From: Microgenomates group bacterium
GTDB taxonomy: Bacteria > Patescibacteriota > Microgenomatia > UBA1406 > GWC2-37-13
Assembly (NCBI GenBank): GCA_049304035.1
Contig: JBAQNR010000007.1
Coordinates: 4,548-68,547 of the forward strand
Reading direction: 5' to 3'
DNA length: 64,000 nt
The position numbers and the translations under genes were made by a program. Positions 1 to 64,000 of this stretch are shown in pieces (positions within the stretch are counted from its first letter, which is position 1; each line of letters opens with the position of its first letter). Under the pieces are notes generated by a model that saw only the letters and a list, made by a program, of their open reading frames with translations, was not told the origin of the DNA and did no database searches.

Positions 1-124
1 CGAGATATTCTTGAAGTTCTTTTTCTGCTTGACTCCTCGTAGAAAAAGTCACCGGAATATCATCTTCCGTCCATGTGTTTACCCAACCATCACAAAAAGT
101 ATATTGTTGAACTTCCCATTTCAT
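1..124 (-). CDS. hypothetical protein (N-terminal part, ORF runs off left edge)
   Basis: ATG 124-122 preceded by AAAGGAGAA; frame open to window edge. Confidence 0.5.
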   Translation of the reverse strand, partial: MKWEVQQYTFCDGWVNTWTEDDIPVTFSTRSQAEKELQEYL

Positions 125-142
125 TTTATTCTCCTTTTTATA

Positions 143-454
143 TTATAAGGGTTGATTATGCGTAACATATCCGAAATAAATCATTAGCAATTCCACGAAT
201 TCCTTTACTGCGTCTTCATATTCCAAAGATGTTCCACAATATTCTGGAAATTCTTCTACCTCCCAATTTTCAATATTGTTGTTTGTATCCACATAATGAA
301 GATTGATAGTTGCATCATCGTCACAAATTTCATCGTCAAAATATGCCAATCCATCAGATTCCCACTTGTGTTCTAACATCCACTCTGTTAATGTCTTGAA
401 ATTTCTGAAACTTTTCGGTTGATTTTTATCCAAGTTCATATATAGCGTAAACAT
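143..454 (-). CDS. hypothetical protein (103 aa)
   Basis: track ORF; GGAGAA SD just upstream of ATG. Confidence 0.65.
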   Translation of the reverse strand: MFTLYMNLDKNQPKSFRNFKTLTEWMLEHKWESDGLAYFDDEICDDDATINLHYVDTNNNIENWEVEEFPEYCGTSLEYEDAVKEFVELLMIYFGYVTHNQPL

Positions 455-465
455 ATTTTCTCCTT

Positions 466-523
466 TTTATAATAGTTGGCGCATGACCGTACTGGAAAAA
501 TTCCAATACGGATAGAACAACTA
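466..523 (-). promoter_or_regulatory. stem-loop plus TCATG flank (degenerate member of PeSL-like family)
   Basis: arms 487-495/503-511 (one G.U on minus RNA); followed on the minus strand by TCATG and TATTAT box. Confidence 0.4.
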
Positions 524-547
524 TTGATAAAAGATAGATTTTATTCA
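524..547. repeat. AT-palindrome family copy (TGAATAAAA-N-TTTTATCAA)
   Basis: ttgataaaagatagattttattca; contains stop codon of 545-820 ORF. Confidence 0.6.
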
Positions 548-820
548 GGAAGTTCGGACGAATTCTTCAAATAATTCTATTGCCGCATCATTTGTCAAAG
601 TTTCCTCGTTTCCATATTTCTCGAAGTCTCCAACAAAACTCGCACTGGTTGGATAAAAACTCGGTCTTCCCTCTTCCAGTCCGACTATTTCACAAGCAAT
701 ATCGTATTGATTTGTTTTTCCATTGTTCCTGTGGGACATGGTATAAAATGCTTCATATACAAATCCACCATAAATACTTCTTCGATGAATTCCATTGAAC
801 TCAATTTCAATTTTTTCCAT
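545..820 (-). CDS. hypothetical protein (91 aa)
   Basis: track ORF trimmed to ATG 820 with GGAGGGAG SD. Confidence 0.6.
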   Translation of the reverse strand: MEKIEIEFNGIHRRSIYGGFVYEAFYTMSHRNNGKTNQYDIACEIVGLEEGRPSFYPTSASFVGDFEKYGNEETLTNDAAIELFEEFVRTS

Positions 821-1040
821 TTTGTTCTCCCTCCGATAATCCATCATCGAATTCAATGGTGTTGTCATCTGTAAACGTAAAGGTAATTGATTTTTCTCCT
901 TTCTTTTGTGCTTGACGAATTGCGTCTGCGATTTTACAGGGATTTTCTAATCCAGAAGACTCAACGTTCAATGCGCCAACTCGAACCATGCTCAATACCT
1001 CTATCCACGTGGGTTCTAAATTGATATATTTTGTTTCCAT
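807..1040 (-). CDS. hypothetical protein (77 aa)
   Basis: track ORF; GAGGAGAA SD upstream; 14-nt overlap with next gene. Confidence 0.6.
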   Translation of the reverse strand: METKYINLEPTWIEVLSMVRVGALNVESSGLENPCKIADAIRQAQKKGEKSITFTFTDDNTIEFDDGLSEGEQNGKN

Positions 1041-1052
1041 ATAATTCTCCTC

Positions 1053-1208
1053 TTAGTATAACACAGAAATACCAAAGTTATTGTTCCACAAAGAAAATCC
1101 TATAAGTGTTACCATTCTTTGCTTTCTGTTTATTGTAAAGAATTCCATTTCAAAAGCGGAAACGTGTTCTAAATCTTCAAAATAATATCCACCAAAGTTT
1201 TTTATCAT
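1053..1208 (-). CDS. small hypothetical protein (51 aa)
   Basis: ATG overlaps stop of upstream gene (TAATG); fills a gap in the array; below track cutoff. Confidence 0.4.
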   Translation of the reverse strand: MIKNFGGYYFEDLEHVSAFEMEFFTINRKQRMVTLIGFSLWNNNFGISVLY

Positions 1209-1417
1209 TATTCTCCTTTGACTAAAATTCCACCATTATCAAAAACAATGGTTGCAAAACAAAAAGGGCATGAGTGATATAGAGTGTCACCTATTGCATC
1301 ATTCACGTCCTCCCACTCGTCCGATAAAGCCCCACTACTGTTCAAGAGTTGATTTTGAAAATAAGCCGAAACACAAATAACATATTCGAGGCGCGAATCA
1401 CAGTGAGGACAATTCAT
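1208..1417 (-). CDS. zinc-ribbon protein (69 aa)
   Basis: CPHC ... CPFC pairs; GGAGAAAA SD. Confidence 0.6.
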   Translation of the reverse strand: MNCPHCDSRLEYVICVSAYFQNQLLNSSGALSDEWEDVNDAIGDTLYHSCPFCFATIVFDNGGILVKGE

Positions 1418-1418
1418 T

Positions 1419-1622
1419 TTATTTTTCTCCTTTATATTTTGGTAATTCTATCCAGATGCACCGAAATGGAACCATATATCCTATCTTATTCTTTTCTTCC
1501 TCTGTAAAAATGGTGGCAGAACCTAATTCAACATATCCAAAGTCTGCCTCCCAAAATCCATAACATTCTTCTTCCCAATACATATTATTCTTTGATTCTT
1601 CGGGATTGAATAAAACATACAT
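1419..1622 (-). CDS. hypothetical protein (67 aa)
   Basis: track ORF; GAGGAG SD. Confidence 0.6.
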   Translation of the reverse strand: MYVLFNPEESKNNMYWEEECYGFWEADFGYVELGSATIFTEEEKNKIGYMVPFRCIWIELPKYKGEK

Positions 1623-1623
1623 T

Positions 1624-1818
1624 TTATTGACACTCCTCTGTCGTCAAAATTCTGATGTCCTTCATGCAATTTGTACAACTCAATATTATTTTTGTTGGAG
1701 TTATAGTTGTGTTGGATAGCGTTCCCACGCATTCTGCTCCGCAATGAGGACAATCAAAGTTCATCCAAAAATTAATTTCTTTTGATTTGAAGATTTTAAA
1801 CTCTTCTTCTTTTTTCAT
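1624..1818 (-). CDS. zinc-ribbon protein (64 aa)
   Basis: CPHC ... CTNC; GAGGAG SD. Confidence 0.6.
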   Translation of the reverse strand: MKKEEEFKIFKSKEINFWMNFDCPHCGAECVGTLSNTTITPTKIILSCTNCMKDIRILTTEECQ

Positions 1819-1821
1819 TAT

Positions 1822-2037
1822 CTACTCCTCATAACTATCTACGGTTTGACAACATGGGAACAATTTAACTTCTGAAACCACCATGTTTTGATTTTTACAA
1901 ATATCAAAATAATGTTTTCTTGCTTTCTTTTCTGCCTCCTCTCTTGACGTTGCGTGAATACCTCTCAACTCATAGTGTTGTCGAAAAAATCCCTTCTTGC
2001 TTTTTAGTTCCACACGTGCATCATAGAATTCCAACAT
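1822..2037 (-). CDS. hypothetical protein (71 aa)
   Basis: track ORF; AAGGAGAAAA SD. Confidence 0.65.
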   Translation of the reverse strand: MLEFYDARVELKSKKGFFRQHYELRGIHATSREEAEKKARKHYFDICKNQNMVVSEVKLFPCCQTVDSYEE

Positions 2038-2069
2038 AATTTTTCTCCTTTCTAAATGGTTGTTGTTGA

Positions 2070-2130
2070 TATAATCTTACCATGATTGCCTAGTAAAGTC
2101 AAGTTTACTAGGCAAATAAGCAGATTATAT
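2070..2130 (-). promoter_or_regulatory. PeSL-like class I: stem-loop with -35 in loop plus extended -10 promoter
   Basis: minus strand TTGACT (2102-2097), 17 nt, TGgTAAGAT (-10 at 2079-2074); perfect 10-bp arms 2088-2097/2104-2113 flank the -35; outer TATAATCT/AGATTATA inverted flanks. Confidence 0.7.
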
Positions 2131-2151
2131 TGATAAAATTGTTCTTTTATC
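2131..2151. repeat. AT-palindrome family copy
   Basis: gataaaa-ttgttc-ttttatc, 7-bp perfect arms; holds stop of 2147-2389. Confidence 0.6.
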
Positions 2152-2389
2152 TATTCTTATCGATAACGTCTAGAATTTCATCCAATAGCGCATCTTCCGA
2201 CACGTTCAAAGCATCACAAATTTCTCCAACTTCCAACGGGTCTTCAAAGTGATATTCTGAGTTGAAAATATCCCATTGTTTTTCAACAACAATAACTTCT
2301 TTATAACTTTCCCCGAATTCAATATCAATTCGATAAGAACGCTCAATGATTGGCTCCCAACAATTTCCTAGTGAAATATTGTATTCCAT
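2147..2389 (-). CDS. hypothetical protein (80 aa)
   Basis: track ORF; GAGGAGAAGG SD. Confidence 0.6.
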   Translation of the reverse strand: MEYNISLGNCWEPIIERSYRIDIEFGESYKEVIVVEKQWDIFNSEYHFEDPLEVGEICDALNVSEDALLDEILDVIDKNR

Positions 2390-2390
2390 A

Positions 2391-2618
2391 TCAACCTTCT
2401 CCTCGATTATAGTTTTCCAGCATATTTTCCAATTTGAGTACGGCTCTCAAATCGGCATTATAAGATTCTAATCCAATAACAAGAGCGTCACAAGCAAACC
2501 ATTCATCATTTTTATCATCCCAAATCGGAGCATTATCAAAACGAGCCATACAAGTATCATCTGCAACAGAAAATTTTCCAGTATCGTGATTATAAACAAC
2601 TACGAAATGTGATTCCAT
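2391..2618 (-). CDS. hypothetical protein (75 aa)
   Basis: track ORF; GGAGAATAA SD. Confidence 0.6.
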   Translation of the reverse strand: MESHFVVVYNHDTGKFSVADDTCMARFDNAPIWDDKNDEWFACDALVIGLESYNADLRAVLKLENMLENYNRGEG

Positions 2619-2621
2619 TTT

Positions 2622-3134
2622 TTATTCTCCTTTATAAATCAAATATTCAGGCAAAGTATAGCACATAAAATCACCATCTGTTCCAATTGAAACGCCCCAA
2701 GGCGCACATGGACTACATGGTGTTCCACGAGTTGTAAATTTACTCCACAATACAACAACATCATTTTGACTATCGATTTTCGCCGCGAATTCTCCTTCTT
2801 CATCTGGAATATACAATCCTTCATCATCTTTTTTCCAGTCACCAATTAGTTTTGTATGTTCAAAACAATCCCATTCGCCGTTTTCAATATCCTCAATTTC
2901 ATCCATCCAATCATCAATCATATCTGGGCTTGGATTTTCTTTACGCCCTTCAAGTTCGATTTGTTGTGAGATTAATTCCACCTCCTGCCCATTGCATTCA
3001 ATAATTTCCTCGCAATCTAAACAAATTTCTTCTCCCCCAGACAAATATTCATAATTTAACTTATTGAAAGATATGACTCCGGGACTGGGAATTTCTGAAT
3101 CAAGCCATTTTCCGTAATTATTTTTGACAGTCAT
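2622..3134 (-). CDS. hypothetical protein (170 aa)
   Basis: track ORF trimmed to ATG 3134 with AAAGGAGAA SD. Confidence 0.65.
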   Translation of the reverse strand: MTVKNNYGKWLDSEIPSPGVISFNKLNYEYLSGGEEICLDCEEIIECNGQEVELISQQIELEGRKENPSPDMIDDWMDEIEDIENGEWDCFEHTKLIGDWKKDDEGLYIPDEEGEFAAKIDSQNDVVVLWSKFTTRGTPCSPCAPWGVSIGTDGDFMCYTLPEYLIYKGE

Positions 3135-3136
3135 TT

Positions 3137-3553
3137 TTATTCTCCTTTGATATTGTTTTCTAAATCTCGAATATTTACACGACACATATAAATTTCTTCA
3201 TCGTCCCATTTGCCACGACATTTAAATTGAATATCCCCATCTTTTTCAACAAGCACAGTGTAACATTCCAGATATTCTTGTTCCTCTAATTCTTCGTTAA
3301 ACTCTCCGTCAACCCATTCAATTTCTTCTTGTAAATTATCCTCAATCCATTCGTTATAAGCAATCCAAATTCCACCGCCAAAATAATATTTTGCGCTGAT
3401 AAAATCCGCGTCATATATTGCGGAAACATCAGATATATGATGCTTCAACTCATTGATTACTTCTCGTGTGATTTCCAAAACAAAACGACTTGGGGAATAT
3501 TCCTCTCCCCTATCTTCATTATTATAATATGCCTTTGCGACTAAATATGTCAT
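3137..3553 (-). CDS. hypothetical acidic protein (138 aa)
   Basis: track ORF; GGAGAT SD. Confidence 0.65.
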   Translation of the reverse strand: MTYLVAKAYYNNEDRGEEYSPSRFVLEITREVINELKHHISDVSAIYDADFISAKYYFGGGIWIAYNEWIEDNLQEEIEWVDGEFNEELEEQEYLECYTVLVEKDGDIQFKCRGKWDDEEIYMCRVNIRDLENNIKGE

Positions 3554-3816
3554 TCAGAATCTCCTTTTGAACCATATTGTTCTTCCATCAATTTATTGAA
3601 AGCATCAAAAATCATTCCATAAATCATTCCGCTTTCAATTGTCATAACATCAATAAAATGTTCCAGCGCTTTCAAATGATTGGAACCGGTTGAAGAAGAT
3701 TTAATCCATCCAAAATCTTCGTCTAAACACTTCTTCATCTCTCTTTTTGCAATTTCCAAATTGGGCTCATGATATGCTTTCATAAAATCTTTGCGTACTT
3801 CACTTACGGTTTTCAT
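3550..3816 (-). CDS. hypothetical protein (88 aa)
   Basis: track ORF; GGAGAAAA SD; ATGA overlap with next gene. Confidence 0.65.
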   Translation of the reverse strand: MKTVSEVRKDFMKAYHEPNLEIAKREMKKCLDEDFGWIKSSSTGSNHLKALEHFIDVMTIESGMIYGMIFDAFNKLMEEQYGSKGDSE

Positions 3817-4021
3817 TTATTTTCTCCTTATATTCTTCGTATTCTGTCTCAGAGTACATCAGTTGATAAACCGGCGTACCAAAAGCATTTTCAAACCAGT
3901 GCCATATCTCATATTTATTTGTTCCTATTTCAAAATGAAGAAACCGTATCTCTATACATTCATCGTCGTCAATGGGAACATCACCAAGAACATTCCACAA
4001 ATCCTTCACAGTAAAAATCAT
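3800..4021 (-). CDS. hypothetical protein (73 aa)
   Basis: track ORF trimmed to ATG 4021 with AAAGGAGAA SD. Confidence 0.6.
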   Translation of the reverse strand: MIFTVKDLWNVLGDVPIDDDECIEIRFLHFEIGTNKYEIWHWFENAFGTPVYQLMYSETEYEEYKEKINENRK

Positions 4022-4022
4022 C

Positions 4023-4187
4023 TTATTCTCCTTTTTGTTTCCAGTGAACATATTCAAAATTTAAATTTATCCAAAAAATAGAAAATCCCGTATGTGAATT
4101 GTAGTTGTCTCCATAGTGATATAAATCAAGAAACTCTCTAACAATTTTGATAGTCAAAACCCATCTTCTTCCTTGAATAAGAACCAT
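4023..4187 (-). CDS. small hypothetical protein (54 aa)
   Basis: ATG 4187 with GGAGGAAAA SD; fills a gap; below track cutoff. Confidence 0.45.
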   Translation of the reverse strand: MVLIQGRRWVLTIKIVREFLDLYHYGDNYNSHTGFSIFWINLNFEYVHWKQKGE

Positions 4188-4229
4188 TTTTCCTCCAAAA
4201 ATGTGAATAAAATCTCAGTTTTATCAATA

Positions 4230-4505
4230 CTATTTCTCGAATGTCATTCCTTGATAGTTTGTCACGATTGTGTAAACATATGAAAAATCCTCAACAACCA
4301 TGATTTCAATTCCAGAATCTTTCAACATTTCTTCAATGTAATGTTGAACATCATCTCTACATTCTGAAAGCAAAGAAAATTCGAATCCACAATCCCTTTC
4401 TTCAGATAGATAATATTCAAACATAATGCGCCTTGTACGCATGTTAATCCTGATGCGTATGGGAGTTTCCACCTCGTCATATTCACAATCAATAATGAAG
4501 TCCAT
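4230..4505 (-). CDS. hypothetical protein (91 aa)
   Basis: track ORF trimmed to ATG 4505 with AAAGGAGAAAA SD. Confidence 0.6.
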   Translation of the reverse strand: MDFIIDCEYDEVETPIRIRINMRTRRIMFEYYLSEERDCGFEFSLLSECRDDVQHYIEEMLKDSGIEIMVVEDFSYVYTIVTNYQGMTFEK

Positions 4506-4530
4506 TTTATTTTTTCTCCTTTTTATGATT

Positions 4531-4588
4531 ATAATCTTACCACGAATATCCACAATCGTCAAATTGTGGATACATAAGAAGATTATAT
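4531..4588 (-). promoter_or_regulatory. PeSL-like class I: stem-loop with -35 in loop plus extended -10 promoter
   Basis: minus strand TTGACG (4562-4557), 17 nt, TGgTAAGAT (-10 at 4539-4534); 9-bp arms 4548-4556/4563-4571. Confidence 0.7.
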
Positions 4589-5586
4589 CAGTCTATCCAA
4601 AATGTGTGGCAATGGGGACAATGCGTTCCACATGGAAACTCATTCAGATAATACGTATTTCTGTGTCTCCGCATATCCATATCCATTGGAGTACACCCAC
4701 CTTTTTCAAATGTTTCCTTATATCTTTTTTCTCTTGCTAATTCTTCCGCATAAGATTCATTTACCTTTGCCTTTTTTGCTGACGTTTTCTTTTTTCTAAA
4801 AGAAATTCCCGTTCCATCACACCAGTTTGTGGACATTCCACAAACTTCATACGTGTATGAATACTTCACTTCCTTATCGATAAAAAAGTTCTTAATCTCA
4901 AACGGAATTGCAAACTTATGCCCAACCAACTGGCAATTGTCACCCGCCCCATTCCAAGTGTCAATAATTGCAATATTTGGATTTGTAAATTCAACAACAT
5001 TCTTATCAGACAAATGCATCATCTCATTAATGTCACCGGTAAAATAAATCACCAATCTTCCGTTGTCACCTTGACGAATCATCATGTCAATGTCATTATC
5101 CCATTTTGTTTCTTTCAGCGGGATTTTTAATGCTTTCTTGATTTGTTTGCACATTTTATCAACTTCGTCTTGGTCTGATAAGCATCCGTCATAAAATTCT
5201 TCGCCAGTATCATAAAACATTACAATATCCCTTGTGTTTCTGATTAAATCTTTTATTGGGTCGGACTCGTCCCTATCCATAATAACATCCCGAAGATTTT
5301 CCCAGTGTTCTTCCATTAACTCTTCCGCTTCTTCTTCGGTTATGTCGAATTCTTTTTCAATTTCGTCCTTCAATTCTTTTGCAATAAAATCTAAACTATC
5401 GCATTGACATTCCCAAAACCAATCATCGCAATTTTGGTCAATATGACACCAGTCTTGTGTTCTTATTGCTTCCGCGACACTTTCCAGACTATCATCTAAA
5501 TTGCTTCGATAATCAACATAAATCAAATCATAAGACTTATTCAACAATTTTTCAATATCTTCGTAAGTAATTTCCTTAGTTTCCAT
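4588..5586 (-). CDS. hypothetical protein (332 aa), C-terminal CxxC/HCxHC cluster
   Basis: track ORF trimmed to ATG 5586 with AAAGGAGAT SD; no family recognised. Confidence 0.7.
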   Translation of the reverse strand: METKEITYEDIEKLLNKSYDLIYVDYRSNLDDSLESVAEAIRTQDWCHIDQNCDDWFWECQCDSLDFIAKELKDEIEKEFDITEEEAEELMEEHWENLRDVIMDRDESDPIKDLIRNTRDIVMFYDTGEEFYDGCLSDQDEVDKMCKQIKKALKIPLKETKWDNDIDMMIRQGDNGRLVIYFTGDINEMMHLSDKNVVEFTNPNIAIIDTWNGAGDNCQLVGHKFAIPFEIKNFFIDKEVKYSYTYEVCGMSTNWCDGTGISFRKKKTSAKKAKVNESYAEELAREKRYKETFEKGGCTPMDMDMRRHRNTYYLNEFPCGTHCPHCHTFWID

Positions 5587-5809
5587 TTTGAATCTCCTTT
5601 TTGAATTCAGAATATTTTTGTCGAGCAAGCCACAACGGGTCATCGTATCCAGAATCAAACATCTCCCATTTTAACCATTTTTTCCCAGTTTCTCCCATTC
5701 TAATATGATATGTTTCTGCCTCATGCCACAATTGTACCCAATGATTGTTTATCGTTTCTTCTTGAACGCCTCCACATGCTAACTCATATCTTGATAATTC
5801 TCTAAACAT
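5576..5809 (-). CDS. hypothetical protein (77 aa)
   Basis: track ORF; GAGGAGAAAA SD. Confidence 0.6.
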   Translation of the reverse strand: MFRELSRYELACGGVQEETINNHWVQLWHEAETYHIRMGETGKKWLKWEMFDSGYDDPLWLARQKYSEFKKEIQNGN

Positions 5810-6000
5810 TTTTTCTCCTCTATTTCGTCAAGAATTTCGTTTACTCCTACGGAGTACCCTGCGTCAAAAGTTGTTTTTAGACTTCTTAGAACTTGTTTTT
5901 CCAGTTCCTCGTCCGTTATTTCATCCATATAGTGCATTTTTATGCTTAACATAATATTTTTTAAAAATCTCTCAGGTGTTGGTATTGGATAGCGATTCAT
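5779..6000 (-). CDS. hypothetical protein (73 aa)
   Basis: track ORF; AAGGAGATAAC SD. Confidence 0.6.
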   Translation of the reverse strand: MNRYPIPTPERFLKNIMLSIKMHYMDEITDEELEKQVLRSLKTTFDAGYSVGVNEILDEIEEKKCLENYQDMS

Positions 6001-6014
6001 GTTATCTCCTTTTG

Positions 6015-6070
6015 ATTATAATTCATAATACCATGATTGTACAGGAGATTCTCCTGTACAAATAAGACTA
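6015..6070 (-). promoter_or_regulatory. PeSL-like class II: palindromic stem-loop plus extended -10 promoter
   Basis: 25-bp near-perfect palindrome 6037-6061; on the minus strand followed by TCA-TGgTATTAT (-10 at 6030-6025). Confidence 0.6.
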
Positions 6071-6093
6071 TGAATAAAATCGTACTTTTATCA
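6071..6093. repeat. AT-palindrome family copy
   Basis: tgaataaaatcgtacttttatca. Confidence 0.6.
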
Positions 6094-6094
6094 A

Positions 6095-6595
6095 TTATCG
6101 CGCCCAGTATTCCACCCCGTCAAAATCCCCAGATGTATAATCTTGTTGCAATTCTTCTGCCGCTTCTTTCCAGTCTATGCAATTCAACGGCCAACCCTCA
6201 CTTCCATCTATTGTTCCAATATCATTTGCCAATTCTTTTGCATATTCAACAAAATAAGAATCCCTAATCAGAGTTGTTCCATGATTCCAGTCTGGACAAT
6301 ATCCTTCAAATTCATCTTGAAAATCCCTCAGTGATTTCAATTCGATTGCTTCATCCGAGTCTTCCCAGTCTGTTTCCAATTTCTCAATTTGACTTCTTAA
6401 TTCACGAATCTCCTCATCTAACTCATCTATTTTATCTTCAGAATCTTCTCTCGTCAATTCCAAATCTTCAATCTCGTCCTCTAAATCCTGGACTTTATCT
6501 TCAAAAATATCCTCATCGCTTTCTAATTCCTCAATTCGTTCAATAATATCACGACTGTCTAAAATATCTTCTGAATTATCAATATTCCTTCGCAT
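6095..6595 (-). CDS. acidic protein, ArdA-like C-terminal domain (candidate anti-restriction DNA mimic)
   Basis: N-terminal D/E-rich coiled segment; C-terminus DSYFVEYAKE...NCIDWKEAAEELQQDYTSGDFDG resembles my recollection of the Tn916 ArdA tail (DMYDVARYYIEE...NYIDYQAYGRDLDLSG). Confidence 0.4.
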   Translation of the reverse strand: MRRNIDNSEDILDSRDIIERIEELESDEDIFEDKVQDLEDEIEDLELTREDSEDKIDELDEEIRELRSQIEKLETDWEDSDEAIELKSLRDFQDEFEGYCPDWNHGTTLIRDSYFVEYAKELANDIGTIDGSEGWPLNCIDWKEAAEELQQDYTSGDFDGVEYWAR

Positions 6596-6604
6596 ATTTT
6601 CTCC

Positions 6605-6943
6605 TTATGAATAATATGTATAAACTTTCAAAAATTCACCATATTCATCAGACCATTTTATCAGCACACCAGAAAAGAAACTATCGGATTTATGTCCATC
6701 AAACTTAATCGGACATTCTTCAAATGGACAATTTTTTCCATCAACACGCATAAACTCACCCAAATCAAAAACCCAATTCTTATATTTGAAAAAAGCATTA
6801 TTTTCCAATTCTTCTGCGTCATAATAATCGAATTCTTTCTTCCATTTATCAGACAACTCATATCCATAAATAATTGGAACATCATGATTATTTCCGAAAA
6901 TCTTCAATCCATCTTCATTTTGCCAAAGCGGTTTGCTCAACAT
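6605..6943 (-). CDS. hypothetical protein (112 aa)
   Basis: track ORF trimmed to ATG 6943 with AAGGAGAAAA SD. Confidence 0.6.
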   Translation of the reverse strand: MLSKPLWQNEDGLKIFGNNHDVPIIYGYELSDKWKKEFDYYDAEELENNAFFKYKNWVFDLGEFMRVDGKNCPFEECPIKFDGHKSDSFFSGVLIKWSDEYGEFLKVYTYYS

Positions 6944-6956
6944 TTTTTTCTCCTTA

Positions 6957-7289
6957 TTATTTTGCTTCAATAAAAAATCTCGCCCCATCATATTTAATTT
7001 TGTTCCACCACGTCCAAGTATTATTTCTTTTATAAGAGTATTCGTTGTTTTTTAGCCAATCTTCAAATTCATCGAAATGAGCGCTGTGTTGGTCAGAATT
7101 TCCCAGTATTGGAAACAATGAAACATCATAGCAGTCATATACGCCATTATAAGAAACGGAGAACTCCTTTCTTTCCCCGTGCCACGTTCCAAGATAAACA
7201 TTGTCGTGATTTAATCCAGCAAACAACAACTCTTCAATACTCCAATATTCTGGCTCATCCTTTTTCATCTTACACAATACGAGTTTCAT
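6957..7289 (-). CDS. hypothetical protein (110 aa)
   Basis: track ORF; AAGGAGAAAA SD. Confidence 0.6.
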   Translation of the reverse strand: MKLVLCKMKKDEPEYWSIEELLFAGLNHDNVYLGTWHGERKEFSVSYNGVYDCYDVSLFPILGNSDQHSAHFDEFEDWLKNNEYSYKRNNTWTWWNKIKYDGARFFIEAK

Positions 7290-7304
7290 TTTTTTCTCCT
7301 TATA

Positions 7305-7328
7305 TGAATAAAAGCGTCATTTTATTTA
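7305..7328. repeat. AT-palindrome family copy
   Basis: tgaataaaagcgtcattttattta; loop similar to copies at 7751 and 7941. Confidence 0.6.
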
Positions 7329-7735
7329 GAAATATCGACAAGTGCTTTCTGATACTTTTTAATTAGTTGTGTCTTGTTTCCGAGAATACTTTCTTTTAGG
7401 TTACAAATTATGTCGCATATCTTTATAACTTTCGCAACGCTGTGTCTGGAAACTCTTGATATATATTCATCATAAGTTTCTGTTTCATAATGGGTTAGCG
7501 CATGAACATTGTCTCCAACAAAATTCCCAAAATAGTGGCTGATTTCAGCCCATCCCGTTTCTGTGTCCTCAACAACATCGTGCAATATTGCTATAATTTG
7601 ATAATATTCATCATATCCCAATTCTGAAACAAGATTTGAAACTTGTTCAAGATGATAAAAATACGGTTTATTTCCATACATTTGTTTTCCGTGTTTGTTT
7701 TTTGCGAAATATTTTGCCTCATCGAGTAATTTCAT
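7322..7735 (-). CDS. HD-domain phosphohydrolase, SpoT/RelA-hydrolase-like (small alarmone hydrolase candidate)
   Basis: KHGKQMYGNKPYFYHLEQV ... IAILHDVVEDT matches the (p)ppGpp hydrolase HD signature; 137 aa single domain. Confidence 0.7.
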   Translation of the reverse strand: MKLLDEAKYFAKNKHGKQMYGNKPYFYHLEQVSNLVSELGYDEYYQIIAILHDVVEDTETGWAEISHYFGNFVGDNVHALTHYETETYDEYISRVSRHSVAKVIKICDIICNLKESILGNKTQLIKKYQKALVDISK

Positions 7736-7750
7736 TTTTAATCTCCTTTA

Positions 7751-7776
7751 TGAATAAAATAGCGTCATTTTATTCG
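7751..7776. repeat. AT-palindrome family copy (perfect 9-bp arms)
   Basis: gaataaaat-agcgtc-attttattc. Confidence 0.7.
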
Positions 7777-7925
7777 ATTGTGTGAGTCTCAATATAATAA
7801 TGGTTATGCTCATTTTCATATTGTTCCGACAATTGATTTTTTATAGAAATTGCATCATCTTCCTTTTCAAAAACTCCAATAACACTAGTGTATTCTGAAT
7901 CTTCAAATAAAATATGTACTTCCAT
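7770..7925 (-). CDS. small hypothetical protein (51 aa)
   Basis: ATG 7925 with AAAGGAGAT SD; stop lies inside the palindrome; below track cutoff. Confidence 0.45.
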   Translation of the reverse strand: MEVHILFEDSEYTSVIGVFEKEDDAISIKNQLSEQYENEHNHYYIETHTIE

Positions 7926-7940
7926 TTTAATCTCCTTTTA

Positions 7941-7964
7941 TGAATAAAATAGTGTTTTTATTCA
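7941..7964. repeat. AT-palindrome family copy (perfect 9-bp arms)
   Basis: tgaataaaa-tagtgt-ttttattca. Confidence 0.7.
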
Positions 7965-8062
7965 TTCTCTTTGAATTCAGACCTATTCTTGGGCTCAAAA
8001 ATATCATCCCTGACCAGTCCTTTCCTGAAAAGAAAATCAATTATAAAAGACCATAGTTTCAT
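7958..8062 (-). CDS. 34-aa ORF translationally coupled to the radical SAM gene
   Basis: ATGA overlap with radical SAM stop (8062-8059); MKLWSFIIDFLFRKGLVRDDIFEPKNRSEFKENE; no SD of its own. Confidence 0.35.
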   Translation of the reverse strand: MKLWSFIIDFLFRKGLVRDDIFEPKNRSEFKENE

Positions 8063-9030
8063 TTTCTTTTTTCCTCCACCATATTATTATAATCCACGAG
8101 ACAATCTAAACAATTTTGTTTGCAAATTGGGTCGAGATGGGTATCGTGATTTTCACTCCAAATTTTTCTTTGTTCCAACATATTTTCATCAACTCTACCA
8201 ATTGGTTCGCCGCCCTCTCTCATGTGAATAACGCAAGGAAAATGCCAACTTCCGGCGACAACCGAATCATCTACAACCAAGTGACATTTTCTTGTATCAT
8301 TATCAGAAATTCCCCTAACATTTTTTCCAGATAGAAGATTTTTAACTCGATATTTCAAAATCGGATGTGCTTCTAAAATATAATCTGGAATTAATTCCAA
8401 CTTTGATAATGCACCATTGTATTGTGCCGCAGTAATAATCCGAATATCCGAAACTCCCAAATCGTGTGCGAATTTTACCACATCAACAACGGTTGATTGT
8501 GTTTCGTCCGTTAAAACAATTCCAACTGTTACATATGTTTCTTTTGAAAGCCATTCGATATTTGACGCAACTCTTTCAAAAATTCCTTTTCTACCACCGG
8601 ACATTTTTTCCGCATCTTCGGCACAACAGGCATCCAAACTAATTGAAAAATCATTTACGCCAGCGTCCAAAAGATTTCGGTACATTTTTTCTGGCATAGA
8701 ACCATTTGAGGAAATCGCAATTCTTTTTATTCCACCTTCTTTTGCAATTTTCACAAACTCAACAACATTTGGGTGCATTGTTGGCTCACCACCAGAGAAA
8801 CGAATGTTTTTCAATCCGCTTGAAATCCAACTATTCAAAACAGATTTCACAATATCTGGATGTAAATGTCCAGAACAATCCCTGCTGTATGCTTTTACTC
8901 CACGACAATATGGACATTTATAGTTGCACATTTCCGTAATAATAATTTCGCAACGTTCCATATTGAAGTGTTCTTTTATTGCTCTTTCGTCTGTCAATGT
9001 ATAAAATCCAATGTTAGATACCGAAGACAT
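8059..9030 (-). CDS. radical SAM enzyme (MoaA/viperin-like core, Cys-rich C-terminus), substrate unknown
   Basis: CNYKCPYC (CxxxCxxC), FSGGEPT, ISSNGS motifs; C-terminal CKQNCLDC; trimmed to ATG 9030 with AAAGGAG SD. Confidence 0.8.
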   Translation of the reverse strand: MSSVSNIGFYTLTDERAIKEHFNMERCEIIITEMCNYKCPYCRGVKAYSRDCSGHLHPDIVKSVLNSWISSGLKNIRFSGGEPTMHPNVVEFVKIAKEGGIKRIAISSNGSMPEKMYRNLLDAGVNDFSISLDACCAEDAEKMSGGRKGIFERVASNIEWLSKETYVTVGIVLTDETQSTVVDVVKFAHDLGVSDIRIITAAQYNGALSKLELIPDYILEAHPILKYRVKNLLSGKNVRGISDNDTRKCHLVVDDSVVAGSWHFPCVIHMREGGEPIGRVDENMLEQRKIWSENHDTHLDPICKQNCLDCLVDYNNMVEEKRK

Positions 9031-9292
9031 TTTCAAACTCCTTTTTTCTGAAATGTGTCCAACAAAACTCATTATCAATTATACACATTACTGCTACTTC
9101 GTTATTTTTTGGTCTACAAAACAATCTTCCTCCTTCACAATATCCAATGGCATATTTTCGTAAAACATTTGAATTTCTGATTATTTCAACTTCCCTACAT
9201 GCAACCCCTATTTCCCTCCATATTTTCAATCCCTGTCTCCACCTAGACCAATCGAAACTATCTGGTGGTATTTTCGGTATATAGTATTTCAT
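9014..9292 (-). CDS. hypothetical protein (92 aa)
   Basis: track ORF trimmed to ATG 9292 with CAGGAGAA SD; overlaps radical SAM start. Confidence 0.55.
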   Translation of the reverse strand: MKYYIPKIPPDSFDWSRWRQGLKIWREIGVACREVEIIRNSNVLRKYAIGYCEGGRLFCRPKNNEVAVMCIIDNEFCWTHFRKKEFENVFGI

Positions 9293-9310
9293 TGAATTCT
9301 CCTGTTTCAT

Positions 9311-9365
9311 TTATAATTCCATGATTGCACATAAAAATTCTCTTATGTGCAAATAGGACTATAAA
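9311..9365 (-). promoter_or_regulatory. PeSL-like class II stem-loop plus TGn -10-like box
   Basis: 10-bp perfect arms 9325-9334/9343-9352; on the minus strand followed by TCATGGAATTATAAA. Confidence 0.55.
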
Positions 9366-9656
9366 CTATTCTGGATGAAAGTCCGACATTGACATATCCA
9401 GAGTAAATCTTCCATCATATTCCATATTTAAAAATTTAGACACATTTTCTGGAAAATCATCGGTATGTAAGTTCACATGTTTTTTATTTTCTTCTTTATA
9501 ATATATCGCACCCCACCCTCCTCCCACTTGCATGTGAATTTTATTTTTTTGAAAATATGGTTTTACATATTCCTCAAAAACATCGTTGGCAATATCTTCA
9601 ATTTTCTGAAGATAATTATCTCTTGCGTTTTCTATTTCCAATTCTATGTCTCTCAT
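9366..9656 (-). CDS. hypothetical protein (96 aa)
   Basis: track ORF; GAGGAAAA SD. Confidence 0.6.
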   Translation of the reverse strand: MRDIELEIENARDNYLQKIEDIANDVFEEYVKPYFQKNKIHMQVGGGWGAIYYKEENKKHVNLHTDDFPENVSKFLNMEYDGRFTLDMSMSDFHPE

Positions 9657-9664
9657 TTTTCCTC

Positions 9665-10198
9665 TTAATAATCCTGATACAAATCACGAAGTTTTTCCAA
9701 CCCCCCACTTCCAACGACTCGAAGTAGTTTCAATCCAATTTCACGACACTCATTAAAGATTTTTTCTGCTTTCCTAGAATCTTCCTCATATCCATAATTT
9801 CCACACCAATCTTCAAAATCGCATTCAACTGCATCTGAATCCAATGTCAGAGAATACATAACATCTACAATATCGGGTAGAATTGGTTTCTTTTTATTCG
9901 GAAGAAAATATCCACTTGAGAAAGTCCCCTTAGATTCGAATCCACTCTCACATTCTTGTAAAACCGCCTGTCTTTCATCATAAGATTGTTTGAACGCTCT
10001 TTTATACGAGGGGCAATGACCAGAACCCATTCCGTAATCCGTAGTCAAAAATTCTTTTCCGCGAATTAAAAGTGTTACCTTATAATTCAATGATGGATAC
10101 TTTTCTCCAGCATTTCGAGATAAACTCCATGGAACAAATTTTGTTGTCATGGACAATCCCATTTCGTCCAAAACGTTCCTAATCTCATCTTTTTCCAT
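9665..10198 (-). CDS. hypothetical protein (177 aa)
   Basis: track ORF; AGGAGAATAA SD. Confidence 0.65.
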   Translation of the reverse strand: MEKDEIRNVLDEMGLSMTTKFVPWSLSRNAGEKYPSLNYKVTLLIRGKEFLTTDYGMGSGHCPSYKRAFKQSYDERQAVLQECESGFESKGTFSSGYFLPNKKKPILPDIVDVMYSLTLDSDAVECDFEDWCGNYGYEEDSRKAEKIFNECREIGLKLLRVVGSGGLEKLRDLYQDY

Positions 10199-10208
10199 TT
10201 TTATTCTC

Positions 10209-10583
10209 CTATATTGTTTTTCCAGATTCCAATATTTCCCTAGTTTTTGCGGTTATCGGTGTTAATTCTATGTTTAAATAATCTCCACAAATTCTTTTTA
10301 CATCGCCCGGGGTTATTGTGTGAACTTCTGTTTCAAATTCATAGCAAGGATTCCCATGCTTATCGTCATAAATTCTTACGGAAACAGGAGTGTGTTTTGT
10401 AGAAATTGCATCGGCAAGGAGTGTTAGTATTCCAATCATTTCCAATTTTGAACTGCAAATAACTCGAAATTCACTTCCTTGCCACATCAACCACTGAAAA
10501 CAAACAGTGTGTGATTTGTGGTCGGGTGAATAATTACTATAAACCCATGTAAAATGTTTTCCATATGGACTTTTATATAACAT
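10209..10583 (-). CDS. hypothetical protein (124 aa)
   Basis: track ORF; AAGGAGAAAAC SD. Confidence 0.65.
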   Translation of the reverse strand: MLYKSPYGKHFTWVYSNYSPDHKSHTVCFQWLMWQGSEFRVICSSKLEMIGILTLLADAISTKHTPVSVRIYDDKHGNPCYEFETEVHTITPGDVKRICGDYLNIELTPITAKTREILESGKTI

Positions 10584-10594
10584 TGTTTTCTCCT

Positions 10595-10786
10595 TTAAAA
10601 CTCAGTTATTCTTGTAATAATTTCTATTTTGCCACCGTCATAAATTTCTAGGTCATAAATATACCAAATGCTTTTGCGATAGTATTTAGATTTACAAAAT
10701 ATTTTTATCGCATCAAAATATCCTTCGGCAATAATCGGAAATCTAACATTTTCAACATCCAGTTCTTTTATAATATAAGTATTCAT
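10595..10786 (-). CDS. hypothetical protein (63 aa)
   Basis: track ORF; AAAGGATAA SD. Confidence 0.55.
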   Translation of the reverse strand: MNTYIIKELDVENVRFPIIAEGYFDAIKIFCKSKYYRKSIWYIYDLEIYDGGKIEIITRITEF

Positions 10787-10798
10787 AAAATTATCCTT

Positions 10799-10972
10799 TT
10801 ATTCAGGTTTTTCTTCTGCCAATTGTATCGTTTCAATCATTGAAACACACACTTCTTCTAAATTTTCACATGGCTTTTTATCATTGAAATCTAGTTTTCC
10901 ATCTTCCCATATTTCAAAATATAAAAAATATCCCACTTCTTTTATTACAACTTCAAATTTACAGGATTTCAT
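10799..10972 (-). CDS. hypothetical protein (57 aa)
   Basis: track ORF trimmed to ATG 10972 with AAGGAGAAAA SD. Confidence 0.55.
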   Translation of the reverse strand: MKSCKFEVVIKEVGYFLYFEIWEDGKLDFNDKKPCENLEEVCVSMIETIQLAEEKPE

Positions 10973-11195
10973 TTTTCTCCTTGTCATCAAATTTCATCAA
11001 GTTTGTTCCTAATTTCTGCATTTCAATTCCTCTGTGCCAAATTTCCCAAGGAGACAGTATTCCATAGCTTTTGTGTGTGGTTTTTCCATTTTTATCCATA
11101 CTCCAGATAATTAATTCTCCGTTTGACATAATAAATATCTCGTGGATATTATCCTCAGAATCTCTTACGTCTATTCTCACATCATCTCCGCTCAT
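10959..11195 (-). CDS. hypothetical protein (78 aa)
   Basis: track ORF; GAGGAGAAGAA SD. Confidence 0.6.
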   Translation of the reverse strand: MSGDDVRIDVRDSEDNIHEIFIMSNGELIIWSMDKNGKTTHKSYGILSPWEIWHRGIEMQKLGTNLMKFDDKEKNEIL

Positions 11196-11209
11196 TTTAT
11201 TCTTCTCCT

Positions 11210-11434
11210 CTATTCATAATCTGAACCGCGAATTCCATAAATATCCAGACCTAATCCCTCGGAATTCTCTCGATTAATATCAATTTGAAGAGTGTTGAAA
11301 ATAGTTGCAACCCTCATCAAATCTTGATAATTGAAATAATTATCGAATGTTTTGACATACACGGCATTTTTTACCACGCAATAATCTCTAATCTTGAATA
11401 TTCCACCAAGCAATTTTGCAATATTGTTTTCCAT
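11210..11434 (-). CDS. hypothetical protein (74 aa)
   Basis: track ORF trimmed to ATG 11434 with AGGAGAAACC SD. Confidence 0.55.
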   Translation of the reverse strand: MENNIAKLLGGIFKIRDYCVVKNAVYVKTFDNYFNYQDLMRVATIFNTLQIDINRENSEGLGLDIYGIRGSDYE

Positions 11435-11442
11435 GGTTTCTC

Positions 11443-11631
11443 CTATTCCTTTAACCATTTTCCAGAAATCAATTCTTCAAATTTTTCTTCGCACCGCAAA
11501 TGCAAGCGATATGCCCTTGGAAAATTAATAAATTTTTGCAACCAATTTCCCTCATATAAAAGTTTGTGAACCTCCAATTGCATATTCTCCAATTCCTTGA
11601 ATTTTTTGTCGATTTCCTCTGCGTCCGTCAT
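11443..11631 (-). CDS. hypothetical protein (62 aa)
   Basis: track ORF; AAAGGAGAAAA SD. Confidence 0.6.
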   Translation of the reverse strand: MTDAEEIDKKFKELENMQLEVHKLLYEGNWLQKFINFPRAYRLHLRCEEKFEELISGKWLKE

Positions 11632-11652
11632 ATTTTCTCCTTTTGTTTAATT

Positions 11653-11717
11653 ATATAATAATCTTACCATAAAAGCCAATAACCGTCAAGTTATTGGCTC
11701 ATAAGCAGATTATACTA
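11653..11717 (-). promoter_or_regulatory. PeSL-like class I: stem-loop with -35 in loop plus extended -10 promoter
   Basis: minus strand TTGACG (11689-11684), 17 nt, TGgTAAGAT (-10 at 11666-11661); 10-bp arms 11674-11683/11690-11699, followed by TTTTA on the minus strand. Confidence 0.7.
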
Positions 11718-11741
11718 TTGATAAAAGATGTATTTTATACA
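11718..11741. repeat. AT-palindrome family copy
   Basis: ttgataaaagatgtattttataca; holds stop of 11735-12058. Confidence 0.6.
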
Positions 11742-12058
11742 GATATTCTAATTTTTGCATCTGGATTTTCTTTGCAGGCTTTCAAATATGCCTCAACAAA
11801 AATTACCAATCCGTCATAATCCCCCCACCCGTTTGATGGATTGAAAGATTTAAAAAATGTTTCAGCAGATTTTAGTTTCATTAATCCCGATTCGAGAAAA
11901 GGAATCAATTCTCCTGCTGTTTCAATACCCAAGTTTTCTGGGTGCCAACATGGGTCATATAAATCCGCGTGGCTTGCCATCTCATTTAAATTGTGGGTAA
12001 TGTTCCACTCAAAAACTTCCTTAGGTCTGTTTGCAATTAAACTTACATCTAGTGACAT
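11735..12058 (-). CDS. hypothetical protein (107 aa)
   Basis: track ORF; AAGGAGATAAA SD. Confidence 0.65.
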   Translation of the reverse strand: MSLDVSLIANRPKEVFEWNITHNLNEMASHADLYDPCWHPENLGIETAGELIPFLESGLMKLKSAETFFKSFNPSNGWGDYDGLVIFVEAYLKACKENPDAKIRISV

Positions 12059-12068
12059 TTTTATCTCC

Positions 12069-12092
12069 TTGATAAAATAAGTGTTTTATTTA
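12069..12092. repeat. AT-palindrome family copy
   Basis: ttgataaaataagtgttttattta. Confidence 0.6.
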
Positions 12093-12277
12093 CATTTACA
12101 ACCGTAATTTTCCAGTTGATAAGCATTACAAGAACATTTCTTTTTATTTTTTCTTTCATATTTATCAATTTTTTCTTGCGCCTTTCGAATCATTTCAAAA
12201 CACAATAAAATTGCAATTTGACAGTCTAAGTCCGTATCATCGAACCACTTAATTGAAGGTGCAGTTTTTATAGCCAT
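12086..12277 (-). CDS. hypothetical Cys-rich protein (63 aa)
   Basis: track ORF; AAAGGAGTA SD. Confidence 0.55.
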   Translation of the reverse strand: MAIKTAPSIKWFDDTDLDCQIAILLCFEMIRKAQEKIDKYERKNKKKCSCNAYQLENYGCKCK

Positions 12278-12513
12278 AAAATACTCCTTTTATTCAGGTA
12301 AATCAACTAAGCTCAAAGAATATATTTGTACCGCGTGGACTTTTTTGTAATCCTGTCCATCAAAAGATTCCTTAAATGTTCTTAAGGCTTACAGCGCACT
12401 TTCTCCGTTCCAAATCGTCTCATAATTGAAACTTTCTTCAAAATAACTAATCACCCATTTATTTTTCATTCTCTCAATCATATTATCTCCTTGTGGATAG
12501 ATTCCACATTTTA

Positions 12514-12825
12514 TTAATAACACAACCCAAAATTCATTTGAACGAATTCTTCCAACTCTTTTCTTGTTGGATTGTCGATTGCCAATGCGGCATGAAACCA
12601 TCCCTTGAATTCAAAATGACGAGGAATAAGGTTTTTATCGCCAATTCTTCCACAACCAAGAATGTCTTCAAAAACACCCGCCTTAAGCTCTGCGTTTTCT
12701 TTCCAGATGAAGATACATTCTCCATAATATTGTTTTCCATGATAATGTGGAGCAGAAACAAATCCAATCCTGTTTTCTTTTGGAATATCGCATAATTCTC
12801 GAAGCGTTTCTTCTGATATGTTCAT
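12514..12825 (-). CDS. hypothetical protein (103 aa)
   Basis: track ORF; AGAGGAG SD. Confidence 0.6.
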   Translation of the reverse strand: MNISEETLRELCDIPKENRIGFVSAPHYHGKQYYGECIFIWKENAELKAGVFEDILGCGRIGDKNLIPRHFEFKGWFHAALAIDNPTRKELEEFVQMNFGLCY

Positions 12826-12837
12826 AAAACTCCTCTT

Positions 12838-13041
12838 TTATTCATATTCGACTGTTACTTTTTTGCCATAAATATACTTTTTCAAGTCCTCTTGAGTTTC
12901 GTTCTCCGTGAGAGAGGCCGTCTCGGGAATACTTTCCCACGCTTTCCAAAACCAAAGAAAACGTTCTCTTTCTTCTGCCACAAAATGCCACAACATAAGA
13001 ATTCGATTGAATTTTTGTACAATTCTATATTCTTTTTTCAT
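12838..13041 (-). CDS. hypothetical protein (67 aa)
   Basis: track ORF; ACGGAGG SD. Confidence 0.6.
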   Translation of the reverse strand: MKKEYRIVQKFNRILMLWHFVAEERERFLWFWKAWESIPETASLTENETQEDLKKYIYGKKVTVEYE

Positions 13042-13184
13042 GATAAAACCTCCGTTTTATCAACATATTGAAAATAAAACCACTCCATAAAATCCGGAAA
13101 ATCTGTTTCAGTATATTTGATATTATTTCGCCTACAATATTCGCCAGCAATTTCGTGCAATAGTTCGTAAATTTTCCTGTACAT
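13038..13184 (-). CDS. small hypothetical protein (48 aa)
   Basis: track ORF trimmed to ATG 13184 with AAAGGAGAAAA SD; the longer track version reads through the regulatory hairpin. Confidence 0.45.
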   Translation of the reverse strand: MYRKIYELLHEIAGEYCRRNNIKYTETDFPDFMEWFYFQYVDKTEVLS

Positions 13185-13198
13185 ATTTTCTCCTTTAT

Positions 13199-13260
13199 AT
13201 ATAATATGGCTCATGACTATCCACGAAAGAAATTTCGTGAATAGATAGAGAATATTATAA
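13199..13260 (-). promoter_or_regulatory. PeSL-like class II stem-loop with TCATG flank
   Basis: 12-bp arms 13217-13228/13233-13244 (one G.U on minus RNA); upstream TATAAT-ATTCTCTAT flank on the minus strand. Confidence 0.5.
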
Positions 13261-13905
13261 TTCCATCTTAATTTGGCAACCACACGAACCGAATCTGTCG
13301 TCATATTCATAGTCACGCCAAGAATCATCGTGTTCTTCATTGTATTTTTTACAGGTTTTACAAATCTTCAAATGAATTACTCGGTCATATAATGCAGTAA
13401 AATCTTTTTCTTGCGGAATAGATTCCATTAAATTTGTATCTTGGCAAAACCAATAGTTCATCTGGTCGAATTGTTCATCGGTTAAATCTTCCTCAATATC
13501 GAAATCTCGTCCCGCCAAGTATCTTAATTCATAATCCACCGACTTATATTGTGCCTCAGATTCTCTTTGTGAAAAATCATTATCATCATAAACGGGATAA
13601 TTATCGTGCAGTTGATGATAAATTTCGTCACAAATTTTAAGATTTTCATAATCTGATTCGTGAATATAAATCGTATCTACCCACCCCACCGCCCAGTGGG
13701 AGGCGCGTTCAACTAAAATTCCTTTTTTATTATCCCAATCAAATCCTTCTGGATAATCACGTAAAAAAGATTCCCAATTGGATTCCTCGAGAATATCAGA
13801 ATCTCGAGTTATTGACATAAAAACATAAAATTCCTCAAAAGTATCCCCAAGATAACTATCGGGATATTTCCACTTGTGCATATATTGTGGCTCATATTTT
13901 TCCAT
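13255..13905 (-). CDS. hypothetical protein (216 aa), C-terminal Cys cluster
   Basis: track ORF; AAGGAGAATTAG SD. Confidence 0.65.
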   Translation of the reverse strand: MEKYEPQYMHKWKYPDSYLGDTFEEFYVFMSITRDSDILEESNWESFLRDYPEGFDWDNKKGILVERASHWAVGWVDTIYIHESDYENLKICDEIYHQLHDNYPVYDDNDFSQRESEAQYKSVDYELRYLAGRDFDIEEDLTDEQFDQMNYWFCQDTNLMESIPQEKDFTALYDRVIHLKICKTCKKYNEEHDDSWRDYEYDDRFGSCGCQIKMEL

Positions 13906-13906
13906 T

Positions 13907-14131
13907 CTAATTCTCCTTTATAAAAGAAATTGGGGTGTCTAATTCTTTTTTCAAAGAACGTGCAAATTCTAAATGTGTATTCTTATAAATCAATCCAAAA
14001 CTCGCGTGATTTTTATTTGCAAACCATAATTCATGAAATCCCCATTGATTTTCTAAAACGTGTCCACCATAATAAGACGAGTAATAACAATATGTGTATC
14101 CTTCTTCCTTAAATGTTTTCTTATTGCCCAT
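13907..14131 (-). CDS. hypothetical protein (74 aa)
   Basis: track ORF; AAGGAGAAAAC SD. Confidence 0.6.
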   Translation of the reverse strand: MGNKKTFKEEGYTYCYYSSYYGGHVLENQWGFHELWFANKNHASFGLIYKNTHLEFARSLKKELDTPISFIKEN

Positions 14132-14146
14132 TGTTTTCTCCTTGTG

Positions 14147-14169
14147 TGAATAAAAACCTCATTTTATCA
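14147..14169. repeat. AT-palindrome family copy
   Basis: tgaataaaaacctcattttatca. Confidence 0.6.
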
Positions 14170-14184
14170 ATTGTAGAATACAAC

Positions 14185-14221
14185 TGAAAACAGTAGACAT
14201 TTATTCCCCAAATATCTACTG
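14185..14221 (-). terminator. rho-independent terminator (minus strand)
   Basis: 12-bp stem 14191-14202/14210-14221 (one G.U on minus RNA), followed by UUUUC on the minus strand; downstream of 14235-14588. Confidence 0.65.
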
Positions 14222-14234
14222 ATGTTCAATTATT

Positions 14235-14588
14235 CTATATACAACCGCCGCACGAATTGCTTCGCCAATCCTTCTCGTTAATAAGATTATATAAATTTTC
14301 TAAATCTTCCATCGTAATTTGCTCAAGAACCCCAGAATCTTTGAACATTTTATAAATCCACCCGTAGTTTTTTCCAATCCAATCTTCAAAATCTAATCCA
14401 TCATAATAATTATCAAAAACCTCCATCCAATCTTCAAAATGCCAAGATTGATAATCTCTTGCGGTATTCATATTTTCCCCAATTACTTCATCTGGAATTT
14501 TCAACTGATTTCCATTCATAGAAATTATCCACTCCCCCATACACAAACAGGGGTATCTTCCAGTCCATTCTACTTCAAATTTATTCAT
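14235..14588 (-). CDS. hypothetical protein (117 aa)
   Basis: track ORF; AAGGAGAATT SD. Confidence 0.65.
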   Translation of the reverse strand: MNKFEVEWTGRYPCLCMGEWIISMNGNQLKIPDEVIGENMNTARDYQSWHFEDWMEVFDNYYDGLDFEDWIGKNYGWIYKMFKDSGVLEQITMEDLENLYNLINEKDWRSNSCGGCI

Positions 14589-14599
14589 AATTCTCCTTA

Positions 14600-14815
14600 T
14601 TATTTGTGTAATTCAATTCCCAAAGCGAGAGGCCACAAAATATAGACTAAAATAATACTTACAATTTTTTGGAACCAACCAAGCGTTGAAAACGTTGCTC
14701 CAAATCCACCACAAAAACCAAGGGTAAACAAAAATCCCGCCGTCCACAATGCGGCAACAACGCCCTTGATTGCTGAAACAATTTCTTGTGTCTTTTTATT
14801 CATCAATTCTTTCAT
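14600..14815 (-). CDS. small membrane protein (71 aa)
   Basis: two hydrophobic segments; AAAGGAGAATC SD. Confidence 0.6.
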   Translation of the reverse strand: MKELMNKKTQEIVSAIKGVVAALWTAGFLFTLGFCGGFGATFSTLGWFQKIVSIILVYILWPLALGIELHK

Positions 14816-14832
14816 GATTCTCCTTTATAGTA

Positions 14833-14856
14833 TTGATAAAACTGGTATTTTATTCA
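14833..14856. repeat. AT-palindrome family copy
   Basis: ttgataaaactggtattttattca. Confidence 0.6.
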
Positions 14857-15017
14857 TGTATCAACCAAATTACTTCTAAAACACGATGAAATATCCCAAT
14901 CTGGAAAATAAAAAACCAAACGCCTTTTAACCCTAGCCAGTTTTCATCTTTTCCAAAATGAAAATGGATAAACTTATCCATAGGTCTAAAAGAAACACTG
15001 TAGTTTTTCCCTTTCAT
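14850..15017 (-). CDS. small hypothetical protein (55 aa)
   Basis: ATG 15017 with AGGAGATAG SD; below track cutoff. Confidence 0.45.
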   Translation of the reverse strand: MKGKNYSVSFRPMDKFIHFHFGKDENWLGLKGVWFFIFQIGIFHRVLEVIWLIHE

Positions 15018-15046
15018 TTTACTATCTCCTAGATAAATTCTCTATT

Positions 15047-15283
15047 TTATCCATTAAACGGGATTTCTACTCCCAAAACCTCGGTACCGTTTTCTTTAGT
15101 CCATTTTGCTACAACCAAAAACGCCGGTTTAGTTTTCCAAGAAAAACAATGTTCACGAATTTCCTCCACCTCCGAAATACCGAAAACATAAGGCTCTTCA
15201 CCCTCACTTTTTTCATGATTATACCAGAATTTCTCTCTTGTTAAATTATTTCCTCTTGCGTCTTTTACAATGTATCCGTACAT
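15047..15283 (-). CDS. hypothetical protein (78 aa)
   Basis: track ORF; GGAGGATAAAA SD. Confidence 0.6.
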   Translation of the reverse strand: MYGYIVKDARGNNLTREKFWYNHEKSEGEEPYVFGISEVEEIREHCFSWKTKPAFLVVAKWTKENGTEVLGVEIPFNG

Positions 15284-15315
15284 ATTTTTATCCTCCAGAT
15301 AAAATGATGATTTTA

Positions 15316-15588
15316 TTAATTCTTATAAAACGGATGTAAAAGATTGATAGACCTTTCAGAGAGTTTGTAACTATTTTCTTCAACTCCTTTTATCAAAAAG
15401 CCTTCCTGAACCAAATCATCGTGCCAAAACTTCATTTTTATAAATTCAAACTCTTCAGGATTTTTCTCAATAGAATCTTTCAAAAGAAAAACAAGAATAT
15501 TTTCTTTCTCGCTAGCCTGTCGAGTTTTTCCTTCTAACATCCCATAGGGATGTTGTGTTGGAATATTGAAATTTTTTGGTTTTAACAT
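15316..15588 (-). CDS. hypothetical protein (90 aa), possible winged-helix
   Basis: track ORF (TTG) trimmed to ATG 15588 with AAAGGAGAAAA SD; wHTH guess based only on the LVQEGFLIKG...YKLSERS pattern. Confidence 0.55.
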   Translation of the reverse strand: MLKPKNFNIPTQHPYGMLEGKTRQASEKENILVFLLKDSIEKNPEEFEFIKMKFWHDDLVQEGFLIKGVEENSYKLSERSINLLHPFYKN

Positions 15589-15630
15589 TTTTTCTCCTTT
15601 TTCTGCATAAAATTGTTGTTTTATCAATAG

Positions 15631-15654
15631 TGAATAAAATCCCCCTTTTATTCA
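15631..15654. repeat. AT-palindrome family copy with GGGGG loop
   Basis: tgaataaaatcccccttttattca; a second weaker copy lies at 15605-15626. Confidence 0.6.
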
Positions 15655-15656
15655 GA

Positions 15657-15920
15657 CTAAAGCGTATCTACAAATTCAAAAGCCTTAACTTTTTCATTGC
15701 TTCTTACCCTAAAAATTTCACTGTCTTTTCCGTTTTCCCAAATTGATATGATATAAATGTCTTTTCCTCCCCAATAATTTCCTGGAAAATAATCCTCATC
15801 CTCTAAAACCTCTTGGATTTTCTTTGCGACCAATTTAGAATCTTCGGTGATAAGAATTGTGTCACGCGAATAATCCTCATATTCTTGCTGATTATCTTTT
15901 TCAACTTGATATATTTTCAT
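15657..15920 (-). CDS. hypothetical protein (87 aa)
   Basis: track ORF; AAGGAGAAAAA SD. Confidence 0.6.
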   Translation of the reverse strand: MKIYQVEKDNQQEYEDYSRDTILITEDSKLVAKKIQEVLEDEDYFPGNYWGGKDIYIISIWENGKDSEIFRVRSNEKVKAFEFVDTL

Positions 15921-15929
15921 TTTTTCTCC

Positions 15930-16370
15930 TTATTCACAAAGTTTTTCGTAAACTAAATCCATAATGTCCTGATATTCGTACCATTCTTTTACACAATCAG
16001 GTTTTGAATATACCGTTGTACATTTTCCATTTTCTTTTGGAACAACTCCTTTTCCGCCTTTTGGACGTTTTTCAAATGATAATGGGCATCCCTTTCCGTC
16101 TACAAATAAAACGCAGGCTTTTCCTCCCCAACTTGCATCAATTATTCCAGAATTAACATTTCTCATTCTAAGGAAAAAAACCCTATTCCTATCTTTTCCA
16201 AAAATATCCCCTTCCCACCAATCAATAGAAACATTTCCAGAATCTAAAACATTCATTATACTTTCAACAGAAATTTTTCCAATATCTTCGGGCGAAAAAT
16301 GACATCCCATTCCCCTACAACATTCACCATTGCACTTGCTGCAAATAGTTTTATTCTCGTTATTTTTCAT
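15930..16370 (-). CDS. YkgJ-like CxxCxxCC cysteine-cluster protein
   Basis: CSKCNGECCRGMGCHF near N-terminus matches the CxxCxxCC zinc/iron-chelating family; trimmed to ATG 16370 (GAGGTG SD). Confidence 0.55.
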   Translation of the reverse strand: MKNNENKTICSKCNGECCRGMGCHFSPEDIGKISVESIMNVLDSGNVSIDWWEGDIFGKDRNRVFFLRMRNVNSGIIDASWGGKACVLFVDGKGCPLSFEKRPKGGKGVVPKENGKCTTVYSKPDCVKEWYEYQDIMDLVYEKLCE

Positions 16371-16374
16371 GATT

Positions 16375-16644
16375 TTACCACACCTCAATTTCTATTTCAT
16401 AACTGCTACCAAAATCGCAGGTTTCACATCCTCCCTGACAATATCCATTTTCCCAATCAATATTCTTTGTGTCAAAGAAAATAGAAAGTTCTTCCAATTG
16501 AGAAAACGTGCATGAAACATATTCGTACATTTGTTCAATCTTAATCACAACTTTTCCTGATTCGGATTTCAAAATCTCTATGTTCATATCTCCCCAAATT
16601 TTCACTACTTTTTCTTTGATTTCTTTTTCTGTGTGTTCTATCAT
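16375..16644 (-). CDS. hypothetical protein (89 aa)
   Basis: track ORF trimmed to ATG 16644 with AAAGGAGAAAA SD. Confidence 0.6.
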   Translation of the reverse strand: MIEHTEKEIKEKVVKIWGDMNIEILKSESGKVVIKIEQMYEYVSCTFSQLEELSIFFDTKNIDWENGYCQGGCETCDFGSSYEIEIEVW

Positions 16645-16655
16645 TTTTTCTCCTT

Positions 16656-16727
16656 TGATATAATTTTGACTTATATTTATACTCAAAACAACTTTGAGTA
16701 TAAATATAAATCCCCCTTCTTTAACTT
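16656..16727 (-). promoter_or_regulatory. class III element: GGGGGAT plus 16-bp AT-rich stem-loop plus AGTCAAAAT
   Basis: perfect arms 16672-16687/16693-16708; atccccc at 16710-16716; same flanks as the 22355 copy. Confidence 0.55.
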
Positions 16728-17093
16728 TTACAGATTATATACTGCGTCACGAATTTTGTACATGAATTCTTGTGCATCAACTGGACTAACATAACTTGAA
16801 TTTCTTATTCTTTCTTTCATTGAATCTAAGACGGTTGATTGATTCATTTCCGTTAAATCTGATAAAGAGTGAAAATCCTCAAACGGAGTTGGACAAGAAC
16901 ATCCCGAGTCGCTTGCGGTATAAATCTTTCCATTTTTTGCTTTCCAAACAACGATATAATCAAACTCGTAACTTCCAGAAGACAAATCTATTTGGGCAAC
17001 AATTTCGAGCCCACATTTTTCTGGATTATAATATGGATTTTCATTAAAAACCCAGTTGTTTTCATCCAATGAAAAATCATAATCTCTGAACAT
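16728..17093 (-). CDS. hypothetical protein (121 aa)
   Basis: track ORF; AAGGAGAAGAA SD. Confidence 0.65.
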   Translation of the reverse strand: MFRDYDFSLDENNWVFNENPYYNPEKCGLEIVAQIDLSSGSYEFDYIVVWKAKNGKIYTASDSGCSCPTPFEDFHSLSDLTEMNQSTVLDSMKERIRNSSYVSPVDAQEFMYKIRDAVYNL

Positions 17094-17112
17094 TTCTTCT
17101 CCTTATAAAGTG

Positions 17113-17134
17113 TGAATAAAATCAGCCTTTTATA
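17113..17134. repeat. AT-palindrome family copy
   Basis: tgaataaaatcagccttttata. Confidence 0.55.
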
Positions 17135-17369
17135 GATTCTTTACCAAAGAAAATCCATTTGCTTCCAAAACCTCAATGCAATTTGACATAATAAAATCCT
17201 CGGCGCTATCAAAAATCCTCATTGGATTTCTTTCCTTTAGAGGATATTTATACCACAAAATGCATCTTCCATCTGAAAATAATTCAAATGTAAAAAAGGA
17301 ACCGACAGAATACTTTTCATATTCCTTTATTTTGTTCGTAATTTCGCACAAATATTCATTTTGCCACAT
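17130..17369 (-). CDS. hypothetical protein (79 aa)
   Basis: track ORF trimmed to ATG 17369 with CGGAGGAAAA SD. Confidence 0.6.
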   Translation of the reverse strand: MWQNEYLCEITNKIKEYEKYSVGSFFTFELFSDGRCILWYKYPLKERNPMRIFDSAEDFIMSNCIEVLEANGFSLVKNL

Positions 17370-17382
17370 TTTTCCTCCGATG

Positions 17383-17406
17383 TTGATAAAATACAAATTT
17401 TATTTA
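17383..17406. repeat. AT-palindrome family copy
   Basis: ttgataaaatacaaattttattta. Confidence 0.6.
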
Positions 17407-17558
17407 TAGTCGACGAATTCTTTGATTAGTTTTCCACCAAAGAATAAAAAACATCCCGCAAAGAAGAATCCCACTTCTGCACCCTTCCAAGATTCGGGAA
17501 AAATCTCTGTAAAAAAGTAAATCAGAATAATCAATCCAAACTTTTCATAGTTATTCAT
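17400..17558 (-). CDS. small membrane protein (52 aa)
   Basis: ATG 17558 with GGAGGAAAA SD; hydrophobic; below track cutoff. Confidence 0.45.
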   Translation of the reverse strand: MNNYEKFGLIILIYFFTEIFPESWKGAEVGFFFAGCFLFFGGKLIKEFVDYK

Positions 17559-17574
17559 TTTTCCTCCAACAGAA

Positions 17575-17598
17575 TTGATAAAACATAGATTTTATTGA
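17575..17598. repeat. AT-palindrome family copy
   Basis: ttgataaaacatagattttattga. Confidence 0.55.
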
Positions 17599-17822
17599 TA
17601 GTGATTTTCAATTGCTTCTGTTACTTTTTTCTTGAAATAATCCAACAAATCCAATTCATCACTCGAAACTCTGAAATAAACCACCTCAGAAAACCAACCA
17701 GAAGATTCGGTTGTTATTTCATCAACATCTAGCCCTAAATCCCAACACGCAGTTCTAATAAAATTTGGAATTCTGTTTGCTTTTGTCCCCTCAATCTTTC
17801 CACCAATCGAATATCTTCCCAT
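17592..17822 (-). CDS. hypothetical protein (76 aa)
   Basis: track ORF; CGGAGTA SD inside the upstream gene end. Confidence 0.6.
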   Translation of the reverse strand: MGRYSIGGKIEGTKANRIPNFIRTACWDLGLDVDEITTESSGWFSEVVYFRVSSDELDLLDYFKKKVTEAIENHYQ

Positions 17823-17823
17823 A

Positions 17824-18039
17824 TCAATACTCCGTTATAAAAAGCGCACATTCCTGTAATTTTTTGCTATCATAAAACGGGTCATATTCCGTTCCACGAA
17901 TTGAATTTGCAATATCAGGATGCAAATCATACAAGAAGTTGAAAAAACATTGACCCATTCTCAAATATGAATGAGCCGCATGTTCAGCACGAGCCAATTC
18001 TAATATTTTTGATACTTCCTCGATTGTTAGTTTTTGCAT
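17824..18039 (-). CDS. hypothetical protein (71 aa)
   Basis: track ORF; AAGGAGAAAAT SD. Confidence 0.6.
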   Translation of the reverse strand: MQKLTIEEVSKILELARAEHAAHSYLRMGQCFFNFLYDLHPDIANSIRGTEYDPFYDSKKLQECALFITEY

Positions 18040-18049
18040 TATTTTCTCC

Positions 18050-18343
18050 TTATAAATTTACTTTGAAATTTCCAATTAAATTTCCAAAATATTTCCGTGG
18101 ATTTTGTTCAATGATTTTGGAAACTTCTATAATCAAATCCACAGGAAGATGAAAATATTCTGCAATTTGATATTTATCTAAACTAATCCCCCATTTTCCC
18201 TTATTGTTTCCGTGGTCGCTTATTTTTCGGATAATAATTGCCGTCATGTGATTTGCTATGGTCTCGACAATTTTTGGGTCAATATTCCATTGCCGAGAAA
18301 TTATTTCAGCATCAATTATATCACTTTTTGCAAGATTAGTCAT
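18050..18343 (-). CDS. hypothetical protein (97 aa)
   Basis: track ORF; TAGGAGAAAAAC SD. Confidence 0.6.
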   Translation of the reverse strand: MTNLAKSDIIDAEIISRQWNIDPKIVETIANHMTAIIIRKISDHGNNKGKWGISLDKYQIAEYFHLPVDLIIEVSKIIEQNPRKYFGNLIGNFKVNL

Positions 18344-18440
18344 GTTTTTCTCCTATGTGAAAGAATTCCAAAAGTGAAACAAAAACTAGCATAACAAATC
18401 CATATCCAACAACTTCCAGGATTTTTGCAAAAATGTGCAT
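18336..18440 (-). CDS. small membrane peptide (34 aa)
   Basis: ATG 18440 with AAAGGAGTT SD; hydrophobic core; below track cutoff. Confidence 0.35.
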   Translation of the reverse strand: MHIFAKILEVVGYGFVMLVFVSLLEFFHIGEKHD

Positions 18441-18442
18441 TT

Positions 18443-18787
18443 TTATAACTCCTTTATTTGTTTCAGAATTTCTTCCATTTCTTCATCGTTTTCCAATCTG
18501 ATAACATCATCGGTAATTGGTGTATCATAAACAATTTTCCACTTGTTCATAAAACCATATTTTGTTACTGCCAATTCCATTTCAAAATTTGTTCCGAGAT
18601 GAGATACGACACTTGCCCCATATCCGTTTGGAAATTTAAATTCTTCGCAATATCCGTCAAATAATTTTCCAGATTTCACAACGTAGTTTCTGATATTCTC
18701 AGAAAAATGAACGGGTGCGCCGCATTGAGGACACGTTCTTTCATCCCCTTTTAATCCACTTCCACAAAACCTACAACTTGTAATCAT
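18443..18787 (-). CDS. zinc-ribbon protein (114 aa)
   Basis: CRFCGS...CPQCGAP at N-terminus; trimmed to ATG 18787 with AAAGGAGAAAA SD. Confidence 0.6.
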   Translation of the reverse strand: MITSCRFCGSGLKGDERTCPQCGAPVHFSENIRNYVVKSGKLFDGYCEEFKFPNGYGASVVSHLGTNFEMELAVTKYGFMNKWKIVYDTPITDDVIRLENDEEMEEILKQIKEL

Positions 18788-18799
18788 TTTTTCTCCTTT

Positions 18800-18877
18800 G
18801 TGATTATGAAAATTAAATATATCATGATTGTACAGAATTCTCCCCATTATTGATTCTGTACAAATTGATTATTTAAC
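18800..18877 (-). promoter_or_regulatory. PeSL-like class II stem-loop plus extended -10 promoter
   Basis: 11-bp perfect arms 18828-18838/18853-18863; on the minus strand followed by TCA-TGaTATATT; paralogous to the 20226 copy (shared TTTAATTTTCATAA). Confidence 0.55.
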
Positions 18878-18900
18878 TTGATAAAATGGTTGTTTTATTC
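18878..18900. repeat. AT-palindrome family copy
   Basis: ttgataaaatggttgttttattc. Confidence 0.6.
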
Positions 18901-19092
18901 GGGAAACCAAGAGTATGAGCAAACAATAATAATATCTCCACGATAATCTGCTTTATCAATTTCTTTTAGCGCTTCTTCTTCTGATTTGTATCCATAGATA
19001 TTGAAAACACTTTTTCCCCATCTTTTTGGATGTTTTAGCAATCCGTTTTCATCAATATCATAAACAATATATCTTTTTTCACGTTTATGCAT
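18895..19092 (-). CDS. hypothetical protein (65 aa)
   Basis: track ORF; GGAGGACTAAAA SD. Confidence 0.6.
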   Translation of the reverse strand: MHKREKRYIVYDIDENGLLKHPKRWGKSVFNIYGYKSEEEALKEIDKADYRGDIIIVCSYSWFPE

Positions 19093-19094
19093 TT

Positions 19095-19451
19095 TTAGTC
19101 CTCCGTATGATTTTCTGGAAAAGCAGGATTATCTTCCACATGTCTTTTATTGCCGATTTTTTGTGTTAACAAAAGATTTTGTTCTTCTTTCGTCAACATT
19201 GGAAAATATTTTTCCCTAAACTTTTCCTGATTTTTATCCCATAAAGTTTGTGGCTCATAATAATATTCGTGCTTGAGCCAATTTGCAAATGGTAAATCCC
19301 CACGAGTCCAGAAAAATTTCGCAATTGTTTCTGCCCCATCTGGAATTCTCTGCATAGCATAAAACTCTGGATAAATATCATTTAACTTTATTGCTTGACG
19401 ATGAATTTTTCCATTAAGAAAATAGACATAATAATTCTTTGGGGTTTTCAT
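19095..19451 (-). CDS. hypothetical protein (118 aa)
   Basis: track ORF; AAGGACATG SD-like. Confidence 0.6.
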   Translation of the reverse strand: MKTPKNYYVYFLNGKIHRQAIKLNDIYPEFYAMQRIPDGAETIAKFFWTRGDLPFANWLKHEYYYEPQTLWDKNQEKFREKYFPMLTKEEQNLLLTQKIGNKRHVEDNPAFPENHTED

Positions 19452-19460
19452 TTCATGTCC

Positions 19461-19577
19461 TTAAAAATTGTCATAAACATCGCAACAATATGAATATGAT
19501 ATTCCATAGAAATTATGCCAAATCAATTTCTTTCCTGGAATTATTGACGCAATCTTTTTCACGTTTATGATTTTCAT
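19461..19577 (-). CDS. small hypothetical protein (38 aa)
   Basis: ATG 19577 with TAGGAGAATAA SD; below track cutoff. Confidence 0.35.
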   Translation of the reverse strand: MKIINVKKIASIIPGKKLIWHNFYGISYSYCCDVYDNF

Positions 19578-19579
19578 GA

Positions 19580-19753
19580 TTATTCTCCTATTGTCCAATA
19601 ATAGCCATTCCAAACCCAAAACGAAATTTCCTTATCCAAATAAATTTCATTCTGGAGTCCATCAAACATTTTTTGGATTGAAGAAAATTCCTCAACCATA
19701 TTGCAAACAATCCCCTTGTCAATTGAAATCCCGTACTTTTTTCGTGTTGCCAT
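19580..19753 (-). CDS. small hypothetical protein (57 aa)
   Basis: ATG 19753 with AAAGGAGAAAA SD; below track cutoff. Confidence 0.45.
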   Translation of the reverse strand: MATRKKYGISIDKGIVCNMVEEFSSIQKMFDGLQNEIYLDKEISFWVWNGYYWTIGE

Positions 19754-19762
19754 TTTTCTCCT

Positions 19763-19930
19763 TTAGAATATCAGAGTGAACAAATACACAATCAACAAAA
19801 CAACCGCCGCTGGAATTGTGAAGTACAAACTTACCCAGAAAAATCCAATCACACCCAAAAGAAAATCCGCGATATTATGTTTCTTTTTGAAACAGTCAAT
19901 TTCTGTTGTTCCCAATATTCGTGTTTTCAT
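19763..19930 (-). CDS. small membrane protein (55 aa)
   Basis: ATG 19930 with AGGAGAAAAAA SD; C-terminal hydrophobic segments. Confidence 0.45.
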   Translation of the reverse strand: MKTRILGTTEIDCFKKKHNIADFLLGVIGFFWVSLYFTIPAAVVLLIVYLFTLIF

Positions 19931-19939
19931 TTTTTTCTC

Positions 19940-20209
19940 CTATTGAAATAGACATGGGTATTCCGAAATTTTATTTACTTTCAAAGATTGTTTAGTTATG
20001 GATTGCGTTTTTCTCCTGTACTCAATTGTTATGGCGGTGTAATTTCTAACAATCAAAATAATCCAACATCTATCTCCGAGATTTTCCCCATCTCCCAAAA
20101 TAAACGCTGTATCAATTCCTTCTGATTTTTTTGTTAGAAATTCAACCATTTCAATATCTACCGGTATATTTCTGTTGATTATCTGATTTCGGGCATGTTG
20201 ATTTATCAT
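19940..20209 (-). CDS. hypothetical protein (89 aa)
   Basis: track ORF; AAGGAGTCAAA SD. Confidence 0.6.
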   Translation of the reverse strand: MINQHARNQIINRNIPVDIEMVEFLTKKSEGIDTAFILGDGENLGDRCWIILIVRNYTAITIEYRRKTQSITKQSLKVNKISEYPCLFQ

Positions 20210-20225
20210 TTTGACTCCTTTCCTT

Positions 20226-20295
20226 TATGAAAATTAAATGTCCATGACCGTACAAAATCTTGCCCCGTTGATTTTGTACAGATTGGTATTTAATT
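20226..20295 (-). promoter_or_regulatory. PeSL-like class II stem-loop with TCATGG flank
   Basis: 10-bp perfect arms 20250-20259/20270-20279; on the minus strand followed by TCATGGACATTTAATTTTCATAA. Confidence 0.5.
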
Positions 20296-20484
20296 CTAAT
20301 CCAGCGCTCTTTTTTTCCAGATTTCAAAAAATCGCTCTTTTGGTTCTTTTACCACACAAATATTGTATTCTTCTGGGGTTATTTCAAATAGTTTTCCATT
20401 ATGAAAAATATACAGTGGCTCTGGATAATTCTTCAATTCTAAAATATCACCTTCTCCAAATTGTCCATCTATTCTAATAATCAT
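20296..20484 (-). CDS. hypothetical protein (62 aa)
   Basis: track ORF; GAGGAAAAA SD. Confidence 0.6.
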   Translation of the reverse strand: MIIRIDGQFGEGDILELKNYPEPLYIFHNGKLFEITPEEYNICVVKEPKERFFEIWKKRALD

Positions 20485-20633
20485 TTTTTCCTCAGAGTCA
20501 AGATATATTCTTCACCGCCAAAAACAATTGTGATTGAGTTTTTTTCCGAGAAAACTTCGGCGCATCCTGATTCAATTCGACTCTCGGTGGTTCCGTTTAT
20601 CAAATCAAATAAGTGGTAAAGCAAATATTTCAT
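20481..20633 (-). CDS. small hypothetical protein (50 aa)
   Basis: ATG 20633 with GGAGGATAAAA SD; ATGA overlap with next gene. Confidence 0.45.
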   Translation of the reverse strand: MKYLLYHLFDLINGTTESRIESGCAEVFSEKNSITIVFGGEEYILTLRKK

Positions 20634-20646
20634 TTTATCCTCCGTG

Positions 20647-20670
20647 TTGATAAAATATTAGTTTTATTTA
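20647..20670. repeat. AT-palindrome family copy
   Basis: ttgataaaatattagttttattta. Confidence 0.6.
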
Positions 20671-20838
20671 TACTTTGATGATGTAAAATCCACCATGTTT
20701 CAATTCGATTTTGAAATTGAATGTGTCAAATTTATTCGACAACATCCTCAAAACTTCTGACAATTCGGTTTTATAGCAAAAACATTCCCCGAATGTCTCA
20801 TATTGAAGAGACAAATATTCTTCCACTTCTTTTGACAT
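20668..20838 (-). CDS. hypothetical protein (56 aa)
   Basis: track ORF (TTG) trimmed to ATG 20838 with GGAGGTTGAT SD. Confidence 0.55.
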   Translation of the reverse strand: MSKEVEEYLSLQYETFGECFCYKTELSEVLRMLSNKFDTFNFKIELKHGGFYIIKV

Positions 20839-20853
20839 ATCAACCTCCAAATA

Positions 20854-20877
20854 TTGATAAAATAATGTTTTTATCTA
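20854..20877. repeat. AT-palindrome family copy
   Basis: ttgataaaataatgtttttatcta. Confidence 0.6.
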
Positions 20878-20879
20878 TA

Positions 20880-21083
20880 CTATTTTTCCAGAATATATTC
20901 CCGTTGTCCATGAAAAACAATAAACATTCCTTTTGTATTTTCATAGAGTTGGTATACTCTTCCAATGGTAGTCTTACCAGAATCATCCACAATAAAAACA
21001 CTTTCGGGAATACCTTCTTCATTCAATGAAATATCATCTTGCTTGAACCAGTAATCTCTTCCATATTTATGTTTTTCTGGCAT
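20880..21083 (-). CDS. hypothetical protein (67 aa)
   Basis: track ORF trimmed to ATG 21083 with GAGGAGAGTT SD. Confidence 0.55.
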   Translation of the reverse strand: MPEKHKYGRDYWFKQDDISLNEEGIPESVFIVDDSGKTTIGRVYQLYENTKGMFIVFHGQREYILEK

Positions 21084-21101
21084 GTTAACTCTCCTCATCC
21101 A

Positions 21102-21125
21102 TTGATAAAATGGATATTTTATTTA
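21102..21125. repeat. AT-palindrome family copy
   Basis: ttgataaaatggatattttattta. Confidence 0.6.
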
Positions 21126-21470
21126 TGTTTTCAGATTTACAACGGTTCTATCTTCATCCCCAATAAAACACGTTCCTTCTTCTTCCCAATATTCAGGAAG
21201 ATTCCCTTCAACATTTAAAGCGAATTCAATTTCTTTTTCGTTTTCATCATCGTAACAAATCGCAATTTCCCCATATCTTCCAAAATCATGAGATTGCCAA
21301 TGGATTTTAAAATAACAACTCAAATCATCTGAAATTGGAAACAATTTTTCCAAATAGGATTTATAGCGATTTAATTCCTGACGCATAGCGGGAATATAAT
21401 CCTCATTTGGATTTACTTGCACACAGTCTTCTCCGCAGGGGGTACAACCCAATTCAAAAGAATCTCTCAT
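21123..21470 (-). CDS. hypothetical protein (115 aa)
   Basis: track ORF; GGAGAAAAATA SD. Confidence 0.65.
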   Translation of the reverse strand: MRDSFELGCTPCGEDCVQVNPNEDYIPAMRQELNRYKSYLEKLFPISDDLSCYFKIHWQSHDFGRYGEIAICYDDENEKEIEFALNVEGNLPEYWEEEGTCFIGDEDRTVVNLKT

Positions 21471-21712
21471 TATTTTTCTCCAAGAATTTCATCAATCAAA
21501 TTAACATTGTTGTTGGTGTCAAATCCAAACAAAACGTTCTCCACTTGAACCAAGGCAACCATTCTTTCACGATTCTTTTCTTTTTCGGCTTTTCCTATTT
21601 CCATCTTGAGAAATTCCACGGTGTTTAGGTAATTTTTCTCCATTCTTTCTTCTTCATTGAGAAATTTGCTTTTTAATTCCTTGAATTTAAGAACGTCACC
21701 GACCGTTATCAT
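21470..21712 (-). CDS. hypothetical coiled-coil protein (80 aa)
   Basis: track ORF; AAGGAGAAAAATC SD. Confidence 0.6.
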   Translation of the reverse strand: MITVGDVLKFKELKSKFLNEEERMEKNYLNTVEFLKMEIGKAEKEKNRERMVALVQVENVLFGFDTNNNVNLIDEILGEK

Positions 21713-21723
21713 GATTTTTCTCC

Positions 21724-21891
21724 TTAGAAAACTAATTCAACTTCATCCCAAGTGAAATATCCTACGCCAACCTTGAGTTCCACTTTAATAACTTCCTGCT
21801 CCAAAAAAAGACGAGCGGGAAAAGTTTCCACAATTGTTCCAATTTGCCCATGATTATAACATTCTTTCAAGATTTTTACTTTTTGTAACAT
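21724..21891 (-). CDS. small hypothetical protein (55 aa)
   Basis: track ORF trimmed to ATG 21891 with AAAGGAGAAAA SD. Confidence 0.5.
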   Translation of the reverse strand: MLQKVKILKECYNHGQIGTIVETFPARLFLEQEVIKVELKVGVGYFTWDEVELVF

Positions 21892-22343
21892 TATTTTTCT
21901 CCTTTCAATATATTCCTGATTTTCAACAATCTTGAACAAAATTCTCGTTGAGTTAAAACAGTGTGGCTTTCATCATTTTTTCCCATAGAATGAGTCAATG
22001 ACGAATTTCCAGTTGCCAGCAAAGCATTTTTGAAACTTGAATTTTTTGACAATTCAAAAAATGCCCTGTCTAACAAATCCTGATAATCTTGTGAATGACG
22101 ATTGATTTCTTTTCCCTGCCAAAATAATGTTTGAGTCTTCCACCATTTTTTTGGCTTTCCCTTAAATTTTGCTTGCTTTCCTACTAAAGTGCAAACAAAT
22201 TTTTGCATTTCCACATCCTTAAATTTCAAGGATTGCAGAAATCCTTCCATGGAATTGCATGGAATTCCGTCAATAATGAACGGATGCGGCGCAAAATTTG
22301 AGAGACTCGAAGCAGGAAAACCATTTCCGCTTCCAATATCCAT
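21891..22343 (-). CDS. NADAR (YbiA/DUF1768)-like protein, candidate ADP-ribose-processing enzyme
   Basis: LSNFAPHPFIIDGIPCNSMEGFLQSLKF ... ALLATGNSSLTHS parallels E. coli YbiA FSNFAAWPIKVDGKTWPTSEHYFQAQKF ... LLATAPAKLVEHT (from memory); trimmed to ATG 22343. Confidence 0.6.
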   Translation of the reverse strand: MDIGSGNGFPASSLSNFAPHPFIIDGIPCNSMEGFLQSLKFKDVEMQKFVCTLVGKQAKFKGKPKKWWKTQTLFWQGKEINRHSQDYQDLLDRAFFELSKNSSFKNALLATGNSSLTHSMGKNDESHTVLTQREFCSRLLKIRNILKGEK

Positions 22344-22354
22344 TTTTTTCTCCT

Positions 22355-22425
22355 TTTGGTTATATTTTGACTTATAAATATCCACAAACGAATTTGCGAA
22401 TATTTATAAATCCCCCTGAATAAAA
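22355..22425 (-). promoter_or_regulatory. class III element: GGGGGAT plus 17-bp AT-rich stem-loop plus AGTCAAAAT
   Basis: arms 22372-22388/22393-22409 with two non-WC positions, both G.U on minus RNA; atccccc at 22410-22416. Confidence 0.55.
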
Positions 22426-22662
22426 CTATATATTAAGAAATCTAAAGATTAATTCCGCGTCCCATTTTTCAACCTCTATTGTTAAATCCTTGGTTGTCTT
22501 TTCACAGGCATCGCAGAAAAGATAATGGGAATTCGTTGATAAAACTTCATCCCATAAATGTTTTCCATCACAGCAATTTCTTTTTTTCCAATATTCTAAT
22601 TCTTTTTCCGTCCACTCCCTTTCTCCATCTATTTGGTAACTTTTTCCGAGATAAGAGTCCAT
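22426..22662 (-). CDS. hypothetical Cys-containing protein (78 aa)
   Basis: track ORF trimmed to ATG 22662 with GGAGGAAAA SD. Confidence 0.6.
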   Translation of the reverse strand: MDSYLGKSYQIDGEREWTEKELEYWKKRNCCDGKHLWDEVLSTNSHYLFCDACEKTTKDLTIEVEKWDAELIFRFLNI

Positions 22663-22676
22663 TTTTCCTCCAAGTG

Positions 22677-22700
22677 TTGATAAAACGAAGATTTTATACA
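22677..22700. repeat. AT-palindrome family copy
   Basis: ttgataaaacgaagattttataca. Confidence 0.6.
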
Positions 22701-22869
22701 GAATATGCACTATGCCAAATCATTTTCGCAAAAGAAATTTTCCTCGGAAAATTTGGGTCATCATAAAATTCCTCGGAAAAGGTTACGAATGGAAGTTGTG
22801 AAAACCAAGGGGTTTCATGTCCAATTGAAATCGAAAAATTTCTTTCCTTGAACTTGAATTTTATCTCCA
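22693..22869 (-). CDS. small hypothetical protein (58 aa)
   Basis: ATG 22869 with AAGGAAAAAAC SD-like; below track cutoff. Confidence 0.4.
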
Positions 22870-22882
22870 TAATGTTTTTTCC

Positions 22883-23050
22883 TTATGCGTCAATCGATTC
22901 GATTTCACAGTTTTCCCTGCGGATTAATTCCCTTTCAATTTCCCGTAGGTTATACGGAATATATGACAATGAGATTCTGTCATCATCGTAGCACAAAATT
23001 TCCTCCATCCATTTTACCAGTTGTTTTTTATCTTCCAGTTCTAATTCCAT
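22883..23050 (-). CDS. small hypothetical protein (55 aa)
   Basis: ATG 23050 with GGAGAAATAAAA SD; below track cutoff. Confidence 0.45.
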   Translation of the reverse strand: MELELEDKKQLVKWMEEILCYDDDRISLSYIPYNLREIERELIRRENCEIESIDA

Positions 23051-23052
23051 TT

Positions 23053-23199
23053 TTATTTCTCCTTTTCAATTTCTGATATTTCCACAGTTATCCTGTGGAT
23101 TTTTCCCATATATTTAAAAGTGATAACATTACCTTCAATATTGGGACGCGCAAAACGAAATATATCCCTGATTCTCGACAGTATCATAATTATGTCCAT
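23053..23199 (-). CDS. small hypothetical protein (48 aa)
   Basis: track ORF trimmed to ATG 23199 with AGGAGAAGAT SD. Confidence 0.45.
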   Translation of the reverse strand: MDIIMILSRIRDIFRFARPNIEGNVITFKYMGKIHRITVEISEIEKEK

Positions 23200-23230
23200 A
23201 TCTTCTCCTAATTTGAAAATTGACAAAAGC

Positions 23231-23272
23231 CTGCCGATAATATTTCCCCGTAAATTCATCAATTATCGGCAG
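23231..23272 (-). promoter_or_regulatory. 11-bp perfect inverted repeat just downstream of promoter (operator or 5' UTR hairpin)
   Basis: ctgccgataat (23231-23241) / attatcggcag (23262-23272), 20-nt loop. Confidence 0.5.
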
Positions 23273-23283
23273 ATATTTCGTTA

Positions 23284-23312
23284 ATTTTACAACTTATTTG
23301 TTATTTTGTCAA
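23284..23312 (-). promoter_or_regulatory. sigma70/sigmaA-type promoter (minus strand)
   Basis: TTGACA (23312-23307), 17 nt, TAAAAT (23289-23284). Confidence 0.6.
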
Positions 23313-23313
23313 G

Positions 23314-23520
23314 TTAATTTTCAATCAGTCCATTATCAAAAAGGATTTGTTCCATCTTGATTTTCAAAAATTCCTCATGGCGTTTTTCACCAAGAGATTT
23401 TCCAGGATTCCACTGAACATATCCCTTTTTACTTGCGCCATGCTTTGTTGTGATTCTTTTTCCCTTCTTTTTGTTATTCTTGCTGTTATTTCCATCAAAA
23501 GATTTATTTGTTGTTTGCAT
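23314..23520 (-). CDS. basic Lys/Asn-rich protein (68 aa)
   Basis: track ORF; AAGGAGAAAATC SD. Confidence 0.6.
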   Translation of the reverse strand: MQTTNKSFDGNNSKNNKKKGKRITTKHGASKKGYVQWNPGKSLGEKRHEEFLKIKMEQILFDNGLIEN

Positions 23521-23531
23521 GATTTTCTCCT

Positions 23532-23732
23532 TTAAGAAAATTTTACCAAAATAATTCCGTCAAAAATATCAGAATAAACAACGGGAAATCCATTGTTATT
23601 CAAATATTCCAGAACGGACGAATCGGTTGTAGAAAGTGTGAACAGAGTCCACCAACCATTTGAAATTACGGTGAATTCTTCCACGTGATTCGGTTTTTCC
23701 GCAAGCCAAATCTTCATGTCTTCAACTTTCAT
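23532..23732 (-). CDS. hypothetical protein (66 aa)
   Basis: track ORF trimmed to ATG 23732 with AGGAGAAAAAATC SD. Confidence 0.55.
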   Translation of the reverse strand: MKVEDMKIWLAEKPNHVEEFTVISNGWWTLFTLSTTDSSVLEYLNNNGFPVVYSDIFDGIILVKFS

Positions 23733-23743
23733 GATTTTTTCTC

Positions 23744-23938
23744 CTATTGCTGACAAATTTCCAAAATATCTTCTTGCGGAATAATTCCAGTTTCCGCAAG
23801 ATTTGCGACACAATCCGCCTCGAAATCTGATGGTTGGATTTTCGAAATTGAATCCACCATAAAAAATATGGCGATTGTAAGAGCCAATAGAATGACGGTT
23901 TTATTTCTGTTTTTCATGAGTAAATTTGTAAAATCCAT
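23744..23938 (-). CDS. small protein with N-terminal signal/TM segment (64 aa)
   Basis: track ORF trimmed to ATG 23938; weak SD; start uncertain. Confidence 0.4.
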   Translation of the reverse strand: MDFTNLLMKNRNKTVILLALTIAIFFMVDSISKIQPSDFEADCVANLAETGIIPQEDILEICQQ

Positions 23939-24047
23939 AATCTTCCATTTCTGCGTTGTCCAGCATAGCAATTGTCACGAATTGCCGCCTTTAATTCGAT
24001 TTGAAATTCCATATAGTTATCAAACTCGTATTCAATCATTTTTGACA
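23913..24047 (-). CDS. small hypothetical protein (44 aa)
   Basis: ATG 24047 with AAGGAGAAAAA SD; below track cutoff. Confidence 0.4.
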
Positions 24048-24145
24048 TTTTTTCTCCTTATGGATATAATGATGCTAAAACCCAAATTACAAAACACAAA
24101 ACAACTCCGACCTTTTGCCACATTGGAATTCTTTTAGATGCCATA

Positions 24146-24340
24146 TTATTGCCCAAGATTTCTTTTCAAAGATTCAATTTGAGACTCTACATACATGAGC
24201 CTTGATGGTTTAGGAACAAAATATATAAACCCATTCCTTTTATTTGCCTCAAGACTTTCTTCATGCATCTTTTTCAGAGTCTCAAACTCTTTTTCAAACT
24301 TTGAGAGAATTTCTTCTCTCTTTTGCTTTTTTGTTTTCAT
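24146..24340 (-). CDS. hypothetical coiled-coil protein (64 aa)
   Basis: track ORF; TGGAGAAAAAC SD. Confidence 0.6.
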   Translation of the reverse strand: MKTKKQKREEILSKFEKEFETLKKMHEESLEANKRNGFIYFVPKPSRLMYVESQIESLKRNLGQ

Positions 24341-24374
24341 AGTTTTTCTCCATTTGAATTTATTTTTGAAACAG

Positions 24375-24454
24375 TGGCAATGGGGAGATTCGAACTCCGC
24401 AATTCTTCCTTTCGGCGATTTCCCAGAATCATTTGGAAATTGTGCGCCATTGCC
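24375..24454 (-). ncRNA. tRNA-like element (canonical acceptor stem and T-arm, non-canonical D/anticodon region)
   Basis: minus strand GGCAATG...CGGAGTTCGAATCTCCC-CATTGCC-A: perfect 7-bp (extendable to 9-bp) acceptor stem and GTTCGAATC T-loop; the middle folds as one long arm (ATTTCCAA/TGGGAAAT, loop AUGAUUC) plus CCGAAAGG hairpin; no cloverleaf found by hand. Confidence 0.45.
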
Positions 24455-24459
24455 ATTTA

Positions 24460-24777
24460 TTAATTTATTCTCATTTCAAACATTTGGATAAAATCAATCT
24501 CTAAATTTTGCACGTATTCAAATCCAATTTTCTCATAACTTTTCCGCGCAGGAATATTTTCCTTTGCAACATACAAGGTATATTTTCCAGGAAATTCCTG
24601 TAAAAATTCCATCAACATTTTTACACAATATCCATTTCCCCGATACTTTTTGAAAATCTTCACGCTCCAAATTTCATCTTTGATAATCGCAAATGTTCCC
24701 ACAAATTTTCCATCATCAGAAAAATATACAAATTTTTCCTCATCAGGATAATGCTGGATTGCTTTTGGAATAATCAT
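24460..24777 (-). CDS. GNAT-family N-acetyltransferase (minimal, 105 aa)
   Basis: KKYRGNGYCVKMLMEF (acetyl-CoA R-x-x-G-x-G motif) and NIPARKSYEKIGF. Confidence 0.65.
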   Translation of the reverse strand: MIIPKAIQHYPDEEKFVYFSDDGKFVGTFAIIKDEIWSVKIFKKYRGNGYCVKMLMEFLQEFPGKYTLYVAKENIPARKSYEKIGFEYVQNLEIDFIQMFEMRIN

Positions 24778-24855
24778 AATATTTCTCCATACAAATTTAA
24801 TCTTTCAAAGTTTATCCTGAATTCCTCATAAAAATTCAGGATATAATTTGAAGTA

Positions 24856-25152
24856 TTAAACCGGTTCGGGATGGTAATTGTCCCACTCTTCCATATTCCC
24901 ATCCAACCACTTAAAATAATCGTAGTAAGAGGGCATTTCGGAAATTTCCGCAGGGTAACACTCACTCATCTCCTCATCCGAATAGTATTCCATGCGGGAA
25001 TAAAATTCGTTGCAGAATTCCGACGATTTGTTGAATCTCTGCAAGTGTATTCGTTCTACAAAATTTCTGCGATTCTGTCGCCAAATTTCGTAGAATTTTT
25101 CCTTGCGTTCCGCTTTCCTTTCCTCTTTTTTGAGGCGTTCACGTTCATTCAT
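24856..25152 (-). CDS. hypothetical protein (98 aa)
   Basis: track ORF; AAGGAGAAAAAAC SD. Confidence 0.6.
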   Translation of the reverse strand: MNERERLKKEERKAERKEKFYEIWRQNRRNFVERIHLQRFNKSSEFCNEFYSRMEYYSDEEMSECYPAEISEMPSYYDYFKWLDGNMEEWDNYHPEPV

Positions 25153-25162
25153 GTTTTTTCTC

Positions 25163-25229
25163 CTTATACAAATTTATTAGACTAATCAGAATCTACAAAT
25201 GATTTTGCAAATTCTGATTAATCCCCCTA
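25163..25229 (-). promoter_or_regulatory. class III element: GGGGGAT plus 17-bp stem-loop
   Basis: arms 25183-25199/25204-25220 with two non-WC positions, both G.U on minus RNA; atccccc at 25221-25227. Confidence 0.55.
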
Positions 25230-25253
25230 TTTATAAAATTCTGGTTTTATTCA
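25230..25253. repeat. AT-palindrome family copy
   Basis: tttataaaattctggttttattca. Confidence 0.55.
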
Positions 25254-25255
25254 GA

Positions 25256-25450
25256 CTATGCGTTTTTTGAAATAATCACAACCTCGTTGACAACTCCCCC
25301 ATTTTTCAAAAGAGAATCTGAAACGGGGTCGTTGTTTTCCGCAACCAACCAAGTAATAAATTCCTGATTGTGCCAAAAATATTCCAAATGTATTTGGGCA
25401 TCTGGAGACAAAAAACGAATAGAAAAAACTTTTTTCATCTGGTAATTCAT
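25256..25450 (-). CDS. hypothetical protein (64 aa)
   Basis: track ORF; CAGGAGAAAAT SD. Confidence 0.6.
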   Translation of the reverse strand: MNYQMKKVFSIRFLSPDAQIHLEYFWHNQEFITWLVAENNDPVSDSLLKNGGVVNEVVIISKNA

Positions 25451-25671
25451 TATATTTTCTCCTGTTGAAAATCTTCTGGAATAGATTGATAATTTTCTGA
25501 TATATCCTCGAAAAAATACGCCATAGAAGTTAATTCCTCATCGGAATATTTTTCAGGATTTTTTACTTCTGACATTTTGATTGCCTTATAATCTATATCC
25601 CATAAAGGAATAAATCCCGCAGGATTTACGTTTTTATAGAATACAATGAAAGGCTCTTCAAATCTAAACAT
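25450..25671 (-). CDS. hypothetical protein (73 aa)
   Basis: track ORF; GGAGGAAAA SD. Confidence 0.6.
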   Translation of the reverse strand: MFRFEEPFIVFYKNVNPAGFIPLWDIDYKAIKMSEVKNPEKYSDEELTSMAYFFEDISENYQSIPEDFQQEKI

Positions 25672-25690
25672 TTTTCCTCCATTGATATTA

Positions 25691-25714
25691 TGTATAAAAT
25701 CCCCGTTTTATTCA
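25691..25714. repeat. AT-palindrome family copy with CGGGG loop
   Basis: tgtataaaatccccgttttattca. Confidence 0.6.
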
Positions 25715-26025
25715 GGGTATCCGCACAAAACTTTTACGCAATCTGAAAACTTGTAATACAGGTCAACAATCCCAGATAAAAATCTTCCATTTTCCAAAGG
25801 TTGAATAAACCATCCTTCTTCTTCAAAATCATATGAAATCATGGAATTTGAAAAAAGGTCACATTTCCACAAACCATCCTGGATTTGTGTCCATTCGGAA
25901 AAGTGTACTTTGCTGCACGTTCTGGAAATTACTGCAAAGTGTTCTTTGGCATTTTCACCATCCGAAAATGCTTTTGAAACTATTTCCCCTGCGATATTTT
26001 CCCAAATCAATATATATTTTTCCAT
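25708..26025 (-). CDS. hypothetical protein (105 aa)
   Basis: track ORF; TAAGGAAAAAT SD. Confidence 0.6.
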   Translation of the reverse strand: MEKYILIWENIAGEIVSKAFSDGENAKEHFAVISRTCSKVHFSEWTQIQDGLWKCDLFSNSMISYDFEEEGWFIQPLENGRFLSGIVDLYYKFSDCVKVLCGYPE

Positions 26026-26037
26026 GACAATTTTTCC

Positions 26038-26151
26038 TTATAAATTTATTCCAATTAGCGACGATCCGGCTTTAATCAATAAAGCCATAATCCCAACAAA
26101 TACGGGCGCGACTACAAAAAACAGAATTGCAAGCATTTTATTTGTGGACAT
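26038..26151 (-). CDS. small membrane peptide (37 aa)
   Basis: ATG directly abuts the upstream stop (TAAATG); hydrophobic core; below track cutoff. Confidence 0.4.
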   Translation of the reverse strand: MSTNKMLAILFFVVAPVFVGIMALLIKAGSSLIGINL

Positions 26152-26292
26152 TTATTTTACCTCTTCGCAGGAAATAAATCTTCCATTGATGAATGAGAAA
26201 AAATAGGCGCGTGCTATCGTTTCCGATTCTGCTGGAATTGTCTTCGTTTCCACTCGCCCACTCGTATAACTGGTGTAAGTTAATTTGTACAT
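26152..26292 (-). CDS. small hypothetical protein (46 aa), first gene of the leftward array
   Basis: ATG 26292 with CAGGAGAATAT SD; below track cutoff. Confidence 0.45.
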   Translation of the reverse strand: MYKLTYTSYTSGRVETKTIPAESETIARAYFFSFINGRFISCEEVK

Positions 26293-26325
26293 TTTATATT
26301 CTCCTGTTTTTTATTAGAATTAGAA

Positions 26326-26387
26326 TCACTTATAGATTCTCATAGATATTTTATTTTTATAAACTACCTATGAGAGTCTATAAGTGA
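26326..26387. promoter_or_regulatory. 20-bp inverted repeat upstream of the first leftward gene (operator/control hairpin candidate)
   Basis: tcacttatagattctcatag (26326-26345) / ctatgagagtctataagtga (26368-26387), 1 mismatch, 22-nt AT loop. Confidence 0.5.
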
Positions 26388-26446
26388 CATATAACACCTT
26401 GTACTATTATTGCAGTGTTATCTTATAAACTCTCGTGAATAATACA

Positions 26447-26474
26447 TTGACTATATACGATAACTTTTTATAAT
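26447..26474 (+). promoter_or_regulatory. sigma70-type promoter (plus strand)
   Basis: TTGACT (26447-26452), 16 nt, TATAAT (26469-26474). Confidence 0.5.
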
Positions 26475-26766
26475 ACCCGTATAAACTTCTTTCAGGCGTC
26501 CACTTTGAATTATCTATTTTTATATGTAACGGGATTTATTTATTCGATGTTATGTGCGCCGAATAATTCCTATACATCAATAGTTTATTCAAGAACCTTA
26601 CTCGTTATTTATTTTCTTTTTATTGGGAAGTTTGAAACGTATACAGAAAATTGTATTATATATGTGATTTTATTTTTATCTGGTATAAACACGGATTATT
26701 ATATAAAATCTAATTTTTAGGATAATACTAGAAAATATTAATCTTTTTTTGTTATCCACGTTATTT

Positions 26767-26810
26767 GTTAATAAAAGAATACCCCACCCGTTATAACGGG
26801 TGGGGTATTC
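26767..26810 (-). terminator. strong rho-independent terminator (minus strand; possibly bidirectional)
   Basis: perfect 14-bp GC-containing stem 26777-26790/26797-26810, followed by UUUUAUU on the minus strand; 24 nt after stop of 26834-27241. Confidence 0.8.
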
Positions 26811-26833
26811 TGTTTCACTTCTTGCGGGTTGTG

Positions 26834-27241
26834 CTACTTGCTCTGTTTCGCAACCTTGCTCGCTTGTAAGGCTGTTGCGCGTGCGTGAGTTTCACGAATG
26901 GCTTGACGTTCGGCCAGCTTTTGGGCAATTTTCTTGTCACGTGATTCACGTACAAGAACACTTGCCAGTTGATTGAAATTAACTTTCTTTACGCTGTTAA
27001 TGCGTTTCTGGAGTGTTTCAAGACCGTTAACAATCATGCGGGCGTAAATTTGACCTTGCGCGAATTCGAGAGTATTCTCTTTCGCATCGCTGAAAGAAAG
27101 ATAACCCGCGACATTGACACGCACTTCTTTCACTTTGCGAGTGAAGATTGTATCATTTCGGCCTTTCTCACTTGCGCTTGCAATGAGTGATTCAATCTTC
27201 GCATTTACTTCACTTTCATTCAATACTAAATTCTGTTTCAT
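26834..27241 (-). CDS. orphan hypothetical protein (135 aa) with basic Ala/Lys/Gln-rich C-terminal tail
   Basis: track ORF trimmed to ATG 27241 (AAAGGATAA SD); visibly GC-richer than its very AT-rich surroundings; own terminator. Confidence 0.65.
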   Translation of the reverse strand: MKQNLVLNESEVNAKIESLIASASEKGRNDTIFTRKVKEVRVNVAGYLSFSDAKENTLEFAQGQIYARMIVNGLETLQKRINSVKKVNFNQLASVLVRESRDKKIAQKLAERQAIRETHARATALQASKVAKQSK

Positions 27242-27454
27242 GTCTATTATCCTTTGCTTATATCCGTTTGTGTCATTGACACATACTATAATGCGGATAT
27301 TCGCTTTAACACAGAGAATTAACATTCTCTGATATTATCCTAAAAATTATGTTTTGGCTATTCCGTTTTATCAGATATGTCTTGCATCCGTTGAATCGCC
27401 TATGTGAGACAATATTATCATGTAAAGCGTTGATCAAACGTACCAGTTGCCACA

Positions 27455-27472
27455 CCTTACAATATTGTAAGG
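27455..27472. promoter_or_regulatory. perfect 18-bp palindrome (operator-like)
   Basis: ccttacaatattgtaagg. Confidence 0.5.
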
Positions 27473-27566
27473 TAGTACATTTATTAAGGTAGGGCTATTG
27501 ACATATTATATTTTATGCCGGTGTATATTGTACTAATTGTATCATGCTGCGCTGCGTTTATATATG

Positions 27567-27654
27567 TTTATTTAGGTTAGACTAAATTATTATTTAGCTT
27601 ATACTTATTATTTATTTAGTCTATGCTTATTGTTTATTTAGTTATATATAACTA
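27567..27654. repeat. four tandem 22-bp iterons (TTTATTTAG-N13), replication-origin candidate
   Basis: (T/A)TTATTTAG cores at 27567, 27589, 27611, 27633: exact 22-bp phasing. Confidence 0.65.
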
Positions 27655-27820
27655 GTTAACAACAAAATAAAATCTAAAATTATAAACCTGTGCAAAACAT
27701 AGACAAAATAAATCATAACATATTAGAATTGTCAATGGGCAAAATATAAATTTATAAATTGATACTTGACAGATATATAATACTATGGTGATACCGGTAT
27801 AGTCATATAACTATATAGAT

Positions 27821-27841
27821 ATACTAATAAATTATTAGTAT
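27821..27841. repeat. perfect 21-bp palindrome
   Basis: atactaataa-a-ttattagtat. Confidence 0.5.
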
Positions 27842-27897
27842 AGTTTACATACTAGTAGTAAGTTGATAGTAGCCAGGTGCCTATAGTTACTCAACTC

Positions 27898-27933
27898 ACA
27901 CATAATAAAATAACAAAACACATAATAAAATAA
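27898..27933. repeat. 16-bp direct repeat x2
   Basis: acacataataaaataa at 27898-27913 and 27918-27933. Confidence 0.6.
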
Positions 27934-28210
27934 ACTCAAAAAATACTAAAAATAATCATATAGACTATATATGAACCAAGAAGATTACCAATAGAAACTG
28001 CCAACACTTTGCCAATAGTTTTACATAATCAGAGAATACATATCCGAATATACATACTCCGTCAGAATATCGAAGTACCTATATGTAGACCAATAATATC
28101 CGAATAGAATTAATTGCCAATACAAAAAATAAAACCTAACACAAACAAAAAAATATTTTACAACCATGCTCAACACATAAACAAGATAAGCATTGTCGTA
28201 ATTGACCAGT

Positions 28211-28240
28211 AAAAATAAAAAGAGGTCGAATACGAACCTC
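28211..28240 (-). terminator. rho-independent terminator (minus strand)
   Basis: GAGGUU...GACCUC stem (28222-28240, G.U only on minus RNA), followed by UUUUUAUUUUU. Confidence 0.55.
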
Positions 28241-28667
28241 AAAAATAAAATAAACAATATAGACTATATCAATATAAAACTTGTGATAAATCTGAATAAT
28301 ATCAAAAAAGTCATATTACCGTATAAACAATAGGATAACAGTTTACATTCGGCATATTTGATAAATCCATGGATTTGCAGGTATAAATTTAAGTGTTCTG
28401 GCTCCGCCATGTTTCATACCTTTAATGGAAGGTTATTTTGGTTTTTTCCAGTATGACTAAATTTTGCATTGTTTTCCACAACACTATGAAAACTCTTTAT
28501 CTGGGGCAAATTTGAACTTCAATTTTCAACGTATAATGTAAACATGGGGAAATCATTGTACAGCAACATAAACTCAACCTTGAGGCTCCTGTTGACTTTC
28601 AATGGAACAACTAGGACTTACAAGGTATTATTACGGAGGAGATAAACTTTGTCCTATTTATATTAAC

Positions 28668-28699
28668 AAAAAAAGACACCTCGATTTGAGATGTCTTTT
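28668..28699 (-). terminator. rho-independent terminator of the helicase operon (minus strand)
   Basis: 11-bp stem 28672-28682/28688-28698 (G.U on minus RNA), followed by UUUUUUUG; about 125 nt after the helicase stop. Confidence 0.65.
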
Positions 28700-28824
28700 A
28701 AGGGGTGGAGCAAGTTGTCTAGATGCGTTATACTCGACATTTATCAATAGTATATATATAATAATATAGTTAACTTATGACAGATGTCGAAAATAACGCA
28801 GATGTGTTCCTTCGCGTATTCTGA

Positions 28825-30282
28825 CTATTTTGTATTCGGACTATCCTTATCCACAATCATCCACCACCTCTTATGTCTATCTTCACCTTTCGTTTCCTGT
28901 TCGGATATGAGTTCCAGGGGTATTCCGTCTTCGGCTATGATTGAGTTGATACTGTTGATTCCTCTATTCCTGTAGTTTGTATTCTTGGGGGAGAATATGA
29001 GATAAAAGAACTTGTCCTTGAATGTTTCCTGCTCACTCTTGAACATCTTGATGTTCTTCTTGGATAGCAGGAACTCCGCCAGTCCTATGATTTCAAACTG
29101 TTTGTCGGCGTTCTCTTCGTCATCCTCCCATTTGGCTTGAAAGTATTCCACCAGATACTTCTTGTACCCATTGTATTCTTTCATGACCTTTTCAAGAAAA
29201 TCAACCTGATAGGAATAGTTATAGTATTTTGCTTTGTTGATGTTGAAGTCATTGTCCACAATATCATCGAACATTGCCTTTCTATGTTTCTGCTGGAACT
29301 CCTCTTCCCCGAACTGTTCCCTTTCTTCAGCAATATCCAGTTTCATCTTAAGGCTCCCCAGATGATAGTTCAACTCTCTGTTGTGGTGGTTCTTAACAAA
29401 CACCCTTATCTTATCATTCTCGTTCAGGATGCGTTTTCTACCTAACGCTTGAATAAGAGTAATCGGATTGATAAAGTCCAATATGATTGTTTTTACCGAT
29501 TCGTCACAGATGGATATTCCATTTTCCATAACCTTTGTGGTGCAGAGTATTCTTGCAGAAAAGTATTGATTCTCAATGATTTCCTTTTCTGTATTCTGGT
29601 CGGAATATTTATAGAACTCCTTATTGGATTCTGCACAAATAAAAACCGCATCATCGAAACTCTGAGATAGCGCCAACGCCTCTGCCGCACTCGAAGAAAA
29701 ATATATTGCTTTTTCCTCATGTTCCAGGTTTTGTAGGATTGCTTCTGGCGTCCTGTCTTTATAGTAAAACGACAGGGATGAGATATAAGAATAATCCTTT
29801 TCTGCTGTATAGATAAAATCAAACTTGTTTCCAGCGAATAGGGACATCTCTGGTGTAGCTGAAATAAAAACAAATATCTTGTTGGGATAGTCTGTTTCGA
29901 ATATGTCCAGCAGCAGGTCTGTATTCCTATTGAAATCAGAGTCGGCATAGATATAGTGGAACTCATCACATACAATTGCATCAAACTTTGAAAATAAATA
30001 CTGGAGGTCTTCCCTTGTCTCAAGTATTCCATTCTCAATAGACTGGTAATTTCTTACAGTGATGAAATCAGCCTTTTCACGGATGTCTTCTATGATTTGA
30101 TTTTTTAACAGCGTCCTATTTGAAAGAATAAGAATTCTCTTGTTGTTTCTTAAGCACCATTCATACAGAGTATTCTTCGTCCAGTAACTTTTGCCGGTTC
30201 CCGTTTGAGCAGAGATAAGAACCTTCTTTCCTATCCAACTATCAATCTCGCCTATTGGAATTATGTCTGATATATATTTCAT
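28825..30282 (-). CDS. SF2 DEAD/DEAH-box-type helicase
   Basis: Walker A AQTGTGKSYW, DExH box VCDEFHY, FISATP, motif VI QALGRKRI; start set to ATG 30282 (ATGA coupling with the upstream gene). Confidence 0.8.
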   Translation of the reverse strand: MKYISDIIPIGEIDSWIGKKVLISAQTGTGKSYWTKNTLYEWCLRNNKRILILSNRTLLKNQIIEDIREKADFITVRNYQSIENGILETREDLQYLFSKFDAIVCDEFHYIYADSDFNRNTDLLLDIFETDYPNKIFVFISATPEMSLFAGNKFDFIYTAEKDYSYISSLSFYYKDRTPEAILQNLEHEEKAIYFSSSAAEALALSQSFDDAVFICAESNKEFYKYSDQNTEKEIIENQYFSARILCTTKVMENGISICDESVKTIILDFINPITLIQALGRKRILNENDKIRVFVKNHHNRELNYHLGSLKMKLDIAEEREQFGEEEFQQKHRKAMFDDIVDNDFNINKAKYYNYSYQVDFLEKVMKEYNGYKKYLVEYFQAKWEDDEENADKQFEIIGLAEFLLSKKNIKMFKSEQETFKDKFFYLIFSPKNTNYRNRGINSINSIIAEDGIPLELISEQETKGEDRHKRWWMIVDKDSPNTK

Positions 30283-30611
30283 TCTTTGGTTATACCCCAA
30301 GTCCAATCTTCTTTTGTTTGAAATGTGTGCAAAATTATTTTATATGGTAAATTTCTTTCTTTCAAAAATCTTTCGACAACAGCAATGCTATAACCAGAAA
30401 AATCAAATCTTTTTCCTGTAACAAACTGCTCGGAAATCAATTTCACAAATTCGCCAAGTTCTTCTTTGGTGTGAGTATATCCATATTCCATGGAACACTC
30501 CCACATATCTAAGACATCGATAATCCTACTTTGTTCCAGATGCTTAAGTTCATCTATGTCCAGTTTGACATCATACTTTCTATCCAGCATCTTACCATTC
30601 TTTTTATACAT
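30279..30611 (-). CDS. hypothetical protein (110 aa), first gene of the helicase operon
   Basis: track ORF; CAGGAGGAATAA SD. Confidence 0.65.
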   Translation of the reverse strand: MYKKNGKMLDRKYDVKLDIDELKHLEQSRIIDVLDMWECSMEYGYTHTKEELGEFVKLISEQFVTGKRFDFSGYSIAVVERFLKERNLPYKIILHTFQTKEDWTWGITKE

Positions 30612-30636
30612 TTTTTTATTCCTCCTGTCTCCATGT

Positions 30637-30713
30637 GAAAATAAAAGCGGCTCAGGTCGATGCGGAGATTTACACCATTCATCTTACTGTACGGGCAAAA
30701 CTATCCCGAGCCA
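30637..30713 (-). promoter_or_regulatory. structured GC-richer leader ending in a U-tract (attenuator or small RNA candidate)
   Basis: 8-bp long-range stem 30705-30712/30649-30656 (G.U on minus RNA) encloses about 48 nt, followed by GCUUUUAUUUUC, then the SD of 30611 gene; begins at the predicted TSS of the 30720-30748 promoter. Confidence 0.4.
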
Positions 30714-30719
30714 CTTTGA

Positions 30720-30748
30720 ATTATATCATACTATTCTTTTTAAGTCAA
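30720..30748 (-). promoter_or_regulatory. consensus extended -10 promoter (minus strand)
   Basis: TTGACT (30748-30743), 17 nt incl. TGa, TATAAT (30725-30720). Confidence 0.75.
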
Positions 30749-30791
30749 TACCATATAAGACCCAAATAGTCCAAATTACGATATATGGGGC

Positions 30792-30820
30792 TTGACAAAT
30801 AATATATTTAATGATATAAT
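30792..30820 (+). promoter_or_regulatory. consensus extended -10 promoter (plus strand)
   Basis: TTGACA (30792-30797), 17 nt incl. TGa, TATAAT (30815-30820). Confidence 0.75.
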
Positions 30821-30853
30821 ATGGCAATATTTAATAAAAAGGAGCAACCATGG

Positions 30854-31369
30854 ATGACTGAACCATACCTTCAAGGTGATTTCAATAATACTTGTGGAAT
30901 TTTTTCAATACTAAATGCTTATAAAATAATATATGAGGCAAATGAAGATTCAACATATTTTCTGTACGAGGAAATAGTTCGATATTTCATCAAAAAAAGA
31001 ATGTGGGCGGATATTAGTCTTGATGGGATGAACTTTAAACAAATGAATATGGTCATGAGAGACGTTGGTTCAAAATATCTTGATTATAAAGTTTCATGGA
31101 TGTCATTTCCAACACCAACGCTGACCATTTTCTGGAACTCAATGAAATCACACTTAAGAGACAATAAAGGATGTGTTATATTGGGGATAAGTAATAGAGA
31201 GGAACACTGGACAGTGGCAGAAAAATCAACTCCCCGGGGGATTCGTTTATGCGATAGTAATGGGTGGAAATATTTAAGAAAACATATGTGTACTATGTAT
31301 AAGACAGAGTGGAACAGGTACTACTTGACCCCGGCTCAGAATTTTTTTATTTTTGGAAAAGGAGAATAG
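30854..31369 (+). CDS. papain-fold (C39-like) cysteine peptidase candidate
   Basis: Q-x6-CGIFSILNA (oxyanion Gln plus Cys) and EEHWTVA...IRLCDSNG (His, Asp/Asn) arrangement; start moved to ATG 30854 (GGAG SD), because the track ATG 30821 lies at the promoter -10. Confidence 0.45.
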   Translation: MTEPYLQGDFNNTCGIFSILNAYKIIYEANEDSTYFLYEEIVRYFIKKRMWADISLDGMNFKQMNMVMRDVGSKYLDYKVSWMSFPTPTLTIFWNSMKSHLRDNKGCVILGISNREEHWTVAEKSTPRGIRLCDSNGWKYLRKHMCTMYKTEWNRYYLTPAQNFFIFGKGE

Positions 31370-31468
31370 ATGGACGTAACATTTTTAGTCACACGAGCAA
31401 TCCTAATTATCGTGGGACTTCTGGCGATTTATTTTATGAATTTATATCATAACAAGAGAGGAACCTAA
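31370..31468 (+). CDS. small membrane peptide (32 aa)
   Basis: AAAGGAGAATAG-ATG; one TM helix; TAATG overlap with next gene. Confidence 0.4.
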   Translation: MDVTFLVTRAILIIVGLLAIYFMNLYHNKRGT

Positions 31469-31665
31469 TGAACGAATTCGAAGAAGAATTCATTGAGCGA
31501 CGATATTTAGAAATTATGGAAGAGATAAAGGGAAGTTTTGTTTATGGAATTCCAATTGAGGTGGAGGACGAGAGGATGCTTGTTGTTGCGGCGTATATGG
31601 CGGGTCTTCAATCAACATTATATAATCCTACTGAAAAAACAGGAAAAGTGGAGCGTAGACAATGA
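31468..31665 (+). CDS. hypothetical protein (65 aa)
   Basis: track ORF; AGAGAGGAA SD. Confidence 0.6.
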   Translation: MNEFEEEFIERRYLEIMEEIKGSFVYGIPIEVEDERMLVVAAYMAGLQSTLYNPTEKTGKVERRQ

Positions 31666-32123
31666 AAGTAAAAATAGAGTGCGAGTTAAAAATTAACGAA
31701 AAAGAATTGAGCAAAGACAAGAAAGAGAGAGAAAGGGATATAAAAAGCCAAATAAAATGGGCAAAACAAAGAGTTCAAAGGGGCTATGATGAACGAATTT
31801 CATGGAGTATAGACTGGTACTTAAATAGGATGATGCCAAAATGGTTGAAAGAACTGAGACCAGTTGAGGGTAAAACTCAAGGAACACCCATGGAATTTTT
31901 TACTGATGAAGAATGCTCAACATCAGATGGTATTTCAAAAGAAGCGGAAGTCAGGGCAAGAGATGCTTGGAAAAAAGAAATTGATATTATGATTTCTGGA
32001 TTTGAAGCAGCACAAAGACTAAACGATTCTTGGAAGCCTGAAAGTGAAGACAGCGAAGATTGGAAATTGTTCAACGCTGGTTTTGACTCATTCAAAAAAT
32101 ATTATTTTTGTTTATGGGACTAG
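31662..32123 (+). CDS. hypothetical protein (153 aa)
   Basis: track ORF; ATGA overlap; GGAG SD. Confidence 0.65.
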   Translation: MKVKIECELKINEKELSKDKKERERDIKSQIKWAKQRVQRGYDERISWSIDWYLNRMMPKWLKELRPVEGKTQGTPMEFFTDEECSTSDGISKEAEVRARDAWKKEIDIMISGFEAAQRLNDSWKPESEDSEDWKLFNAGFDSFKKYYFCLWD

Positions 32124-32133
32124 GAGACCATAT

Positions 32134-32370
32134 ATGAGCAACCTAAAAAATATTATAAATGTAATTGATATGAAATCAATTATGCTCGAAGAAGAAGTTG
32201 ATAATCTTGAAATCGATGATGATGAGTACTGGGAACAGTTTGAAGAAGACATCGATGGATACGACGAGGAAACTGGTGAATGCCGTTGGGTAGAGATGAG
32301 TTATTACAGCATTCCTTCCAAGACAAATTGGGTAGAAGAATTTATTTCAAAACAAAGGAGCGAAAAATGA
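32134..32370 (+). CDS. acidic hypothetical protein (78 aa)
   Basis: track ORF trimmed to ATG 32134 with TAGGAGACC SD. Confidence 0.6.
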   Translation: MSNLKNIINVIDMKSIMLEEEVDNLEIDDDEYWEQFEEDIDGYDEETGECRWVEMSYYSIPSKTNWVEEFISKQRSEK

Positions 32371-32582
32371 GTTGGAGCAATGAGCCCGAAAAAGATTTTA
32401 TGTCAAGTTTAAAAGCGTTGATGGTTAGATATAACGTAAAGTTGGAAAGAACACTGGTTGAAACATTAGATGGTGATTTTTCGTTATGGGCATTTTGTAA
32501 TGATGAGCCAGTTCGAGCAAATGAAATCTATCTGACCTTGGATGAGATTGGCGAAGAAGTCGGATACGAGAAGGCTGAATAA
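32367..32582 (+). CDS. hypothetical protein (71 aa)
   Basis: track ORF trimmed to ATG 32367 (AAAGGAGCG SD; ATGA overlap). Confidence 0.6.
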   Translation: MSWSNEPEKDFMSSLKALMVRYNVKLERTLVETLDGDFSLWAFCNDEPVRANEIYLTLDEIGEEVGYEKAE

Positions 32583-32599
32583 AATAGCGGTTTTATCCA
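32576..32599. repeat. AT-palindrome family copy (plus-arm)
   Basis: tgaataaaatagcggttttatcca, then TAGGAGAG SD. Confidence 0.6.
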
Positions 32600-32613
32600 T
32601 AGGAGAGTGAGAC

Positions 32614-32823
32614 ATGTTTTATAGAGGTGGCGGAACAGGATTTTTTATAAGAGGTGCGGTTCGAGAACTTCTGAGAGAAAGAGACCGAAGAAGGGCACAT
32701 GAAGAAAAACATCCTTCTCCAAAACCGGAACCTCGGGCTTGGACTAAAGAAGAGTTCTGGATGGTGGCATGGTTGATTGCTATATTTGCTATTAGTTTTT
32801 ACATTGCAGTTATCACATTGTAG
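32614..32823 (+). CDS. small membrane-anchored protein (69 aa)
   Basis: track ORF; C-terminal TM helix; AGGAGAG SD. Confidence 0.6.
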   Translation: MFYRGGGTGFFIRGAVRELLRERDRRRAHEEKHPSPKPEPRAWTKEEFWMVAWLIAIFAISFYIAVITL

Positions 32824-32836
32824 AGGAGATAATATT

Positions 32837-33148
32837 TTGGATTCTAAATCTATTGGGATGTTGTTATGGATTTTAGGTGCTTTGGTAGTAAACGATTTGA
32901 TTGTACTTTACACTGGACATTTGGTATACAAGAAACTACTGGGAATTATAGAATTTATGTGTGACATAAAAGTGATGCACTGCGAACGTTGCCACAGGCC
33001 AACGTTGGTTTATGGTGGAACCGATGCTTTAAAAACATGTTCGTACTGCACTCCTCAATACTGTGATGATTGTGGAACAAGCCATGGAATCGTTGACGAC
33101 GGATACGTTGGATACAAAAATAAATTGAAATCAAAAAAGTCTGTATGA
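32837..33148 (+). CDS. membrane protein with C-terminal zinc ribbon (103 aa)
   Basis: GAGGAGA SD then TTG 32837 (alternative ATG 32858); CERCH...CSYC...CDDCG. Confidence 0.55.
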   Translation: MDSKSIGMLLWILGALVVNDLIVLYTGHLVYKKLLGIIEFMCDIKVMHCERCHRPTLVYGGTDALKTCSYCTPQYCDDCGTSHGIVDDGYVGYKNKLKSKKSV

Positions 33149-33165
33149 AACTCTGATTTTATTCA
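33146..33165. repeat. AT-palindrome family copy (degenerate left half)
   Basis: tgaaactctgattttattca, then TAGGAGAAC SD. Confidence 0.45.
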
Positions 33166-33177
33166 TAGGAGAACATA

Positions 33178-33594
33178 ATGAAGTTAGAAGATATAGTAAT
33201 ATCTGCAATAAACATAAACAAAGACAATCGAAAATATATGCCTGAGTCAACGTTCCACTCCCTTTCGACAGTGGGTTATGTTCTTGATTTTTGTACTATT
33301 CATATTGATATTGGCAGGCAAACTGGAAAAACTTATTTTATTCAAAATTATGCCCGCAGTTGGGACTTGATTATTGTTCCAAATGAAAGTTTGAAGAGAA
33401 TTTACCTCATGAGTACGCCCTCGGATTTGTTGGTGTTGACACCAGAAGAGGTTATGGGTTATAAATTCGAGACCCCTCCTGAAACCATATATTTTGACGA
33501 ACCAAAATTATGTTTTAAGCGTGTTCCAAAAGAAGACTTGTTTTATAAGTTTATCAAGAATAAAAATCAAACGGTGGTTATGCTAGGACAATAA
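33178..33594 (+). CDS. small P-loop NTPase-like protein (138 aa)
   Basis: Walker A-like GRQTGKTY and hhhhDE-like IYFDEP. Confidence 0.45.
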   Translation: MKLEDIVISAININKDNRKYMPESTFHSLSTVGYVLDFCTIHIDIGRQTGKTYFIQNYARSWDLIIVPNESLKRIYLMSTPSDLLVLTPEEVMGYKFETPPETIYFDEPKLCFKRVPKEDLFYKFIKNKNQTVVMLGQ

Positions 33595-33616
33595 AAGAAA
33601 AGGAGGTCGTTTATAA

Positions 33617-36256
33617 TTGCGGAAACTACAGCAGTTTTATATCATGTCGTTGCAATCTGCAAGAATCAAGAAGGTTGGAAAAATAGTTTCAACACTTCAA
33701 GATGCGAGAAAAAATAACGAGATTATTTCTGCGGGCGACTCCCAGTTATTTCGGACGTTGAGAAAGGTGTCTAATCACCCCTATGAGGAATCCGAACTGT
33801 TGCGGTTGTGGAATGAAAGAACAAGATTAAAGAAAAAGAAAAACAAAAAAGAGAACGTAAGCAGGATGTCCGAACTTACCTCAAAGATTGACGAGATGTT
33901 ATTTGTTCCAGAGATTGTTTCCATAACCTTCAATCACGTTGCACACTACAAGCAATTTGTGAAAGAGGGCGTGTGGATAAATGGAACAAAATTTGTCCGA
34001 TTTATGGGTAGTGCGGGGCAATTGAGGCGTTCAACCGTCCTTTTTATTCAAGAACAATATTTGGAAAAGGTAAGAGAGATTATCGAGAACGGGTTCAATA
34101 AAGAGGTTCCAGTAAATTTTGGGAAGTTCAATGCGTACTACTCGCTGGTTTCAAGCAGTAGTATTCCTGTCTCGACGCCCAACTACGTTGTCATTCCAGA
34201 TTTGGAAGAAACAAGAGATACTGAGGTTGACTTTGTTGAAGACGACAATGAAACAGTAAACAGAAAAGTTCTTCCCATCGTTCACAATCTTTTTGATGGT
34301 GCTGGAATTATCTCCATGGATTTTGCAAAGCAATGGAGTTTCGATTTAGGATTGGATTATGATGCGTGTTCTTTTATTTTCAGGGCTCCTTGGTGCAAGG
34401 GTCTGTTGACTTCGTTTCCTTTTAGGACACTTGCTGCTGAACTCGGAGTTTCAGAGATTACCGATATTTATGGGGATGTTCACCAGATAGACAACGTTGA
34501 TGTTGTTATGACAAAATCCCAGTTTAAACTGAGTGAGGGGTATTCTTCTATTGCTGAACACAAAACAAACTCCCTAGAGAACAATCTATCTTGGAACGTT
34601 ACAAGAGTCAATCCGAATAAAGACAAAAAATCTTTTATGAGTTCCTACCAGTATATTCAGGTTCTCAAGGATGACGTAGATATAGAAAAACTATGCCGAC
34701 CAACATTGGACTACTTCAATGATGTGTCAATTTTGGACGGAGAAAAAGCGCTAATCTATTTGATGGGTTCTGATATAGAAGACGACTTGAAGTTCAACAA
34801 AATAGAAAATCCGATAGTGAAAGCGCTGTGTTTGAACAAAGATGTGATTCAAGACCCCCACATTAGAAAATCGATTATAAAAAGTCTCAACAGAAAGATA
34901 CGAGATAGTTACTTCGGAAAACTCCTGATAAGCCCAGGAAATTATCAGTTTGTTTTGTTTGACCCCTATGCGATAGCGCAACACGCCTTCGGGTTCGAGG
35001 CAACTGGTCTTTTGGGTGCAGGAGAGCATTATTCACAATACTGGAATAACATGGGCTCAAATCAGGTTGTTGCAGGCAGAAGTCCTTTGACATGGCGCTC
35101 AGAGATGTTGAGGTTGGACTTCAAGAACAACCAGAAGATGGAGAAATATTTTGGGCATCTGTATAGTGGAATAGTGTTTAATGTTCATTCGCCAGATATG
35201 ATGTGCCTTGCGGACGGAGATGGGGACGGAGACGCAGTATTCACATCCGATAATGACGAATTGTTGAAGAACTGTTATGGCGGGGTTCCTGTGACATACA
35301 ACAGAAAGGCGACAACAAAGAATAAAATTTCATACGATGAGTTGTCGGTTTTTGATGCAATGAGTTTTAATTCAAAGATTGGTCTGGTAACGAACAACAG
35401 TAGCACATACTATTCCATGTTGTCTTTATTTCCAGAAGATTCCAAAGAACACCAACTAATTCTAAAGAGACTTGTTATTTGCAGAAAGCAACAGGGAATG
35501 GAAATCGATAAAACAAAAGGTCTTCTTATCGACAGACTCCCAGAATGGAATAAGAAATCAGACGACCCAGTTCACAACAACATCCTGACAAATCGAAGAC
35601 CAATGTGGATGAACTGGCTCTACCCCCATAGAAAGAAAGATTACGACTCCTATAATGAAATGTACGATGTTTATTGCTACGCCAAATACGGGTTCGGTAT
35701 AGACTTTTTATTGAAGAAGGAAGTCGTCACAGAAGAGCAATCAAAAATTATAGAAAGACATAGGAAGTTTTGTCCAGTGGTTGTTGGTTCAACCTCTATA
35801 ATGCAGAGGATTTCAGATTACATGGTTTCAGAGGTAAAAGAACTTAAGGTGTCGGTAAACAACAAAGAATTTGACTATTCGGTATATTTCGATAAATCGG
35901 TTGGTCTAAACGAATCTATTCGTGAACCGCTAAGAGACTTGATGAAATTATATAATAAGTTGAAAAAGAACCTGTTCTTCTCTCCAGACGGAGAAAAATC
36001 GGAAATCGTAGAGTTCATAAAGAACAAGGCTTTTGAAATAAGTTCAGACTTGTCCGAATTGACCAATATGGCTCTGGATATAAACTATGGAACGGGATAC
36101 TCTCAGTCATTCGTGTGGGAAATATTTTCCGATGGAATATTGGACGCCATGAAAAAGAAAACCAGGACTTTTGATTTTCCTGTCCCAAAGGAAAACGGAA
36201 GGATTTCGTTTGCCGGAAGAAGGTTCAACATGGTAAAAGGTGGTGTCGATGAGTAA
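33617..36256 (+). CDS. YonO/RdRP-like two-barrel single-subunit RNA polymerase
   Basis: FIFRAPWCKGLL (compare FQIRxxGxKGvv of DPBB1 in cellular RdRPs) and VVAGRSPLTWRSE...IVFNVHSPDMMCLADGDGDGDAVFTS (compare RxPxxxxGD...DxDGD catalytic loop, related to beta-prime NADFDGD); AGGAGG SD 10 nt before TTG 33617. Confidence 0.7.
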   Translation: MRKLQQFYIMSLQSARIKKVGKIVSTLQDARKNNEIISAGDSQLFRTLRKVSNHPYEESELLRLWNERTRLKKKKNKKENVSRMSELTSKIDEMLFVPEIVSITFNHVAHYKQFVKEGVWINGTKFVRFMGSAGQLRRSTVLFIQEQYLEKVREIIENGFNKEVPVNFGKFNAYYSLVSSSSIPVSTPNYVVIPDLEETRDTEVDFVEDDNETVNRKVLPIVHNLFDGAGIISMDFAKQWSFDLGLDYDACSFIFRAPWCKGLLTSFPFRTLAAELGVSEITDIYGDVHQIDNVDVVMTKSQFKLSEGYSSIAEHKTNSLENNLSWNVTRVNPNKDKKSFMSSYQYIQVLKDDVDIEKLCRPTLDYFNDVSILDGEKALIYLMGSDIEDDLKFNKIENPIVKALCLNKDVIQDPHIRKSIIKSLNRKIRDSYFGKLLISPGNYQFVLFDPYAIAQHAFGFEATGLLGAGEHYSQYWNNMGSNQVVAGRSPLTWRSEMLRLDFKNNQKMEKYFGHLYSGIVFNVHSPDMMCLADGDGDGDAVFTSDNDELLKNCYGGVPVTYNRKATTKNKISYDELSVFDAMSFNSKIGLVTNNSSTYYSMLSLFPEDSKEHQLILKRLVICRKQQGMEIDKTKGLLIDRLPEWNKKSDDPVHNNILTNRRPMWMNWLYPHRKKDYDSYNEMYDVYCYAKYGFGIDFLLKKEVVTEEQSKIIERHRKFCPVVVGSTSIMQRISDYMVSEVKELKVSVNNKEFDYSVYFDKSVGLNESIREPLRDLMKLYNKLKKNLFFSPDGEKSEIVEFIKNKAFEISSDLSELTNMALDINYGTGYSQSFVWEIFSDGILDAMKKKTRTFDFPVPKENGRISFAGRRFNMVKGGVDE

Positions 36257-37004
36257 AAAGGCATCCAGAATAATCTTGGATGAAGAAGCAGAAGCAGAAA
36301 GATTGTTTTCCATTGTTCCAACCTCTATCCGCTATAAAGATATTTTTATTATGGCAAAATATCTTTATAGCAAAGGGGAAAACACAATGTCGGTAAAAAA
36401 CAAACTTTTGGGTTATTGCGAATCCTCTGAGACATATAACTATGTGGTAGAGGGAAACACGCTTGATTCTGCGATAAAGAACGCCAAGTTATACGACATA
36501 AAAAAATCTGGGCTAAAGATAGGGATAACCAAAAAAGAAACCGATATTCTTGGAAAACTAAGCCACAGAGATTATCGAGTTGCCTTGTATATATTATATG
36601 TTTCAAAATTAGAAAAATATCAAAGTTCAGACGGAGATAAGAATAAGCCAAAAAGATTTGAATGTTACTTTAGCCATGGAATTGAGGATGCGGTAAAAAG
36701 TTGCTCGAACACAAAGATGAGCAGGAACGCCATTTATGATTTGTCACACAGGTTATTTTTGGCAAACGTACTGGTTCCAAAAATTGGAAGAAACTGGGTA
36801 TATTGGGAGGTCATTTGTTCGGATTTTGACAGTAAAAAATTCGAATTCATAATTGATTCCTCTTGTGATTTTAACTCCCAAATACAATATTATTGCGTGA
36901 ATTGTGGCAAAAAACTAGAAAAAAAGTCAAAAATGCATGAGTTATGTGACGAGTGCCACAGTACACAAGTAAAAGAAAAAGACAGAATCAGAAAGTCTTT
37001 GTGA
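36249..37004 (+). CDS. hypothetical protein with C-terminal zinc ribbon (251 aa)
   Basis: ATG 36249 with GGTGG SD, overlaps RNAP stop; CVNCGKK...CDECH. Confidence 0.6.
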   Translation: MSKKASRIILDEEAEAERLFSIVPTSIRYKDIFIMAKYLYSKGENTMSVKNKLLGYCESSETYNYVVEGNTLDSAIKNAKLYDIKKSGLKIGITKKETDILGKLSHRDYRVALYILYVSKLEKYQSSDGDKNKPKRFECYFSHGIEDAVKSCSNTKMSRNAIYDLSHRLFLANVLVPKIGRNWVYWEVICSDFDSKKFEFIIDSSCDFNSQIQYYCVNCGKKLEKKSKMHELCDECHSTQVKEKDRIRKSL

Positions 37005-37058
37005 AAAAATTCCAGAGAGTGGCTACCGGTAATATACTATGGAAAGGAGACCCAAATT

Positions 37059-37418
37059 GTGGTAAATAAAAAGAAAAGTGAGAAGGAATTTCTCGACACG
37101 GATAGTTTTGTAACCGTCTTGGCTCAGAAAGCGGGGTTTACAAAAGGAGACATAAAGGTTGTAATAAACACCTTTAAAGATATTTTAGAAGAGTGCGTAA
37201 AAAACGACATTGATGTTGACCTGAAGGGACTCTTCCATATGAGCGTGATTGATATTGAATATACAAAACCACCCGGAATTGTCGCATTTAAGGGCGGAAC
37301 GGATTTCAATAGGAACGCGAAAAGGGTCAAGTTTGTGACACCCTTAAATCTACGCGATATTGCGAAGGCAAGTTCGGAGAAACAAAACAATGAATCTTCT
37401 AACCGAGAGGTTGTGTGA
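37059..37418 (+). CDS. HU/IHF-family DNA-binding protein
   Basis: FVTVLAQKAGFTKGDIKVVINTFKDILEECV...VDLKGLF...RVKFVTPLNLRD matches the HU fold pattern; GTG start with AAAGGAGA SD. Confidence 0.65.
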   Translation: MVNKKKSEKEFLDTDSFVTVLAQKAGFTKGDIKVVINTFKDILEECVKNDIDVDLKGLFHMSVIDIEYTKPPGIVAFKGGTDFNRNAKRVKFVTPLNLRDIAKASSEKQNNESSNREVV

Positions 37419-37593
37419 AATAGATAGAATATCTAAACAAATTCAAGAGGCAAAGATATTGCTATGTCAAGTTGAATGGCTCTATGATACTGGAGCCAAA
37501 ACATATAGATGCCCGATATGTCTATGTCTGAAAGATGGTGGGCATTCGGAAGATTGTAAATTGAATGAGTTTTTGAATGAAAACGAAGTATGA
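37390..37593 (+). CDS. small CxxC protein (67 aa)
   Basis: track ORF trimmed to ATG 37390 (GGAGAAAC SD); CPICLC...C. Confidence 0.5.
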   Translation: MNLLTERLCEIDRISKQIQEAKILLCQVEWLYDTGAKTYRCPICLCLKDGGHSEDCKLNEFLNENEV

Positions 37594-37614
37594 ATAAAAT
37601 GGTAATTTTATAAA
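37591..37614. repeat. AT-palindrome family copy (plus-arm)
   Basis: tgaataaaatggtaattttataaa; TGA is the stop of 37390-37593. Confidence 0.6.
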
Positions 37615-37631
37615 CAAAAGGAGAATATAAA

Positions 37632-37853
37632 ATGGAAAAATTTTTGGTTTGGTTTGCTGATTCACCGATTGCTAGTTTCTTGCGTGTTGCCCTCTCTTTC
37701 GTGATTGCCGCTGCTGTCGCTGATTTTGCCAAGATTGGCAGTTTCGACGTTTCCAACTGGCAGACTTGGTTTATTGGGGCACTTGTTTCTTCTATTCCTC
37801 TGTTGCTCCGTTGGTTGAACCCAATGGATTATGCCTTCGGAAAGGGTTCGTAA
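37632..37853 (+). CDS. small two-TM membrane protein, r1t-type holin-like
   Basis: LRVALSFVIAAAVADF...W..W..ALVSSIPLLLRWL pattern resembles the r1t holin family; far from the endolysin, so the role is uncertain. Confidence 0.35.
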   Translation: MEKFLVWFADSPIASFLRVALSFVIAAAVADFAKIGSFDVSNWQTWFIGALVSSIPLLLRWLNPMDYAFGKGS

Positions 37854-37863
37854 TAATGGCAAA

Positions 37864-37934
37864 TCTTACTTCTTTTTAGAAGTAAGACAAATACAACAAA
37901 GTTTATCTGATTTTGTTATATTTGTCTTGTTTTT
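37864..37934 (+). terminator. tandem terminator hairpins
   Basis: perfect 10-bp stem 37864-37873/37878-37887; second 15-bp stem 37886-37900/37912-37926, followed by TTGTTTTT. Confidence 0.6.
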
Positions 37935-37937
37935 AAC

Positions 37938-37966
37938 TTGACTTATTTCAGTTCATATGATATAAT
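37938..37966 (+). promoter_or_regulatory. consensus extended -10 promoter (plus strand)
   Basis: TTGACT (37938-37943), 17 nt incl. TGa, TATAAT (37961-37966). Confidence 0.75.
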
Positions 37967-38010
37967 TGCCTTAATTGGCATATTATCCGTATAAAAAAGG
38001 AGATTTATAA

Positions 38011-39360
38011 ATGCAGAAAAAGTTATATGATGATTGTAAAGCTAAAGAGGACGGCTCTCTCGACATTACATGGTCGGAGTTAGCATCGAGATATAATATT
38101 TTCTCTGGGAAGATTCTTTCAGATAGATGGTACCGTATAAAATCGAAACCAAATCCGGAACTCGAAGATGTAGAAGATATTTCTTCTAATCCAGTGAAAC
38201 AATCTCTTGAAAACTTTTTTGAATCACAGCCAGACGTTATTGACGATGACTTAGATGACGATACTCCAGAATACAAAGAAACTATCGAAATGAAATCAGA
38301 TGGCTCTATGTATAGCGACAGGCTTATCGAGATTTGTGAACAAGATTTGAAATCTCCAAGGTCAATCCTCATCGCTCACAAGTTTGACCCCGAACTGTGG
38401 GAGGTTGTAAACTGTAAAAACAATCTTTGGCACTCTCCAAGGGTGAAAGACTTAGGATTGAGAGTTTTATACCAGTCAAAGCTCACCACCAAACCGAGAA
38501 TTCCAGAATGGACGGAAGAACGATTGCTGTCAATGTTTGACTCTTTGGCCGCCAAAGATTTTTCTCCTGTGGAAATTCTTCCATCTTCTTATTCAATCAA
38601 TGGAAAATCACTCGTCATTCCAATTGCGGATTTGCACATTGGGCTTCTTGCGACAATGCAGGCGAATAACAATGAATATAATATGGAGATTATGGAAAAA
38701 CTATATCGTTCAACCATATCTCAAATAAAAGAACGTGTATCAGGACAGAAATTTGAAGAGGTGGTGTTTGTTGTTGGAAACGACTTTCTAAACACAGATA
38801 ATCTCGCAAATACAACTTCTCATGGAACACCTCAAGATAGCGCCACATTTTGGTATTCTATCGTAGATAAGGCAATTGAACTGATTTCTGTTGGAATAAA
38901 CAGTTTTCTAGAGATTGCGCCCGTATATGTTTATAACATCGTTTCAAATCACGACGGTCAATCTATGTACGGCGTTATGAAAGTTATTGAACAGATGTAC
39001 AAGAATAATAGGTATGTTCATATTGATGTGTCTCCTCTCCCGAGGAAGTATCATCAGTTTGGTAGAACCCTGTTGGCGCTTACGCATGACATGAAGATTG
39101 CAAAAGGTCTTGAGACAATGACCGTGGAAGCAAAAGATAAATGGAGTGAGTGCAATAAATTCTATTGGATTTTAGCACATCTTCACACTGAGATGCAATA
39201 TCAGAAAAGTGGACTGATGGAAATCTATCGGGTTCCAACTATCTCTGGATATTCCAGATGGTCTAACGACAAGGCTTTTGTTCAAACAGAAAAAAAGACA
39301 CAGTGCTTCGTTGTTGACGAAGAAAGCGGCATTGTGGACACAATGTATATAATCGTGTAA
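38011..39360 (+). CDS. calcineurin-like metallophosphoesterase-like protein (449 aa)
   Basis: ordered motifs IADLHIG, VVGNDFLN, VSNHDG, LTHD, LAHLHTE resemble DxH / GDxxD / GNHD / H / GH blocks (second block has N for D). Confidence 0.45.
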   Translation: MQKKLYDDCKAKEDGSLDITWSELASRYNIFSGKILSDRWYRIKSKPNPELEDVEDISSNPVKQSLENFFESQPDVIDDDLDDDTPEYKETIEMKSDGSMYSDRLIEICEQDLKSPRSILIAHKFDPELWEVVNCKNNLWHSPRVKDLGLRVLYQSKLTTKPRIPEWTEERLLSMFDSLAAKDFSPVEILPSSYSINGKSLVIPIADLHIGLLATMQANNNEYNMEIMEKLYRSTISQIKERVSGQKFEEVVFVVGNDFLNTDNLANTTSHGTPQDSATFWYSIVDKAIELISVGINSFLEIAPVYVYNIVSNHDGQSMYGVMKVIEQMYKNNRYVHIDVSPLPRKYHQFGRTLLALTHDMKIAKGLETMTVEAKDKWSECNKFYWILAHLHTEMQYQKSGLMEIYRVPTISGYSRWSNDKAFVQTEKKTQCFVVDEESGIVDTMYIIV

Positions 39361-39436
39361 TTTATTTTTATTGACCCTTTTATTCTAGGGGGAAATTTAC
39401 TTTTAGCCTCACGTACCAAGAGTACGAAGAGTTCTT

Positions 39437-39475
39437 AATACCCACACTTTTGAATAAGTGTGGGTATTTTGTTAT
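39437..39475 (+). terminator. rho-independent terminator
   Basis: perfect 13-bp stem 39437-39449/39456-39468, followed by TTTGTT. Confidence 0.7.
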
Positions 39476-39581
39476 GTCGGGATTGATGCAAGGAAGCATT
39501 CATCTTTATGGTGATATGAAGGTATCGAAGTCCTTCATTCCGATTATGTGTTCAGAAATAAAGTAATAAAAGGAGTTTATA

Positions 39582-40586
39582 ATGTCAGGAAAAAGCAGAA
39601 GAATTAGTTCAACACTGTCAGTTGGTGTTGGAGATAAACTTTCAGAAGAGCATGGATACTGTCGCAAATGTACGACAATAAAAAAGGGGGTTGATTTTTA
39701 TGCGGCTACGGATAAATTTTTAGATACGAATGGAAAGTTTTCTGTATGTAAAGCATGTGTGTCTGATATTTTTGTTGGATTTTTAAACAGCGAAAGAGAT
39801 GTAAAGAAAGCGATGTTTTTAACTTGTAAGACTTTGAATATTATGTATTCAGAATCTCATCTTGAAGCCGCAATATCTCAACTATCCACAAAGATGGGCT
39901 CCGAAGCGAATATTGATTATTCTAAGTTATTTGGTATATATAAGACCAAATTAGTCACAATTACATCTGCTTCTGGGGATGGTTCAGTTGGAACATTTGA
40001 ATACAATCCCGGTTTAACATTTAATCAGGAAGATGAACAGATTATATCTGACAATGAAGGTGAGGATTTTGCTAATTATTTAAAGAAGACCTGGGGTTCT
40101 GGACTCAGTATTGATGACTATGATTTCTTGGAAAGCACACTTGCGGAATGGCAGTCTACGCACAACTGCAATACAACCACAGAACTTCACCTTATGAAAC
40201 TTATTTGCCATGCCGAATTAGATATTCGCAAAGCAAGAGAGACCGGTGGTGATACAAAATCCATGGTGAAGGCGCTTCAGGATTTAATCAAAACAAGCAA
40301 TCTGTCTCCTGCCCAATCAAGTATGAGTTCCATGAACAAATCACAAGAGGCGCTCGGGGTTAGACTTAAGGAAATTGAAGAACTCGAGCCGTTAGAATGG
40401 TTGGAAAAACATAAGAACCCATTCGAAGACGTTGATAATCTATCACAATATCTTGATGATTTTATAGCAAGACCAATTAGAAATCTTATTACCGGTTCTC
40501 GTGATTTTAATATTAAATCGGTTGATGAAGACGGAAGATTTGACATAGAGATTAGGGAGCCGGAGGACGAGGGGGATATTTTATGA
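39582..40586 (+). CDS. putative terminase small subunit (334 aa, N-terminal Cys4 element)
   Basis: position immediately upstream of and ATGA-coupled to the large terminase; CRKC...CKAC; no family motif recognised. Confidence 0.4.
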   Translation: MSGKSRRISSTLSVGVGDKLSEEHGYCRKCTTIKKGVDFYAATDKFLDTNGKFSVCKACVSDIFVGFLNSERDVKKAMFLTCKTLNIMYSESHLEAAISQLSTKMGSEANIDYSKLFGIYKTKLVTITSASGDGSVGTFEYNPGLTFNQEDEQIISDNEGEDFANYLKKTWGSGLSIDDYDFLESTLAEWQSTHNCNTTTELHLMKLICHAELDIRKARETGGDTKSMVKALQDLIKTSNLSPAQSSMSSMNKSQEALGVRLKEIEELEPLEWLEKHKNPFEDVDNLSQYLDDFIARPIRNLITGSRDFNIKSVDEDGRFDIEIREPEDEGDIL

Positions 40587-42394
40587 GCATTCAACCCGGC
40601 GCGATAACTTCTCAGCAGAGAAATAACGAGAGAAGACAAAACCCTCTTCTTAGACCAAAATTCATGGTCAAATCAAAAGAAGTAACAGAAGAGAAAAGAA
40701 AAAGACTTATAAGATGGGCTATATTCTATAGAAGAAACACCCATAGATTTGTTGAGCACTATCTTGGAATAAAACTTTACCCATATCAAAAACTTTGGAT
40801 TTATATGATGGGAATAAAGGACTCTATGGTTTCTGTTGCAGCACGTTCTTCCGCAAAGACATGGCTTATTGGTGTGTATGCAGTTGCAAGATGCATCCTT
40901 TATCCAAACAGTAGCGTTGTCATTGTGAGTTCTACTTTGGCTCAAGCGGCAATTATTCTATCCGAAAAGATACGGGGGCTAATAAATGACTATCCCGCAG
41001 TTGCAAGAGAAATAGAATCCATTACGGTAGGTCAAAACAAGAACGAGGCAATATTCTATAATGGTTCAACCATTAGGGTTTGTGCCAGTAGAGACTCTGC
41101 TCGCGGGGCACGTGCAACTTTTATTATTGTGGAAGAGTCGAGACTTGTAAATCTTGATATTCTTAACAGTGTTATTAGACCGTTCGCGTTTGTTAGACCA
41201 ACGCCATATTCAAAACTAAAAAAATACTCATACCTTCCTCCAGAAGAACCAAAAGAGATGCATATTACATCTGCACATTATTCATCTGGTTGGTGGTATA
41301 AAGAAATGCTTGTTGCAATCAAAAACATGCTTCAAGGGAAAAATGTTGGATTCTTCGCAACGGACTATCTTACCGCAATTTTTCATAAAATAAAGACAAA
41401 GGCGGTAATTGAAAAAGATAGGGAAGTCATGGATGAAATAACTTTTCAACATGAGTATCTGAATTTGAGTTCTGGAGAGTCTAGCTCAAGTTATTTCAAG
41501 AACAAAATGTTTCAAAAAAATAGAAGTATGAAAAAATCATTTTATCCTCTGAGACCAGAAGAATACGCGAATAAAAATCAAAAGTCTTCTCTTCCTAAAA
41601 AAGAGGGTGAAATCAGGGTGGTTAGTGTTGATATTGCTACACGCGCAGGAAAGCAAAACGATAATTCTATTTTATCTTGCTTTAGATTATTTCCTACTAC
41701 AAAGGGATATGAAAAAGAAGTTCCTTATATGGAATCTCATTCTGGCTCAAACACTGGCATTCAGGCTCTTAGGGTAAAACAATTGTTCTATGAGTTCGAA
41801 GCAGATTACATTGTACTCGATGTGGCCAACGCGGGAATTTCCGTGTATGATTCTCTCACGAGTATTACTCATGATTTAGAAAAGGGAATTGAGTATCCTG
41901 CGATGACATGTATGATTCATCCGTCAATATCAGAAAAAATGTACGACGACCTAAAGAACAGAACGATTGGATTGAACGCTCTACCTGTTATTTATCCTAT
42001 TTATGGTTCATCTCAATTGAACTCTGACATTGCGGTTCAGATGAGAAACTCCCTCCAGAGAAAAACAATAACATTTCTCGTGGGAGAAAATGATGCAGAA
42101 GACTATCTTTCTAAGAATATCAAAGGATATTTGGACGCGGAGGATAGTGAGACAAGAGCCAACGCCCTTTCACCATTTGTTGAAACGGGTTTATTTGTAT
42201 ATGAATCAATAAATCTATCTATGACCATAGTTTCGGGGCTTATCAAATTATCGGAACCACCCGGAAATAGAAAAGATAGGTATACTTCGGTTTCATATGG
42301 AAACTACTTTATTTCCATATTGGAACAGGATTTATTAAAAGAATCTGAGCCAAACGATTTGGAAGATTGGCTGAATTCAACAGTTACTTGTTAA
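40583..42394 (+). CDS. terminase large subunit
   Basis: 603 aa; Walker A-like AARSSAKTW, Walker B FIIVEES, C-terminal RNaseH-like VVSVDIATRAG; position before the head genes. Confidence 0.7.
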   Translation: MSIQPGAITSQQRNNERRQNPLLRPKFMVKSKEVTEEKRKRLIRWAIFYRRNTHRFVEHYLGIKLYPYQKLWIYMMGIKDSMVSVAARSSAKTWLIGVYAVARCILYPNSSVVIVSSTLAQAAIILSEKIRGLINDYPAVAREIESITVGQNKNEAIFYNGSTIRVCASRDSARGARATFIIVEESRLVNLDILNSVIRPFAFVRPTPYSKLKKYSYLPPEEPKEMHITSAHYSSGWWYKEMLVAIKNMLQGKNVGFFATDYLTAIFHKIKTKAVIEKDREVMDEITFQHEYLNLSSGESSSSYFKNKMFQKNRSMKKSFYPLRPEEYANKNQKSSLPKKEGEIRVVSVDIATRAGKQNDNSILSCFRLFPTTKGYEKEVPYMESHSGSNTGIQALRVKQLFYEFEADYIVLDVANAGISVYDSLTSITHDLEKGIEYPAMTCMIHPSISEKMYDDLKNRTIGLNALPVIYPIYGSSQLNSDIAVQMRNSLQRKTITFLVGENDAEDYLSKNIKGYLDAEDSETRANALSPFVETGLFVYESINLSMTIVSGLIKLSEPPGNRKDRYTSVSYGNYFISILEQDLLKESEPNDLEDWLNSTVTC

Positions 42395-42396
42395 GC

Positions 42397-42432
42397 AAAC
42401 AGGCTATCCCAACCGATAGCCTGTTTTAATTT
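42397..42432 (+). terminator. rho-independent terminator
   Basis: perfect 12-bp stem 42397-42408/42415-42426, followed by TTAATTT. Confidence 0.65.
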
Positions 42433-42452
42433 AAGAACGTTGGAGGTGTTGA

Positions 42453-43265
42453 TTGTATAATGGATTTTATGAGTTGGTTTGCAACAGCGAAGAGGAAATT
42501 GCTGGATTTTATCAAGGCGAAATGGATTTAGATTTAAAGACAAATCAATATCTTATCTTGAAGAACAGCAAAGGCGACATACTAGACAAACTTAGGTGGG
42601 ATGGAAAGGAGTTCAAACAACTTTCCAGAACTAAATTACAGGCAATCAAACCAAAAACAGCGCGGCAGGAATGTTTATTCGACCTACTCGCAAACAAGAG
42701 TATTCCGATAAAGATTATCGCGGGAGTTGCAGGAAGTGGAAAAAGCAAACTGGCAATCTCACACGGACTACATTTTGTATTGAAGGGCGATTATCAAAAA
42801 ATATTCATCGTGCGACATAATGTTGCAGTAGGTGAAAAGAACGGATATGTCAAGGGCTCCAAGTTCGATAAGGCAATGGCGTGGTTGGGATTCTTTGAAG
42901 ACAATATTGAAGACCAACAACTTAGCATGGCTGAGATGTTCGACAGAAAAACTTTAGACACGGACTTTGTTGAAGCAATGAAGGGTCGAGACTTAAAGAA
43001 CTCTTTCATTATTGTTGATGAATGCGAAGACTTAACAGTAGAACAGTTCCGAATGTTGGGTGAGCGGGTATCCTATGGTAGTACGGTTTGTTTTGTGGGA
43101 GACTATAATCAAACAACACAAGAAAAATATAAATCAAATAGCGGGCTATGTAGAGCAATCGAAAATTTATCTGGAAGTCCGCTAGTTGGAGTAATCGTGT
43201 TTGATGATGTCGTAAACGACAATGTAAGAAGCGATGCCAGCAAGGTGTTCACTTCTTTATATTAA
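42453..43265 (+). CDS. PhoH-like ATPase
   Basis: Walker A GVAGSGKSKLA, Walker B IIVDECED, GDYNQT; TTG start 6 nt after GGAGG. Confidence 0.65.
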   Translation: MYNGFYELVCNSEEEIAGFYQGEMDLDLKTNQYLILKNSKGDILDKLRWDGKEFKQLSRTKLQAIKPKTARQECLFDLLANKSIPIKIIAGVAGSGKSKLAISHGLHFVLKGDYQKIFIVRHNVAVGEKNGYVKGSKFDKAMAWLGFFEDNIEDQQLSMAEMFDRKTLDTDFVEAMKGRDLKNSFIIVDECEDLTVEQFRMLGERVSYGSTVCFVGDYNQTTQEKYKSNSGLCRAIENLSGSPLVGVIVFDDVVNDNVRSDASKVFTSLY

Positions 43266-43284
43266 TTAAATAAAGGAATATTAT

Positions 43285-44043
43285 ATGAATATTACAAAAG
43301 AAGTAGAATTTCCGGACATCTCGTTTTGGCAAGGAAATGTGGACTTCGCAAAAATGTCATCCAAAACAAAAAACATAATTCTTCGTGCGGGTCAGGGAAA
43401 TTTTATAGATAGTAAATTTGAAAGAAATAGAAGTGAAGCAAAAAAATATGGAATGAATTGGGGAATGTATTGGTTTTTTGATGGAAGATATTCTCCAAAG
43501 TCTCAAATTGAGGCAATCGCAAGGCTGATAAGACAAAACGATAATATTCCGAATGTTGGATTATGGATTGACTGGGAACGTAACTATTCCGGAAATTATG
43601 AGGGAATAAAAAATGTTATTGCCGTAATGGAAGGAATAGAGGAAGAGTTTCCTTATATGAAGGTTGGGATTTACACGGGTTATTATTTTTTTATTGGAAA
43701 CACAAATAGAATTCTGAACTATTATCAGTTACAATATTTAAAAAATAAACCACTGTGGCTTGCTAGTTACACCGACTATCCTCAATACGTAAAAGTTCCT
43801 TTTCCGTGGACTAACGATACCGTAACAGTTTGGCAGTGGGGTACTCCTCCACTTGGAAAAGAATACGGATGCGAGGATTCCGTCGAGATAGATATGAACT
43901 GGTGGACGAAATCAAAAGAAGAATTTGAACAATTCATAGGAAAATCAAATTCAAATACCAACGTCGGAGAAAAATATGTTCAAATAGAATCTATATCGTT
44001 GAGATTGGAAAACGGTGTAAAAAGAGAATTTATAAAAAAATAG
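43285..44043 (+). CDS. GH25-family muramidase (endolysin)
   Basis: FPDISFWQGNVDF...IILRAGQG...D..F..N...A...GM.WG.YWF pattern typical of GH25 lysozymes. Confidence 0.7.
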   Translation: MNITKEVEFPDISFWQGNVDFAKMSSKTKNIILRAGQGNFIDSKFERNRSEAKKYGMNWGMYWFFDGRYSPKSQIEAIARLIRQNDNIPNVGLWIDWERNYSGNYEGIKNVIAVMEGIEEEFPYMKVGIYTGYYFFIGNTNRILNYYQLQYLKNKPLWLASYTDYPQYVKVPFPWTNDTVTVWQWGTPPLGKEYGCEDSVEIDMNWWTKSKEEFEQFIGKSNSNTNVGEKYVQIESISLRLENGVKREFIKK

Positions 44044-44053
44044 GAGGTTTCCC

Positions 44054-44425
44054 ATGGCGAGATATACTTTTTTAACAAAATACAATATGGCATTACGTTC
44101 TGGAGTGGGAATCTCTTTTCCTGTTGTGAAGATAGTTGGAAATCCAAAAATCATAAATGGATATATTTCATATGGAACAACAATTTTATCAGATGAGATG
44201 ATTGAAAATAATAAAGGGGAATCTTGGCTAAAAGTTCTTCAAGTAAACGGAAAAGACGTTGTTGTTGAAGGATATGTTGCATATAGGATTGGACTGAACA
44301 TTTTTGGAAAATTGACAGACTCTATGGAAGACCCAAATCTGATAGAAGTAGAAAGCATAACGGTTATTCCAACCTACAAAAATGGTGTAATTGGAACCGC
44401 TTCAACGTACTATTTAAATAAATAA
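44054..44425 (+). CDS. SH3-like domain protein (possible separately encoded cell-wall-binding module)
   Basis: LRSGVGISFPVV...GESWLKVLQVNGKDVVVEGYVAY resembles bacterial SH3b; adjacent to the endolysin. Confidence 0.35.
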   Translation: MARYTFLTKYNMALRSGVGISFPVVKIVGNPKIINGYISYGTTILSDEMIENNKGESWLKVLQVNGKDVVVEGYVAYRIGLNIFGKLTDSMEDPNLIEVESITVIPTYKNGVIGTASTYYLNK

Positions 44426-44426
44426 A

Positions 44427-44458
44427 CAAAACCCCCTATTGATAAAATAGGGGTTTTA
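44427..44458 (+). terminator. terminator hairpin (overlaps an AT-palindrome copy at 44439-44462)
   Basis: aaaaccccctatt/aataggggtttt stem with one bulge, followed by TTTTAT. Confidence 0.55.
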
Positions 44459-44484
44459 TACATAGTAACAATATTCAGATTCAT

Positions 44485-44520
44485 AAATACCACTATTTAA
44501 AGATAGTGGTATTTCTCAAT
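44485..44520 (+). terminator. second terminator hairpin
   Basis: perfect 12-bp stem 44485-44496/44503-44514, followed by CTCAATTTT. Confidence 0.5.
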
Positions 44521-44560
44521 TTTAATATTACATTATCGTAACTGATAGGAGGAATATATC

Positions 44561-45502
44561 ATGTTTAATACTTTTGCAAAACCTTTTGTTCAGTTATTTA
44601 AGGTTGTATCTGAGGGAGTTCGCTATCTGCTCTATGACCGTTTCACAGATACAGCACCGACTACGTTATATACGAGTCCTGCTGTAACTGCACCTGTACC
44701 TAGTTTGGGGAGTGACCTTGTTGTGAATGGTGGATTTGCAACAGATACAGATTGGACTAAAGAGGCTACATGGACAATAAGTGGAAATGTAGCGAATGCG
44801 CTTGGAAGTGGAAACATTACTGCAACTGTTCCTCCACTCACTGTTGATGTATGGTATCAATCGTCATACGACAATATTAGTAGAGTTTCTGGAAGTACAA
44901 ACATAAGAATTGGTGCAGTAAACAATCCGTTACACAATAACATAGGGACATTTGTTGAGACACAGAAAGCAGGAACTTCTGGTTTATTAGTTAGGTCTGT
45001 TGGTTTTGAAGGAAGTATTGATAACGTTATAGTCAAACCCCTAACCCTAAGCACACTCTTTGCTTCAATCACAACACAACTTGCCAACATATCATGTTCA
45101 GTCAAAGCAACTCTAACCGCAGGAACACAAGCAGGCGTAGTTGCAAGACTGGACTCATCTTCATCTCCTGCAAATTTCCTTATCGCTTATCACGATGGGA
45201 CAAATATTGTATTGGATAAATGTGTAGGTGGAGTTTATACCAACCTAATCAACACAGCCGCTACTTATGCCGCAGATAGAAAACTCAGAGTAATTACCTA
45301 CCACTCAGATGCTACAACTTTGAAGGTGAGGGTTTACTACAACGATGTTCTAATAGGTGCGGAACAGACTGTGACAGACGCAGGAATTAGACAGAATGTT
45401 CTTCATGGTAACTTCTCTACTTATGTAGGAAACACCTTTGACTATATCAATGTTTATCCTCGCGGAAGCGACAACGAGTATTCAAAACTAGATGACTATT
45501 AG
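44561..45502 (+). CDS. tail fibre/receptor-binding-like protein, paralogue of 48229-49167
   Basis: Ala/Thr/Gly-rich; C-terminus VYYNDVLIGAEQTVTDAGIR...F aligns with LWYNGAQIGADQTISDATIR...F of 48229-49167. Confidence 0.5.
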   Translation: MFNTFAKPFVQLFKVVSEGVRYLLYDRFTDTAPTTLYTSPAVTAPVPSLGSDLVVNGGFATDTDWTKEATWTISGNVANALGSGNITATVPPLTVDVWYQSSYDNISRVSGSTNIRIGAVNNPLHNNIGTFVETQKAGTSGLLVRSVGFEGSIDNVIVKPLTLSTLFASITTQLANISCSVKATLTAGTQAGVVARLDSSSSPANFLIAYHDGTNIVLDKCVGGVYTNLINTAATYAADRKLRVITYHSDATTLKVRVYYNDVLIGAEQTVTDAGIRQNVLHGNFSTYVGNTFDYINVYPRGSDNEYSKLDDY

Positions 45503-45520
45503 AAGAAATCAACTAAATAA

Positions 45521-45554
45521 ATGTCCCTTTTATCTTCCGGGGTAAAAGGGACAT
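45521..45554 (+). terminator. hairpin (terminator-like, no clear U-tract)
   Basis: perfect 12-bp stem 45521-45532/45543-45554. Confidence 0.4.
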
Positions 45555-45582
45555 AACATTAAAAATTAACAAGGAGGTGCTT

Positions 45583-47079
45583 ATGCCAAGATTGAGTTCG
45601 GACTCTTTGAGCAATCAGAATATATCATCTGCCTTGCTTGTAAAAACTTTTACGGCTGGTCAAAATTATTCTTCGCTGATGTTTCAGATTTTTTTAGACC
45701 AAATTGCTGGAGGTGGAGATTATAAAATTTATCTCACTCATCAAATTACTGGTATCGGGAGTGAATATAAAACAGCAGTAACTACCGATAGTCTCGCTGT
45801 TGGAGAAACTTCACACAAGTTTGGAAGTATTCAAATTCCAGCAAATAATACAGACGTAATAAGAATATACGTTCAAGGTTTGACTGGAGATACAACAACT
45901 CCAGATATAACCGTTGAAGTTTGGGATTTAGCAGTTTTAACACCAACCGTTCAAGGAAGAACTTTGAACGTTTCTGCGACAGGGGAAGCAGATATAAGTG
46001 CAGGTGCAGTAGATTTGATTTGGGACGAGCCTTTGACTGGCGCGACCCACAATGTATCAACTAGCGCAGGACGTAGGCTTAGACAACTTGCTGGAAACAT
46101 CGTTATTGATGGTACTGCTGTTGGAGCGGGGGTAAACGGAAATCAAATAATATTAGATTCAACAGCGAGTTCTGTTGATGGTTCATATGACCCCTCATTA
46201 ATTGCAATTGTTAGTGGAACGGGAGCGGGACAATGTAGATTAATATTACAATATGAGGGTGCAACCAAGTTAGCAACGGTAGATAGAACTTGGAGAGTCT
46301 TACCCGATGCCACCTCTGATTATATCATATATGCTGATGCTGGCAGAGAACACGTGAATGAAGGATTGGCAAGAGGTGGAACAATCAACACAATTCGGTT
46401 GAATTCTGATGCTTCAGTTACGGACAACGAGTATGCTGGACAATTAATATTTATTCGCTCAGGGGTGGGAGAAGACCAAGTGGGTCTAGTATCTACTTAT
46501 GATGGAACAACAAAGTGGGCAACGGTTTCAAGAGATTGGGGTATTATACCAGATACAACTTCTGCATATGTGGTGTTACCAGCAAAAGCCAATTTACCAG
46601 CGGATAATGCGGTGGCTGTTTGGAGTCATGCAACCAGAACATTGAGTTCTTACGGAACACTGATTGCAGATATTTGGAATTATGTAAGGAGAACCCTTAC
46701 TTCTTCAACCGCGATTTCTTCGACTGACGTTGGAAGATATGGCGAGTTGTCACAAGAACCTGGTGTTTTGAATATAACCATGGTTCACGATGATGATTTG
46801 AGTTTTGACCTTTTGCTCAATCTCGATGTTACAAACTATGATTATTTTGCGGAAATCCAACCCCTCGGGGGCGGAACCCCAATAGTTATAACCGTTACAG
46901 CAACAGATGTGGCAACTGGAAATCTTCATTTCTACATATCTGATACGAGCATAGCAACGCTAGCAATCGTTAAGGAACGCCATAAGTGGTACTTCAAATT
47001 ATCCACGCCCAAACAAGAAACTCCTCCAATTACAACGTTCGAAAGAACAATATTGGCGGGTTATTTAAATTTAATATAA
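45583..47079 (+). CDS. tail fibre-like protein with internal tandem repeat (498 aa)
   Basis: two copies of G.G.(G/E)(Q).....Y(E/D)G.TK.ATV.R.W...PD.TS.Y motif; ATG 45583 with AAGGAGG SD. Confidence 0.5.
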   Translation: MPRLSSDSLSNQNISSALLVKTFTAGQNYSSLMFQIFLDQIAGGGDYKIYLTHQITGIGSEYKTAVTTDSLAVGETSHKFGSIQIPANNTDVIRIYVQGLTGDTTTPDITVEVWDLAVLTPTVQGRTLNVSATGEADISAGAVDLIWDEPLTGATHNVSTSAGRRLRQLAGNIVIDGTAVGAGVNGNQIILDSTASSVDGSYDPSLIAIVSGTGAGQCRLILQYEGATKLATVDRTWRVLPDATSDYIIYADAGREHVNEGLARGGTINTIRLNSDASVTDNEYAGQLIFIRSGVGEDQVGLVSTYDGTTKWATVSRDWGIIPDTTSAYVVLPAKANLPADNAVAVWSHATRTLSSYGTLIADIWNYVRRTLTSSTAISSTDVGRYGELSQEPGVLNITMVHDDDLSFDLLLNLDVTNYDYFAEIQPLGGGTPIVITVTATDVATGNLHFYISDTSIATLAIVKERHKWYFKLSTPKQETPPITTFERTILAGYLNLI

Positions 47080-47102
47080 TTGTATTTTAGGAGGTAAAAA
47101 AT

Positions 47103-47387
47103 ATGACAGAGCCAAATAAAATACCAATTCTGGTTACATTACAGGGAGAGACGTTTACGGTTTTATCAAGTTCTCTTGGAACGCTGGTTGTAAGTGAAAA
47201 TTTTACGCCATTCGTTCAGCAAGCCTCAAACTGGAACTCAACAACAAATCCAACTCAAATACTAAACAAACCCACAATCCCAACCGTCGAGCCCAGTACG
47301 GTTTTAAATGACGTACTAGTGGGAGACGGAACGGGTGGGTGGGTTAAGAAAACGTTGGCAGAATTCAAAACAATACTTGGAATTTAA
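47103..47387 (+). CDS. hypothetical structural protein (94 aa)
   Basis: track ORF; TAGGAGG SD. Confidence 0.6.
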   Translation: MTEPNKIPILVTLQGETFTVLSSSLGTLVVSENFTPFVQQASNWNSTTNPTQILNKPTIPTVEPSTVLNDVLVGDGTGGWVKKTLAEFKTILGI

Positions 47388-47390
47388 ACA

Positions 47391-47414
47391 TAAATAAAAC
47401 ACGTATTTTATTCA
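47391..47414. repeat. AT-palindrome family copy (plus-arm)
   Basis: taaataaaacacgtattttattca. Confidence 0.6.
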
Positions 47415-47473
47415 TACTATAAAAAAACAAAATTCTTTGTTTTTTCCGTTAATAGCGGGCAAGGAGGTTTTAA

Positions 47474-48190
47474 ATGGCAATTGTTTTTACGGGACGAATG
47501 AACGTCCCAAACTATACGGCTCTAACAACTGATTTGGCGGGTGGAATCCTGCCGGGCGCACAGCCCGGAATGGTCATATTTCTTTCGGATAATGCAACGT
47601 GGAAAATTGTACAACACGACTTGAGTTTGGCAACATATGCTCTTCCTGTTACACTGTCTCCATCTGCGTCTATTGACATTGGTGATGTGACCCTTTTGGC
47701 AGGTGAAGCATATATTGGAAAAACTGGTGGAAGCACAACCGTTGTAACTGTCGCTCCCGTTTTAACTGTTGCCGCAACGTATGCTACGGGGGATTACGTA
47801 GGAACAAGCGCCGCACCGATGACCTTTTCTAGTTGTGCCAGAGTTGCTGGTGGAACCGGATTAATCACGGGCTGTATGCTTATTGATTATAATTTGCAGT
47901 CTGTTTCTGGAGAACTCTGGCTATTTGATGCCAGCGTAAGCGCACCCGCTGATTCTGCGGCATGGAGTTTAAGTGATGCTGACATGCTAAAATGCATCGG
48001 TGTAATTCCGTTTTCAACATATTACGCTAGTGCATTGAACAGCGTGTCATTTGGTGTTCCTACCTCTGCTCCAATTGTATTTAAATGTGGAAGCGCCCTG
48101 AGAGAACTATACGGATGTTTTGTAACTCGTGGTGCTCCCGCTTACGCTTCTGGAGATTTGACCTTTAGATTATCCGTATTACAGGATTAA
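47474..48190 (+). CDS. hypothetical structural protein (238 aa)
   Basis: track ORF; AAGGAGG SD; GC-richer Ala/Gly/Thr-rich composition. Confidence 0.6.
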   Translation: MAIVFTGRMNVPNYTALTTDLAGGILPGAQPGMVIFLSDNATWKIVQHDLSLATYALPVTLSPSASIDIGDVTLLAGEAYIGKTGGSTTVVTVAPVLTVAATYATGDYVGTSAAPMTFSSCARVAGGTGLITGCMLIDYNLQSVSGELWLFDASVSAPADSAAWSLSDADMLKCIGVIPFSTYYASALNSVSFGVPTSAPIVFKCGSALRELYGCFVTRGAPAYASGDLTFRLSVLQD

Positions 48191-48195
48191 AACTA

Positions 48196-48219
48196 TGAAT
48201 AGAAACATTGTTTTATTCG
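48196..48219. repeat. AT-palindrome family copy (plus-arm)
   Basis: tgaatagaaacattgttttattcg, then GAGGTG SD. Confidence 0.5.
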
Positions 48220-48228
48220 AGGTGTGTC

Positions 48229-49167
48229 ATGGATGATAGGCGGCGCAGACTGATTGGGGCGGGGGTGTTGGGGCGAGGCGGGGCAACATTCGCTCGCACC
48301 ATTAGTCCAACGTGGGGCAGTGAACTACTGTCAGACCCCGGACTTGAGGGAATATACACGGCTGGATTATGTGCTGGATTTTCCAAAGGAGGAAGCCCAA
48401 CCGTGTCGCAATCTGCTGATGTGCATGGCGGGGCAAAGGCTCAGGAATTCACGGCAGTCGCAAACAGCAACGGCATCCATTATGGCTCACTCGCGTCTGT
48501 TGTGGGGTTTGAGAAAATATCCGCTTGGTCAAAACGCACCGCAGGGGCAAGTGGAAAAACCAATATCCAACATATCACAACCTTTGGAACAATAAAACAA
48601 ATTTTTAGTATAACTTGGGCAGATTACACGCAAATAGAACTCGTGGCGAGGAATAATGGGGCATCAGACTTATATCCATGTATTAACCGTGATGCCTCTG
48701 TATTTGACACGGTTATCGTAGACGACATCAGCCACAAGAAATTAACTCTATCAACAGCACTAGCCACTCCCAAAACGCATGACAGTGATGCGATTGTCAG
48801 AGCGGGAGTAACCGTGCCTGTTTGCTATCAGGGGGGCGTGGCAATGAATCTGAACAGCCTATCTACTCCGACTTATGGAGTATTGGCTTATGTGGATGGG
48901 AATCCGCTTGGAACTGTTGGGACTTATGCCGCCACTCTCGACCAAATTATCAATAACGTATGGACACGCCTTGTCCATGCAGTAATAACCTATGTCGCAG
49001 GTGCGAGTATCGAGGTACGAAACGTTGGTAATACCTATCAACTCTGGTACAACGGCGCACAAATTGGAGCAGACCAGACCATCAGTGACGCGACCATTAG
49101 GGCTGGGACGATTGCCACTCAATTCGCCACATCACCCAATGTTATTTTTGCGAGTTACGCGCCATGA
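48229..49167 (+). CDS. tail fibre/receptor-binding-like protein, paralogue of 44561-45502
   Basis: track ORF trimmed to ATG 48229; C-terminal similarity to 44561-45502; the most GC-rich stretch of the window. Confidence 0.5.
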   Translation: MDDRRRRLIGAGVLGRGGATFARTISPTWGSELLSDPGLEGIYTAGLCAGFSKGGSPTVSQSADVHGGAKAQEFTAVANSNGIHYGSLASVVGFEKISAWSKRTAGASGKTNIQHITTFGTIKQIFSITWADYTQIELVARNNGASDLYPCINRDASVFDTVIVDDISHKKLTLSTALATPKTHDSDAIVRAGVTVPVCYQGGVAMNLNSLSTPTYGVLAYVDGNPLGTVGTYAATLDQIINNVWTRLVHAVITYVAGASIEVRNVGNTYQLWYNGAQIGADQTISDATIRAGTIATQFATSPNVIFASYAP

Positions 49168-50147
49168 ATGGATTTGAGGTAAGCACCAACACCTACGCCG
49201 TTAAAGAACTGCTTGGACTTGGCGGATCAATCACCAACAATACGGGCGCAACGGGAGCAGATGGATTCCTTCCAAAAATAGGTAGATGGCTAAACGTCTA
49301 CAGCCTTGACAGATACGCCGTCACCAACAAAGGGATTGATGGCAAGGACTCCTGGTATAGCCTGATACGACTGCAAACAGACGTTATTGACCTTGCGCCA
49401 GATTTGATTATTTACGACTGCGCTATCAACGATAACGACCAGTCGCCTTATGCAAAATGCGAGGAAGCGGTAATCCGCAGGCTAAGAACTGCCCTGCCAG
49501 ACGCGAAAATAGCAGGCATTATTTTCGGGACAACTGCCAACAGGCTCGGAACTGACCCAACCAACACAAAAGCAACAACAGCGGCGCAGGTGCGGGAAAT
49601 TCTCACACATTATGGGATTTTATATGCAGACCAAACTGCCGCCGTTGTTACTAGTGTTAACGCAGGCACTTATACACTCGCTCAAATATTTGCAGACACC
49701 ATCCATCCCGCTGATGTAGGTCACTTGCTAGGCAAACAAACTTTGGATGATGTAATTCCAACGGCATTAACCCAAACATTGCCTTCCCTGCCTACACCAT
49801 TGCATGATACTGCCGGAGATTATTCTCAAACCCCAATAATTAGAGTCGCAAATGATAATGATGGCGAGACGGGTGTATGGGCAGAGAGTGGAACAGACGA
49901 GGCATCAAGTACCGCAGATTCAACAATCACATGGACAGGAGCATTTTCAAGTTTTGGATTTGATACTGGATACGGAGCCTCGCAAACATATGCATGGCAA
50001 ATAGATGGCGGAGCATGGACAAATGTTTCTCCATCCACAGTGGGATATACCAATAACCTGCTATGGAGTGGAGCGCGGGGAGCACATACTGTGGTTGTGA
50101 AAGTTGTAACTGGAACCATTACGGTTAAAAGATTTTTAGCTGTATAA
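49164..50147 (+). CDS. SGNH/GDSL-type hydrolase domain tail protein (putative esterase)
   Basis: IIYDCAINDN (GxND block) and ADTIHPADVGH (DxxH block); ATGA-coupled to the previous gene. Confidence 0.55.
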   Translation: MNGFEVSTNTYAVKELLGLGGSITNNTGATGADGFLPKIGRWLNVYSLDRYAVTNKGIDGKDSWYSLIRLQTDVIDLAPDLIIYDCAINDNDQSPYAKCEEAVIRRLRTALPDAKIAGIIFGTTANRLGTDPTNTKATTAAQVREILTHYGILYADQTAAVVTSVNAGTYTLAQIFADTIHPADVGHLLGKQTLDDVIPTALTQTLPSLPTPLHDTAGDYSQTPIIRVANDNDGETGVWAESGTDEASSTADSTITWTGAFSSFGFDTGYGASQTYAWQIDGGAWTNVSPSTVGYTNNLLWSGARGAHTVVVKVVTGTITVKRFLAV

Positions 50148-50163
50148 AATAAGCATTTTATTA
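50143..50163. repeat. AT-palindrome family copy (plus-arm)
   Basis: tataaaataagcattttatta. Confidence 0.5.
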
Positions 50164-50217
50164 ATACACAAAGGATAAAATGAAAAATAAAAATCTTAGA
50201 AAGGAGGTAAAAAATTA

Positions 50218-51858
50218 ATGGCAAATACAAAAACAATTAAAAAGAAAGTTGCCCCTCCTCAAGAAAAAAAAGTTCTTTTAACAGAGCAGGAAACGTGGGA
50301 TGTCTTGCGGTTTGCATCTGAGTTATATGGCGGACAGATGGGATATAATCCCATGCTTGTAAATGCAAGAATGCAAGACATGACAATGAATATAAAGAAT
50401 GGAACAAGCGTTCAAATAGACGCGGCTCTCGCTGAACCAAAATTGAATGAGGCTTTTCTTACTGGACAATCTGAGTTCTTTGAATTAACGTCGATGCTGT
50501 ATAAGCGTATATTGTATTATCTGAGCGGAATCCCCGCTTTTGATTTTACTTATACTTGTACAAATGCAACTGATAAGGATTATAAGTCCCCCGCGTATAA
50601 AAAAGATTTAGAAGCAGTAAAAGAATTTTTTGATAAATTCAATCCAAAACAAGAGTTCAGAACAATTCTAAAGCAAATGGTTCGTCAAGAAACATTTTTT
50701 GGATTCTTCAGAGATGATGGGGAAAGATATTTGTTTCAGGAGATTCCAGAAAATTATTCAATGATAACTGGTCGTTGGGAAAACGGATTGCTTTGGGATT
50801 TGAACATGTATTTATTTTTACAACCCGGATTTGTTCTCGATATGTTTCCTGATATTTTCAAGAAATTATGGAAGAAAGCGTTTGGTAATAAACAACCCAA
50901 GGAAATATATGACCCCGCTACCGGCGTTGATAAAAGAGATTCTTCTTGGATTTACTGGGTTCAGACATCACCAAAAGATGGTTTTTGGTGTTTCAAACTG
51001 CAACCAGAACTAGCAACGAGAATTCCTTTCTTAGCACCAATGTTCCCAGATGTTGTTTTACAAAAAACAATGCGGGAATTGCAAACCAACACCTATATTG
51101 CAGCTGCGTCGAAGATAATCTCGGGTCGTGTTCCCATGCTGAATAAAGACACGAAAGCGGCGGTGAGAGACAGTGTTGCTATTTCTCCAGAGTTGCTTGG
51201 AAAATTCCTTGCTCTTATGAAATCAGGTTTATCTGATGCAATCAAGGTAACCTCAAGCCCATTGGAAGACCAAGCGGCAATTGAGTTCTCCGGTGCCGAT
51301 TCTGATTTTTATCAGAATTATTTAAAAACAACAACCTCATCTTCTGGTGTGAACTCACGCTTGATTTACACTCTTGATAAGAATAATGCGGTTGAATCAC
51401 AACTATCAATTAACGTTGATGAGTTTTTGATGTTTGGTTTATATCCTCAGTTTGAAAATTTCTTAGATTATCAAACGAACAAGTTGACAAAGAAATTTAA
51501 GTTTAAATTCAAATTTGAAGGTAGTGAATTCTATACCAATAGAAAAGAGAGATTTGATACTCAGATGTCTCTTATTCCTTTGGGTATAGTTATGCCACAA
51601 AAAATTGCGGCGGCTATTGGAATGTCTCCATTTGCTTTTATTAGACAAATTGAAGAATCAAAAGCAATGGGATTTACCGATATGCTGACTCCAATAGAAA
51701 CAGCGATGGGTGGATTGGCTGGAGCGGGCGGAAAAACGAAAGGGTCAAACCCATCGGGCAAAGAAGGAGCGCCTAAAAAAGATGCTTCGGAACTGAGTGA
51801 AGGTGGAGAAAATACTCGTGACGCCGCAGGCAACGCTGGACGTGGGGGAGATGAATAA
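50218..51858 (+). CDS. putative portal protein (546 aa)
   Basis: size and position at the start of the head module; Gly-rich C-terminal tail; no motif-level support. Confidence 0.5.
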   Translation: MANTKTIKKKVAPPQEKKVLLTEQETWDVLRFASELYGGQMGYNPMLVNARMQDMTMNIKNGTSVQIDAALAEPKLNEAFLTGQSEFFELTSMLYKRILYYLSGIPAFDFTYTCTNATDKDYKSPAYKKDLEAVKEFFDKFNPKQEFRTILKQMVRQETFFGFFRDDGERYLFQEIPENYSMITGRWENGLLWDLNMYLFLQPGFVLDMFPDIFKKLWKKAFGNKQPKEIYDPATGVDKRDSSWIYWVQTSPKDGFWCFKLQPELATRIPFLAPMFPDVVLQKTMRELQTNTYIAAASKIISGRVPMLNKDTKAAVRDSVAISPELLGKFLALMKSGLSDAIKVTSSPLEDQAAIEFSGADSDFYQNYLKTTTSSSGVNSRLIYTLDKNNAVESQLSINVDEFLMFGLYPQFENFLDYQTNKLTKKFKFKFKFEGSEFYTNRKERFDTQMSLIPLGIVMPQKIAAAIGMSPFAFIRQIEESKAMGFTDMLTPIETAMGGLAGAGGKTKGSNPSGKEGAPKKDASELSEGGENTRDAAGNAGRGGDE

Positions 51859-51875
51859 AATCAATATTTTATTCA
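51852..51875. repeat. AT-palindrome family copy (plus-arm)
   Basis: tgaataaaatcaatattttattca; TGA is the portal stop. Confidence 0.65.
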
Positions 51876-51967
51876 CAAAGTAAGACGAGGAACGAATGTG
51901 AAATTGGTTGTTCGATAATCCTCTAAGGATAAGGTAAAAAACCACATATATAAGGAGAAATAAAAAA

Positions 51968-52639
51968 ATGACAGCTTTAACAAGCAAAGAAATCTCAGAT
52001 TTAAATAGAATGAATCGCTCCGCTCAAAATGCGGTATTGGGCACTCGTCTTGGTGCAATTGATGGCTCGGTAACAAGTGGTACAACTTTAGTTGCGGTGA
52101 GTTTCTCTCCCGCGGCAAGTGCAACCACTACCAGCATCAATGCCCACAAGTTATTTGCGATTGGTGATGTAACGGGCAATACCGCCTATGGTATGGGAGA
52201 CCCCGCCAAACCGACTACTGGTATAATGGCATCTTTTGGACGTACCGCATTGGCCACAGGAACATTTACCGATACCGCCGCTGATTTTCGTATCATCAAT
52301 AAACTTGTTGACACAACGGGCGTCCACTCCATGCAAGGTTTGTATGTAAAAGCAAAGAACTATTCTGGGGCAACCTTGACTGGTAATCTCTATGGTGCTT
52401 TTATCGAAACAGTTGCAGATGGAACCGTGGATGGTCAAAGTGCGGCAATCAAACTTGGAACCGATGCAACTCGCGTTAACAGAATGATTGATGCTGGCGA
52501 TATGCTTTTGACAAAATATACTAGCAACAAAGCAGTTGTTCTTTTGAAATTTGTGGATGCCGCTGGCACTACACAGTATCTTGTTCACAATACCGATGCC
52601 GCAACAGTTCTTGCAGTAACTTCGTCTGCCCCATCATAA
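51968..52639 (+). CDS. hypothetical structural protein (223 aa)
   Basis: track ORF; TAAGGAGAAAT SD; Ala/Thr/Gly-rich. Confidence 0.6.
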   Translation: MTALTSKEISDLNRMNRSAQNAVLGTRLGAIDGSVTSGTTLVAVSFSPAASATTTSINAHKLFAIGDVTGNTAYGMGDPAKPTTGIMASFGRTALATGTFTDTAADFRIINKLVDTTGVHSMQGLYVKAKNYSGATLTGNLYGAFIETVADGTVDGQSAAIKLGTDATRVNRMIDAGDMLLTKYTSNKAVVLLKFVDAAGTTQYLVHNTDAATVLAVTSSAPS

Positions 52640-52650
52640 AAAAGGATTTC

Positions 52651-52818
52651 ATGAATATCACAATTGAAGACTTAGAGAATCGTAAGAAAACACTTCAAGA
52701 AGAGTTAGACGGGCTTTTGAGTAAAGCCAATGCCATCAGTGGGGCGATTCAGGATTGTGACTATTGGCTTGAACAAATAAAATTAGAGAAAGAAGACCCT
52801 AATTTATCGGAAGGTTAG
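52651..52818 (+). CDS. small coiled-coil protein (55 aa)
   Basis: ATG 52651 after AAAAGGA; below track cutoff. Confidence 0.45.
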   Translation: MNITIEDLENRKKTLQEELDGLLSKANAISGAIQDCDYWLEQIKLEKEDPNLSEG

Positions 52819-52823
52819 CAAAA

Positions 52824-52856
52824 AAGAGGTGTGTCCAAGTTGTGGACACACCTCTT
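52824..52856. terminator. strong hairpin (terminator candidate)
   Basis: perfect 14-bp stem 52824-52837/52843-52856; A-run before it and a short T-run after it. Confidence 0.5.
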
Positions 52857-52900
52857 ATATTATACATCCTTTCACCAAAAGGAAAGGAGGATAAAAATTA

Positions 52901-53395
52901 ATGAATGAAAAAATAATTAGTGAAAATCTCGTTCAAGCAATAATCGGACAGATGAGAGAAGAAAAAATAAATGCTCATGTCTACTTATTTATTTCTGGTT
53001 TTCTAAAAGGAAAAGGATTAGACAATCTTGCCTCTATTTTTGAAAATCAATACAAGGAAGAAAATGAACATTTTCATAAATTCTTCGATATACTAACCGA
53101 TTTTAACGTTGTTCCAAATATTCCAGATATTCCCAATGTTCAATTTGATTTCACATCGATTGTGGATATTGCGAATAAATTTCTGGAAAGGGAACTTCTT
53201 ACAACTGAAAGTATAACAGAAATTAGGGATTTATCTATTGATGAATCTTATCCTATTGCGGAAGAATTCTTGCGCGATATGATTTCTTTACAGCGTTTGG
53301 AATACGAAGAAGCATTAACAATGGTCGATAAAGCAGAGTTATGTGGCTCCAATTGGATGAACGTATTTATTTGGGATTTGGGATTGAAGGGTTAG
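52901..53395 (+). CDS. ferritin-like protein
   Basis: QMREEKINAHVY..., YKEENEHFHKFFDIL (ExxH), FLERELLT, SLQRLEYEE align with FtnA ferroxidase-centre helices (from memory). Confidence 0.65.
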   Translation: MNEKIISENLVQAIIGQMREEKINAHVYLFISGFLKGKGLDNLASIFENQYKEENEHFHKFFDILTDFNVVPNIPDIPNVQFDFTSIVDIANKFLERELLTTESITEIRDLSIDESYPIAEEFLRDMISLQRLEYEEALTMVDKAELCGSNWMNVFIWDLGLKG

Positions 53396-53398
53396 CAT

Positions 53399-53626
53399 AT
53401 GTATATATCTAACCCCTCAATATTGAAATCCGATTTAATAGAATGCGGTAGAACCATTGCCGAATATCTTGAGGGAAAAAGTATTCCGATGTTATCACAT
53501 GATAATGGAAAATATTATTTTTCTTATACTGAGTTAACAAAAGAATTGTTGCTTCAAATACCACTTGAAGTAAAAGTAAAAAGATATTTCTTAGGAGAGG
53601 AGGATTACAAAATAAAACATGTCTAA
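53399..53626 (+). CDS. hypothetical protein (75 aa)
   Basis: track ORF; weak AAGGG SD. Confidence 0.5.
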   Translation: MYISNPSILKSDLIECGRTIAEYLEGKSIPMLSHDNGKYYFSYTELTKELLLQIPLEVKVKRYFLGEEDYKIKHV

Positions 53627-55214
53627 ATTGCTGAAATTTACAGTAAATGATTATACAGTAGAAGAAAATCCTCAATCTCACTTTGCGATACTCAATATGA
53701 AAATTGTTTCTGATGGCGATAATATGCACAGTTTGCCAATTGAGACCGATGCTATTAGAAAAGCATCCTCAACATTATTTGGTAAACCTGTATTAGCGGA
53801 TTACTTGGAAGATGGAACGTTGGGCGGACACGGGGAGACAGAAATCCCAATCGGAACCTTCCTCGATAGGGACGTTAAAATTCAAAAAGAGTCCGATGGG
53901 AAAACATGGATGTACGGCGTTGCTTATATTTGGAAAAGATATTTTCCACATATTATGGATGTTTTCAAAAAGAATGATGGGAAGACAGATATTTCAATGG
54001 AAATTGAAGTAACAGAATCCCGCTTCGCTCTTGATGGAAAAGAACATATTTATGGATTTAATTTTCTAGGCGTAACCACGATTGGTGTGACACCCGCGAT
54101 TACCGGTAGTGGGGCAACTGTTTTGCAATTCTCTGCTTTAAAACAAAAAGCAGAAGAAGAATTTTCAAGTAAGTACTCAGAAATAGATTTTACAATACCC
54201 CAAGGTGTTAAAGATTGGTGCAATAAAGGATTGAGTTTTCAGTCATCGAAAGGCGGACACCCCGTATCACTAGCGGTTGCAAGACACATTGTAAAAAATG
54301 ATATTGCTAACCCAAAGAAAGTGCAACAAATGAAAAAGTTCTTCGAGAAAAATAAAGACTTTGAATTTACCGAATCTGATAATCCAGATGGAAAATCATT
54401 GTCATTTATGTTGCATGGCGCTGGTGAAGGGAGAGTTTGGTCTAATGATGTTTGGATGTCGATGCAGGAAGCGAACAATAAAAAAAGTTCGTTCTTCTCT
54501 GCGGAGGAAAATAAAATGAAGGAGGACGAAGAAGATATGGATGAGAAAAAGAAAGTTGAAGCCTCATCTCCCCCGCCTGAAAAAGAAGAAGAAAAGGTAG
54601 AGGAAAAAATGAGCGCCGAGGAAGTTCCTGCTGAAAAGGAAGAAGAAAAGAAAGAAGAAATGTCAGCGGAAAAAGAACCCGAAGGTGTGGAAGACTCTCC
54701 AGAAGAAGAGAAGAAAGAAACACCAGAAGAGGAAAAGAAAGAGGAAATGTCTCTCGATGCTTATGCTGATGTTCCCGCTTTCTTATCAATGCTTGAATCT
54801 GAAACAGAGCAACATCAAGCCATGGCTGGTATGTTTGCCGCTGGAAATGTTCAGGCTCCCACTATGTATTCGGCTTTTTATGCTTTGGCAAAAAAATTCG
54901 CTGATATGAAGGGCGAATTTGAAGCATTGAAGAAATTCAAGGCAGATAAAGAAGCAGAAGAGTTTGGTTTGAAAGTTGAAGCATCTCTCAAAGATGTCTA
55001 TGCTTTCTTGCCAAAAGAAGAAGTTGACCAGCAAAAAGAAGAATCAAAGAAATTTACCCTTGAAACTTTTAGCGCTTGGGAAACAGGCTTAAAGGCAAAA
55101 GCCTTTGAAGCGTCTAAGAATATAAAGCACGAAGATAAGAAAGAAGAAGATGTAAAACGCTTCCCCTTTGGAAATCTGAATGCCAAAAAATCAAATAAAA
55201 AATCTTTATGGTAA
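53619..55214 (+). CDS. scaffolding / prohead-core-like protein with Glu/Lys-rich linker (531 aa)
   Basis: position between portal and capsid genes; long EEKKEEMS-type low-complexity acidic segment; helical C-terminus. Confidence 0.45.
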   Translation: MSKLLKFTVNDYTVEENPQSHFAILNMKIVSDGDNMHSLPIETDAIRKASSTLFGKPVLADYLEDGTLGGHGETEIPIGTFLDRDVKIQKESDGKTWMYGVAYIWKRYFPHIMDVFKKNDGKTDISMEIEVTESRFALDGKEHIYGFNFLGVTTIGVTPAITGSGATVLQFSALKQKAEEEFSSKYSEIDFTIPQGVKDWCNKGLSFQSSKGGHPVSLAVARHIVKNDIANPKKVQQMKKFFEKNKDFEFTESDNPDGKSLSFMLHGAGEGRVWSNDVWMSMQEANNKKSSFFSAEENKMKEDEEDMDEKKKVEASSPPPEKEEEKVEEKMSAEEVPAEKEEEKKEEMSAEKEPEGVEDSPEEEKKETPEEEKKEEMSLDAYADVPAFLSMLESETEQHQAMAGMFAAGNVQAPTMYSAFYALAKKFADMKGEFEALKKFKADKEAEEFGLKVEASLKDVYAFLPKEEVDQQKEESKKFTLETFSAWETGLKAKAFEASKNIKHEDKKEEDVKRFPFGNLNAKKSNKKSLW

Positions 55215-55232
55215 TAACGGAGGAATAATAAA

Positions 55233-55775
55233 ATGACTTACCCTGTACTTATTCAAAAATCCGCGATGGCGAAGGATGTTCTGTCCCTCAATCGCTATGC
55301 TGAATGTGCTTCAATTGTTGGTAATGGATATTTGGTCAGTGTTGCCGCCAAATCCGCAACCGCCGGTGAAGGCGAAGTTTGGACTGGTGTTTTGCCCGTA
55401 ACTGGAACTCTCCCCAAACTTTGGATGGTTTACCAGCCTGAAATCAACCTCACTGTTGATGGAACCAAAGAGTTCCGTGGTATCAATGTTGACCCGCGTG
55501 ATTTCTATGTTCCTGCTGGAGCAAAATTTGGTATCTTTAAGCCCCAAGTTGGTGATATTATTCGCATGACTGGTGATGGATTTGCTACTGGTACTGGCGC
55601 CGCTTCTGCGTTTGCAGTCGCCGTTGACCAAGCATTTAAATTGACATGGGCTTCGGGTGCCATTTCCGGTCTTTCGTTTGCTTATCTTGCCACCACGTAT
55701 ATCAGTATTTCTGATGGTAGCATTGGCACACAAAGAGTAACCGCATATGATATGGAATGCGTTGCCGTAGCTTAG
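55233..55775 (+). CDS. head-associated structural protein (decoration-like by position, 180 aa)
   Basis: directly upstream of the capsid gene; ACGGAGGAATAA SD. Confidence 0.45.
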   Translation: MTYPVLIQKSAMAKDVLSLNRYAECASIVGNGYLVSVAAKSATAGEGEVWTGVLPVTGTLPKLWMVYQPEINLTVDGTKEFRGINVDPRDFYVPAGAKFGIFKPQVGDIIRMTGDGFATGTGAASAFAVAVDQAFKLTWASGAISGLSFAYLATTYISISDGSIGTQRVTAYDMECVAVA

Positions 55776-55843
55776 TCTATAAATCAACAATGATGATTTA
55801 TTTAAAAAATAAGAACAATAAAAAGATGGAGGAATAAAAAGAT

Positions 55844-56959
55844 ATGATTAAAATGCCTAGCAACGTACTTGCCTTTTCCGGTGGCAAGACCGACGTTTAT
55901 GAAAAATTTGTTGATTACTACAATCACTCGATGTCTCGCATCGACAAAACTCGCACTTATTTTTTCCAAGACAAGCGCGATGATGGTTCATTGATTTCTC
56001 TCGATGAAAAAGAAGCCGAAATGAATGACGCCTTCAAGACGGAAATCATGCGTGTGGCTGGAATCGCTTCTTTCGAAGGATTCCCTCTTCAGACTTGGAG
56101 CAATCACCCCTCGCTTAAATTTGCAACATTTGCCGTTGTAAGCGCCATGGTTGACATGGTGCTTCCCGATGCTTTGATTCAGTCAACTGGTCTCTATGCC
56201 GATGTTCGCTCAATCGGCTTTGGCGATTCTGCTTCATTCGAAGTTGCTCCTCGTGACCTGTTTGTGGTCTCGAAGGGTAGTTTGACCAAACGCGCTGGAG
56301 AAATTCAGAAGCAGTTCAATGGTCAAGTGACCATTCTTCCCGAATTCAGAAGCCTTTCAACCGAAGTTGCTTTAGCCAAAGTTCTCGCTGGAAAAGAAAG
56401 CCTTGCTTTGTTTGTCATGAAGATTGCAAAATCGATGGAAGTTGCACTTGCTTCCGATGTTTATAGCACCTTCAATACCGCTATGGCGGCTTTGGACAAC
56501 GCTGGCGACGACCTTCTTCGCGTGGCTGGATACACCCAGACCGACTTGGTTTCTCTCGGTCAGAAAGTTACCTCATGGAATGGCGGAAACAAAGCCATGA
56601 TTTGTGGAACTCAATTGGCTCTCCAGAACATTCTTCCTGCCGATGCTAACTATCGCTATACCTTGGAATCTGCTTATGCCACACTCGGCTATGTTCAGAA
56701 TTTCGCTGGTTTCGATGTTATGCTTCTCCCGCAGGTTGCTGATTGGGCTACGCCTTTCAAGACCTTGCTTGATGATACCAAGATTTATATCATCTCCCCG
56801 GGCGCTCAGAAACTCGTAAAAGTTGTCCTCGAAGGAAGCACTCTTGCCAACACAGACGCTCCTTATGCCAACGCCAATCTTTCTCAGAGTGCTACAATCT
56901 GGAAATCTTGGGGCACTGCAATTTGTACCAATGCCGTGGCAGCGGTTTTGACCTTATAA
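55844..56959 (+). CDS. putative major capsid protein (371 aa)
   Basis: size, position after scaffold, GC-richer and biased composition consistent with a highly expressed structural gene. Confidence 0.6.
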   Translation: MIKMPSNVLAFSGGKTDVYEKFVDYYNHSMSRIDKTRTYFFQDKRDDGSLISLDEKEAEMNDAFKTEIMRVAGIASFEGFPLQTWSNHPSLKFATFAVVSAMVDMVLPDALIQSTGLYADVRSIGFGDSASFEVAPRDLFVVSKGSLTKRAGEIQKQFNGQVTILPEFRSLSTEVALAKVLAGKESLALFVMKIAKSMEVALASDVYSTFNTAMAALDNAGDDLLRVAGYTQTDLVSLGQKVTSWNGGNKAMICGTQLALQNILPADANYRYTLESAYATLGYVQNFAGFDVMLLPQVADWATPFKTLLDDTKIYIISPGAQKLVKVVLEGSTLANTDAPYANANLSQSATIWKSWGTAICTNAVAAVLTL

Positions 56960-56965
56960 TTTAAG

Positions 56966-56994
56966 TTGACATATTAGAGATAGTGTGTTATAAT
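56966..56994 (+). promoter_or_regulatory. consensus extended -10 promoter (plus strand)
   Basis: TTGACA (56966-56971), 17 nt incl. TGt, TATAAT (56989-56994); flanked by direct repeat TTATAATT(T)AAG at 56953 and 56988. Confidence 0.75.
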
Positions 56995-57040
56995 TAAGTT
57001 ATCAAAGCAGATAGAATCCTTGGACGCAGGGAATTTCGAC

Positions 57041-57077
57041 AAGGGGTTTGTGCCTCTTCATAAACCCCTTCTGTTTT
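57041..57077 (+). terminator. terminator/attenuator hairpin between promoter and HNH gene
   Basis: 9-bp stem aaggggttt/aaacccctt, 12-nt loop, followed by CTGTTTT. Confidence 0.55.
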
Positions 57078-57105
57078 GAAATATTATAATAAGAGGATTA
57101 TAAAA

Positions 57106-58137
57106 ATGACAATGGGAAAAAGAAAGACAAAAAAAGAGATTCAATCCCAAATAGATTTGATGCATGGTGTCGGAAAAATTAAAATAACAAAATACACTGC
57201 CGTTAGGAACAAGGGCGGCTTCAAGTGTTTAGTTTGCGGGCATAGATGGACAACTTTTGTCGCCAACGTTATAAAAAGAACGGGTTGCCCAATATGTGCC
57301 ACCGATGGTCTTCGCCTTTCAATGGATGAGGTAAGAAAAATTGTTGAAGACAACGGAGCGGAACTTATATCTAAAAAATATAAGAACACAAAAGAACACC
57401 TAAAAATAAAATTTACAGAATGTGGACATGTTAGAAAAATGTCTCTGTATGCAATCCAACAACGACAAGGATGCAAATGCCGAGCCCAAGATAAATTCAA
57501 AGAAACATTGTCGGAAAAATGTTCCGATAAATTAAATGTTATTTTAAAAGAAAAGAACTATGTTCTACTCAAAAGAGAAGCCATCATGAATTGGGATTCT
57601 TTTATATCTTATAAATGCGATATTGGACACATAGTAGAAAATCAAACATATAGAGATTTTTCAAGAAGAAAAAAATGCAAACAATGTTGCCAAGATTCTT
57701 GGGGAGAAAAACAAAGAGGATGTCTCGGAAACAATTGGAAAGGTGGGATAACATTTTTTAGAATCCATGCTCGAAAATATTTGACCCAATGGAAAAAGGA
57801 TTCTATGAAAGAATCTAATTATAAGTGTATAATAACCGGTGACAGATTTGATGACATACACCATTTATATTCCATGGACAAAATATTACGGGACGCACTT
57901 TATGAACTAGGAATTGACATGAGAGAGTTCGTAAAAGACTATTCCCAAGAGGAAATAGATGCTGTTTCCAAAAAAATAGTCGAACTTCACGATTCCCATC
58001 CTCTGGGTGTTTGCCTGAGAAAAGATATTCACGCTTTGTTCCATAGTGTTTATGGATATGGAAATACCGACGAAGTTCAATTTTATGAATTTAAAGAAAA
58101 AATAAAATCCGGCGAAATTATAATACCGGAAATATAA
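57106..58137 (+). CDS. HNH homing-endonuclease-like protein with N-terminal zinc ribbons
   Basis: CLVCGHRW...CPICA repeats; C-terminal ITGDRFDDIHHLYS ... DIHALFH HNH-like; ATG 57106 with AGAGGA SD. Confidence 0.55.
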   Translation: MTMGKRKTKKEIQSQIDLMHGVGKIKITKYTAVRNKGGFKCLVCGHRWTTFVANVIKRTGCPICATDGLRLSMDEVRKIVEDNGAELISKKYKNTKEHLKIKFTECGHVRKMSLYAIQQRQGCKCRAQDKFKETLSEKCSDKLNVILKEKNYVLLKREAIMNWDSFISYKCDIGHIVENQTYRDFSRRKKCKQCCQDSWGEKQRGCLGNNWKGGITFFRIHARKYLTQWKKDSMKESNYKCIITGDRFDDIHHLYSMDKILRDALYELGIDMREFVKDYSQEEIDAVSKKIVELHDSHPLGVCLRKDIHALFHSVYGYGNTDEVQFYEFKEKIKSGEIIIPEI

Positions 58138-58160
58138 AACATATAAAAAAGGATAAAAAA

Positions 58161-58751
58161 GTGAATAAAAAAACAAATACCACGAAGTCCGAATCGGACA
58201 ACGATAGAATTTTAAAGCAAAGAATTGCGGAACTGGAATTACAACTTGAAAACAAGGAAGCGTCTGGAGAGAATATTTCTATAGCCTCTGATTTCAATGT
58301 TCCAGTGATGTCTTTGTTTATGGGTAAATTGAATCTTTCAACTGAAGGATTTGGAAAAGGTCATAAATATTGGTGGTCTGAATTTGGACAAAAGAAAACA
58401 GTGCCATATTCTGACTTGGCTCAAATCATAAACGCGGAAGAAAGCCTTCTTGGAAAAGGATATTTTTATATTATGGATGAGCGTGTAATAAAGAAACACG
58501 GTCTTACTCAAACATATGAAAGCATCCTTGACAAAAAGAAATTAGAACAAGTATTCTCACTATCCCCGAATGCGGTTGAACTATATCAGTCCGCAAACCA
58601 ACCACAAAAAGATATTATGAACACATTCATAATTCAAAAAATCGTAAAAGACGAATCTATTGATTTAAACGTCGTGAATAAAATCTCAAAGGTTGCGGGT
58701 TTCGATTTGTTCTCAAAAGCACAGGAACTAAAAGAAAGACAAAATAAATAA
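58161..58751 (+). CDS. hypothetical protein (196 aa)
   Basis: GTG start after AAAAGGATAAAAAA. Confidence 0.55.
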   Translation: MNKKTNTTKSESDNDRILKQRIAELELQLENKEASGENISIASDFNVPVMSLFMGKLNLSTEGFGKGHKYWWSEFGQKKTVPYSDLAQIINAEESLLGKGYFYIMDERVIKKHGLTQTYESILDKKKLEQVFSLSPNAVELYQSANQPQKDIMNTFIIQKIVKDESIDLNVVNKISKVAGFDLFSKAQELKERQNK

Positions 58752-58765
58752 TAAAGGAGGTGTAA

Positions 58766-59236
58766 ATGCCTGAACCAACGGGAACTCCGTATTCGAGCAT
58801 CTTTGACCTCTTCATATCACAAATTGAAGATTATAGATTAATTGATTTATATCGAGATAATCCTGATAGCTTTACAACATATTTGACGGGATTTATGATA
58901 TTGGCAATACCTGAATTTTCAAATTGTACCCAAGACTTAAGTTTGAGAGATGATACGACACATTATTTTACAGATGTTATCACTGATGAAAACATAAAAA
59001 TACTCTCAAAGTTAATGGTCAAAGAGTGGCTATCAAAAGAAGTAAAAGATATAATGCAAATGAGATGGAATCTAACCGATTCCGATTTCAAACATTATTC
59101 AGAAGCACAAAATACAAAATCAAAACAAGATTTATTGTTGGAACTCAAAGAAGAATGTTCTCAAATGCTATCTGATTATGGAATGAAAAATAATGATTGG
59201 GCATCTTGGTTAACTGGAACCTTTTATGTACCATAA
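58766..59236 (+). CDS. hypothetical head-tail joining-region protein (156 aa)
   Basis: track ORF; AAAGGAGGTG SD; position. Confidence 0.55.
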   Translation: MPEPTGTPYSSIFDLFISQIEDYRLIDLYRDNPDSFTTYLTGFMILAIPEFSNCTQDLSLRDDTTHYFTDVITDENIKILSKLMVKEWLSKEVKDIMQMRWNLTDSDFKHYSEAQNTKSKQDLLLELKEECSQMLSDYGMKNNDWASWLTGTFYVP

Positions 59237-59248
59237 GGAGGTTTGACT

Positions 59249-60529
59249 ATGGCATACAAATATTTGGAGTCAAGCCTCCCTTTAAAAAAAAGTCCAAAAG
59301 AAACTTACACCAATCATTTTCAGCACATTCTAGACGCTGAATTTAAAAATTCTTCTGATTGGTATACGATTCAAGAAGAAACATATCAGGGCTCTGGAGA
59401 ATTTCAAAATGTAGACGTAAGAGTAACAAAAGCTATCGCCATGAAAACCAGTGGGAATGTTGGTGATGACTTTAAAATTCTATCGTTTCAAAGTATGGAG
59501 CATCAATCACCCCCTGGAACCATGTATTTTTTCGATGATAACTACTGGATAACGGTAAATAGCGAGGAAATAAAAAATCTTGCGGCTTCTTGTACCATTC
59601 GAAGATGCAACAATGTCTTGAGATGGAAAGACCCAACAACGGGGAGGGTCTACAATGAAAAATGTATAATTGATTATCTAATCAAGGAAACAAGAGACTA
59701 TAGCACCGCTGGTTCATCGTTGGTTCAACCATCTGGTTTTATTGAAGTGTTTTGTCAATCAAATGATAGAACAAATTTGATAAAACAAAATCAGAGGTTT
59801 CTATTTGGAAATACTAACAATTGGGTCTCATATAAGATTCAGGGCGGTGGTTTAAATAATTTTATTAACTTAAAAACACTTGACAACAATAGCAATGGAA
59901 TAATAAGATTGAGTATGCTTGTTGTTCAGGTCAACGCGGAACTTGACGATATTGTCAACGGAATAGCCGACTCTCTCGAGAGCGTTTATACTTTGACTCT
60001 TGACTACTCCACTTTGAGTTTGAACATTGGAGACGCTTTAACATTTACTCCAACCATCAAGAAGAATGATGAAACCATATCTTCAACTGTTTTGTGGACA
60101 TCAAGTGATACTAGATATGCCACAGTAAACAGTTCTGGCAAAGTGACCGCCATAGCAAACGGTATGGCATATATTACCGCAACGCTTGAAGATGCTCCAG
60201 AAGTAACTGCAACCTGCGATATTACTGTTTCAGCAACCCCGGTTAGCAATAAGAAAGTTGTTGTTTCTCCGAACGTAAACTATGTTTATGAAGGTGCAAC
60301 ACAAATATTCTCGTGCTATCTTTATATTGATGATACGGTTCAAGCAGATGCGTTTGTGTTCGAGATAGATGGTGCGGTTCCGCCCGGGAACTTTACTTTT
60401 ACTGTCATTGACGATAATCATTTTTCAATCAAAAATATTAAAAAATATTTAGATGAAAATCTTGTTGTGACATCAACATCTGGAACCAACGTAAAAACAT
60501 CCCCGATAACTTTGCTTGGAGGATGGTAA
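59249..60529 (+). CDS. structural protein with Big_2 Ig-like domain (426 aa)
   Basis: LTLDYSTLSLNIGDALTFTPT...WTSSDTRYATVNSSGKVTAIANGMAYITAT matches the Big_2 pattern; ATG 59249 with AAGGAGG SD. Confidence 0.6.
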   Translation: MAYKYLESSLPLKKSPKETYTNHFQHILDAEFKNSSDWYTIQEETYQGSGEFQNVDVRVTKAIAMKTSGNVGDDFKILSFQSMEHQSPPGTMYFFDDNYWITVNSEEIKNLAASCTIRRCNNVLRWKDPTTGRVYNEKCIIDYLIKETRDYSTAGSSLVQPSGFIEVFCQSNDRTNLIKQNQRFLFGNTNNWVSYKIQGGGLNNFINLKTLDNNSNGIIRLSMLVVQVNAELDDIVNGIADSLESVYTLTLDYSTLSLNIGDALTFTPTIKKNDETISSTVLWTSSDTRYATVNSSGKVTAIANGMAYITATLEDAPEVTATCDITVSATPVSNKKVVVSPNVNYVYEGATQIFSCYLYIDDTVQADAFVFEIDGAVPPGNFTFTVIDDNHFSIKNIKKYLDENLVVTSTSGTNVKTSPITLLGGW

Positions 60530-60530
60530 A

Positions 60531-61106
60531 ATGACAGATTTTAATAACAAGGGAATCAAAAACCCAGATGATAATTATGGATATTCACAGATAGAGGGAT
60601 TTGATGATTATTCATATAATATTATTTCGAAACTGATGACCGAGAATGAAGCAATTTGGAAGCTGTTAAAACACAACACCCCCGATGCGTGGAAAGAATC
60701 AAACCTAACAACGCAAGAAAAAAGAGATATGATATACGCCGGGCAACCCGATGAAACATTATATAATGTATTTACTGGAGACGGTCAAATTTCAGCGTGG
60801 GTAAAAGAGGTTTGTATTCTTAGAATCTTCCCTCTTTCATTATTTCCTCAGAATAGAACAGTAACAACTACCACAATTGCCCTAGATATATATTGCCACT
60901 ATAGAACATCAACTCTTTCAAACTATAAAAACAGGGTGGATGTTATAGTAAAAGAATTGATTCAATCTCTTAACGGAAAAGACATTGGGGTTGGACTTGG
61001 AAAAATATTCTTTAATGCTGTTGCAGCAAAAGAAAGCAGAATTTACGAGTCTGGTCAGATTCCATATAAGGGAAAAAGAATGGTAATGTCAACCTTACAA
61101 GGATAA
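60531..61106 (+). CDS. hypothetical structural protein (191 aa)
   Basis: track ORF trimmed to ATG 60531 (GGAGGATGG SD). Confidence 0.55.
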   Translation: MTDFNNKGIKNPDDNYGYSQIEGFDDYSYNIISKLMTENEAIWKLLKHNTPDAWKESNLTTQEKRDMIYAGQPDETLYNVFTGDGQISAWVKEVCILRIFPLSLFPQNRTVTTTTIALDIYCHYRTSTLSNYKNRVDVIVKELIQSLNGKDIGVGLGKIFFNAVAAKESRIYESGQIPYKGKRMVMSTLQG

Positions 61107-61107
61107 A

Positions 61108-61863
61108 ATGAAAACACCATATGAACTGGACTATATATTTGACGAGCCAGTAAAATATAAAACACTCAGGCTCCATCCGGTTAGGATGCGGGACTATTTT
61201 TATTTCTTTGGTGTTTCCGATATTCTTACTGTTGATAAAAACTCAATACCAGATATGAACATTATTTCAATGAGTTATTTGGATTATCTTATGGCTTATT
61301 CTAATGATGAAAATATCTATGTTCAGAAGGTTTTGGGTATTCTCAGTATTTGTACGAAAGAAGAAGATATTTCTGTGTACAAAACTGGAGAGAATAAATT
61401 TACATTGAACATAAAAAAGGAGACGTATACTCCAAATGATTTTGATGAAATCATAAAAATTATATGTGAACAAAATCTGGTTGAAGTTCCAGATTTTAGT
61501 ATTCAGAAAGAAATACGAGATAGAATGGAAGAGGGAAAAAGATTGAAGTCCAGAGAGAGTGGACATAAAATGGCTCCACTTGAAGACCAAATGGTGTCCT
61601 TAGCCATGGCGACAGGTGTTCCCATAGAGTCCATTTACAATATGACCTTTAGAAAATTCTCCAAGGCTCTCGAAAGAGTCGACTTGAGAATGCACTATGA
61701 GATATATTTATCGGCTAGTATGAGCGGATTCGTGTCTTTTAAGGATAAAAGTTTTATTAAGCATTGGCTTTCTGATACAGAAAAAGAAGATACTTCAATG
61801 ATTAACGTTCAATCATTGGAGAATAAAATTAGTTTTAAAGATAAAATGAATGGAGGAGAATAA
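61108..61863 (+). CDS. hypothetical structural protein (251 aa)
   Basis: track ORF; AAGGATAAA SD. Confidence 0.55.
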   Translation: MKTPYELDYIFDEPVKYKTLRLHPVRMRDYFYFFGVSDILTVDKNSIPDMNIISMSYLDYLMAYSNDENIYVQKVLGILSICTKEEDISVYKTGENKFTLNIKKETYTPNDFDEIIKIICEQNLVEVPDFSIQKEIRDRMEEGKRLKSRESGHKMAPLEDQMVSLAMATGVPIESIYNMTFRKFSKALERVDLRMHYEIYLSASMSGFVSFKDKSFIKHWLSDTEKEDTSMINVQSLENKISFKDKMNGGE

Positions 61864-61866
61864 AAC

Positions 61867-62892
61867 ATGACTAAAAAGTTTTTAGTTTCTACAGCAGATG
61901 TTTATGGATATGACTCAAGTTATAACCTAATTCTGTCTGGTAAGACCCTGCTCGATTCCTCAATTGAAACGACCCTCGGAAATACCGATGTTCGTGGTGG
62001 TCGAGGCAATCAGTTGCAGTATGTATATTATCATACTGCCGAAATGAATCTCAAGATTTCTGATGCACAATGGAATCTTGATTTTCTTGCCGCCAACGTT
62101 GGTCAGAGTAAGACTACTGGCGCAAATATTTTCCAAGAAGAGACAATCGTTCTCAATGCTGGAAAAGGTGGAAGCGTTACCGACACGCCTCTTGCTGTAT
62201 CTGGAACAACGGTTTATGGTTGGGTTACTCTTGCGAGTGGCGTTGTTGAACGTGTTACGTTCTCAACCAAGGCTTTCACAACCTCTGGTGGCGCAGAAAA
62301 CGAATCTGTTTGTGTTCGTTATTATGCCCTCGATTCTGCTGCAACATCGTTGACCATTCCTGCAAACGTTGTTCCTAGCGTTGTAAATCTGGTTCTCGTG
62401 GCTCAGTTGGCTTCAAGTGATTCCAGCACGAATATCATCGGTGAAGTTCAAATCAATGTTCCGAAGGCTGTTTTAAGTGGCGCATTTACGATTTCTTTAA
62501 CACCCGATGGTGTTGCTTCGACTCCCTTGAATGCCCGGGCTCTTGCCTCAAGCAATGTGGTTGGCTGCGCTGACACTCCCACATATGCTACAATCAAAGA
62601 AATCATCTATAACACCAATTGGTATGACAACGTTGTCGGTCTTTCAATTGTGGGTGGCGATTTCACTATCGCATCTGGAACAAGACAACTTACCGTATAT
62701 GCCATTCCTTCTAGCGGAGCGGCTTTTGTTCCTCCGGTTGCAGATTTGACATTCGCAAGTTCTGATGCAACAAAAGCAACCGTGAGTGCGGGTGGACTTG
62801 TAACATTCGTTGCAAGTGGAACCACAACCGTAAAGGCTTCGATTACTGCCGCAACTTCGATAGACGCAAACATCGTTGTGACTTGTTCGTAA
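61867..62892 (+). CDS. putative major tail protein with C-terminal Big_2 Ig-like domain (341 aa)
   Basis: C-terminus LTFASSDATKATVSAGGLVTFVASGTTTVKASI matches Big_2; GC-richer composition; position after the connector genes. Confidence 0.45.
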   Translation: MTKKFLVSTADVYGYDSSYNLILSGKTLLDSSIETTLGNTDVRGGRGNQLQYVYYHTAEMNLKISDAQWNLDFLAANVGQSKTTGANIFQEETIVLNAGKGGSVTDTPLAVSGTTVYGWVTLASGVVERVTFSTKAFTTSGGAENESVCVRYYALDSAATSLTIPANVVPSVVNLVLVAQLASSDSSTNIIGEVQINVPKAVLSGAFTISLTPDGVASTPLNARALASSNVVGCADTPTYATIKEIIYNTNWYDNVVGLSIVGGDFTIASGTRQLTVYAIPSSGAAFVPPVADLTFASSDATKATVSAGGLVTFVASGTTTVKASITAATSIDANIVVTCS

Positions 62893-62908
62893 CATAGAAC
62901 AATCTTTT

Positions 62909-62939
62909 TTTGTGGGGTAGATAAGCTCTACCCCACAAA
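62909..62939. terminator. strong hairpin (terminator candidate)
   Basis: perfect 13-bp stem 62909-62921/62927-62939, flanked by T-run/A-run. Confidence 0.5.
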
Positions 62940-62960
62940 ATTATAAAGGAGAATAACAAA

Positions 62961-63182
62961 ATGAAATTGAAAAAACTTCTCAAGATAGTTCTTGTTGCCC
63001 CCTCATATATTATCGTAGATGACAACGGAAACAATGTCAGCATCCATACAAATACAGATAATAAAAAAATTGGCGATTTTTTCGAGGTTGAATACGAAAT
63101 AGAAGACAAGAAACCAAGTAAGACTTCCTATAAGCGTGAAGAAAAACAATCATTCTTAAAGGAAGAAAATAATGAAGAATAA
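62961..63182 (+). CDS. hypothetical protein (73 aa)
   Basis: track ORF; AAAGGAGAATAAC SD. Confidence 0.6.
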   Translation: MKLKKLLKIVLVAPSYIIVDDNGNNVSIHTNTDNKKIGDFFEVEYEIEDKKPSKTSYKREEKQSFLKEENNEE

Positions 63183-63214
63183 TATCATCCCAAAAATAAG
63201 GCGGAAAAACCGAT

Positions 63215-63496
63215 ATGGTCAGCGAGGAACCTAATACAACTCAGAGAAGACAGCAGGATGAAAATCGCCAAAGTCTTCATGAGGAATTATATTTACAAAA
63301 AGGTTATTCCAAAGCAGAGGTTGAGATTCTTTTGAAACTTGAAAGAATGGAAACAAAGATGGAATCTTTTGAGGAAGCAAAAAAATCCTACATCAGAAGA
63401 GAAGAATTTGAGCCAATCAAACAGATTGTTTATGGAATGGTGGGTATAATTCTAATTGGGTTCATCGGAGCCGTAATAGCTTTGGTAATAAGGTAA
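63215..63496 (+). CDS. C-terminally membrane-anchored protein (93 aa)
   Basis: track ORF; C-terminal TM helix. Confidence 0.5.
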   Translation: MVSEEPNTTQRRQQDENRQSLHEELYLQKGYSKAEVEILLKLERMETKMESFEEAKKSYIRREEFEPIKQIVYGMVGIILIGFIGAVIALVIR

Positions 63497-63504
63497 TAAA
63501 AAAT

Positions 63505-63999
63505 ATGAAAAATCAAAAAAGAAGAAAAACTGATTTCGATGATGAAAAGTTATCAAAAAAGATAAAAGTTGAGAAAACATTAAATAAAATCCTGATAGGA
63601 ATTCTTGTTTTGATTGCAATGAGCATGGGTGCGGGAATGTACTTGTATCTTTTTGATATGAACCCTCCCTTAATAATTCACAACAACCCTATTCCAACAG
63701 ATAAGTCAACCTATCATTTGGGAGAGGACATATATGTTACCTTCGATTACTGTCGATATACAGATGCACCAGTTGAAAGATATATTTCGTTTATTGATGG
63801 AATGACTTTTCAACTTCCACCAGTGTATTCGGCGGGAGGAGAGATAGGTTGCAACATAAACAAAACAAAAATAGCAACTGTACCGTTATCTTTGCCAACT
63901 GGAATATATCATCTACGCGGAAAAAGCGAATACGATGTGAATTTCTTGGCTACAAGATACGTCACTTGGGAATCCGAGGAGTTCCAAGTGGTAAAATAG
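63505..63999 (+). CDS. N-terminally membrane-anchored protein (164 aa)
   Basis: track ORF; basic N-terminus then a TM helix. Confidence 0.5.
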   Translation: MKNQKRRKTDFDDEKLSKKIKVEKTLNKILIGILVLIAMSMGAGMYLYLFDMNPPLIIHNNPIPTDKSTYHLGEDIYVTFDYCRYTDAPVERYISFIDGMTFQLPPVYSAGGEIGCNINKTKIATVPLSLPTGIYHLRGKSEYDVNFLATRYVTWESEEFQVVK

Positions 64000-64000
64000 C

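Follow-up and report, generated by a model that had tools for sequence, protein, structure and literature searches.

The region analysed here, which we call the window, is a stretch of 64,000 nt (contig JBAQNR010000007.1, positions 4,548-68,547, forward strand), and all coordinates below are positions within it. The window represents a SPbeta-like tailed dsDNA phage, and its genes for a polymerase, an HU-like protein, an exonuclease, a YonG-like protein and the terminase follow one another in the order common to SPbeta and Bacillus phage BUCT082 (Table 1). Both genes that an earlier, sequence-only reading of this DNA had placed after the polymerase, one for a zinc-ribbon protein (here termed the partner) and one for an HU-like protein, are found as described. 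The HU-like gene is syntenic in SPbeta (yonN), BUCT082, PMBT24, c-st, Perkons and TR-TP1, and in 61 of 83 loci the terminase gene follows the polymerase gene at a distance of 4-9 kb. The YonG-like and terminase genes are presumed to be the first genes of the late operon. A megablast search against isolated phages gave no nucleotide match, and an Rfam search of the window found nothing.

Table 1. Coordinates of the polymerase gene, its motifs and the surrounding features in the window
Feature	Position	Strand	Description and evidence
Divergent sigma-A-like promoter	30720-30748	-	TTGACT, 17-nt spacer, TATAAT; 11/12 with TG extension; faces helicase gene and left arm
Host-type sigma-A promoter P1	30792-30820	+	TTGACA (30792-30797), 17-nt spacer, TGaTATAAT ending at 30820; 12/12 with TG extension
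YonO-family two-barrel single-subunit RNA polymerase	33617-36256	+	879 aa, TTG start; Pfam, PHROG, BLASTP, AlphaFold, Foldseek
First (beta-like) barrel, predicted active site	34295-34408	+	D227 in FDGAG, R256/K261 in FIFRAPWCKGLL; invariant in 68 homologs; aligns to RDR2 DGIGKIS...FQIRYGGYKG
Motif FIFRAPWCKGLL	34373-34408	+	aa 253-264 of the polymerase ORF
Second (beta-prime-like) barrel, predicted active site	35066-35233	+	R488-x-P490 and putative Mg-binding loop D535-G-D537-G-D539; invariant columns; YonO RSP...DNDGD and RDR2 DLDGD aligned
Motif VVAGRSPLTWRSE	35066-35104	+	aa 484-496 of the polymerase ORF
Motif IVFNVHSPDMMCLADGDGDGDAVFTS	35171-35248	+	aa 519-544 of the polymerase ORF
Partner protein	36249-37004	+	251 aa; helical, winged-helix-like body and C-terminal C4 zinc ribbon (CVNC aa 216, CDEC aa 233); ATG overlaps polymerase stop by 8 nt
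HU-like DNA-binding protein	37059-37418	+	Pfam Bac_DNA_binding E=3.3e-5, PHROG 379; positional counterpart of SPbeta YonN
Sigma-A-type promoter P2 and palindrome	37938-37980	+	TTGACT, 17-nt spacer, TGaTATAAT, followed directly by palindrome TGCCTTAATTGGCA (37967-37980); 11/12 with TG extension
Exonuclease / metallophosphoesterase-like protein	38011-39360	+	PHROG 704 E=2.7e-55; synteny, position of SPbeta YonJ
Conserved non-coding block	39361-39475	+	Three hairpins, the last (39437-39468) terminator-like; nhmmer to L089 E=3.6e-10; terminator scan
YonG-like protein	39582-40586	+	PHROG 3314; PF27269 YonG_N on L089 homolog
Terminase large subunit	40583-42394	+	Terminase PHROGs

The polymerase ORF and its family

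The TTG start of the approximately 100-kDa polymerase is well supported, because the sequence AAGGAGG stands 10 nt 5' of it (33600-33606) and the N-terminal residues KLQQFYI (aa 3-9) are present in the majority consensus of a 68-sequence family alignment. The NCBI gene model P0001, which begins at ATG 33644 and encodes 870 aa, is probably nine codons too short; residue numbers taken from the 68-homolog alignment are those of the 870-aa numbering plus 9.

[quoted passage not shown] The protein matches the Pfam family RdRP (PF05183) with 58.5 bits against a curated gathering cut-off of 23.8 (E=6.8e-16), the match spanning residues 108-648 and model positions 55-559 of 582. It also matches PHROG 8308 (E=3e-114) and, by BLASTP, YonO itself (E=1e-38, 27% identity across 529 aa, plus a C-terminal segment); YonO is likewise matched by tblastn (E about 1e-28). 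Relatives number 278 in IMG/VR alone. The family is characterised and common, and since the enzyme described here is another, expected member of it, its presence alone is unsurprising.

A Foldseek search of the PDB with an AlphaFold model of the polymerase (pLDDT 92, pTM 0.88), a comparison that the earlier reading had proposed, returned RDR2 or QDE-1 as all of the top 21 matches (E=1e-20 to 1e-14, TM about 0.5, probability 1.0, about 900 aligned columns; PDB 2J7N, 7W82, 7ROZ). This whole-model match indicates that the predicted structure possesses the QDE-1/RDR catalytic-core fold with its two double-psi beta-barrels. Profile and fold searches were needed to reveal the relationship, a single-sequence phmmer search of the PDB having given nothing meaningful, and identity to QDE-1 and RDR2 is only 12-15%. 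These enzymes further differ in their RNA templates, their silencing pathways, their extra eukaryote-specific domains and their lack of a phage context. The crAss-like phage virion polymerases (e.g. phi14:2 gp66) and the cellular beta and beta-prime subunits belong to the same two-barrel superfamily and are weak Foldseek matches, the crAss-like proteins reaching E=1e-5 and TM 0.25 at best and beta-prime chains staying at E above 0.01 and TM below 0.1. The crAss-like virion and cellular enzymes are huge virion-packaged or multisubunit proteins, whereas the window polymerase is a 100-kDa protein encoded downstream of a host promoter. A T7-like single-subunit polymerase, with a right-hand Pol-I-like domain, was rejected, in agreement with the earlier reading: the fold matches are two-barrel enzymes, and no T7-like domain is reported, since RdRP is the sole Pfam family found at E<=0.1.

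Eight residues, D709, R738, K743, R962, P964, D1007, D1009 and D1011 in QDE-1 numbering, are invariant in all two-barrel RNA polymerases (PMC2919709), and the window polymerase has counterparts of every one: D227, R256, K261, R488, P490, D535, D537 and D539. The spacings from D227 to R256 and K261 (29 and 5 residues) and between R488 and P490 (2) are the same as in QDE-1, and R488 is separated from D535 by 47 residues versus 45, so that the two barrel signatures recognised earlier do occur in the right order and spacing. R256, K261, R488, P490, D535, D537, G538 and D539, and likewise D227, are invariant across the 68 homologs (34-54% identity). The motifs align residue for residue with YonO (FMVRLPWVKGLL, RSP and DNDGD) and, in a family profile alignment, with maize RDR2 (PSAFQIRYGGYKGVI and GGDLDGDLF); given these alignments and the invariance in the homologs, they are no chance resemblance. 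The magnesium-binding DGDGDGD loop noted earlier holds as a loop, and within it the predicted catalytic triad narrows to the last three aspartates, D535/D537/D539; the family consensus at this position is DSDFDGD.

The name of the Pfam family, the RNA-dependent activity of the nearest solved structures (RDR2 and QDE-1) and the annotation of homologs in PMBT24, Perkons and TR-TP1 would all suggest an RNA-dependent RNA polymerase. The GenBank names, however, derive from the Pfam label, the gene resides in a dsDNA phage with YonO-like synteny, and YonO, the only tested phage member, is a processive DNA-dependent RNA polymerase (PMC5467207). We therefore consider RNA-dependent activity very improbable; by analogy with YonO, the template of the window polymerase would be DNA.

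A zinc-ribbon protein adjoining the polymerase gene

In a comparison of about 80 related phage loci, a homolog of the partner is encoded downstream of the polymerase gene wherever there is room for it, SPbeta excepted. The phages c-st and PMBT24 and the loci L089 (the closest relative) and L090 have one as well; the ORF downstream of the polymerase in TR-TP1 reaches an hhalign probability of only 32%. In 64 of 71 loci the partner ORF either overlaps the polymerase stop or begins no more than 10 nt away, and it is retained even in loci with a split polymerase gene or with insertions of other genes. Polymerase and partner distance matrices correlate with r=0.96, compared with 0.50 for polymerase and terminase; any pair of neighbouring genes that are inherited as a unit would be expected to co-vary tightly as well. 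Mean divergence of the partner is 69%. Its family contains 507 cluster representatives, and the best 150 of these are all standalone proteins, with neither a fusion nor a rearranged order among them.

The AlphaFold model of the partner (pLDDT 88) has no significant Foldseek match in the PDB; the best has E 0.1 and amounts to a local winged-helix resemblance over about 100 residues. A Pfam search gave weak zinc-ribbon matches only. Several identities were rejected: TFE/TFIIE-like proteins, Fur/PerR and RNA polymerase subunit P/Rpb12 lack a significant sequence or fold match, the NCBIfam RpoP model scores 23 bits, below its cut-off of 63, and a SENP1-like profile match (E=9e-5) covers only the N-terminal part of the protease domain and has no support from the fold search.

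Most likely the partner works together with the polymerase, for instance by helping it to locate or open its promoter. Alternatively, the polymerase is real and its neighbour is no cofactor but an independent DNA-binding regulator, or has another early function, and is adjacent by linkage only. Linkage by itself makes adjacent genes co-vary, and the winged-helix matches are weak and local. Moreover, no partner homolog is detectable anywhere in the SPbeta genome and YonO functions there in vivo (PMC5467207), so enzymes of this class have no intrinsic need of the partner. Linkage alone is harder to reconcile with a pairing that is kept in every related locus with room despite such divergence, with starts that overlap or abut the polymerase stop in most loci, with persistence past splits and insertions, and with a uniform order among the best 150 representatives. 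We regard the linkage explanation as possible but rather unlikely. The earlier suggestion that the zinc-ribbon and HU-like proteins are accessory factors accordingly gains comparative support from the partner pairing and from HU synteny that extends even to SPbeta, and the HU-like protein may also work with the polymerase. The enzyme adds a new member to a family already characterised, and the polymerase-partner module constitutes a modest new variant.

Promoters, the presumed late boundary and an inverted repeat

P1, which heads the rightward operon containing the polymerase gene, lies exactly where the sequence-only reading had placed a host-type consensus promoter. Its -35 and extended -10 boxes are kept in L089, in which the spacer has diverged, and this conservation of a consensus sigma-A promoter supports the proposal that the enzyme is made by host RNA polymerase. 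At P2 (the promoter proper spans 37938-37966), the -35 box, -10 box, palindrome and leader are all kept in L089 despite non-homologous downstream genes. A further perfect sigma-A promoter, at 56966 within the structural region, speaks against the scheme given below, although it belongs to an HNH endonuclease insert.

The non-coding block at 39361-39475 lies on the border with the packaging and structural genes that follow it. It shows compensatory changes in the L089 alignment and a fold z-score of -3.2, and it is a candidate for the start region of the late transcription unit, its last hairpin probably marking a terminator boundary. Family-wide promoter footprinting by nhmmer with 16 intergenic regions of the window matched L089 only, at three regions, and no candidate promoter for the phage polymerase was identified across the family. 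Iterated nhmmer searches likewise found the block in the window and L089 only. Three further loci, two of which come from a single phage, contain its core, CTCACGTACCAWGAGTACGAAGAG, in settings that include a tRNA array; the invariance of the core among these matches follows by construction from the exact-match search. The three loci are fragments without a known polymerase gene, and L089 is the only polymerase-bearing relative with the block. The core was rejected as a general promoter because the window contains just one copy and the other polymerase-bearing loci contain none. The insert in L089 gave no match to a group I intron model.

A second element, the inverted repeat TGAATAAAA-N4-6-ATTTTATTCAYA, occurs at 40 sites versus 8.7 expected. 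The sites are intergenic, co-oriented with genes and just 5' of ribosome-binding sites, and 28 of 34 core repeats lie on the left arm, which has few strong sigma-A promoters. This distribution would suit a promoter of the hairpin type from which the polymerase, possibly with help from the HU-like protein, would transcribe mainly the many small genes of the left arm instead of the late operon. Yet one copy precedes the pair of genes to which the polymerase gene itself belongs (in L089, a copy stands immediately 5' of the polymerase gene), late transcription by YonO begins at a single site (PMC5467207), and an RNA-level hairpin or an operator would fit the sites equally well. A link between repeat and polymerase could not be established, since other polymerase-bearing loci show no enrichment of the motif, and we judge a left-arm role improbable.

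A proposed scheme for early and late transcription

We favour the late genes as targets, and regard it as probable that the ORF is a YonO-type single-subunit, two-double-psi-beta-barrel, DNA-dependent RNA polymerase that takes part with its partner in the following scheme. Host sigma-A RNA polymerase would start at P1 and transcribe an early or middle operon comprising the polymerase, the translationally coupled partner and the HU-like protein. P2 would serve the exonuclease gene, and host transcription would stop at the hairpin at 39437-39468. The phage polymerase would then transcribe the packaging, structural and lysis genes rightward as one long unit, by analogy with YonO, which is essential for SPbeta and transcribes 37 late genes together in a single operon (PMC5467207). 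In the active site, D535, D537 and D539, together with D227, are predicted to hold the catalytic magnesium ions, with R256, K261 and R488 contacting the substrate; mutation of the Asp triad abolishes RNA synthesis by YonO (PMC5467207). The partner, through its winged-helix-like body and zinc ribbon, may assist in promoter finding or opening.

A broader and more doubtful proposal is that most YonO-family phage polymerases are two-protein machines, in which the partner is a promoter-recognition or DNA-opening factor in the role of sigma, TFB or TFE and SPbeta YonO is an atypical, partner-less case. The sites recognised in this phage by the two proteins, perhaps together with the HU-like one, might be the structured AT-rich inverted repeats or the block at 39361-39475. 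Among the known relatives of cellular RNA polymerase, those of the YonO type are the smallest, and they figure in discussions of its single-chain ancestor as models. The way in which they locate promoters has been a standing question since 2017 (PMC5467207), for which the partner is a concrete candidate factor. A large branch of the family, including the roughly 80 closest loci with downstream room plus c-st and PMBT24, carries this tightly coupled, co-varying zinc-ribbon protein, and the one enzyme that has been studied is without it.

SPbeta resembles the window in the size of its polymerase (839 versus 879 aa), in the aligned active-site motifs and in a polymerase gene that heads a rightward string of genes leading into the structural genes. 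It differs in the low identity of YonO to the window polymerase (27%) and in the missing partner homolog. SPbeta also has a 1.7-kb non-coding gap containing the YonO start site and a DUF3800-VIII RNA at the place where the window has two small ORFs and a sigma-A-type promoter. Published primers bracket the YonO start only to about 9997-10240 of L001. The closest isolated phage is BUCT082, with a full-length identity of 31.6%. It shares the polymerase-partner-HU arrangement of the window, the first two proteins (UAW07825 / UAW07826) being annotated as hypothetical only, but its catalytic loop reads SDFDYD and, like SPbeta, it carries the DUF3800-VIII RNA. Because its host is B. subtilis, BUCT082 offers an experimental proxy. 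SPbeta and BUCT082, B. subtilis phages placed in one genus, the former without and the latter with a partner, form a natural comparison that makes the question of the partner directly testable.

Family membership of the polymerase

The polymerase is established as a member of the YonO/RdRP-like two-barrel family at the levels of sequence, residues and fold, as the sequence-only reading had proposed. It matches Pfam RdRP (PF05183; E=6.8e-16, 58.5 bits, cut-off 23.8), the only family reported in the Pfam search, as well as PHROG 8308, of unknown function (E=3e-114), and YonO, the studied polymerase of phage SPbeta (BLASTP, E=1e-38, 27% identity over 529 aligned aa). In the BLASTP alignment, FIFRAPWCKGLL pairs with YonO FMVRLPWVKGLL, and the RSP and Asp loop pair with the RSP and DNDGD of YonO; the three peptides quoted in the reading are residues 253-264, 484-496 and 519-544. 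Across 68 aligned homologs (34-54% identity; residue numbers are the 870-aa numbering plus 9), D227, R256, K261, R488, P490, D535, D537, G538 and D539 are invariant. These include the positions of the eight residues invariant in all two-barrel RNA polymerases, which in the eukaryotic enzyme QDE-1 are D709, R738, K743, R962, P964 and D1007/1009/1011 (PMC2919709). Spacing equals that of QDE-1 in the first barrel (29 and 5) and in R-x-P (2), and the distance to the Asp triad is 47 residues versus 45 in QDE-1. Because the family loop consensus is DSDFDGD, the catalytic triad is assigned to the last three Asp of DGDGDGD.

Comparison of a confident AlphaFold model (pLDDT 92, pTM 0.88) with known structures, a check that the reading had suggested, placed plant RDR2 or fungal QDE-1 at all of the top 21 PDB matches (E=1e-20 to 1e-14; TM about 0.5 over about 900 columns), ahead of a weak tail of mainly beta-prime-type largest subunits. 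Additionally, the family profile aligned with RDR2 at DGIGKIS, FQIRYGGYKG and DLDGD. The polymerase adds a new and divergent member to a family that is known and partly characterised, and is by itself no surprise.

The coordinates of the reading are better than those of the NCBI model (P0001, 870 aa, "hypothetical protein"), which starts at ATG 33644, 27 nt past the TTG and without a ribosome-binding site, because a strong AAGGAGG lies 10 nt 5' of the TTG, the right spacing, and the TTG start restores KLQQFYI (aa 3-9), which belongs to the majority consensus of the aligned family.

A 312-nt insert (8655-8966) splits the polymerase gene of the closest relative (L089) exactly inside the catalytic loop, between DSD and FDGD. 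The insert is ORF-less and has intron-like ends, with U...G boundaries as in group I introns; it had no Rfam match. Other homologs split by inserts of 0.5-3 kb are c-st CST179/CST178 and those of loci L051/L053, L059 and L071.

Gene order and origin of the contig

The window is from an SPbeta-like tailed phage. SPbeta has the same order of genes, yonO, yonN (HU), yonK, yonJ (exonuclease), yonG and yonF (terminase), and the order is similar in BUCT082, PMBT24, TR-TP1 and Perkons. Terminase lies 4-9 kb 3' of the polymerase in 61 of 83 related loci. No isolated phage is close to the window at the DNA level, and the best protein match of the polymerase is from Bacillus phage BUCT082 (31.6% identity). 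The contig, 130,778 bp or about the size of the SPbeta genome, was deposited within a 'Microgenomates group bacterium' MAG. In a comparison covering loci L098-L116, relatives within isolate genomes come only from Bacillota prophages, whereas those in MAGs carry the labels Patescibacteria, Woesearchaeota, Treponema, Bacteroidetes and others. Phage contigs, this one included, have therefore likely been mis-binned, although a host within the candidate phyla radiation is conceivable. On the left arm, many small ORFs of unknown function surround the radical SAM and gp30.3-like genes.

Features of the window, with coordinates
Feature	Coordinates	Strand	Remarks
Radical SAM protein	8059-9078	-	left arm; Pfam E=3e-24
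T4 gp30.3-like protein	21891-22385	-	left arm; E=1.5e-54
P1	30792-30820		TTGACA-17-TGaTATAAT
TGGCAA half-site	30822-30827		just after P1 -10 box
Polymerase ORF	33617-36256	+	879 aa from TTG, uninterrupted
Zinc-ribbon protein (partner)	36249-37004	+	right of polymerase
HU-like protein	37059-37418		right of partner
Two small ORFs			between HU-like and exonuclease genes
P2	37938-37966		sigma-A-type
Palindrome TGCCTTAATTGGCA	37967-37980		perfect; directly 3' of P2 -10 box
Exonuclease	38011-39360
Three-hairpin block	39361-39475		non-coding, ~110 nt
Block core CTCACGTACCAAGAGTACGAAGAG	39408-39431		single-copy in window
Terminator-like stem-loop	39437-39468		closes the block
YonG-like protein			between exonuclease and terminase large subunit
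Terminase large subunit	40583-42394
Portal	50218-51858		tail genes also on right side
Sigma-A promoter	56966		12/12 with TG
HNH endonuclease	57076-58137
TGAATAAAA-N4-6-ATTTTATTCAYA core copies, e.g.	4207-4224, 7944-7961, 17116-17133, 20650-20667
Further examples	37594-37611, 47394-47411, 50144-50161, 51855-51872

The zinc-ribbon partner

The zinc-ribbon and HU-like proteins that the reading placed after the polymerase are both present. The former, a 251-aa ORF termed the partner, begins at an ATG and overlaps the end of the polymerase gene, stop codon included, by 8 nt. By iterated profile search, 80 of 84 sources have a partner homolog 3' of the polymerase gene; these are all the loci with downstream room except SPbeta. 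Homologs also occur in L089, L090 and the phages c-st and PMBT24. The two ORFs overlap or are separated by at most 10 nt in 64 of 71 non-identical loci, and the exceptions carry insertions. Pairwise distances of polymerase and partner are correlated (r=0.96; partial r 0.95 controlling for terminase), as are, at r=0.50, those of polymerase and terminase. A cofactor role for the partner is plausible; linkage by itself could explain the co-variation.

No homolog was found among 631 whole-genome ORFs of SPbeta (best E=0.05, 8 bits), nor, at profile level, in Perkons, TR-TP1 or 0305phi8-36; hhalign gave a weak hint of partner likeness for the ORF downstream of the TR-TP1 polymerase. BUCT082 and SPbeta are placed in one genus, yet BUCT082 has the partner, which makes the two phages a natural comparison; the BUCT082 polymerase is only 25% identical to YonO. 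The partner family comprises 507 cluster representatives at E<=0.001, the best 150 of which are all standalone proteins of about 250 aa. In the predicted structure (pLDDT 88), a C4 zinc ribbon comes after helical and winged-helix-like elements; the model had no significant PDB fold match and only locally resembled winged-helix DNA binders, among them Fur/PerR, ORC/Cdc6 and RTP. No description of the pairing was found in the literature searched. The module formed by this conserved gene pair, which SPbeta as the only system studied lacks, is a modest new variant and offers a testable handle on transcription initiation by such minimal polymerases.

Promoters, late genes and repeats

P1 stands exactly where the reading had located a host-type consensus promoter, and matches at 12/12 positions with a TG extension. 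Its -35 and extended -10 boxes are kept in the closest relative while the spacer has diverged, which supports the proposal that the operon containing the polymerase would be transcribed by host sigma-A RNA polymerase. P2 is conserved in the same way. The palindrome following it looks like a candidate operator; it and the P2 leader are conserved in the closest relative, where the palindrome is duplicated, and the genes downstream of P2 are non-homologous between the two phages.

YonO is a processive DNA-dependent polymerase with an essential Asp triad; from a start site between yonN and yonK, it transcribes a single operon of 37 late genes (PMC5467207). Because of YonO homology and shared gene order, the putative role of the window polymerase is most likely to transcribe the late genes located rightward of about 39.4 kb. 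A promoter for it was sought and none identified. The closest relative shares the three-hairpin block, which separates the exonuclease gene from the packaging genes, at about 85% conservation and with compensatory changes. The only other perfect sigma-A promoter of the right arm, amid structural genes, drives the HNH endonuclease gene, and the region (56966-58137) is apparently a self-contained mobile insert.

Exact copies of CTCACGTACCAAGAGTACGAAGAG recur in unrelated contexts, in L091/L092 and within the 21-tRNA array of L093. The Rfam motif DUF3800-VIII occurs in the SPbeta yonN-yonK gap (L001 11096-11161), 3' of the stretch (L001 about 9997-10240) that the published YonO primer-extension primers delimit, and in BUCT082 (L002 8632-8697); the window has no counterpart. 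Finally, the oriented inverted repeat TGAATAAAA-N4-6-ATTTTATTCAYA is found at 40 sites in the window versus 8.7±2.9 expected, with 28 of 34 core copies on the left arm. The repeats are intergenic and co-directional with genes, ending 0-10 nt 5' of the ribosome-binding site. The exact sequence is absent from relatives other than L089, which has one copy directly 5' of its polymerase gene; promoter, operator and RNA hairpin are all conceivable functions of the repeat.
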